From contig NC_010296.1 in assembly GCF_000010625.1 (NCBI RefSeq), positions 3,900,001-3,932,000 of the forward strand: a stretch of 32,000 nt of DNA. The letters run 5' to 3'. The translations under genes were made by a program, and so were the position numbers. This DNA is from Microcystis aeruginosa NIES-843 (GTDB lineage: Bacteria > Cyanobacteriota > Cyanobacteriia > Cyanobacteriales > Microcystaceae). The stretch's first letter is position 1. Each line of letters opens with the position of its first letter. Shown in pieces: positions 1 to 32,000 of the stretch. Below the pieces are notes generated by a model. The model saw only the letters and a program-made list of their open reading frames with translations. It made no database searches and was not told the origin of the DNA.

Positions 1-169
1 TCGGGAATTAACAGCGATCGGCGATCGAGCTTAAAATAAACAACAGGTGACTTTTTTGTAACTGGTTAGTTCTATCTTTAACCGAGACAAAAATAGGGGA
101 ACTTCGATAAGCTTTTCTCATCAAAACTACAAAAACCTTAGCTGGCAATGATCAATTCTTAGGAAATCT

Positions 170-1948
170 ATGAAAAAACTTTTATTGTTAACCCTATTCA
201 TTATCGGTCTAGGATTTGCTCTCTTTAACTTTACTGGATTAGCAAATCGGGGCGAATATCAATCAATTTTAATCGACTTTAAAGACGATATACCCGTCAG
301 CGTACTCGATGAGCAGTTAAATGCTATCAACAAAAAAGCGGGAAAACTCACCAGTTTAAATAGTATCTTTTCCATCGATGAACATCTTTACACCGTGGAA
401 GGAGATAGCAAACTCCTGAAAACTCTCCGCAATTCCGACCTAAAAAAATACACCGAATCGATCGAAGCCGATTATATTTATCATGCTTTTATCGCCCCCA
501 ATGACCCCGACTATAGCAAACAGTGGAACCTGAGGGGAATTAACATCGAACGCGCTTGGGAAGAAAATCACGGTGAAGGGATCACCGTCGCCGTTATTGA
601 TACAGGTGTATCAAAAGTTCCCGATCTGCGAGAAACCGAGTTTGTCGAAGGCTACGACTTCGTCAACGATCGCAGCAATGCCGAGGACGATAACGGTCAC
701 GGAACCCATGTAGCGGGAACAATTGCCCAATCGACCAATAATAACTACGGGGTGGCCGGCATCGCCTACAAAGCCAAAATTATGCCCCTCAAGGTGCTTT
801 CCGGGACGGGTGGGGGAAGTGTGGGAGATATTGCCGAAGCGATCCGTTTTGCCGTCGATAATAAAGCCGATGTCATCAATATGAGTTTAGGGGGTGGAGG
901 TGAAACCCAAGTAATGAAAGAGGCGATCGAATATGCCTATAGTAAAGGTGTGGTAATCGTCGCCGCTGCCGGTAATGCCGATGATAATTCCGCCGCCTAT
1001 CCCGCCCGTTTTCCGCACGTTATCGGCGTTTCTGCGGTAGATGCCTCCGGAAATAAAGCCCCCTATTCTAATTTCGGGGCCGGAATCGATATTGCTGCCC
1101 CAGGCGGCTCCGATACGGGTAAAATTGTCCAAGAAACCATCGATCCGGCTAAGGGGGGGGAACCGGCGTTCCTCGGTTTTCAGGGAACCAGCATGGCTGC
1201 CCCTCACGTTGCCGGGGTGGTAGCTTTAATCAAGGCTGCGGGAATTAAAGAACCCAATGCAGTTTTAGAGGTTTTGCAACAGTCGGCCCGTAAGATCAAG
1301 GATGATCCCTTTAATCATTTTGGGGCCGGACAATTAGACGCAGGCAATGCCCTACAATTGGCCCTGAAAGGACAGATTACTTTCCGGGATTTTTGGCGTT
1401 GGTTGCGCGATAACGGTTATCTCAATCCCCGTTTCTGGATTGATGGCGGCGCGGTGGCGGTTTTGCCCAAAATGGCTATGGTTTTGGGTTCTTATCTTCT
1501 TGCTTGGTGGCTGAGAAGTTATTTTCCCTTCTCTTGGAACGGATTTTTGAATGCTGGTCTAATTTTTGGCAGTTCTGGCTTATTTTTCCTCAGAGGTCTT
1601 TATATCTTCGATTTACCCCAATGGCCTTTCCGAGTGATGGGCAGTTCTCTTTCCGACCTAGGAGGTGTTATTCAGGGAAGTTCTGCCCTTAATCCGCTTT
1701 TTGCTAGTGTTATCCTGCCCTTTGTCCTGATTGCGCTGCTTTTGGGTCATCCCCAAGCAAAATGGTTAGCGGTGGGGGTATCTTTAGCCATGGCGGTGAC
1801 TTTAGGTATCAGTGCTGTTATCCATCCTACTCTGATCTGGTTAGGTTCTGGTACGATCGCTCGGACATTTTTGGGCGTAAATGCGCTTTTATGTCTCGGT
1901 TTAGGTTATTTAGCCCTAAAAAGTGCTACTTCATCCCGATACGCTTAA
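170..1948 (+). CDS. S8 (subtilisin-family) serine peptidase with N-terminal signal/anchor and C-terminal polytopic membrane domain
   Basis: 592-aa ORF. Catalytic triad motifs VAVIDTGV (Asp), HGTHVAGT (His), GTSMAAPHVAG (Ser). Hydrophobic N-terminus MKKLLLLTLFIIGLGF. The last ~170 aa form several hydrophobic helices. AGGA lies 7 nt upstream of the ATG. Confidence 0.9.
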   Translation: MKKLLLLTLFIIGLGFALFNFTGLANRGEYQSILIDFKDDIPVSVLDEQLNAINKKAGKLTSLNSIFSIDEHLYTVEGDSKLLKTLRNSDLKKYTESIEADYIYHAFIAPNDPDYSKQWNLRGINIERAWEENHGEGITVAVIDTGVSKVPDLRETEFVEGYDFVNDRSNAEDDNGHGTHVAGTIAQSTNNNYGVAGIAYKAKIMPLKVLSGTGGGSVGDIAEAIRFAVDNKADVINMSLGGGGETQVMKEAIEYAYSKGVVIVAAAGNADDNSAAYPARFPHVIGVSAVDASGNKAPYSNFGAGIDIAAPGGSDTGKIVQETIDPAKGGEPAFLGFQGTSMAAPHVAGVVALIKAAGIKEPNAVLEVLQQSARKIKDDPFNHFGAGQLDAGNALQLALKGQITFRDFWRWLRDNGYLNPRFWIDGGAVAVLPKMAMVLGSYLLAWWLRSYFPFSWNGFLNAGLIFGSSGLFFLRGLYIFDLPQWPFRVMGSSLSDLGGVIQGSSALNPLFASVILPFVLIALLLGHPQAKWLAVGVSLAMAVTLGISAVIHPTLIWLGSGTIARTFLGVNALLCLGLGYLALKSATSSRYA

Positions 1949-2049
1949 ACAGGGGTTACAATGGGACAATAAGGGTGATTTACCGATAAAAACCTCTTTG
2001 GTTTTGGTATCTTCCTTTTGTTTTGCATTGAGTTCTCCTACAACAGCAG

Positions 2050-2075
2050 CCTCGGACATTAACCGAGGTTTTTTC
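2050..2075 (+). terminator. Rho-independent terminator downstream of the S8 peptidase gene
   Basis: CCTCGG-acattaa-CCGAGG stem-loop followed by TTTTTT. Confidence 0.6.
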
Positions 2076-2189
2076 TTTATGGTGTATGTTAGTTTCTAAG
2101 GGTTTTTTGGGAATCCCCAATCCCTATCCCGAAAGTTTCCCCCAATACCCCCTCGAATCATCGAGTTTATCTATTGTCTCTTTTCTAAG

Positions 2190-2747
2190 GTGTCTATCGT
2201 GTCAAATCATAAAATTCTCGTTATCGATGACAGTAAAGTGATCAGGATGCACGTTCGCGATATGTTACCAGAGGGTAACTTTGAATTTCTCGAAGCTAAA
2301 GACGGATTAGAGGGTTATAATCTCATCCGTACCGAAAACCCGAATTTGATTATTTTGGACTTCCTTCTCCCGAAAATGAGCGGTTGGGAGGTGTTTCAGC
2401 AAATCCAAACCGAAGATAATCTCAAAAGTATCCCCCTAGTGTTAATGTCGGGACGGAAAGAGGAGGTAGTAGAGAAAATCCCCGAACCTTTCCAGCATTT
2501 TGCCTTTATTGAGAAGCCTTTCGACCAAAAACAATTGGTACAAGCGATTAAAGAAGCGAGGGCTAAGGCCAAACAATATTCCCCCAAACCAACAGTTTTT
2601 AGCCCGAAACTAGAGGAACTCACCGGGGATTATAGCACCGATATTCAGACTCTCCGGACCCAAATTGCCCAAATGCAAACAGAAATGGAAACTATGAAGA
2701 AACAAATGTCTCAATTAGTGGCTTTTATTAAGAAAAAACTGGCCTAG
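2190..2747 (+). CDS. CheY-like response regulator receiver protein with C-terminal coiled-coil tail (no DNA-binding domain)
   Basis: KILVIDDS acidic pocket, ILDFLLPKMSG phospho-acceptor Asp, LMSG, and KPF Lys motifs. C-terminal heptad-like QTLRTQIAQMQTEMETMKKQMSQL. The start could be GTG 2190 or GTG 2199. Confidence 0.85.
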   Translation: MSIVSNHKILVIDDSKVIRMHVRDMLPEGNFEFLEAKDGLEGYNLIRTENPNLIILDFLLPKMSGWEVFQQIQTEDNLKSIPLVLMSGRKEEVVEKIPEPFQHFAFIEKPFDQKQLVQAIKEARAKAKQYSPKPTVFSPKLEELTGDYSTDIQTLRTQIAQMQTEMETMKKQMSQLVAFIKKKLA

Positions 2748-3181
2748 AACTATTCAGCCCGATTTTTGATGACTTGGGCCAGCAGTTATCCTTATCTGGC
2801 GGTGCCAATCTCTGGCTAATCTCCTATCCCTTTTAAACAGGATTTAGGATAATATGAAGTAGTCTTTATTTGGTGAGTGACTAATACTAAATCCGTTGAG
2901 TATAGGCTACTTATAAGGATAGGCACTCATGCAAGAGGCACTCATGCAAAAAGAGGAATAGATAATCAGTCTTTAATAACCAGATTTAGTATTAATTCAC
3001 TGATAACTAGGGCTTGCTGAATAATGGTAAAACCCTTTTAAAATAAGGCTTTTGACCTGTTAAAATCCGATGTTCATGCTGCGAAAATAGGATTGGGACA
3101 TTCAAAAACCTTGCATTATTCTTAATGCAGTACATAAGTTAGTACAAAAAGAAGGATAACAAAGCCTGAAACGACTGGCTA

Positions 3182-3204
3182 CTGACTCCTGACTCCTGAC
3201 TCCT
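3182..3204. repeat. Heptamer STRR array (CTGACTC)x3
   Basis: Perfect tandem heptamers read directly. Followed by the conserved tail CCCCACCAA..ACTTTTT..GCAAACCCTAACTA, which ends 3 nt before the ATG at 3245. Confidence 0.9.
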
Positions 3205-3244
3205 AACCCCACCAATAGACTTTTTAAGCAAACCCTAACTAATT

Positions 3245-4024
3245 ATGAATTGGCAAGAAATAGCAGGTAATTGGGTTTTTCTCCCCCGTCGTCCCCGGGG
3301 TATCATTCACTTTTTAGGGGGGGCATTTGTGGCGGCGGCCCCGAATATTACCTATCGTTGGTTATTAGAAAGTCTTGGGAATTCAGGATACGCTATTGTT
3401 GCTACTCCCTTTGTTAATACCCTCGATCATAAATCGATCGCCCGCACAGTTTTAAACCGTTTTGATAATATTATTGAACGTCTGCGCTGGAATCATAGTC
3501 TGCCCCAAGGTTATCTCCCCATCTACGGATTGGGTCACAGTATGGGGTGTAAACTACATTTATTAATCGGTAGTCTCTACGAAGTGGAACGGGCGGGAAA
3601 TATCCTCATTTCCTTTAATAATTATCCCATTCGTCGAGCTATTCCCTTTATCGAACCTTTGCAAATTGACACCACTTTTAACCTCGAATTTACCCCTTCC
3701 CCCGAAGAAACAAACGAGTTAATTTTCCAAGATTATGCCATTCGTCGCAATCTTTTAATCCGTTTTCAAGACGACACGATCGATCAATCTCTGGTATTAA
3801 ATCCCCTGCTAAAAAAACGCTTTAATGATTTAATTGCCCTGCGAACTCTCCCGGGCAATCATCTCACTCCCTTGAGTCAAGATGTCAGTTGGCAAACCGG
3901 AGAAGTATTTACTCCCCTCGATGCGATCGGCCAATGGTTAAAACAGGGACTTGCCCGGGATAATTCCCGTCTCAAAGATGAGATTCTCCACTGGTTAAAT
4001 CCCGTCCTTCCGGCCTCTCGTTAG
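3245..4024 (+). CDS. DUF1350-family protein (alpha/beta-hydrolase-like)
   Basis: 259-aa ORF. The N-terminus (WVFLPRRPRGIIHFLGGAFVAAAPNITYRWLLE) and a GHSMGCKLH nucleophile-elbow-like motif match my memory of cyanobacterial/plastid DUF1350 proteins. Confidence 0.7.
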   Translation: MNWQEIAGNWVFLPRRPRGIIHFLGGAFVAAAPNITYRWLLESLGNSGYAIVATPFVNTLDHKSIARTVLNRFDNIIERLRWNHSLPQGYLPIYGLGHSMGCKLHLLIGSLYEVERAGNILISFNNYPIRRAIPFIEPLQIDTTFNLEFTPSPEETNELIFQDYAIRRNLLIRFQDDTIDQSLVLNPLLKKRFNDLIALRTLPGNHLTPLSQDVSWQTGEVFTPLDAIGQWLKQGLARDNSRLKDEILHWLNPVLPASR

Positions 4025-4713
4025 CTTTCCTCTAGATTAATCCCCATTGCCCGTAATTGCGCCTCTATGCGGGCTAATTTTGCCTCAGCCAATTCGGCCC
4101 GTTGACGTTCCTGTTGGGCTTGCTGTTCGGCTAATTCAGCCTTTTGCTTGATTTCTAGGGTGGTCAAAAACCGCGAGCCATCGGGATAAAAAATAGCTAA
4201 CTGGGGACTCTCCAGTTGAAAACGAATCTGTAGAAGCGGACTCTGCCAATTATCGATCGCAGCAATCATCTCCAAGTGATCACCCCTTCGCCACCAACCC
4301 TGTAGATAATTAGCATCGGGATCGTAGAGATAATATTCTTCTACGCCAAAACGCTGATAAAATTGCCATTTTCGGCGCATTTCCGCTTTAGTGTTGCCCG
4401 GAGAGAGAATTTCAAAGACTACCTGCGGCGCAATCTGGTTTTCTAACCATTGCTTATAGGAACCTCGATCGCCCTTGGGTCTGCCAAACACCACCATAGC
4501 ATCCGGTGCTTGACAGGTTTTATTATCCCCCTCGACCGGATACCACAACAGATCGCCGGCGATAAACACATTGTCATTCTCTGCGAATAAACATTCGAGA
4601 TTTTCCTTGATCGTCACGATCCAGCGAAACTGTTTGGTATTATCGGCCATCGGTTTACCATCACTATCGGGATAGATAATCTCCGACTCAGAGAAAGATA
4701 TCGCTTTTACCAT
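4021..4713 (-). CDS. Uma2-family (DUF820) putative restriction-endonuclease-like protein with C-terminal coiled coil
   Basis: 230-aa ORF. YPDSDGKPMADNT, APDAMVV, PQVVFEILSPGN and YLYDP motifs are typical of Uma2. The tail is AELAEQQAQQERQRAELAEAKLARIEAQL. Its stop overlaps the convergent DUF1350 stop (TTAG). Confidence 0.8.
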   Translation of the reverse strand: MVKAISFSESEIIYPDSDGKPMADNTKQFRWIVTIKENLECLFAENDNVFIAGDLLWYPVEGDNKTCQAPDAMVVFGRPKGDRGSYKQWLENQIAPQVVFEILSPGNTKAEMRRKWQFYQRFGVEEYYLYDPDANYLQGWWRRGDHLEMIAAIDNWQSPLLQIRFQLESPQLAIFYPDGSRFLTTLEIKQKAELAEQQAQQERQRAELAEAKLARIEAQLRAMGINLEES

Positions 4714-4751
4714 CGTTCTACTCCCTAGCGTACTAACTATTTAGTATAGCA

Positions 4752-6005
4752 TTAAATTCCCTGACGAAAGAGGGCAAAAGCAGAAGTATAACCGTGTAAA
4801 AAAGTGCGACCGCCCACTGGCCCGATTTCTCCATTGCCAAAGAAGCCAGCGAGGGGAACATTGGCGAAATAACGCTGAAAAAGACCCGAATCAAAGTCCG
4901 GTTTTTCGTAGAGATTTTCCCCGCGACCGAGACAGGAAAAGATCAAAGCTCCTAGTATATCTGAACTAGCGGGTTTTTCTTGGGGAAAAGCTTGCAAAAG
5001 TAATTCTAAATCTAGGGCGGAAGTCTCGGCATCGCGCAGGTGAAATTGTACCCGCTGCCCCGGACGAACCCGATCACCAATTGCGATCGCACCTTGGCGA
5101 GGATCTACTCCCAACACATTGCGAATTAAGAAATCCCCGGCCCGCAACTGCATTTTAAACTCATCCCTAGCAATACCGATAAAAAGGGAGTGTTGCGCTA
5201 ATTCTCGGTCTTTTTCCCTCAAGGAGGGGATTAAAGCCCGCAGTAGATTTAAAGGTGGTTGCGGGGTCCCATCGGCCCCTTTACCGGTCATGGAGATGAT
5301 AATATTGCGTTCTCCCTCACTCACCTGATAAATCGGTCCGATGGGACGACAACCCTGGGCGACGATAGTTTCGACGATAATATTGCCAGAAAGGGCGATT
5401 CCTACGGTTCCCTGACGATAGAGATAGGTATTACGGGGTTTTTGTTGATCGTGGTAGAATAGACCCCCAGAACGTTCGATCATGCCACCACTGACTAAAC
5501 CGCCGATTTTGGCCGAACTGGGGTAGGCAAAATCTAAACCCTCTAACAGATCATTGATGCGACTGGAAAAAGGATCGGCTAAAAGGATAAATTGGGGATT
5601 TTTGGCCGCTTCTACCCCTAATAATTCTGTCCAACTAGAGGGGGAACTGTCGAGATCGGGCATTTCCGCCGCTTCGATATAGAAAGGCTGTACTTCCACA
5701 TTGGGCAAATGGGCGACGGTGAGACTTAAAGCCGGACTCGCTTCGATTTCTCGCGCTTTTTCCCTGTCATCCATGCCGACAATCCCCGCCCCACCGCAGC
5801 CGATCAGGACAGGAACGGAGAGTTTATCCAAGATTAAGGGAACTAAACGGGGATAGTCGCTGGCATAGGCAGAAGAAATAAAAATTATGGCTAAATCTGC
5901 TGATCCAACCAATTTATCTTGCACTTTTTCCACTACCTCCGTCACCGCCGCTTCTAGGGAGGGACGGGTTGATAGGGCATTAATCCACTCGATGCGATCG
6001 CTCAT
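4752..6005 (-). CDS. FIST (N+C) domain sensory protein
   Basis: The ORF-track entry 4752..6140 is trimmed to internal Met46 (MSDRIEWINALSTRPSLEAAV), because the upstream 45 codons are antisense to an IS left end. The C-terminal GFFGNGEIGPVGGRTFLHGYTSAFALF is typical of FIST_C. Confidence 0.8.
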   Translation of the reverse strand: MSDRIEWINALSTRPSLEAAVTEVVEKVQDKLVGSADLAIIFISSAYASDYPRLVPLILDKLSVPVLIGCGGAGIVGMDDREKAREIEASPALSLTVAHLPNVEVQPFYIEAAEMPDLDSSPSSWTELLGVEAAKNPQFILLADPFSSRINDLLEGLDFAYPSSAKIGGLVSGGMIERSGGLFYHDQQKPRNTYLYRQGTVGIALSGNIIVETIVAQGCRPIGPIYQVSEGERNIIISMTGKGADGTPQPPLNLLRALIPSLREKDRELAQHSLFIGIARDEFKMQLRAGDFLIRNVLGVDPRQGAIAIGDRVRPGQRVQFHLRDAETSALDLELLLQAFPQEKPASSDILGALIFSCLGRGENLYEKPDFDSGLFQRYFANVPLAGFFGNGEIGPVGGRTFLHGYTSAFALFRQGI

Positions 6006-7328
6006 CGAAAATTTGGGTCTGAAACCCCGCCGTTTTACGGCGGCTTTACCGTTAAATACTAGCGCATTTAGACGATATATTCTAGAATGTGAGGCATGGA
6101 AAAAGCCTATTCGTTTCGATTTTACCCCACACCAACACAAGAGTCGCTATTGCGGCGCACATTGGGCTGTGTAAGATTAGTTTACAACAAAGCTCTCCAC
6201 GAACGAACACAAGCTTGGTACGAAAGACAAGAAAGAGTAGGCTACGCTCAAACTTCTTCAATGCTAACCGATTGGAAAAAGCAAGAAGAATTAGACTTTC
6301 TCAATGAAGTAAGCTGTGTACCTTTACAACAAGGGTTAAGACATTTACAAACAGCTTTTACTAATTTCTTTGCTGGTCGTACTAAGTATCCTAACTTTAA
6401 GAAAAAACATCAAGGAGGAAGTGCTGAATTTACTAAATCTGCTTTTAAATTCAAAGACAAACAAATCTATTTAGCTAAATGCACAGAACCCTTACCTATT
6501 CGATGGTCAAGACAAATACCAGAAAGCTGTGAACCAAGCACAGTAACAGTCAGATTACATCCCTCAGGACGTTGGCATATTTCAATTAGATTTGATGACC
6601 CAACGATTAAGCCATTACCAGTAACAGATAAAGCCATCGGAATTGACTTAGGAATTAGTAGCCTCGTGATTACCAGCGATGGCGATAAAGTGTCTAATCC
6701 CAAGCATTTTAACAAGCATTATCGGAGACTGCGAAAGGCCCAAAAAAGCCTTTCTAGAAAACAGAAAGGCTCAAAGAATCGAGAAAAGGCAAGAATCAAA
6801 GTAGCCAGAATTCACGCTCAAATCACGGATAGTAGAAAAGACCATTTACATAAGCTAACCACTCAATTAGTTCGTGAAAACCAAACGATTGTGGTTGAGA
6901 ATTTAGCCGTCAAGAATATGGTCAAAAACCCGAAATTATCTCAGGCAATATCTGACGTTAGCTGGGGAGAAATTACCCGACAATTAGCCTATAAATGCCG
7001 TTGGTATGGAAGAAATTACATCGAAATAGATAGATGGTTTCCTAGTTCTAAGCGGTGTAGTAATTGTGGGCATATTGCTGAGAAAATGCCGTTAAATGTT
7101 CGAGAATGGGACTGTCCGAACTGTGGGACTCACCATGACCGAGACATTAACGCCAGTAAAAATATTTTGGCCGCAGGGCTTGCGGTGTCAGTCTGTAGAG
7201 CGACCATAAGACCAGAACAGAGTAAATCTGTTAAGGCAGGTGCGAAAAATCCTTCGGGAAAGAAGCAGAAACCCAAATCGTGAGGTTTGGGAATCGCCGT
7301 CCGTTTTACGGCGGCGAGGATGTCAAGT
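6006..7328 (+). mobile_element. IS200/IS605-family TnpB-only element (IS1341-like), type 1, copy 1
   Basis: Boundaries come from where similarity to the inverted copy (11254..12574) starts and stops. LE hairpin CCGCCG-TTTTA-CGGCGG (6027..6043). RE hairpin TCGCCGTCCG-TTTTA-CGGCGGCGA, then the tip GAGGATGTCAAG. No tnpA. The right boundary is uncertain by about 5 nt. Confidence 0.85.
6096..7283 (+). CDS. tnpB: TnpB (RNA-guided endonuclease family, OrfB_IS605 + Zn ribbon), intact
   Basis: 395 aa. RuvC-like residues in IGIDLG, VVENL and HDRDINASKNI. Zn ribbon CSNCGH..CPNCG. 384/395 aa identical to the copy at 11297..12484. Confidence 0.92.
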   Translation: MEKAYSFRFYPTPTQESLLRRTLGCVRLVYNKALHERTQAWYERQERVGYAQTSSMLTDWKKQEELDFLNEVSCVPLQQGLRHLQTAFTNFFAGRTKYPNFKKKHQGGSAEFTKSAFKFKDKQIYLAKCTEPLPIRWSRQIPESCEPSTVTVRLHPSGRWHISIRFDDPTIKPLPVTDKAIGIDLGISSLVITSDGDKVSNPKHFNKHYRRLRKAQKSLSRKQKGSKNREKARIKVARIHAQITDSRKDHLHKLTTQLVRENQTIVVENLAVKNMVKNPKLSQAISDVSWGEITRQLAYKCRWYGRNYIEIDRWFPSSKRCSNCGHIAEKMPLNVREWDCPNCGTHHDRDINASKNILAAGLAVSVCRATIRPEQSKSVKAGAKNPSGKKQKPKS

Positions 7329-7348
7329 TTCTTGACCCCAAATTTGGT
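7170..7348 (+). ncRNA. Predicted omegaRNA (reRNA) of type-1 copy 1: scaffold over the tnpB 3' end and RE, plus a ~20-nt flank-derived guide
   Basis: Inferred from established TnpB biology. The RE hairpin and the conserved tip GAGGATGTCAA end at about 7328. The guide would be 7329..7348. The 5' end cannot be determined from sequence. Confidence 0.4.
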
Positions 7349-7520
7349 CTAAATGTTGACGCTCCCCGCTCTAAAGAGACGGGGATTCTTCGTTCATTGA
7401 GTCTCCGTTAGCAAGCAGGATTTCTCCAACCAACCAAGAGGGAATCTCTCCCCCCCCCCTTGCCCTACCCGACGTCGGGGGGGTTGGGGGGGGTTGCGTG
7501 CGCCCCACGCTACTTAATCC
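7335..7520 (-). ncRNA. Predicted omegaRNA of type-2 element (scaffold interrupted by a GC-rich palindromic insert)
   Basis: Hairpin CCCCG(T)CTC-TTTA-GAGCGGGG plus tip AGCGTCAAC. The guide would be the complement of 7335..7354. The 5' end is uncertain. Confidence 0.35.
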
Positions 7521-8745
7521 CTTTTGCAAGATGTTTAAAGCGGCGTTTCTGTCTCGACAATCTGTGTATCCACAATGAGGACAAACATGGGTTCGAGTAG
7601 ATAGCGACTTTTGGACTTTTTGTCCACAATTAGAACAATTTTGAGACGTATTATGAGGTGAGACAGCTATAGTTAACTTGCCGTATTTGTCCCCAAAATA
7701 CTCTAGCCATTGCCTAAAAACAGACCATCCTGCATCGGTTATCGACTTGGCTAAATGACGATTTTTGACCATGCCTTTGATATTCAAGTTTTCATAGACG
7801 ATTAAGTCGTTAGACTTAACTAAACGGAGTGCCACACTTTTGACAAACTCTTCTCGTTGCCTACTTACTCTTAAATGTTTCCGAGCATATCGCTTTCTAG
7901 CTTTGTGATAATTACGAGATTGTTTTTTACCCTTACGGTATTTCTTTGACTTTTTTTTGTTTAATCGGTTTAGTTGTTTTTCAGCTTTTCGATAGTAGTT
8001 CGGACAATCAATTTGATGGCCTTCGCTATCTACTAAGAAAAACTTTAATCCGACATCAATCCCAGTGGCTTTCTGGGAAGGTGTTAAAGGCTTAACCGTG
8101 TCTCTGGGGTCTAATTTAAGGCAAAACTGCACATAATAACCATCGGCACGATTCAGGATTCTTACCCGTTTAATCTGGTCTGGTTGATAGTAATTAATAT
8201 CTCTAGAACCAATCAACTTAAGAGTGCCAATACCTTTTTTATCTGTAAAGGTAATATGGCGTTTATCTTTTGATAGCTTCCATCCAGATACTTTATACTC
8301 AACAGAACGGGAATGTTTTTTAAACTTAGGGTAGCCTTTCTTTCCTTTAACTTTATTTTGGCAATTATCGTAAAACCGAGTAATTGCCCGCAAGGTTCTT
8401 TCTACGGCAGTCTGGCAAGCATGGGAGTTTAAATCATCAACAAATTTAAACTCTTTCCTTAATGCTGTGTTGTACCGAAATAACTCTGTTTTGCCAACAC
8501 CCTGATTATCCATCCAATAACGCAGGACTTTATTCCGAACAAATTGGGTTGTCCGTATTGCCTCATTAATGGCTTCTATCTGATTAGGTTTTGGCTTAAC
8601 TTTGTATTCTAGTACAAACATTTTGACATTGCTCGATCGAGTATCAATATCTTAACACAAAATTCCTTAAGTTGACACGGCCCCCTGCCAACCGCCTGCT
8701 GCCTTTGTTGACGTGAGCCAAGAGGGATGCAAGGGATTGTCAATT
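7355..8745 (-). mobile_element. IS200/IS605-family TnpB-only element, type 2, copy with apparently truncated LE
   Basis: The RE tip GGGGAGCGTCAAC (complement of 7355..7367) is homologous to the tip of the element at 29539..30981. The LE-side similarity (TTGACAATCC) runs into the stop of the gene at 8745. The distal GGGATGAAA-hairpin part of the LE seen in the other copies is missing. Confidence 0.7.
7371..8621 (-). CDS. tnpB: TnpB-family protein, type 2
   Basis: 416 aa. TGIDVGLK, VYENLNIKGM and CRDRNAALNI RuvC motifs. CSNCG..CPHCG Zn ribbon. About two-thirds identical by eye to the ORF at 29577..30785. The C-terminal ~45 codons overlap the predicted omegaRNA and a GC-rich insert and may not be a conserved peptide. 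Confidence 0.88.
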   Translation of the reverse strand: MFVLEYKVKPKPNQIEAINEAIRTTQFVRNKVLRYWMDNQGVGKTELFRYNTALRKEFKFVDDLNSHACQTAVERTLRAITRFYDNCQNKVKGKKGYPKFKKHSRSVEYKVSGWKLSKDKRHITFTDKKGIGTLKLIGSRDINYYQPDQIKRVRILNRADGYYVQFCLKLDPRDTVKPLTPSQKATGIDVGLKFFLVDSEGHQIDCPNYYRKAEKQLNRLNKKKSKKYRKGKKQSRNYHKARKRYARKHLRVSRQREEFVKSVALRLVKSNDLIVYENLNIKGMVKNRHLAKSITDAGWSVFRQWLEYFGDKYGKLTIAVSPHNTSQNCSNCGQKVQKSLSTRTHVCPHCGYTDCRDRNAALNILQKGLSSVGRTQPPPTPPTSGRARGGGEIPSWLVGEILLANGDSMNEESPSL

Positions 8746-8999
8746 TAATCATATTTAATCTTAAAATAGAGAATTGTCCCCGCTAAGATAAAAGTAACAA
8801 AATTAGCGACGATAATCGGTTTGCTGCTCATATAAATCCCGTAGATGAGCCAGAGAAAAACCCCCAGACAAAAGCAAATAAACATAGTTAGGGACAAGTC
8901 CTTAGCGGAACGATAACGCCAAGTTTTCATCACTTGGGGTAAAAAAGAGACAGTGGTTAATATTCCCGCCACGATCCCGATTAGTTCAATAATATTCAC
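8745..8999 (-). CDS. SemiSWEET / PQ-loop family small sugar-transporter-like membrane protein
   Basis: 84 aa, three predicted TM helices, and the LPQVMKTW PQ-loop motif. Size and pattern match bacterial SemiSWEETs. Confidence 0.8.
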   Translation of the reverse strand: MNIIELIGIVAGILTTVSFLPQVMKTWRYRSAKDLSLTMFICFCLGVFLWLIYGIYMSSKPIIVANFVTFILAGTILYFKIKYD

Positions 9000-9126
9000 C
9001 GCTTATCCTCTTGGCTTAGTTTCTCTCATTTTAAACTGTTGACTATCTAAATTACGCCTGAAGACGGCTCTCTCGACATCATGGGGGTAAAGTGTTCATA
9101 AATGTGACATTTTTTCCCCATTGTTG

Positions 9127-9627
9127 CTATTGAGCGATTACTATCACTGAAGTGCCGATTTTTACCTTTTCAAATAAAGCCTTTATATCTCGATCGCGCA
9201 TCCTGACGCAACCGTGGGAGACGGCCCGGCCGATGAGATTTTCTTGCGGTGTACCGTGAAAACCGATAAAATTCGCGCCATCGGTCCAAAATCCGATCCA
9301 ACGCGCCCCTAAAGGGTTGTTTTTTCCCGATGGCACCAGTTGCCCGGTGAAAGGATGTTCCCAGACTGGTTCCCGCACCATATGAATCACCCTAAATTGT
9401 CCCGTCGGGGTTTCCCAACCCCGACGACCGATCGCCACTGGGTAAGAAGCAATTATTTTCTGTCCTTGGTAAACAAAAACCCGTCTTTTTTTTAAATTCA
9501 GCAGCAAACGGGTTTCCGTTCGGGTTGCCGTGGTTGCGGGAAGGGAATTGCCCAGACTAATCGGGGGATTGAGGAAAAATTCCCCTATTCCTAGACATAA
9601 ACAGAGAATCGGCAGCAAAACTCGCAT
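9127..9627 (-). CDS. L,D-transpeptidase (YkuD domain), secreted
   Basis: Signal peptide MRVLLPILCLCLGIG. Catalytic motif FHGT...SHGCVRM. Confidence 0.9.
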   Translation of the reverse strand: MRVLLPILCLCLGIGEFFLNPPISLGNSLPATTATRTETRLLLNLKKRRVFVYQGQKIIASYPVAIGRRGWETPTGQFRVIHMVREPVWEHPFTGQLVPSGKNNPLGARWIGFWTDGANFIGFHGTPQENLIGRAVSHGCVRMRDRDIKALFEKVKIGTSVIVIAQ

Positions 9628-9756
9628 CTGATACCAGCAAAGTCAAAATTTTTATCTGTATTCTAATCTGATTGTGAGGATGTCAAACCGTCGATATGGT
9701 GAGTGCGGGGGGGAAGGATAAAATCGGAGTCGAGTTGGGCTAATTCGGTTACCTAA

Positions 9757-11221
9757 AATGTCGGATGAATGCCCCCGCTAAATTTTTCGACAAGACATCA
9801 ACCTTTGCGGGGGATGAAATCCGACCAAGATATTAACTGCGAAGCACGATTTTAATTCTACCATTTGTAGGTAAACTGTGTTATACTTAATTTACCCAGG
9901 GTCGAGTATTAATCAATGCTAGTCGTAGAAGCGAAGCTAAAAAACGGGACACCAGAGCAATATCACCGGCTTGATGAAGCTATCAAAACTTCTCAGTTTG
10001 TGCGTAACTCTTGTGTTCGTTATTGGCGGTCCAATAAGGGGACAACCCGTAATGATCTCCAAAAACTTTGTGCGGTACTAGCTAACAATAAAGAGACACC
10101 TTATGTTAATAAATTAAACTCTCAAGCTCGTCAATCGGCTGCTGATAGAGCCTGGCAATCAATTAGTCGATTTTATCATAATTGTCGTGCCAATATATCA
10201 GGGAAAAAAGGTTTTCCTCGGTTCAAAAAGCATAGCCGTTCGGTTGAATACAAACTAACGGGCTACCAACTATCAGATAATCGACGTAAAATCAGATTTA
10301 CTGACGGTTTTAAAGCAGGAGAATTTGATTTATGGTGTAGTCAAAAGACATTAGTTTATTATTCAGAACAACAGATTAAACGGGTAAGAGTTGTTAGACG
10401 TGCTGACGGTTATTGTTGTCAGTTTTTGATTGACCTAGAACGGCAAGAATACCATAAACCAACGGGACAAATAACAGGAATTGACTTAGGGTTAAAGGAA
10501 TTTTATACCGACGCTCAAGGCAATACCGTAGAAAATCCACGTTATTTAAGCAAGTCAGAAAAACGACTGAAAAAAGCACAAAGGAGATTATCAAAACGAT
10601 TTCGTCAAGGAAAGAAACAGTCTAAAAACTATCACAAGCAACGGATAAAAGTTGCCAAGCTTCATCTTAAAGTATCAAGACAACGTAAAGACAAAGCAAT
10701 TAAAGATGCTTTGGCGTTAGTCCAGTCTAATGATCTGGTAGTTTATGAAGCTTTAAAGGTAAGAAACTTAGTCAAAAACCATAAGCTGTCTAAGTCGATT
10801 TCTGATGCTTCTTGGTATCAATTCACTGAATGGTTGAATTATTTTGCCAAGATTTATCGGATTGTCTGTGTTGCTGTTCCTCCCCATTTCACGACTCAAG
10901 ATTGTTCAGTTTGTGGGACGAGAGTTCAAAAAACATTAAGCACTAGAACTCATCAATGTCCCAATTGTCAAACAGTCTTGGATAGGGATCATAATGCAGC
11001 AATAAATATTCTTAAAAAAGGGTTACAATATTTGGGAAATCATCTCAACGGTACTGTTGGGCAAACAGAAACCGACCCAAACGCCTTGGGAGAGTCCGAC
11101 CTCTGGGTTTTCAGTGGAGACATTGAGAATCTAAGCTGTCTCGTTGAACAAGGAATTTCTAACAGCGATGTGGAAAGAATCCCCCGTCACAGCGTAGCTT
11201 GACGGTGGGAGTATGTCAAAC
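9757..11221 (+). mobile_element. IS200/IS605-family TnpB-only element, type 3
   Basis: The LE (AATGTCGG...CCCCCGC..GCGGGGGATGAAATCCGACC...GCGAAGCACGA) is homologous to the LE of the element at 29539..30981. The RE ends in GGGAGTATGTCAAAC (11207..11221). Confidence 0.75.
9916..11202 (+). CDS. tnpB: TnpB-family protein, type 3
   Basis: 428 aa. TGIDLGLK, VYEALKV and LDRDHNAAINI motifs. CSVCG..CPNCQ Zn ribbon. N-terminal EAIKTSQFVRNSCVRYW is shared with type 2. Confidence 0.88.
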   Translation: MLVVEAKLKNGTPEQYHRLDEAIKTSQFVRNSCVRYWRSNKGTTRNDLQKLCAVLANNKETPYVNKLNSQARQSAADRAWQSISRFYHNCRANISGKKGFPRFKKHSRSVEYKLTGYQLSDNRRKIRFTDGFKAGEFDLWCSQKTLVYYSEQQIKRVRVVRRADGYCCQFLIDLERQEYHKPTGQITGIDLGLKEFYTDAQGNTVENPRYLSKSEKRLKKAQRRLSKRFRQGKKQSKNYHKQRIKVAKLHLKVSRQRKDKAIKDALALVQSNDLVVYEALKVRNLVKNHKLSKSISDASWYQFTEWLNYFAKIYRIVCVAVPPHFTTQDCSVCGTRVQKTLSTRTHQCPNCQTVLDRDHNAAINILKKGLQYLGNHLNGTVGQTETDPNALGESDLWVFSGDIENLSCLVEQGISNSDVERIPRHSVA

Positions 11222-11241
11222 TAATCCATAGCTGGAATATT
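11040..11241 (+). ncRNA. Predicted omegaRNA of type-3 element
   Basis: Hairpin CCGTCA..TGACGG precedes the tip GTATGTCAAAC. The guide would be 11222..11241. The 5' end is uncertain. Confidence 0.35.
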
Positions 11242-11412
11242 AACTTTTGTAACTTTGACATCCTCACCGCCGTAAACGGACGGCGATTCCCAAACCTCAC
11301 GATTTGGGTTTCTGCTTCTTTCCCGAAGGATTTTTCGCACCTGCCTTAACAGATTTACTCTGTTCTGGTCTTATGGTCGCTCTACAGACTGACACCGCAA
11401 GCCCTGCGGCCA
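11234..11412 (-). ncRNA. Predicted omegaRNA of type-1 copy 2
   Basis: Same reasoning as copy 1. The guide would be the complement of 11234..11253. Confidence 0.4.
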
Positions 11413-12574
11413 AAATATTTTTACTAGCGTTAACATCTCGGTCATGGTGTGTCCCACAGTCTGGACAATCCCATTCTCGAACATTTAACGGCATCTTTTC
11501 GACAATATGCCCGCAATTACTACACCTTTTAGAGCTAGGAAACCATCTATCTATTTCGATGTAATTTCTCCCATACCAACGGCATTTATAGGCTAATTGT
11601 CGGGTGATTTCACCCCAGCTTACATCAGATATTGCCTGAGATAATTTCGGGTTTTTGACCATATTCTTAACGGCTAAATTCTCAACCACAATCGTTTGGT
11701 TTTCACGAACTAATTGAGTGGTTAGCTTGTGTAAATGGTCTTTCCTGCTATCGGTGATTTGAGCGTGAATTTTGGCTAATTTGATTCTTGCCTTTTCTCG
11801 ATTCTTTGAGCCTTTCTGTTTTCTAGAAAGATTTTTTTGTGCTTTTCGCAGTCTCCGATAATGCTTGTTAAAATGCTTGGGATTAGATACTTTATCGCCA
11901 TTGCTAGTAATCACGAGGCTACTAATTCCTAAGTCAATTCCGATGGCTTTATCTGTTACTGGTAATGGCTTAATCGTTGGGTCATCAAATCTAATTGAAA
12001 TATGCCAACGTCCAGAAGGATGTAATCTGACCGTTACTGTACTTGGTTCACAGCTTTCTGGTATTTGTCTTGACCATCGAATAGGTAAAGGTTCTGTGCA
12101 TTTGGCTAAATAGATTTGTTTGTCTTTAAATTTAAAAGCAGATTTGGTAAATTCGGCACTTCCTCCCTGATGTTTTTTCTTAAAGTTAGGATACTTAGTA
12201 CGACCAGCAAAGAAATTAGTAAAAGCTGTTTGTAGGTGTCTTAACCCTTGTTGTAAAGGTACACAGCTAACTTCGTTTAAAAAGTCTAATTCTTCTTGCT
12301 TTTTCCAATCGGTCAACATTGAAGAAGTTTGAGCGTAGCCTACTCTTTCTTGCTTTTCGTACCAAGCTTGTGTTCTGACATGGAGAGCTTTGTTGTAAAC
12401 TAATCTTACACAGCCCAATGTGCGCCGCAATAGCGACTCTTGTTCTGGTGTGGGGTAAAATCGGTAAGAATAGGCTTTTTCCATATCTCGCATTTTAGCA
12501 TATATTTCGTAAATGTGCTAATATTTAACGGTAAAGCCGTCGTAGAACGACGGGGTTTCAGACCCAAATTTTCG
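11254..12574 (-). mobile_element. IS200/IS605-family TnpB-only element, type 1, copy 2 (inverted relative to copy 1)
   Basis: Same LE and RE as 6006..7328. LE hairpin CCGTCG-TTCTA-CGACGG (complement of 12537..12553). The RE tip is GTGAGGATGTCAAA. Confidence 0.85.
11297..12484 (-). CDS. tnpB: TnpB, intact, type 1 copy 2
   Basis: The start is set at MEKAYSYRF (12484) by comparison with copy 1, where the upstream ATG is followed by a stop. There are 11 aa differences from copy 1. All RuvC and Zn motifs are retained. Confidence 0.9.
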   Translation of the reverse strand: MEKAYSYRFYPTPEQESLLRRTLGCVRLVYNKALHVRTQAWYEKQERVGYAQTSSMLTDWKKQEELDFLNEVSCVPLQQGLRHLQTAFTNFFAGRTKYPNFKKKHQGGSAEFTKSAFKFKDKQIYLAKCTEPLPIRWSRQIPESCEPSTVTVRLHPSGRWHISIRFDDPTIKPLPVTDKAIGIDLGISSLVITSNGDKVSNPKHFNKHYRRLRKAQKNLSRKQKGSKNREKARIKLAKIHAQITDSRKDHLHKLTTQLVRENQTIVVENLAVKNMVKNPKLSQAISDVSWGEITRQLAYKCRWYGRNYIEIDRWFPSSKRCSNCGHIVEKMPLNVREWDCPDCGTHHDRDVNASKNILAAGLAVSVCRATIRPEQSKSVKAGAKNPSGKKQKPKS

Positions 12575-13450
12575 ATGACCGCCGCTATTGCTCTCGATCG
12601 CGTTTCTAAAATCTATAACAATCTCCCAGTAGTTAACGAGCTTTCCTTTGCCATCGAAAAAGGGGAAATCTTTGGTTTACTCGGTCCCAACGGTGCGGGA
12701 AAATCGACGACAATCCGCATGATTATCACCCTAACCGAAGCAAGTCAAGGAGAAATCGCAGTGGCGGGGTATGATGTGAAAAAATACCGCGATCAGGTGA
12801 AGAAAAATATAGGGGTAGTCTTACAACAGATTAGCGTTGATGGGGAATTAACCGTCTGGGAAAATATGGAATTTCACGGCCGGATGCACCATATCCCCAA
12901 TCCCCAGAGACAGGAATTAATCGATCGCTATTTAGATTATGTCAGTTTAAGCGATCGAAAATCTGCCCTTGCCAAAACTCTTTCCGGAGGGATGAAACGA
13001 CGTTTACAGATTGCTCGCGCTCTTCTTCACGAACCAAAAATACTCTTTCTCGATGAACCGACGGTCGGTTTAGACCCCCAAAATCGTCGTCGTTTGTGGG
13101 AAGTAATTCGCGATTTAAACCAGCAAGGAATGACAATTTTATTAACCACTCACTACATGGAAGAAGTGGAATTTCTCTGTCAGGATAACGCCACGGGAAA
13201 ACTGGGCAGAATTGGCATTATGGACGCAGGCAAATTAATCGAATTAGGAACTATAAGGGATTTTCGCACTAAGTATGGCGAGGGTTTAGTTATCAAACAA
13301 GTTGGCGATAAAATCGATTATAAATTCTTCCCCACCGTGGCTGATGCCAATGCCTATCTTGACAGTTTGAGCGATAAAACTGGAGTAATGTGCCGTCCCT
13401 CCAATCTCGAAGATATCTTTGTGGAACTGACGGGACATCAATTAGATTAA
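12575..13450 (+). CDS. ABC transporter ATP-binding protein (DrrA/ABC-2-associated type)
   Basis: Walker A GPNGAGKST, signature LSGGMKRR, Walker B ILFLDEPT. The ORF-track start 12440 is rejected because those 45 codons are antisense to the IS LE. The start is set at the ATG at 12575. Confidence 0.88.
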   Translation: MTAAIALDRVSKIYNNLPVVNELSFAIEKGEIFGLLGPNGAGKSTTIRMIITLTEASQGEIAVAGYDVKKYRDQVKKNIGVVLQQISVDGELTVWENMEFHGRMHHIPNPQRQELIDRYLDYVSLSDRKSALAKTLSGGMKRRLQIARALLHEPKILFLDEPTVGLDPQNRRRLWEVIRDLNQQGMTILLTTHYMEEVEFLCQDNATGKLGRIGIMDAGKLIELGTIRDFRTKYGEGLVIKQVGDKIDYKFFPTVADANAYLDSLSDKTGVMCRPSNLEDIFVELTGHQLD

Positions 13451-13805
13451 ATTCTTGGTTTGGCTGTTAGGAAGTTGTTCAGTTATCGGTCTTTGACTCC
13501 GGTTTTTCTGAGATTAGCTGTGTTTAAATCGGCATTTCTTGGCTCTTATCTGATGTCTATTTTATTGGCAAACCTGCTAGAGTCTAGGTCAATTAGCTGA
13601 GGCTGTCCCTAAAAACCGAGTTCAACCCTAAAAAAAGAGGCTTTTAGCGGTTTTTAAGCTTTTTGAGCCAGATAAATGGCCTAGGAAGGGAACTTTTTCC
13701 CGAGAGGGAGAGTCATCGGGAACTGGATAAAAACTAGATTCCCCTCTCGATCGATAGACAAAATTGACGGTAATCGTTTAGAATAAAGCACTGAATACTG
13801 ACAAG

Positions 13806-14624
13806 ATGACAATTATCCCTATGACCGATCTCCAGGCAAAAACTAGATGGTCAACAGCGCGGCGATATTACGAGTTGCTTAGTGTTTTAGTGGAACGTAA
13901 TCTCAAGGGACGCTATCGGGGTTCTTTTCTGGGGGTTTACTGGTCCTTGTTAAATCCCCTGATTATGACTGCACTATACACGGCAATTTTCGGCACGGTT
14001 TTCGCCTCTTATTTTGATAATTCTATAGTTAACTATGTCCTAGCGGCTTTCACTGGTTTAGTAGTAATAAATTTTTTTAATGCTTCCACTAACCAAGCTT
14101 TACCTAGTATCGTCGGTAATGGCAGTATTCTAAATAAAATTCGTCTGCCGGTTAGCATCTTTCCCGTTTCTATGGTAGTGGCAAATATTTTTCAATTTGC
14201 TATTAGTATCTTTCCCCTTTTGGCTATAGTAACTCTCTGGAAATCTCAAAGTTTAATTAATGTAATTGCTCTGATTTTTCCCGTGATCGGTCTTTCTCTG
14301 GTTTGCACGGGAGTGGGTTTTTTTGTCAGTACCCTCTACGTTTTCTTCAGAGACTTACCCTATTTTTACGAAATTGTTTGTTTTGTCGCTTGGATTAGCA
14401 GCCCGATTTTTTATCCCCCGGAAATTATTCCTCCTTCCGTACAACCATTCCTCCTATTAAACCCATTATTGCCGGTAATCGAAAGTATTCGCCAATTGTC
14501 CCTTTCCCCCGGATTACCGGATTTTGGTTTGATTTTTCAATCTCTACTCGGTGGTATCATCATCTTAGGAATTGGTTGGACTTGCTTCCGACTCTGGCGA
14601 CATTTATTTATGGATTTATTATAA
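13806..14624 (+). CDS. ABC-2 type polysaccharide/glycolipid export permease (Wzm/TagG/KpsM-like)
   Basis: 272 aa with about 6 TM helices. The N-terminal YYELLSVLVERNLKGRYRGSFLGVYWSLLNPL motif is typical of this family. Confidence 0.85.
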   Translation: MTIIPMTDLQAKTRWSTARRYYELLSVLVERNLKGRYRGSFLGVYWSLLNPLIMTALYTAIFGTVFASYFDNSIVNYVLAAFTGLVVINFFNASTNQALPSIVGNGSILNKIRLPVSIFPVSMVVANIFQFAISIFPLLAIVTLWKSQSLINVIALIFPVIGLSLVCTGVGFFVSTLYVFFRDLPYFYEIVCFVAWISSPIFYPPEIIPPSVQPFLLLNPLLPVIESIRQLSLSPGLPDFGLIFQSLLGGIIILGIGWTCFRLWRHLFMDLL

Positions 14625-15380
14625 ATGACAGAAGTAATTCGACTCGATCAAGTGTCTCTCGAAAGACGTACTCAAGAAGAATTCTCCTACGATCTAAAAA
14701 GGACAATCTTCTCTATTCTTGAAGGTAAATATCGTCAACCGGCCAAAAAATTAGTTCTAGATGATATAGATTTAGTCATTAATTCTGGAGCAAAATTAGG
14801 TATCATTGGAGCTAATGGCGCAGGAAAATCTACTCTCTTAAAAGTTATTTGTGGTATTCTGGAACCGACAAAGGGACAGGTGAGAGTCAGGGGACAAATT
14901 GCCTCTCTAATTGAATTAGGAGCGGGTTTTGATCCAGATTTACCAGTAAAAGATAATATTATTCTCTATGGGGTAATGCTGGGATTTTCCCGTCAGGAAA
15001 TGAAGGAAAAAACCAAAGATATCCTTGACTTTGCTGAGTTAGAAGAATATATGGGAGCGCCGGTGAAATCTCTTTCTTCCGGGATGGTGGCTCGTTTAGG
15101 ATTTGCGATCGCAACAGAGGTTCACCCCGATATTCTTATTCTTGATGAAGTCCTTTCCGTCGGGGATGAAAGTTTTAAAAATAAGTGTAAACGACGGTTA
15201 AAAAAATTCTGGAATTCTAACGCTACTATTTTAGTAGTTTCCCACGATTTGACTTTAATTCAAGAGTCCTGTAACCAAGCAATTTGGCTGAATAAGGGCC
15301 AGTTGCAATGTCAGGGTGCATCGGAAGATGTAATCAAGTTTTATTTGGATTCCGTGCATCAAAACGAAGTTAATTTTTAA
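14625..15380 (+). CDS. ABC transporter ATP-binding protein (Wzt/TagH/KpsT-like, short form)
   Basis: Walker A GANGAGKST, signature LSSGMVARL, Walker B ILILDEV. The ATG directly follows the permease stop, which suggests translational coupling. Confidence 0.88.
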   Translation: MTEVIRLDQVSLERRTQEEFSYDLKRTIFSILEGKYRQPAKKLVLDDIDLVINSGAKLGIIGANGAGKSTLLKVICGILEPTKGQVRVRGQIASLIELGAGFDPDLPVKDNIILYGVMLGFSRQEMKEKTKDILDFAELEEYMGAPVKSLSSGMVARLGFAIATEVHPDILILDEVLSVGDESFKNKCKRRLKKFWNSNATILVVSHDLTLIQESCNQAIWLNKGQLQCQGASEDVIKFYLDSVHQNEVNF

Positions 15381-15435
15381 TTAAGTAGGTAATCTTAATT
15401 AATTGTTAGATAGTAATAATGTATCTACGTTTTAC

Positions 15436-15580
15436 TTAAGTAGCTGGTTATAATTAAATTAAAAATGGATTTTAGGTTCGATCCCCCCTGCCCCCCTTGA
15501 TAAGGGGGGTGCCGATCCCCCCTTAATCCCCCCTTAATAAGGGGGGGATCTGAAAGTTTTTAATACCCACCTACTTAGGG
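15436..15580. repeat. MITE-like element with TTAAGTAG / CTACTTAG termini and GC-rich internal hairpins
   Basis: The first 81 bp (15436..15516) are identical to 21616..21696. Terminal inverted repeat TAAGTAGCTGG / CCACCTACTTA. Internal CCCCCCTTGATAAGGGGGG and CCCCCCTTAATAAGGGGGGG hairpins. Confidence 0.75.
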
Positions 15581-15608
15581 GCTGCTGAAAAAGTTTTTCG
15601 TGGGGGCA

Positions 15609-15640
15609 GGGTGTGGGGTGTGGGGTGTGGGGTGTGGGGT
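15609..15640. repeat. Heptamer STRR array (GGGTGTG)x4.5
   Basis: Read directly. Contains four G4 runs spaced by TGT. Confidence 0.9.
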
Positions 15641-16195
15641 TTTACCCATTTTCAGGTGGTCAATTACCTAATTTTCAGGGAAAAAATCCCTAAATTTTCC
15701 CCCCAATCACTCCAATGGTAGGCACTTTTTCAGGGAAAAAAAGTCTAAAAGCTTTATCCAACAAGGTTTTTAGATTTATTCAGCAAACCCTACTTAGTCG
15801 AAAACGCTGTAACCAAATAAAAAACCTCGGTGTCCAGCCGAGGTAGCGCTAAGTTATGTAGGAGAACTCAAGCAAATCTGTCAATGGGGCAAACCCAAAC
15901 CCCGAAAACTTTTTTAAGCTAGTCAGCCCAGTTTTTCACCGTTGTCTCGGACTAAGGGAATCATATTTTGTCTGATACTCCCCGAAACAATCTGAACTGG
16001 CTTGGTGTCTTGGCTGTTTTGCTTTAACTTTTAGCTCATGTAAATAAATGTAACAATATTTTTACGAATTGTAAAGAAGAATTGACAAAATAAAACTTAT
16101 ATGTAACATAAGCTAAGTTAATATTTTTCGCCGATCGAAGCTAGGGGGGTAATAATAGAGAGATTGGTTCACTAGCGTGACAAGGTGTACCCAGA

Positions 16196-16627
16196 ATGTC
16201 CTATTTGTTTTTGTTCCCACTATTCACCGCTGCCTTGGCTGCCTATTTCTGGCAGCAGTCCAGCGATGAGATCGCTTATCTGGCCAGTGCCGCCACGGTA
16301 ATTAGTTTAGTGTTGAGTCTGGTTTTAGCTCCTTGGCAGATTCAGCTATTAATTCTCTTGACAGTTGTGATTGTCGTCACCTTTTTATGGCAAGGACGAG
16401 AAGAGCAGAAGAATGTCCCCGTCCCCACTCCAGAAACCGCCGGCGAGAAAAAGTACCGTGGGGCCACCTATATCGAGCCAACAGTCACCGAGGCTCCTGT
16501 CAAGGAGCGAGGAGGTAAATATCGCGGTGCGGAGGTTAAAATCACCAATAATCCCACGGTGGCTAACCCAATTCGCTCCTCATCTCTCAAATATCGCGGC
16601 GCTGGTTCAGCAAACAAGGACCAGTAA
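16196..16627 (+). CDS. Membrane protein with three KYRGA repeats (DUF4278-like)
   Basis: 143 aa. Two N-terminal TM helices, then KKYRGATY, GKYRGAEV and LKYRGAGS repeats reminiscent of the YRG motif of cyanobacterial DUF4278. Confidence 0.65.
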   Translation: MSYLFLFPLFTAALAAYFWQQSSDEIAYLASAATVISLVLSLVLAPWQIQLLILLTVVIVVTFLWQGREEQKNVPVPTPETAGEKKYRGATYIEPTVTEAPVKERGGKYRGAEVKITNNPTVANPIRSSSLKYRGAGSANKDQ

Positions 16628-16680
16628 TCAGTTATCAGTTATCAGTTATCAGTTATCAGTTATCAGTTATCAGTTATCAG
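16628..16680. repeat. Heptamer STRR array (TCAGTTA)x7.5, starting at the stop codon of the preceding gene
   Basis: Read directly. Followed by GATTTGAGTTTTAAGTG. An inverted copy of the array plus tail lies at 20766..20823. Confidence 0.95.
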
Positions 16681-16708
16681 ATTTGAGTTTTAAGTGAGTA
16701 GTATTAAA

Positions 16709-16918
<210 letters not shown>

Positions 16919-16986
16919 GAAGTTTCCTACTGTCTTTTCACTGTTTACTGTTTATTGTTCACTGTTCACTGAAACTTCCCACCTAT

Positions 16987-18480
16987 CTACTGGTCTTGAA
17001 TATAAGGCTGATTATTTTTGATACAATTGTATGCCTTTTGTAACTCGATTCCCAGATAACCGATATGTTCGGGAATAATTGCGGGATTGGTAGCGGCAAG
17101 CTCGCGGATTAATTTGAGGGGATTTTTGCCTTGATAACAAGCGACAACTTCCCCGCTGCCGGGGGTAGTTTGTTGGACAAGAATTTGTTCTTTTTCCACA
17201 GAAATCAAAAAGTTACCGCTAGGGTCAAAAAAATCGCGCTGATTGACAATTTTATCGTACTGGGTGGCGATTAATCGTTCGACATTCTCCCAAGTATCAT
17301 CGTATATATGGGCCGATTGACTAATAGTAATCAATGGACCCAAGGTTAAATTATACTGGGAGCGTTGATTGATTTCTTGGCAAATATGTTGCTGTAAAGC
17401 GCGCAATCCCATGGCATTTGCCGGCCAAGCGGCAAACATATCATTACTTCTAAATATTGCGGTGAGAGATAATTCATTTTCCACCACTCGCACCCAAATA
17501 TGATTTAAACAGGGACTACCTCCCTTTTCGTGGTCTTTCACATCCCAGAGGGACATAACTGCACTGGCTGCGTCAATTTCTGAGATTAATTTATTAATAA
17601 CCTGTGCAATTTGGTCTCGGCCAAACCAAGAGCGCAATCTTTGACCGTAGGTGTATTTAACTCCTTGGTGTATAGGGGAATCATCGAGAATTTGTCCGAT
17701 ATATTCGGTGAGAAAAGCTCTATCTATAGGCAAATAATTAGGTTCAGGAAAATAAAAGTCTGGGGGTTCATTGGTGACAACGGCCATTAAGTCAATTAAT
17801 TCTTGCCATTTACCATCATATCCTGTCGGTCTAATTGTGCCGGTGGTTTTAATCTTTTGGAGAATTTTTACCCAAGTTTCGGCAATAGTTTTTCCTTCAA
17901 TCCGATGACCGTATCTTGTCCCGGGTAGCAAAGAAGGAAGATTTTCTGAGATAGGAAAGGTTAATGGTTTTCCCCAAGTTGGTAAGGGGGATTGTTTTGC
18001 ATAATTTTTGACAGTTTCAATCGCTTCTGGGATGGATTTAACTGGTTGATATTGAATTGATTGACGCAATTTTTCGAGAATTTCTCGGTCAATTTCTTTG
18101 TCAATATATCCAGTGGTAGAAGAATTAATTAGCCAACATTCTTTACCTGTGTCACTTTTTCCTAACTGGAATCCTTGACTAAAAAAATCTAGCAAACATT
18201 GACAGCTACCGGAGTTCTTATCTTCCTTAGTTGCGTTGAGAATAACTAAGTATCTAACGTGGGGATTTGCTATTAAGTTTCTCAGCAGGGGACTAATTCC
18301 TCTGGTGGGACTATAAAGATTACCAATCACCGCGTATTGGTCGGGATTTAAATGTTTAGCAAGGGACTGTTTTACTGTCCATCCCGTGATAATTGCTGTT
18401 TGGCCGTGACCGCAGATTAATTGATTGGGTTTATAGTGGGGTTGGTAGGTGAATTTAGGGGTGGTTTCTGTACTAAGCAT
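16987..18480 (-). CDS. Three-domain fusion: MtrA-like N-terminal domain, thymidylate-synthase (ThyA)-like core, DUF4346-like C-terminus
   Basis: 497 aa. N-terminal ..AVIGNLYSPTRGISPLLRNLIANPHVRYLVIL.. resembles MtrA. The core carries YGQRLRSW, DQIAQVINKL, SPCL, FRSND, WPANAMG and AHIY, which align by eye to ThyA motifs. The tail reads FFDPSGNFLISV..HIGYLGIELQKAY..YIQDQ. Confidence 0.7.
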   Translation of the reverse strand: MLSTETTPKFTYQPHYKPNQLICGHGQTAIITGWTVKQSLAKHLNPDQYAVIGNLYSPTRGISPLLRNLIANPHVRYLVILNATKEDKNSGSCQCLLDFFSQGFQLGKSDTGKECWLINSSTTGYIDKEIDREILEKLRQSIQYQPVKSIPEAIETVKNYAKQSPLPTWGKPLTFPISENLPSLLPGTRYGHRIEGKTIAETWVKILQKIKTTGTIRPTGYDGKWQELIDLMAVVTNEPPDFYFPEPNYLPIDRAFLTEYIGQILDDSPIHQGVKYTYGQRLRSWFGRDQIAQVINKLISEIDAASAVMSLWDVKDHEKGGSPCLNHIWVRVVENELSLTAIFRSNDMFAAWPANAMGLRALQQHICQEINQRSQYNLTLGPLITISQSAHIYDDTWENVERLIATQYDKIVNQRDFFDPSGNFLISVEKEQILVQQTTPGSGEVVACYQGKNPLKLIRELAATNPAIIPEHIGYLGIELQKAYNCIKNNQPYIQDQ

Positions 18481-18484
18481 GGAT

Positions 18485-19108
18485 TTAAATTAATCGTTCA
18501 AGATAATTAATAATATTTCGGTGAAGGTTTTCTATTGTATCACTACCATCCAGTTGTAAACAATTATCTTTATATTCTTTAAATATCTGGATAAACATTT
18601 GACGAACTTTCATTAATTTTTCTTGTTTTTCGTACACTTCTGTGATAGCTCTGTTTTTAATTCTTGCTAGAGAAATATCGGGAAGAACATCGATATAAAT
18701 AACTATATCTGGATTGGGAAAATGTTGATTTAACTGCCGCACAAAAGCCAATTCTTCGGGATTATTGCAATTGTAGGCCAGGGAAGAAAAATAATAACGA
18801 GTAGTGATAACGTGGGTTTGTTCTTGGTGAATAAGTTTAAAAACGCCATCGTGATCATTATATAAGTGATCATGGCGATCAGCTGCAAATAAATAGGCCA
18901 TTTGTCGGTCAAATTGATTTTGATCTTTGATAGAAATAAGATTAGTTTGCATTATTTCTCGAATCAAACGACCGATAACTCCCTCGGAAGGTTCCGGACT
19001 TAAAACTGCTTTTTCCCCTCGCTTTAAAAAATATTCTTGTAAGAGTTTTGCTTGGGTACTTGTTCCCGATCCATCAATACCTTCAAAGACAATAAATTTC
19101 GGTTTCAT
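18485..19108 (-). CDS. Divergent thymidylate (dTMP) kinase-family nucleoside-monophosphate kinase
   Basis: 207 aa. P-loop FIVFEGIDGSGTST, FAADRHDH and SSLAY motifs. TRY replaces the usual DRY, and SPEPSEG replaces TREPGGT. A 4-nt gap separates it from the downstream gene. Confidence 0.75.
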   Translation of the reverse strand: MKPKFIVFEGIDGSGTSTQAKLLQEYFLKRGEKAVLSPEPSEGVIGRLIREIMQTNLISIKDQNQFDRQMAYLFAADRHDHLYNDHDGVFKLIHQEQTHVITTRYYFSSLAYNCNNPEELAFVRQLNQHFPNPDIVIYIDVLPDISLARIKNRAITEVYEKQEKLMKVRQMFIQIFKEYKDNCLQLDGSDTIENLHRNIINYLERLI

Positions 19109-19133
19109 AATTTAATCTTCCTTCTCAATCTAA

Positions 19134-20519
19134 TTATCTGAATAATTGTTTTAGCCAAGTTAACCAAGATTTTTTCGGGGGGATTAATTGCGTCATTTCT
19201 CCGATAATCTCTCCCATACTTCCCCAAGCATAAATATTTTTATTGAGGGATTGTATGGTTAAATTTTCTTGGAAAGCTAAACTGATAATACTAATCATTT
19301 CCTCTGCTTGATTACCGACTATTTGCGCTCCCAGTATTTTACCATCTTGTCGGTAGATTAATTGACAAAATCCCGTGGTTTCCCCCCAGATTTGCTGTGG
19401 GACCATATTTTTAATTGGATAGTTGATCATCTTTACCTCCTCACCATAGCTGTCCTGAGCTGCTTTTCCAGTTAAACCCACCCAAGCAATAGCAGGATCA
19501 AAAGCAATAAATGAGGGAATTTGCTCGGGATTAAAGTTAAATTTTTCTCCCGTGAGCAGATGCTTGACTAACCCAAAAGCAGCCCGGTGATTTAAAGTAG
19601 GATCGGGATAATTATTTCTGAGCAAATTTAGGGCATAAATGCGGGAATTATCGGTTTGGAATTGCTGATTAACCCTAATTAATCCCTCCTCTAGTTTAAC
19701 TCCCACCCCGGCCAAATTTAATCCCTGTTCATTGACTTGATAATTACCGGCAAAAATGAGATCATCAACTTCGATAACACGATTGCCTAATTGTAACCAT
19801 TTTTGACCCTCGATCGCTTTCACTTGACTAGGACAATAGCCTGGTAAAATCTTAATTCCTTCCGCTTCTAAAATGGCAGTAACTAAATGGGAGATTTCCC
19901 GATCAATATCCGGCAGTAGATAATTATCCTCGATAATTAAGCTAATTTCTTTCCCCAAACGTCGGAGAATTTGCGCTAAACTCACAGCCATGCTGCTGTT
20001 GCCAATAATCGCTAAATGTTGTCCCAACTTGTCTAAATTTGGCCCTTGCCAAAGGGTTTGAGCGGTAAAATAATTAACCTCATCTAAGCCGAAAATTTTC
20101 GGGACTTGCAGATAAAAACCCGTGGCGATAAGATAGTGTTTAGCCAACAATTGCCGACCATTAACCACAAATCCTAAATGGGGCAACCGAACAAATTCCC
20201 CCCCACCCGGGATAACATCTATTCCTTCCGTGGCTAATCTCGCTAAAGAATGATGTTTATTAATAGTTTTATCTACTTCCTCTAACCATTGCCGCAACCG
20301 TTGCCATTGGGGATAAATGGCCGTTTCTTGCCAATGATTCAGCAGTTTATAGAGATGGATAATTTGGCTGTAGCCCTTGCTAAAAATGTCCTCAGATGCC
20401 TCTAAATTGCCGCTATAAGGCTGTTGCACTAAAGCCACCCTTTTTTTGAGGTGAACAGCCAACAAAGCCGCTTCTATCCCCGTAGGAGTGGCACCAATAA
20501 TTACTAAGTCGTAAACCAC
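19134..20519 (-). CDS. Class-I pyridine-nucleotide-disulfide oxidoreductase homolog lacking redox-active and cofactor motifs
   Basis: 461 aa with Lpd/MerA/GR-like layout (N-terminal DLVIIGATPTG, central LAIIGNSSMAV, dimerisation-domain GFCQLIY..ILGAQIVGNQAEE). There is no CxxxxC. IYALNLL replaces IYAxGD, and WGSMGE replaces HPxxxE. Confidence 0.7.
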   Translation of the reverse strand: MVYDLVIIGATPTGIEAALLAVHLKKRVALVQQPYSGNLEASEDIFSKGYSQIIHLYKLLNHWQETAIYPQWQRLRQWLEEVDKTINKHHSLARLATEGIDVIPGGGEFVRLPHLGFVVNGRQLLAKHYLIATGFYLQVPKIFGLDEVNYFTAQTLWQGPNLDKLGQHLAIIGNSSMAVSLAQILRRLGKEISLIIEDNYLLPDIDREISHLVTAILEAEGIKILPGYCPSQVKAIEGQKWLQLGNRVIEVDDLIFAGNYQVNEQGLNLAGVGVKLEEGLIRVNQQFQTDNSRIYALNLLRNNYPDPTLNHRAAFGLVKHLLTGEKFNFNPEQIPSFIAFDPAIAWVGLTGKAAQDSYGEEVKMINYPIKNMVPQQIWGETTGFCQLIYRQDGKILGAQIVGNQAEEMISIISLAFQENLTIQSLNKNIYAWGSMGEIIGEMTQLIPPKKSWLTWLKQLFR

Positions 20520-20530
20520 AAATATAAAGT

Positions 20531-20636
20531 AGGAGTCAGGAGACAGGAGTCAGGAGACAGTATTCAGGAGTCAGGAGACAGTATTCAGGAATCAGGAGAC
20601 AGTATTCAGGAATCAGGAGACAGTATTCAGGAATCG
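20531..20636. repeat. Compound STRR array (AGGAGTC/AGGAGAC units, then a 21-nt CAGGAGACAGTATTCAGGAAT unit x4)
   Basis: Read directly. The 21-mer is three related heptamers. Confidence 0.9.
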
Positions 20637-20781
20637 GAAACTTAACACTTAAGTAGGGAGGCACAATTATTTGTAGGATGGGTTAGCGGTAGCGTAACAT
20701 AATCGGGCGTTGGGTTTCATGCTTCAACCCAACCTACGTTCATCTTATATTTAATTCCACCCACCCACTTAAAACTCAAAT

Positions 20782-20823
20782 CTGATAACTGATAACTGAT
20801 TACTGATAACTGATAACTGATTA
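20782..20823. repeat. Heptamer STRR array (CTGATAA/CTGATTA)x6, ending on the hisIE stop codon
   Basis: Reverse complement of the 16628..16680 array. Preceded by CACTTAAAACTCAAATC (the inverted tail). Confidence 0.95.
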
Positions 20824-21456
20824 CCGGCGCCGGTCTTGCAGTTTTTTATAGACATCTCGCAGGGGGACTTGATGATGGGCGAGAGCGACGAGGGTATGAT
20901 AAAAAAGATCGGCCACTTCTGAGGCAATAGCATCGCCATCATTATCTTTGCAGGCCATGACCACTTCTGCCGATTCTTCGCCGATTTTCTTGAGAATTTT
21001 GTTATCTCCCCCGGCCAAAAGTTTACAGGTGTAGGATTCCGGATGAGGATCGTCTCTGCGATCGCAAATTACCTTAAACAATTCCGAGAGGGTGTCGGCC
21101 GCTGGCGGTGATTTTTGCCAATTTACCTGGTGAAAACAGCTTCTTTCGCCGGTATGACAGGCGATATCACCGATTTGCTCAATAGTCAGCAATATCGCAT
21201 CACTATCGCAATCGTAGCGAATTTGACGCACCTTTTGGATATGGCCAGAAGTAGCGCCCTTGTGCCATAATTCTTGACGAGAACGACTCCAATACCACGC
21301 TTCCCCAGTGGTGAGGGTTTTTTCGAGGGATTCCCGATTCATCCAGGCCATCATTAACACTGTAGCATCAAGATAGTCTTGAGCGATCGCCGGTACTAAA
21401 CCCTGGGGATTATAAGCGATCGCGTCGAGGGGAATAGCGGAGAGTAAAGAGGACAT
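20821..21456 (-). CDS. hisIE: Bifunctional phosphoribosyl-AMP cyclohydrolase / phosphoribosyl-ATP pyrophosphatase
   Basis: 211 aa. HisI part: [34 protein letters not shown]. HisE part: [32 protein letters not shown]. Confidence 0.92.
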
Positions 21457-21615
21457 CAGTTTTTCGCGGTCAAGAATTATGCTGGGATAAATTACCCAAA
21501 GCTTAATTATATAGCCTTGAGGAATTCCCCTAAATGGCCGCAGAAAATTACATTAACCGTGAGTGAGGAAAGTTTACATTTCTTAAGATAGACAAGAAAA
21601 TTTCCGTCCGACCAG

Positions 21616-21730
21616 TTAAGTAGCTGGTTATAATTAAATTAAAAATGGATTTTAGGTTCGATCCCCCCTGCCCCCCTTGATAAGGGGGGTGCCGATAGGC
21701 GGGGGGATCCCCCCTGCCCCCTAGTAGGGC
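21616..21730. repeat. Second copy of the TTAAGTAG MITE-like element (partly diverged 3' half)
   Basis: 81 bp are identical to 15436..15516. The right boundary is uncertain. Confidence 0.65.
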
Positions 21731-21994
21731 TGATTCATTCTCCGAATCTAATTCTTTTTTTTGCTACCTTTAATCGCTTATGAGGCAAGCAAAGCACGAC
21801 GTTTTTAAAAATTTTCAGATATTTATTCCAAGAAATCGACTAAAAACGTTGCCAGATAAGGATTTGAGAGAATGACATTTGAGAGAATGAAACGACCCTA
21901 CCCCAACCCCCCACCCCCCCTTGCCCCCCCGACATCGGGGGGGGTGAGAGAGGTTTGGCTAATCTAAGAATAAGCGGTTTAAATGCGTCTTAGC

Positions 21995-22876
21995 TTAACA
22001 ACAATCGGATGTCACCTCGATCGCTTGTTCCGATTCAATGATAATCTGATCATTAACGGTAAAATTCCCAGTTTTGATTTCTTCAGCTTTCAAAAGAATT
22101 AAATACTCATAAAAAGCCTGTAATGTACACCAAGCAAAACCGGCTTTTCCGTCCCGGATTCCCCCTAAAATAAAGTACATATACAACCAACGCAAGAGGG
22201 GACGACAGGGTAAACGCAGGGATAAATCTTTTAAAGCGCGTCTTCTGGCCACTTCGTTATCACCAAAGAATAAATCCCACCATTTCACCGCACCATTTTC
22301 CAATTGAGAGAGAGTTTCTCTTGCTTCATCGCTAGAATAACGATTGTGTTTTTCTATCCAGCGACTTAAACCTTTACTACAGGTGTAATGGGGATAGGTT
22401 TCTTGCAGAAAACCGGTTGCTCCCAGACAAACTTCTCTTTCCGTGTGACCATAATCGGAAAACCAGACCTGTCCTTTTTTCAATAAACGCAATTGATAGC
22501 GGGGATACTGGGTACTGTGACGAATCCATGTTCCCATAAACATCACTCTTTCGGCCGCATAATAACCCACATTATCTGGGGATTTTATTACCTGTAAACA
22601 TTCTCGGAATAACTCCGGGGTCATCCGTTCATCAGCCTCTAAAATATACACCCATTCGTGTTTAGTGGGAATGGAACGTAACATCCAGCTGCGTTGTTCT
22701 CCGTGACTTTCAAAAGCGTGTTGGATGACACGGACGGGATAACGTTGGGCAATTTCTACAGTGCGATCGTTACTAAAGGAATCCACCACAATAATATCAT
22801 CAGACAGTTGTGCCGATTCAATGCAGGCGGCGATATCGATTTCTTCGTTATGGGTAAGGATGTAGATAGAGAACAT
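21995..22876 (-). CDS. Family 2 glycosyltransferase
   Basis: 293 aa. The N-terminal GT-A signature is IYILTHNEE..IVVDSFSNDRT, with an acidic ILEADE motif. Confidence 0.85.
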   Translation of the reverse strand: MFSIYILTHNEEIDIAACIESAQLSDDIIVVDSFSNDRTVEIAQRYPVRVIQHAFESHGEQRSWMLRSIPTKHEWVYILEADERMTPELFRECLQVIKSPDNVGYYAAERVMFMGTWIRHSTQYPRYQLRLLKKGQVWFSDYGHTEREVCLGATGFLQETYPHYTCSKGLSRWIEKHNRYSSDEARETLSQLENGAVKWWDLFFGDNEVARRRALKDLSLRLPCRPLLRWLYMYFILGGIRDGKAGFAWCTLQAFYEYLILLKAEEIKTGNFTVNDQIIIESEQAIEVTSDCC

Positions 22877-22898
22877 GGGCGATTTTTATAGGGTGATG

Positions 22899-23010
22899 GA
22901 GGTTGGGGGTTGGGGGTTGGGGTGTTGGGGTAGTGGGGAATTTAGGTGAAATTTCCCCATCTCCCTATTTCCCCATCTCCCTATTTCCCTATCCCCTATT
23001 CGCGTTAGAA
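22899..23010. repeat. G-rich heptamer array (GGGGGTT-like) followed by C-rich ~16-nt repeats (TCCCCATCTCCCTATT x2-3)
   Basis: Read directly in the GT2 / PEP-CTERM intergenic region. Confidence 0.85.
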
Positions 23011-23120
23011 TCAATACTTACAGGGAAAGCTAAAAGCTAGAAAACCAAACAGGGCATCTAACCTTTAGCTATTCTTGTTCAACGTCACAGTTATCAATGT
23101 GTGCAAGACATTGGTAACTG

Positions 23121-23867
23121 TTATTTTTGTTTCTTGAAGCGGGAAACCATTCCTAAACCACCCACTGCCAGAAGTCCGAGGATAGTACCCGGTTCGGGGA
23201 CTTTGATACCATGTTGAGTGAAGTCGTTAGTGGAAGATTGCAGCAGAGACATGCCACCGTCGCTCATGACCCCATATGTATCGATCACTTTGATGCTTTG
23301 AACCATGAAAGGCTCAAGAGTGTCCATGTCCTCAGAGCCGTTTAGGGATTCTAGGGTTAGAAGCGAAGCACCTGCCAGGGTTTTAATCTCCTTGGTAGCC
23401 TTATACGTCCCCCCCATTCCAGATATATCTGTATCGAATGAAACAGAGTCGAAATACATCGTGGGGTCGGTAATATCGACTTGGTAGTGCAATTGACCTT
23501 GATCACGACCCATGCCCGCTGGATTGTATTGTACAGTCCAAACACCGCCATTCAAGAGGAATGATAGGCCATCGCCGACAGCAACATCGGCAACAACGCT
23601 GAAATTGGAGAACACTTTGTCGCCTAGCGCAACGGAATCATAGACCACAGGGGGGGTCAGAATGTCACCGTCATCGTCAATCGCAAGACCATACCCTAAC
23701 CCCTGAGCGACAAGCACAGCATCGACCATACCGTTGCCTCCAATCAATGGAGGGGTAAAAGTGGCAGCTTGAGCAGGAGCGGCGATAGCGGTGGCGATAC
23801 CGAGGGTGGCTACACCAGAAAGGATTTTGGTTAATTTGTTGGTTGTCAACATAACTGAATTATGCAT
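23121..23867 (-). CDS. PEP-CTERM sorting-domain secreted protein
   Basis: N-terminal signal peptide (..GIATAIAAPAQA). C-terminal VPEPGTILGLLAVGGLGMVSRFKKQK contains PEP, a TM helix and a basic tail. Confidence 0.88.
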   Translation of the reverse strand: MHNSVMLTTNKLTKILSGVATLGIATAIAAPAQAATFTPPLIGGNGMVDAVLVAQGLGYGLAIDDDGDILTPPVVYDSVALGDKVFSNFSVVADVAVGDGLSFLLNGGVWTVQYNPAGMGRDQGQLHYQVDITDPTMYFDSVSFDTDISGMGGTYKATKEIKTLAGASLLTLESLNGSEDMDTLEPFMVQSIKVIDTYGVMSDGGMSLLQSSTNDFTQHGIKVPEPGTILGLLAVGGLGMVSRFKKQK

Positions 23868-23951
23868 CGTTAATTGTGTGTACTATAGCCATCAAAAGAA
23901 GTTAAGCAAGCGTTAAGCTCGCTGATAACTTCTTTTGCGACTTGACAGAAT

Positions 23952-26127
23952 TATAGCCCACATTCCGCACCCTCAACTGTCACATAATACCAAATTTCTA
24001 AATCCATGACAGACATCCACGCTCGAATGCTTGCCAAGCCGGTGTTCGTTGTGACGCGAATAAAGAAAAATGGTGTAAGCTGTCCCCCTCCAGAGACTTG
24101 AGTAAAAATACCTAGCTGGTGAAGGTTTTCTCGGTGGCCGCTAGGGGGGTCTTGAGACCCCTAATTATGAAAAAATAGGAATTGTTGGAAAACTGAGGCG
24201 AGTGGACTGTTCGACCATGAATCAATCAACAGAAATTGAAGTCAAAAATCTAGACCATCTGGGATTAGTAGCCGGAATTATCGATGAAATAGGAATCGTT
24301 GAAATTATCAACGAACAAGTCTCAATTGAGCGAGGAGAAATTGTCACAGCGGGGCAAGTAGTGAAAGCAATTATCCTGAATGGATTGGGATTTGTCTCCC
24401 GAGCCTTGTATTTATTTCCTCAATTTTTTGAAGATAAAGCAACCGAACATCTGCTGGGAGAGGGCATCGAACCCAAGCACTTGAATGATGATAAAATTGG
24501 TCGAGTAATGGACAAACTTTATCAACTGGATGTTTCGGGTATTTTCCTACTCATCAGTTTAGCCGCCGTGAAAAAATTTGGTGTAGCAACCGAGAACTCC
24601 CATTTAGATTCGACTTCTCTATCAGTAGAAGGAGAATATAAAAAGGAATACCCAACAGTAGAAATCCTGAAATCAGGAGCAGTGGGAGAAGAAATTGAAA
24701 CCAGACAACAGCCAATAAAAATTACCTACGGATACTCCCGCGACCGAAGACCTGACTTAAAACAATTTATGATTGACTTAATCGTAAGTGGGGATGGAGA
24801 TGTACCTTTATTCCTGAAAGTAGGGGACGGAAATGAAGCGGACAAAGCGGTTTTTGGTCAAATCGCCCGAGAATTTAAAAAACAAGTTGACTTTGACAGT
24901 TTAATAGTCGGCGATAGCGCCCTCTATAGCAAAGAGAATTTAAAACTAATGAAAGAAATGCGTTGGTTGTCTCGAGTACCATTAAGCATTAAAGAGGCTC
25001 AAGAGTTGGTTGATAGCATCTCAGAAAAAGAGTTAACCGATTCAGAAATACCGGGTTATTCCTGGCGGGAAACCATCTCTAACTATGGGGGGATAGAACA
25101 AAGATGGTTGCTAGTTGAAAGTCAAGCTAGACAAGAATCAGACTTGAAAAAATTAGAGAAAAAAATCGAGCAGGAAAAGAATTCTGCCCAAGAAAAAATC
25201 CGGCAACTATCCCGAAGAGAATTTGAGAATAGAGCGGTGGCGTTGGCGATAGCCAAAGGATTATCTGACTCCTTAAAATCTCATCAGTTAACGGAGATTA
25301 AAGTCAATCTCATTCCGCCTGAGTCCCAGGGGTCAAAACTCAAATCAAAAGACGATTTACCCTCTCAAAGCTATCAAGTTCAAGCCAAATTAGAGTTGAA
25401 TTTGACCGCCATTGAGAGGCTAAAGAAACGAGCAGGACGATTCGTTTTAGCAACTAACGATTTGGAGAAACAACGATTAAGCAGTGAGGATATACTCAAA
25501 AAATATAAAGGGCAACAAGCTCCGGAAAGAGGATTTTCTTTTCTCAAAGACCCCTGCTTTTTTGCCCACAGTGTCTTTCTCAAATCTCCCCATAGAATCG
25601 AGGTCATGGCCATGCTCATGGGCTTGTGCCTGCTGGTTTATACTATTGGTCAAAGACAACTTCGTTTAAGTTTAAAACAGCAGGAGACGGGACTGAAAAA
25701 TCCGTTGGGTAAGTTAACTGACCGACCGACGTTACGCTGGATATTTCAGTGCTTTCAAGGGATTCATCTCGTCCGTATTCAAGACAATCAAAAGATTAGC
25801 AACTTAACGGATGAGAGGCGCAACATTTTGAGATTTTTTCCCAAACCTTGCCAGGAATATTATCTCTTATCTTGACCAGATGGATTGACTTCAAGGGGTG
25901 ACAAAACAAAGCGAGCAACTGGAACATCTCCCCCTAGATGTTAAGTCTGATTGCCTAGTCATTCTCAACAAGCACTGTTTATTGAGAATGACCGGGGGAA
26001 CTCTGAAATTTTCGGCTTAGTTGCCGGCAGCTTGCCGCCAACTCACTCCTCTAGATAAGTATTTTGACTCACGCCCCTTCCTCTTTTGAGACGTTGTGAC
26101 ACTTAGGGTGCGGAATGTGGGTTATAG
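23952..26127 (+). mobile_element. IS4-superfamily (IS1634-like) insertion sequence
   Basis: Imperfect terminal inverted repeats TATAGCCCACATTCCGCACCCT (23953..) and AGGGTGCGGAATGTGGGTTATAG (..26127) flank a single transposase gene. I could not identify a target-site duplication. Confidence 0.8.
24202..25875 (+). CDS. IS1634/IS4-family DDE transposase
   Basis: 557 aa. N-terminal LDHLGLVAGIIDEIGIVEIIN (DUF4277-like), YGYSRDRRPDLKQF, GDSALYS, and a C-terminal YKGQQAPERGFSFLK (YREK-like) motif. The start may be the ATG at 24217. Confidence 0.88.
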   Translation: MDCSTMNQSTEIEVKNLDHLGLVAGIIDEIGIVEIINEQVSIERGEIVTAGQVVKAIILNGLGFVSRALYLFPQFFEDKATEHLLGEGIEPKHLNDDKIGRVMDKLYQLDVSGIFLLISLAAVKKFGVATENSHLDSTSLSVEGEYKKEYPTVEILKSGAVGEEIETRQQPIKITYGYSRDRRPDLKQFMIDLIVSGDGDVPLFLKVGDGNEADKAVFGQIAREFKKQVDFDSLIVGDSALYSKENLKLMKEMRWLSRVPLSIKEAQELVDSISEKELTDSEIPGYSWRETISNYGGIEQRWLLVESQARQESDLKKLEKKIEQEKNSAQEKIRQLSRREFENRAVALAIAKGLSDSLKSHQLTEIKVNLIPPESQGSKLKSKDDLPSQSYQVQAKLELNLTAIERLKKRAGRFVLATNDLEKQRLSSEDILKKYKGQQAPERGFSFLKDPCFFAHSVFLKSPHRIEVMAMLMGLCLLVYTIGQRQLRLSLKQQETGLKNPLGKLTDRPTLRWIFQCFQGIHLVRIQDNQKISNLTDERRNILRFFPKPCQEYYLLS

Positions 26128-26689
26128 CAAAACTTTTCAAAAAAAACAAGTGTTTTAGAATAGGGTGAGCCCATCTCAAACGCTATTGACCATTGACCAA
26201 TTTGGTCATCCCCTTGCTGTGTGGGCATTTCAAGCGATACCAGTCAATTAAAACAGTTAGGAACTCTTAACATTTGGTCGATTTTTGCTTAACAATTGAG
26301 ATGGCAAATTCTCCTCAAATATGCCTGAATCACCCTCTGGGTAAGCAACTCACATAAATCAAGTTCATTTTGTTAAGGATTGTTAAGATGCGCTTCGCTT
26401 ACCCTGTGTTTTAGAAAATTATGGCTCTTCGGGACTTGGTATGGTTCGATAGGGGGGCATAAATCGACTCAATCCTTATCTGGCAAGAGATTTAATTGAT
26501 TAGTTCGCTCTAGATCAAAAACAATTGACAAAAATCGCCAAATGTCTTTCTCTATAAGAGTTTCATTCCTTATAATCCTGTACGTTGCATAAGACAAACC
26601 GAAGAACCAAAATTATTTTTCGACAGTACCTAGGGTTTGCTGAAAAACTTTTTGCCGCAAACCCTACTTAAAAAAAATCTCTCAATTCT

Positions 26690-26718
26690 TTACAAAACTT
26701 AATCAAGAGAGGTACAAT
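26690..26718 (+). promoter_or_regulatory. Sigma70-type promoter candidate TTACAA-17 nt-TACAAT
   Basis: -35 at 26690..26695 and -10 at 26713..26718 with a 17-nt spacer. Followed by a perfect palindrome (26732..26752) and an SD-preceded small ORF. Confidence 0.4.
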
Positions 26719-27045
26719 GTATAAAACTTAACAGTTTTGACAGTCAAAACTGGAGTTCGATGGCAATCAACTCCCTAACGGGGAAAGCGGGGGGAAGGCA
26801 ATTCATCCCTACAGTAACTTCCTTTTGCTCCCACAAAAATGTCACCCCAAAACCCCCGGACAAACTCAGGTTTTAGAAAGACCAAAAATCCCGTTGAATA
26901 TCTCTATCTAAAGAGGTATGACTAATTTTCCTAAATCATCTATAGTTACCAGCGTAGGGCAATGGCAGTATAAAAGTGGACAACTGACTGTCTAAAGTTG
27001 GACGATTCTCTCTCGATAAATTTCTTTAATTAAAACTGGGTTAAG

Positions 27046-27221
27046 TTAAGTAGTCGGACATAAATTCTGTTCTCTATCTTAAGAAATGTAAATTGCCGCA
27101 ATTCTTACTGACTCCTGACTTAAAAGTGGCAAGTGGCAAGTGGGGAGAATACACAAAAGCTGTCTCCTGTCTCCTGTCTCCTAGCCCCACCAACAAACTT
27201 TTTGCCGCAAACCCTACTTAA
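27046..27221. repeat. MITE-like element with TTAAGTAG/CTACTTAA termini carrying three short STRR arrays
   Basis: Termini at 27046..27053 and 27214..27221. Internal (CTGACTC)x2, (GTGGCAA)x2 and (CTGTCTC)x3, plus the conserved tail CCCCACCAACAAACTTTTTGCCGCAAACCCTACTTAA. It ends 12 nt before the ATG at 27234. Confidence 0.6.
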
Positions 27222-27233
27222 CAGCTTATATAT

Positions 27234-27845
27234 ATGAATACCCTCATCACTATTCGAGAAGCTTCCGATTTACTCGGAGTTAGCATTAAAACCCTCCGGC
27301 GCTGGGAACAACAGGGTAAAATTGTCTCAATTCGTACCCGCGGCGGTCATCGCCGATTTCGACCGGAAGATCTCTTACAATCTGGTCAAGCAACCCCATT
27401 GATTATTGGCTATGCTCGTGTTAATCGACCTGAACAAAAACCCCAATTAGACACCCAGATAAAAGCGTTAGAAGAATTTTGCCATCAGCAGGGTCAACCC
27501 TTTGAAATTCTCACCGATATCGGCGACGGAGTCAGCCACAATCACCCTAATTTTATGCGTCTAGTGAAGATGATTTGTCAGGGTGAGGTGAAATCTCTAG
27601 TTTTAACCCATGCGGAAACTATTAGTCTCTTTTGTCATGATTTTATTTTGGGTTTGTGCCGTCTCTTCAAAATCCAAGTCATTATCCTCAATCAAACCCA
27701 GGAATCCATTGCAGATGAAGATTTAGTGGACGATCTGCAAGCCCTCATCACCATCTGTTACGATCATCTCTACCCACTACATAACCCGGCTCATCAGCAA
27801 TTACTAGAATACCTAGGGGCGTTTAAGGATGTCCGTGTGGCTTAA
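27234..27845 (+). CDS. MerR-type HTH + resolvase-fold protein (IS607 TnpA-like) lacking catalytic Ser/Arg residues
   Basis: 203 aa. The N-terminal IREASDLLGVSIKTLRRWEQQGKI..RTRGGHRRF is MerR/excisionase-like. GYARVNRPEQKPQLDTQI aligns with IS607 YARVSSxxQKxDLxRQ with Ser changed to Asn. THAETISLF sits where DRLxRF is expected. Confidence 0.7.
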   Translation: MNTLITIREASDLLGVSIKTLRRWEQQGKIVSIRTRGGHRRFRPEDLLQSGQATPLIIGYARVNRPEQKPQLDTQIKALEEFCHQQGQPFEILTDIGDGVSHNHPNFMRLVKMICQGEVKSLVLTHAETISLFCHDFILGLCRLFKIQVIILNQTQESIADEDLVDDLQALITICYDHLYPLHNPAHQQLLEYLGAFKDVRVA

Positions 27846-27954
27846 AATTATCCTTGGCCTGGGTTTCTTATCCCTCTTTGTTGGCTGTCTGATGCCGCCT
27901 CTACTGTTCCCCGAACCAGGGCCAAGAATAGTAATATTTGAGATGATAAAGAGA

Positions 27955-28091
27955 ATTTGATCCCCCCTTGCCCTAGGGTTGATTCAAGGTAGGGTTGATT
28001 CATGAATCAACCCTACCCCTTGCCCCCCTTAAAAAAGGGGGGAAAACCAGGAAAGTTCCCTTTTCCAAGCTGGATTGAGGGGGATCAAATT
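27955..28091. repeat. MITE-like element with 13-bp perfect terminal inverted repeats
   Basis: AATTTGATCCCCC (27955..27967) and GGGGGATCAAATT (28079..28091). Internal perfect palindrome GTAGGGTTGATTCATGAATCAACCCTAC. It lies 36 bp upstream of thiE. Confidence 0.75.
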
Positions 28092-28127
28092 GGCTGACGG
28101 CTATATTGACATCCACATTGACGGCAA

Positions 28128-29144
28128 ATGAAACTAGAAACCACGGCGATTAAACGGATTCTCGATGCTAACCTTGACCGCGCCAGAGAAGGACTGCGAA
28201 TTATCGAAGAATGGTGTCGTTTTGGCTTAGATAATCCCGATTTAGCCCAAGAATGTAAGGAAATGCGCCATCAATTAGCTAGTTGGCACTCGATCGATCT
28301 TAAACGACATCGGGACACGGCCGGCGATATCGGCAGGGATTTAAGCCATCCGAGGGAAGAAATCCGGGAGACTGTCGAGGGACTGCTGCAGGCCAATCTC
28401 GCTCGCGTACAGGAGGCTTTTAGGGTTTTAGAAGAATACGGTAAACTCTATGATCTGGAGCTAGGGATAGCCTGTAAACAGCTGCGCTATCGGGTTTATC
28501 AGCTAGAGAGTAAACTATTAATCTCGCCACCTCTGGAAAAACTGCAAGCATCTCCCCTCTATCTAGTCACTTCTCCTGCCGAAAATCTGCTAGAAATCGT
28601 CGAATTAGCCCTAAAAGGGGGGTTAAAATTGGTGCAGTACCGCCATAAAACCGCCGCTGATACCATTCGTTTAGAAGAAGCCGCTAAACTGTGTGAGTTA
28701 TGCCACCGTTACGATGCTTTGTTTATTATGAACGATCGCGTCGATATTGCTCAGGCCATTCATGCCGATGGTGTTCATCTCGGTCAACAGGATGTACCGA
28801 TTTCCCTAGCGCGGCAATTTCTCGGCCCAACGGCAATTATCGGCCGGTCCACCACTAATCCCCAAGAGATGGCCAAAGCAATCCAAGAAAAGGCCGATTA
28901 TGTGGGAGTCGGGCCGGTTTATGCCACCCCCACCAAAGCAGGAAAAACCCCGGCAGGATTGGAATATGTCCGTTATGCGCGGGAAAATTGCCCTTTACCC
29001 TGGTTTGCGATCGGTGGTATTGATAGTAGTAACATTAAAGAGGTTTTAGAGGCAGGAGCGCAACAGGTAGCTGTAGTCCGGGCCATCATGGAAGCGCAGC
29101 ACCCCGATGTGGTGACACAACAATTATTAGACCAATTAAAGTAG
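28128..29144 (+). CDS. thiE: Thiamine-phosphate synthase with ~125-aa N-terminal extension
   Basis: 338 aa. ThiE motifs LYLVT, VQYRHK, NDRVDIA, DGVHLGQQD, IGRSTT, ADYVGVGPVYATPTK, FAIGGI. Confidence 0.9.
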   Translation: MKLETTAIKRILDANLDRAREGLRIIEEWCRFGLDNPDLAQECKEMRHQLASWHSIDLKRHRDTAGDIGRDLSHPREEIRETVEGLLQANLARVQEAFRVLEEYGKLYDLELGIACKQLRYRVYQLESKLLISPPLEKLQASPLYLVTSPAENLLEIVELALKGGLKLVQYRHKTAADTIRLEEAAKLCELCHRYDALFIMNDRVDIAQAIHADGVHLGQQDVPISLARQFLGPTAIIGRSTTNPQEMAKAIQEKADYVGVGPVYATPTKAGKTPAGLEYVRYARENCPLPWFAIGGIDSSNIKEVLEAGAQQVAVVRAIMEAQHPDVVTQQLLDQLK

Positions 29145-29193
29145 GGTGTGGGTTGTAGGGTGTGGGGTGTAGGGTGTGGGGTGTAGGGTGTGG
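29141..29193. repeat. G-rich 14-nt (two-heptamer) array GTAGGGT/GTGGGGT, starting on the thiE stop codon
   Basis: Read directly. The TAG stop at 29142..29144 lies inside the first unit. Confidence 0.9.
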
Positions 29194-29212
29194 AAAGAAT
29201 AAATAAAAATAA

Positions 29213-29296
<84 letters not shown>

Positions 29297-29333
29297 AATA
29301 CTCCGATTAATTCATTTGTTCCTATCCAAATCC

Positions 29334-29543
29334 ATGTCAGAAATAACCTTGCAAATTAACGGCAAAACTCAAACCTGTTTACCCGCAACTAAACTACCGC
29401 AAATGTTAGAAAATTTGGGCATGAATCCTCGGTTAGTTGCGGTGGAATATAACGGGGAAATCCTCCATCGTCAGTATTGGGAAAACACGGAAATCAAGGA
29501 GGGGGATAAATTAGAAATTGTTACTATTGTCGGAGGGGGTTGA
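29334..29543 (+). CDS. thiS: Sulfur-carrier protein ThiS
   Basis: 69 aa from the ATG at 29334 (the ORF-track TTG at 29316 is possible). Ubiquitin-like fold pattern with EYNGEI, ending in the diagnostic C-terminal GG (..IVGGG). Confidence 0.85.
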   Translation: MSEITLQINGKTQTCLPATKLPQMLENLGMNPRLVAVEYNGEILHRQYWENTEIKEGDKLEIVTIVGGG

Positions 29544-29690
29544 CACTCCCATCGCTAAAAGCGAGGGATTCTTGGTTCACTGAGTTTCCTTAATCTGGCA
29601 GGACGTATCCAACCAAACCAGAGGGAATCTCTCCCCAAGCGTATTAGTTTCCGTGTGTCCCACGGTACTTAGTCCCTTTTTGAGAATGTT
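29519..29690 (-). ncRNA. Predicted omegaRNA of the type-2 element; the guide would be antisense to the last codons of thiS
   Basis: Hairpin CCCTCGC-TTTTA-GCGA(T)GGG plus tip AGTGTCAAC. The guide would be the complement of about 29519..29538. The 5' end is uncertain. Confidence 0.35.
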
Positions 29691-30981
29691 GATAGCGGCG
29701 TTAATATCTCTATCTTCTACATAGCCACAATGGGTACAAATATGGGTTCTCGTAGATAGAGATTTAGGGACTTTTTGACCACAATTAGAGCAATTTTGAC
29801 TCGTGTTATGGGGTGGTACTGCTACCGTAACCTTACCATATTTAAATCCAAAATATTCTAACCATTGTCGAAAAATAGACCAAGCCACATCATTAATAGA
29901 TTTAGCTAGTTTAGAGTTTTTTACCATGCCTTGAACATTTAAGTTTTCGTAAGCGATGAAATCGTTAGATTTAATGACGCGCAATGCCTCTTTTTCGACA
30001 AAGCCTTTACGTTGCCTACTTACTCTTAAATGCTTTCTAGCATACCTCTTTCTAGCCTTTTGGTAGTTGTTTGATTGGGGTTGACCTTTTCTAAACTTTT
30101 TAGATTTCTTCCGATTCAGTCGGTTTAATCTTTTTTCTGCTTGGCGATAGTATTGCGGTATTTCTACCGTTTCCCCATCACTATTAGCGTAGAAAACTTT
30201 TAAACCTACATCCAATCCTACACATCTTTTAGTCGGTTCTAGGGGTTTAGCATATTCCCGAATATCAACGCTTAGACAGAATTGGACATAATAACCATCT
30301 GCTCGTTTAACAATCCTAACTCGTTTAATTTGGTCTAGAGGGTAAAAGTTTAAGTCTCTGGTTCCTTTCAGTTTAACCGTGCCAATGTTTTTCTTATCTG
30401 TGAAAGTTATTTTCTTTCTATCATCAGATAGTTTCCACCCAGAGTTTTTATATTCCACAGAACGATTATTTTTCTGAAACTTGGGATAACCTTTTTTACC
30501 TTTAACCTTTTTCTTACAATTGTCATAGAAACGAGCAATAGCTGACCAAGCTCGTTCGGCCGATGCTTGTCTAGCAGTAGAATTTAGAGTATCGACAAAC
30601 TTGAACTGTTTGGCGAGAACTGCACAATATTTATTGAGAGAATATTTATCGATTTTGTCTTCTCTCTTGGCATCCATCCAAAGCCTTAATGCTTTGTTTC
30701 TGATGAATTGTACTGTACGAATAGCTTCATCAATGGCAGAACACTGACTTGGTTTGACCACGGCTTTCATTTCTAAGACAATCATTGTTTATCGACCTCA
30801 AACAACTTATTTTAAGTTAACCTGTAGAGCATCGGATTGTCAAGATTTTAGTTGACATCGAAGCTCTTACATCGAAGCCCCTCGAAATGTGTCGAAATGT
30901 GTCGAAATGTCGTGCTTCGCTGTTTTATACTGGTCGGGGTTTCATCCCGTCGCTAAGCGCGAGGGTCTTCACCCCGACATT
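29539..30981 (-). mobile_element. IS200/IS605-family TnpB-only element, type 2, full-length copy
   Basis: The RE tip GGGAGTGTCAAC (complement of 29539..29550) overlaps the thiS stop. The LE is homologous to the LE of the 9757..11221 element (AATGTCGGGGTGAAG..GGGATGAAACCCCGACC..GCGAAGCACGAC) and ends at about 30981. Confidence 0.75.
29577..30785 (-). CDS. tnpB: TnpB-family protein, type 2, intact
   Basis: 402 aa. VGLDVGLK, AYENLNVQGM and EDRDINAAINI motifs. CSNCG..CTHCG Zn ribbon. Confidence 0.9.
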   Translation of the reverse strand: MIVLEMKAVVKPSQCSAIDEAIRTVQFIRNKALRLWMDAKREDKIDKYSLNKYCAVLAKQFKFVDTLNSTARQASAERAWSAIARFYDNCKKKVKGKKGYPKFQKNNRSVEYKNSGWKLSDDRKKITFTDKKNIGTVKLKGTRDLNFYPLDQIKRVRIVKRADGYYVQFCLSVDIREYAKPLEPTKRCVGLDVGLKVFYANSDGETVEIPQYYRQAEKRLNRLNRKKSKKFRKGQPQSNNYQKARKRYARKHLRVSRQRKGFVEKEALRVIKSNDFIAYENLNVQGMVKNSKLAKSINDVAWSIFRQWLEYFGFKYGKVTVAVPPHNTSQNCSNCGQKVPKSLSTRTHICTHCGYVEDRDINAAINILKKGLSTVGHTETNTLGERFPLVWLDTSCQIKETQ

Positions 30982-31022
30982 CAAGATAAAATAATCAACA
31001 ATCGACACTTGAGGGAAAAAAC

Positions 31023-32000
31023 TTGTTAGTTATCGGTTTAATGAGTGGCACATCGGTGGATGGTATCGATACCGCTTTAGTGGAGATTAGCGGTACAGTG
31101 GAATCTCCACAGGTGCAGTTATTAGCTGGAGAAACCTATCCCTATTCCCCCCGATTACGCGAGACAATTTTACAAGTCTGTGGGGGAGAAAAGCTATCTA
31201 TTGAAGCTTTAGCCAGCTTAGATGATAACATCGCCGCAGAATTCGCCCAAGCCGCTTTAAATATCCAAAAAGAAGCCCCAAAAGCCCAATTAATCGGCAG
31301 TCACGGTCAAACCGTTTTTCATCGACCCCCCGCAAACGATCGCCTCGGTTACACGGTACAATTAGGACGGGGAGCAGCGATCGCAAAAATTACCCGTATT
31401 CCCACCATTAGTAATTTTCGCGCTGCCGATATCGCCCAAGCTGGTCACGGTGCGCCCCTAGTGCCGAAAATTGACGCTTATCTGCTTTCTCACCCCACTA
31501 AAACCCGCTGCGTCCAAAATATCGGCGGTATTGGCAATTTAACCTATCTACCCCCCCGACAAAGGGAAAATTGGCAGCAAAAAATTTTCGGTTGGGATAC
31601 TGGACCGGGCAACGTCCTCATCGATTTGGCCGTACAATTTTTGAGCCAAGGACAACAAACCTACGACCATAACGGTCAATGGTCGGCCCAGGGTCAACCC
31701 TGCTCCGAATTAGTTCATAAATGGCTACAGGAGCCTTATTTTCAACAATATCCCCCTAAATCCACTGGCAGAGAGTTATTTAGCCCCGCCTATCTAGCCC
31801 AATTGCGCGAGGATGCCCAAGCTTATTGCCTCAGTGATGCCGACTGGTTGGCTAGTTTAACCGATTTAACCGCCATTTCGATCGCCCACAGCTATCAAAC
31901 CTTTTTGCCAGAAATGCCCGCGGAAGTGCTGCTCTGCGGTGGTGGCGCTCGTAATGCCTACCTGCGCCAACGACTCCTAGCACATTTGGGGTCAAATGTC
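31023..32000 (+). CDS. anmK: Anhydro-N-acetylmuramic acid kinase (partial, runs off the window)
   Basis: The frame is open from 31023 to 32000 (326 codons) and is not in the ORF track. The N-terminus (L)[23 protein letters not shown], then [11 protein letters not shown]. There is an in-frame stop at 30987. The start is TTG 31023 (GAGGGA upstream) or ATG 31041. Confidence 0.85.

Follow-up and report, generated by a model that had tools for sequence, protein, structure and literature searches.

A conserved cyanobacterial version of a probable thymidylate synthase with two additional uncharacterised domains in Microcystis aeruginosa

The described enzymes close to the largest protein of the locus reported here include the archaeal-type thymidylate synthases (TS) of about 200 amino acids (TIGR03283, "thy_syn_methano") and the classical ThyA enzymes (EC 2.1.1.45) of E. 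coli and L. casei. In characterised enzymes with the TS fold, uracil specificity goes with Asn and deoxyribose specificity with Ser; in BcmA and MilA, the base-specifying site holds Asp and the ribose site Ala/Lys' (PMC5175136). Hydroxymethylases have a signature of their own, an Asp or Glu at Cys-3 combined with Ser/Thr-x-Tyr (PMC6400193). A COG table of 31 cyanobacteria lists ThyX in 23 genomes and ThyA in 8 (PMC5954106). Our literature search found no paper on the three-domain TS subfamily described below and no member that had been assayed.

We analyzed a window of 32,000 nucleotides from M. aeruginosa NIES-843, in which three minus-strand open reading frames, referred to here as proteins 1 to 3, are separated by gaps of 25 and 4 nt (Table 1). 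These coordinates and gaps, as well as all motif strings quoted in an initial annotation of the locus, were recovered in the translations. Judging from the tight spacing alone, the trio is probably cotranscribed in Microcystis.

Table 1. Features of the locus, numbered from the first letter of the window
Feature	Position	Strand	Description
Protein 1	16987..18480	-	497 aa; homologue of thymidylate synthase with three domains; identical to NIES-843 BAG04073
MtrA-fold domain	17986..18480	-	Protein 1 residues 1-165; Rossmann-like, without cobalamin ligands
TS core	17236..17925	-	Protein 1 residues about 186-415; archaeal-type thymidylate synthase
PterinBD-DUF4346 domain	16993..17226	-	Protein 1 residues 419-496; Pfam PF14251, 3.9e-20
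Protein 2	18485..19108	-	207 aa; Tmk-family protein without Walker-A lysine; identical to NIES-843 BAG04074
Protein 3	19134..20519	-	461 aa, GTG start; Lpd/MerA fold; redox cysteines and canonical dinucleotide motifs absent
HisIE (histidine biosynthesis)	20821..21456	-	Pfam PRA-CH + PRA-PH; same-strand upstream neighbour of protein 3
Tandem repeats	16622..16971		Heptamers CAGTTAT, GAGACAG, TTCACTG (TRF); STRR-type; downstream of protein 1
Tandem repeats	20531..20824		Heptamers and 21-mers (TRF); STRR-type; between HisIE and protein 3

The division of protein 1 into MtrA-like, TS, and DUF4346 parts, proposed in the initial annotation, is borne out by Pfam, NCBIfam, and AF2 modeling with structure search. 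Pfam Thymidylat_synt matches residues 275-407 (8.8e-16), and the best NCBIfam match is the archaeal-type model TIGR03283 over residues 194-399; protein 1 nevertheless stays under the curated cutoff of every TS model (136 versus 174.55 bits for TIGR03283 and 29 versus 108 for TIGR03284). For the AF2 model of the whole protein (pLDDT 92, pTM 0.85), the top Foldseek matches all belong to the TS superfamily, with MilA ranking first by a negligible margin. While the Pfam match to MtrA is weak (0.018), distant family members reach 56-93 bits with MtrA models, and the AF2 model of residues 1-170 (pLDDT 94.5) yielded significant PDB matches to MtrA structures only (5L8X, 5LAA, and 9QTR, with TM 0.65-0.70, and 9QTS). 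Equivalents of the MtrA cobalamin ligands His84 and Glu54 were present in none of 54 TS-fusion sequences, whereas P0437 and P0438, which are genuine MtrA-like proteins, have them, and the MtrA-fold domain of protein 1 contains neither a meander motif nor a transmembrane helix. Corrinoid binding by protein 1 is therefore unlikely; the missing ligand His had been noticed correctly, and its absence throughout the family, together with that of Glu54, removes the basis for a methyl-carrier corrinoid domain. Within the DUF4346 domain, H472 never varies, and Y475, E479, and Q495 vary rarely or not at all, even among sequences of only 24-30% identity. The MtrA-fold and DUF4346 domains also occur together without TS.

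The key residues of the TS core are Y278, C324, R344, S345, D347, N355, H391, and Y393. The equivalents of E. coli Y94, C146, R166, S167, D169, and H207 were found in 62 of 62 family members and that of N177 in 61 of 62, in support of the initial reading of a TS fold with the nucleophilic Cys and the uracil-specifying Asn, and RSND..N is kept in 85 of 86 cyanobacterial genome loci. Of the four arginines with which classical ThyA binds phosphate, the cyanobacterial clade has lost three, with R21 replaced by Gly and the R126'/R127' pair, whose loss from the SRR motif was already apparent in the initial reading, replaced by Ala-Ser. Moreover, protein 1 has Gly at Cys-3, where Leu is typical of TS, and a Thr adjoins the catalytic Tyr. 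The hydroxymethylase signature is absent, position Cys-3 being acidic in 1 of 63 sequences and Tyr-2 being Tyr in all 63, and the CMP-specificity signature is likewise absent from the protein 1 family.

Protein 1 has more than 1,300 homologues, the best 120 of which are 68-94% identical to it and all annotated as thymidylate synthase. The family forms 2,097 clusters at 50% identity and keeps its full-length architecture down to ∼32% identity, with the three domains also found in Patescibacteria, Thermoprotei, and an uncultured phage lineage. In cyanobacteria, protein 1 is a core gene with ∼70% identity between orders, uninterrupted in 86 of 86 loci and under purifying selection (dN/dS 0.13). 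The subfamily of archaeal-type ThyA that includes protein 1 is large, ancient, and experimentally uncharacterised, and the locus probably holds the form of thymidylate synthase that cyanobacteria conserve, extended by two domains that are likewise uncharacterised.

A dCMP deaminase gene lies directly downstream on the same strand in ∼65 of 80 loci, and Dcd-like and PF05014 genes are frequent near protein 1 in other cyanobacteria. In Gomphosphaeria, Tmk, TS, and dCMP deaminase are contiguous, and in one Patescibacteria genome a second TS-like paralogue adjoins the three-domain protein. The full three-domain enzyme is also encoded on more than 100 IMG/VR phage contigs, adjoining NrdA and NrdB in 38 of 80 fetched loci, and no glycosyl or other modification genes were seen near these ribonucleotide reductase (RNR)-module copies. 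Five Nostoc loci carry thyX ∼2 kb upstream of protein 1. Three of these thyX genes are intact, one of them with an intein, while the remaining two were disrupted by separate events, a TGA insertion in one and a 4-nt frameshift in the other. Since both genes are intact in some Nostoc genomes, ThyX and protein 1 are not strictly alternatives.

The fold, the retained Cys, Tyr, Asn, and Ser, the dUMP-supplying neighbours, the phage dNTP modules, and the repeated decay of thyX together indicate that protein 1 is most likely the functional thymidylate synthase of the cell, converting dUMP to dTMP, a reading to which we assign a probability of roughly 0.65 on these comparative grounds. The reaction would proceed by hydride transfer from methylene-tetrahydrofolate, and the accessory domains might aid binding or positioning of the pterin cofactor or replace the lost intersubunit arginines.

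It is improbable, in our estimate, that protein 1 is essential for something other than dTMP, such as a pterin- or nucleotide-dependent TS-fold reaction, with dTMP supplied by an unseen ThyX or ThyA elsewhere. The three Nostoc loci with both genes intact would fit this explanation, as would the SEED 2007 table, in which N. punctiforme, A. variabilis, and Nostoc 7120 have ThyX entries, and the combination of scores under all TS cutoffs with lost phosphate-binding arginines. However, two genomes that retain protein 1 have independently disrupted thyX, the full dUMP-type catalytic set is kept, and the family is linked to dCMP deaminase, Dcd, Tmk, and phage RNR genes.

Protein 2 is a divergent Tmk homologue, as initially proposed, with 166 bits for the dTMP kinase model TIGR00041 (cutoff 83; NCBIfam) and a dN/dS of 0.21. 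The accompanying statement that it has the Tmk P-loop was mistaken, the overlooked change being Walker-A lysine to Thr (GIDGSGTST versus GIDGSGKST in Thermotoga maritima Tmk). Compared with solved Tmks, REP has become PEP, DRY has become TRY, and AYQ has become AYN. Because the ATP site is without the Walker-A lysine, the activity of protein 2 is uncertain. A Tmk-family protein adjoins TS in a few chroococcalean lineages, and the position of protein 2 beside TS would fit the next pathway step, dTMP to dTDP.

Protein 3 consists of Pyr_redox_2 and Pyr_redox_dim domains (Pfam) and scores far under every NCBIfam cutoff. Its loss of catalytic motifs had been recognized from the sequence, and the family alignment agrees: neither shows CxxxxC, GxGxxG, GD, or the C-terminal His motif. 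With a dN/dS of 0.21 and no stops, it is a maintained, probably nonredox member of a cyanobacterial Lpd-like family. HisIE is its sole recurring neighbour and also lies directly upstream of the homologue in Pannus brasiliensis; protein 3 arrived with HisIE and is linked to it rather than to the unrelated thymidylate genes.

The repeat DNA around the locus was confirmed by TRF, but it does not mark an accessory cassette, since heptamer repeats and insertion sequence (IS) elements are the usual intergenic content of Microcystis and protein 1 is a conserved core gene. A three-gene functional module, for which the initial annotation had required synteny in related genomes, is not supported. Our synteny survey found the full trio confined to Microcystis and two relatives within the Microcystaceae, so that the three genes stand together as a peculiarity of this lineage, in a genome rich in IS elements.

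These results bear directly on the initial proposal of a noncanonical C5-modified pyrimidine nucleotide (e.g., 5-hydroxymethyl-dUMP), modeled on phage pyrimidine hypermodification, in which protein 1 acts as a C1 transferase, protein 2 as its dedicated kinase, and protein 3 as a repurposed scaffold. We now consider this quite unlikely. Protein 2 is indeed altered at four substrate- or ATP-site positions, protein 1 has lost the Leu that shields the classical TS active site and carries Thr beside the catalytic Tyr, a PF05014 (DNPH1/MilB-family) gene often adjoins protein 1 in other cyanobacteria, and hydride transfer is not provable from sequence alone. On the other hand, the hydroxymethylase and cytosine signatures are missing, the trio is not conserved, the conserved partners of protein 1 are dUMP-supplying enzymes, the phage RNR modules are free of modification genes, and the decay of thyX beside protein 1 requires another source of dTMP.

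A published assignment of the locus to bacimethrin biosynthesis, with protein 1 as BcmA (CMP to 5-hydroxymethyl-CMP) accompanied by a "glycosyl transferase," ThiD2, and an ABC transporter (mBio 2025; PMC12345177), is favoured by bacimethrin and methoxythiamin in Microcystis cultures, 7-fold upregulation of the TS gene in coculture by RT-qPCR, a gene order common to four Microcystis genomes, and the shared TS fold of BcmA and MilA, yet it is highly improbable on residue and synteny evidence: Asn355 and Ser345 are near-invariant family-wide, the "glycosyl transferase" is GT2 rather than a PF05014 N-glycosidase, the "ThiD2" gene encodes a fusion of ThiD2 with ThiE and lies on the opposite strand, 7.6 kb off and behind transposase genes, no methyltransferase lies within the window, HisIE is a histidine biosynthesis gene, protein 1 retains ∼70% identity among cyanobacteria at large and adjoins dCMP deaminase there, and the follow-up paper itself rates TS as nondiagnostic.

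Among known systems, dTMP kinase (TIGR00041) comes closest to protein 2, which aligns full-length to solved Tmks, and the class I pyridine-nucleotide disulfide oxidoreductases (Lpd, MerA, and GR) come closest to protein 3, which aligns full-length to MerA and Lpd structures. BcmA, MilA, and T4 dCMP hydroxymethylase share the TS fold with protein 1, and T4 dCMP hydroxymethylase joins MilA among its top structural matches; they differ in having Asp rather than Asn at the base site, protein 1 has no Asp or Glu at Cys-3, and the ribose-site Ala of MilA and BcmA is Ser in protein 1. The archaeal-type enzymes give the best core profile match (136 bits for protein 1 and 167 bits for Patescibacteria P0413) and, by profile, have a shortened TS core and its catalytic residues in common with protein 1, but they are without the MtrA-fold and DUF4346 domains. 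Classical ThyA shares the fold (Foldseek E of ∼1e-10) and the equivalents of Tyr94, Cys146, Arg166, Ser167, Asp169, Asn177, His207, and Tyr209; besides the arginine replacements, His147 is Leu and Leu143 is Gly in protein 1, whose core of ∼230 aa (versus 264 aa) carries two added domains and scores far under the cutoffs. In bifunctional DHFR-TS of protozoa and plants, an alpha/beta nucleotide-binding-type domain precedes the TS core via a linker, an architectural analogy only, since the N-terminal domain of protein 1 has the MtrA fold rather than the DHFR fold and nothing points to dihydrofolate reduction. The N-terminal 165 residues have the Rossmann-type fold of MtrA, which is the corrinoid subunit of methyl-H4MPT:CoM methyltransferase, and of its soluble homologues 5L8X and 5LAA; in all TS-fusion members, however, other residues take the place of the axial ligand His84 and of Glu54, its partner. 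Both flanking domains recur in the NF002128 MtrA-like plus DUF4346 proteins (∼390 aa, e.g., P0437), in which His and Glu for cobalamin are retained but a TS core is missing, and DUF4346 is also the C-terminal domain of the DHPS-like TIGR00284 proteins. This sharing suggests that the two domains on either side of the TS core in protein 1 are a single module tied to pterin-dependent enzymes.

All three minus-strand open reading frames described in the initial annotation, together with the gaps between them and the motif strings quoted from them, were found in the translations. They encode protein 1, a thymidylate synthase (TS) homologue made of an MtrA-fold domain, an archaeal-type TS core and DUF4346; protein 2, a member of the thymidylate kinase (Tmk) family; and protein 3, a protein of the Lpd/MerA fold. 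The genes are separated by 4 nt (proteins 1 and 2) and 25 nt (proteins 2 and 3). Promoter and terminator scans of the locus gave matches no more frequent than in shuffled sequence, so that the gene spacing alone argues for co-transcription, and no riboswitch was found upstream of the trio at Rfam gathering thresholds. The closest genome match, in a genome scan that used a 9-sequence alignment, was a Microcystis MAG (99%).

Coordinates of the features discussed; those in the window refer to the 32,000-nt stretch, the others to the fetched loci
Feature	Sequence	Position	Strand	Remarks
PsrR1 sRNA match	window	1987-2073	+	48 bits
IS605-family OrfB/TnpB genes (n = 5)	window	6096-7283, 7371-8621, 9916-11202, 11297-12493, 29577-30785
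PsrR1 sRNA match	window	15820-15914	-	65 bits
DUF4278 gene	window	16196-16627	+
Heptamer tandem arrays	window	16622-16971, 20531-20824		flanking intergenic DNA
Protein 1	window	16987-18480	-	497 aa; identical to BAG04073 of M. aeruginosa NIES-843
Protein 2	window	18485-19108	-	207 aa; identical to BAG04074 of M. aeruginosa NIES-843
Protein 3	window	19134-20519	-	461 aa; GTG start
HisIE	window	20821-21456	-	upstream of protein 3
DDE transposase (DUF4277)	window	24202-25875
MerR-HTH serine recombinase	window	27234-27845
ThiD2 + TMP-TENI (ThiE) fusion	window	28128-29144	+	thiamine-phosphate synthase gene
thyX	L070 (Nostoc)	7346-8071
thyX	L071 (Nostoc)	7335-8061
thyX	L075 (Nostoc sp. CHAB 5836)	6959-9040
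Intein within thyX	L075 (Nostoc sp. CHAB 5836)	7253-8602		450 aa, in-frame
thyX	L043 (Nostoc)	7752-8474
thyX	L033 (Nostoc)	7432-8154
TS-like paralogue	L018 (Aphanothece)	8028-9734		568 aa
TS-like paralogue	L084 (Patescibacteria)	7844-8797		317 aa
Stand-alone DUF4346 gene	L001 (Rippkaea orientalis PCC 8801)	7134-7367		77 aa
HisIE directly upstream of protein 3 homologue	L086 (Pannus brasiliensis)	5218-7401

Pfam profiles recovered Thymidylat_synt (8.8e-16) and DUF4346 (3.9e-20) in protein 1, with MtrA remaining below threshold. The best NCBIfam match of the TS core was the archaeal-type TS model TIGR03283 (136 bits versus a cutoff of 174.55), and protein 1 stayed under every curated TS equivalog cutoff (TIGR03284, 29 versus 108; NF0024xx, at most 45 versus at least 325). 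The AF2 model computed from an alignment of 63 sequences (pLDDT 92, pTM 0.85) retrieved exclusively TS, dCH or MilA structures as its top 50 Foldseek matches in the PDB, with E values from 3e-11; the predicted fold is thus the TS alpha/beta fold, which places protein 1 in the ThyA superfamily at the level of fold.

We compared the active site at positions equivalent to those of E. coli ThyA in 62 family sequences. The equivalents of Tyr94, Cys146, Arg166, Ser167, Asp169 and His207 are kept in all 62 and that of Asn177 in 61, and the Tyr209 equivalent is Tyr or Trp. In protein 1 the nucleophile Cys146 corresponds to C324, the base Tyr94 to Y278, the uracil residue Asn177 to N355 and the deoxyribose residue Ser167 to S345, and the base and deoxyribose motif was retained at all 80 viral loci and at 85 of the 86 cellular ones. 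The E. coli Glu58 position falls into a gap of the local alignment of protein 1; the invariant E227 is likely its equivalent. Among the four phosphate-binding arginines of ThyA (R21, R126', R127' and R166), R166 (R344) alone is conserved. The Arg21 equivalent is Gly in the cyanobacterial crown (32/62) and otherwise variable, never being Arg among the residues listed, while the Arg126' and Arg127' equivalents are Ala and Ser in the crown, with Arg or Lys (24/62) and Arg (23/62), respectively, occurring mostly in deep branches.

At the position occupied by Asn in TS and dUMP hydroxymethylase, the cytosine-specific MilA, BcmA and T4 dCH carry Asp, and the Ser and Arg' of deoxy-specific enzymes are replaced by Ala and Lys' in the ribose-specific MilA and BcmA (PMC5175136, the MilA structure paper). 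With Asn355, Ser345 and Ala305, protein 1 does not display the CMP hydroxymethylase combination (Asp; Ala and Lys') and, as judged from its residues, carries the uracil and deoxyribose signature. A single family member, the metagenomic sequence P0423, departs from this pattern with Asp for Asn at its base-specifying position (WPLDAYG), and it may represent a cytosine-specific form of the three-domain enzyme.

The initial annotation had proposed a phage-like pyrimidine modification. The hydroxymethylase signature consists of Asp or Glu three residues before the Cys together with Ser/Thr-x-Tyr (PMC6400193, the T4 dCH paper). At the former position, 63 family sequences have Gly (32), Ser (13), Asn (10), Arg (6), Ala (1) or Asp (1), and the residue two before the Cys is Tyr in every one of them; the signature of a T4 dCH-type pyrimidine hydroxymethylase is therefore lacking in the family. 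Since the Leu typical of TS three residues before the Cys is absent as well, the chemistry of the last step is something that we infer.

Homologues of protein 1 number more than 1300, the best 120 of which are 68 to 94% identical, come from Chroococcales, Nostocales and Oscillatoriales, and bear the annotation "thymidylate synthase." An exhaustive search yielded 2097 clusters at 50% identity, with 352 at E values of ≤1e-30 and the full-length architecture extending down to ∼32% identity; distant members named there were from Patescibacteria and from one Thermoprotei archaeon. Within Microcystis, dN/dS was 0.13 for protein 1, 0.21 for proteins 2 and 3 and 0.09 for HisIE, the same-strand gene upstream of protein 3, and internal stops were seen in none of them. 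The gene for protein 1 is a core gene and not an accessory one.

The idea of an accessory cassette had come from the repeat DNA in which the locus is embedded. Heptamer arrays and IS genes are indeed present, but they are typical of Microcystis intergenic DNA generally and do not delimit a cassette. The gene order of the region is a patchwork because five TnpB genes, a DDE transposase gene and a serine recombinase gene lie within 32 kb. Matches to the cyanobacterial sRNA PsrR1 (RF02701; gathering score, 42) were found at two sites, the stronger of which is located between ABC transporter genes and a DUF4278 gene. The DUF4278 protein has repeated KYRGA motifs, the 3' end of its gene enters a CAGTTAT heptamer array, and an overlapping frame reads this array as the repeated peptide QLSVISY.

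In the 80 GTDB cyanobacterial loci analyzed, a dCMP deaminase gene lies directly downstream of protein 1 on the same strand in ∼65 cases, frequently with Dcd or Dcd-like and PF05014 genes in between, and TS is thus strongly linked to dUMP-supplying genes. Tmk adjoins TS in the same 80 loci only in Microcystis, Gomphosphaeria, one other Microcystaceae genome and one uncultured genome; in Gomphosphaeria, Tmk, TS and dCMP deaminase are contiguous, and in Rippkaea, Tmk is 2.9 kb away. Homologues of protein 3 lie ahead of Tmk in Microcystis (93 to 95% identical) and in two relatives (37 to 39%) only. Therefore, while the initial annotation was right to regard protein 1 as an unusual three-domain TS homologue, its condition that the three genes be syntenic in related genomes did not hold: the trio is absent from related genomes beyond these and is a juxtaposition specific to Microcystaceae.

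Two of the fetched loci, one from Aphanothece and one from Patescibacteria, have a second, more diverged archaeal-type TS-like paralogue immediately adjacent to the three-domain gene. The patescibacterial one, a Thymidylat_synt gene that adjoins dCMP deaminase and has Lys at the Arg126' position, was considered as a canonical ThyA and rejected, being another archaeal-type paralogue, and it is consequently uninformative as to a TS function of protein 1.

A published study assigned this region to a putative bacimethrin cluster comprising ABC, HP, TS, thymidylate kinase, "mercuric reductase," HisIE, glycosyl transferase and ThiD2 genes, on the basis of gene annotations and of RT-qPCR, in which the TS gene was induced 7-fold (mBio 2025; PMC12345177). 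Against these observations stand the residues of the TS, which are those for uracil and deoxyribose rather than those of BcmA and MilA, and its conservation across cyanobacteria beside dCMP deaminase. Moreover, the "glycosyl transferase" is a PF00535 GT2 protein and not a PF05014 N-glycosidase of the BcmB/MilB type, and the "ThiD2" is a ThiD2-ThiE fusion encoded on the opposite strand, 7.6 kb away past transposase genes. Neither a PF05014 N-glycosidase (BcmB/MilB) nor a methyltransferase (BcmC) is encoded within the 32-kb window, and a follow-up paper concedes that the TS is nondiagnostic (PMC12637900). The bacimethrin cluster was probably misassigned to this locus, and the true genes by which bloom-forming Microcystis makes this allelopathic antivitamin are therefore still to be found.

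A COG-database table lists 23 ThyX and 8 ThyA enzymes among 31 cyanobacteria (PMC5954106), numbers that would suit strict mutual exclusion between ThyX and protein 1 (23 + 8 = 31). Such exclusivity is ruled out by intact thyX genes adjoining protein 1 at three Nostoc loci. Searching the fetched loci with a Nostoc ThyX query recovered five of five copies (a T. maritima ThyX sequence recovered one of five), each in a different Nostoc genome and each ∼2 kb upstream of the gene for the protein 1 orthologue. Three of these copies are intact, one of which contains an intein; of the other two, one has an inserted TGA codon and one is frameshifted by a 4-nt duplication. The two lesions are those of Nostoc 210A (L070) and ChiQUE01b (L071), each seen in a single assembly. 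When read through, the TGA-bearing copy scored 165 bits on the thyX equivalog (cutoff, 88). The intein, which lies within the conserved ThyX active-site motif, begins with Cys-Leu-Ala and finishes with His-Asn, followed by Ser. The protein 1 gene is interrupted in none of the 86 loci. Given intact and broken thyX copies beside an intact protein 1, we conclude that both enzymes co-occur and that thyX is apparently the decaying one, as would be expected if protein 1 can supply dTMP.

The full three-domain protein is also found in more than 100 IMG/VR contigs (42 to 70% identity), and the catalytic motifs are retained throughout the viral loci. A conserved block of a RusA-like resolvase, TS, two ORFans, NrdA with an ATP cone, and NrdB was present in 38 of the 80 fetched viral loci, on contigs of an uncultured phage lineage, ∼80 to 90 kb long with a GC content of 0.36 (e.g., L115, L105, L111, L116 and L127); this arrangement of RusA, TS, NrdA and NrdB is a typical phage dNTP-supply module. 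Among 50,697 GenBank phage records, none encodes the three-domain protein, the TS core alone being aligned with a coverage of ≤43%.

Protein 2 scored 166.4 bits on the dTMP kinase equivalog TIGR00041 (cutoff, 83.25) and aligned over its full length with solved Tmks, those of T. maritima and A. aeolicus being closest. The divergent motifs reported for it (TRY for DRY and SPEPSEG for TREPGGT) were confirmed, but the statement that it has the Tmk P-loop was not: the lysine of the Walker-A motif GxxGxGK[ST], present in all solved Tmks shown, is replaced by Thr (GIDGSGTST, residues 10 to 18). The same GIDGSGTST is common to Microcystis, Gomphosphaeria, a Microcystaceae MAG and an uncultured genome (L015, L016 and L048), and Rippkaea has GIDKAGKST. 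The DR(Y/H/F), REP and YQ sites have noncanonical residues in six of six orthologues; in Microcystis, TRY (PRY in L016) stands for DRY, with the Arg kept, PEP stands for REP, and YN stands for YQ, a base contact in other Tmks. The gene is nevertheless under purifying selection. No canonical Tmk was encoded in the 1.49 Mb of fetched loci, and nothing was found in the literature on a second tmk of Microcystis. The run of Tmk, TS and dCMP deaminase genes argues for a role of protein 2 in the dTTP pathway, while the missing Walker-A lysine argues against ordinary kinase activity.

Protein 3 matched Pyr_redox_2 (5.7e-30) and Pyr_redox_dim (2.8e-20) and aligned over its full length to MerA (4YWO), which predicts a fold of two dinucleotide domains and a dimerization domain, and it lies far under all curated NCBIfam cutoffs. 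Its family is widespread in cyanobacteria under the name "dihydrolipoyl dehydrogenase family protein," with identities of 76 to 97% within Microcystis, then 49% and then ∼37%. The CxxxxC motif, a canonical GxGxxG and the C-terminal His are absent across the 16 aligned cyanobacterial members; the GD motif is kept in about half of them, is a bare Gly in some others and is lost in the Microcystis clade (IYALNLL). Protein 3 is maintained, as its dN/dS indicates, and is probably not a disulfide reductase. Its only recurring neighbor is HisIE (in Microcystis and Pannus), the context elsewhere being variable, and nothing was found that links it to thymidylate metabolism.

Taken together, protein 1 is the conserved cyanobacterial enzyme and most likely makes dTMP, a reading to which we give a probability of roughly two in three. 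No experimental report of dTMP formation or thyA complementation by this subfamily was found in the literature. Thymidylate synthesis is essential and a drug target, and to our knowledge ThyA and ThyX are the only recognized classes of thymidylate synthase. The subfamily is labeled plain "thymidylate synthase" in hundreds of genomes despite its extra domains and the loss of most phosphate-binding arginines.

The N-terminal domain of protein 1 had been likened to the corrinoid-carrying MtrA. An AF2 model of residues 1 to 170 (pLDDT 94.5) gave significant Foldseek matches to MtrA structures only (5L8X, 5LAA and 9QTR; E values of 1e-7 to 4e-6, TM scores of 0.65 to 0.70), the next match having an E value of 0.02, and MtrA profiles score distant family members at 56 to 93 bits; the domain is thus predicted to adopt the Rossmann-type fold of MtrA. 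Cobalamin in MtrA is bound through His84, which is held by Glu54 (PMC4915002). In the family alignment, the His and the "TEN" Glu occur only in the genuine MtrA-like sequences P0437 and P0438, all TS-fusion members reading "LYS" without the His, and the MtrA meander consensus GAIPF-Y/F-x-EN is absent from residues 100 to 130 of protein 1. Since no TS-fusion member has an equivalent of His84 or Glu54, the domain almost certainly carries no corrinoid despite its MtrA fold, and the idea of a corrinoid methyl carrier is rejected.

It is conceivable, though we think it improbable, that the MtrA-fold and DUF4346 domains together confer a cofactor chemistry unlike that of classical ThyA, perhaps paired in Microcystaceae with the lysine-less Tmk-like protein as a partner other than a conventional kinase. 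For instance, the pterin could be retained or recycled in cis, or another reductant or pterin could take the place of free methylene-THF, such that no separate FolA-type DHFR would be needed; FolA is reportedly absent in at least some of these cyanobacteria. If true, thymidylate synthases would comprise three mechanistic classes, the third of which would occur in cyanobacteria, Patescibacteria, some archaea and phages. Knowing what the extra domains do would clarify folate recycling in cyanobacterial DNA synthesis and could give DUF4346 a function.

In Rippkaea orientalis PCC 8801, a stand-alone DUF4346 gene was observed upstream of the gene for the three-domain TS, at a distance of 660 nt, and nothing relevant was found in the literature on DUF4346, on MJ0757 or on a thymidylate synthase with MtrA. 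What would be new here is the role of the MtrA-fold and DUF4346 module, the way in which phosphate may be bound when three of the four arginines of classical ThyA are missing, and the function of the lysine-less Tmk homologue. As for known systems, an MtrA-like domain and DUF4346 make up the 390-aa NCBI "MtrA" model NF002128 as well as proteins such as P0437, and the DHPS-like TIGR00284 family also ends in DUF4346; the two domains that flank TS in protein 1 thus resemble a single module found repeatedly with pterin-dependent enzymes.
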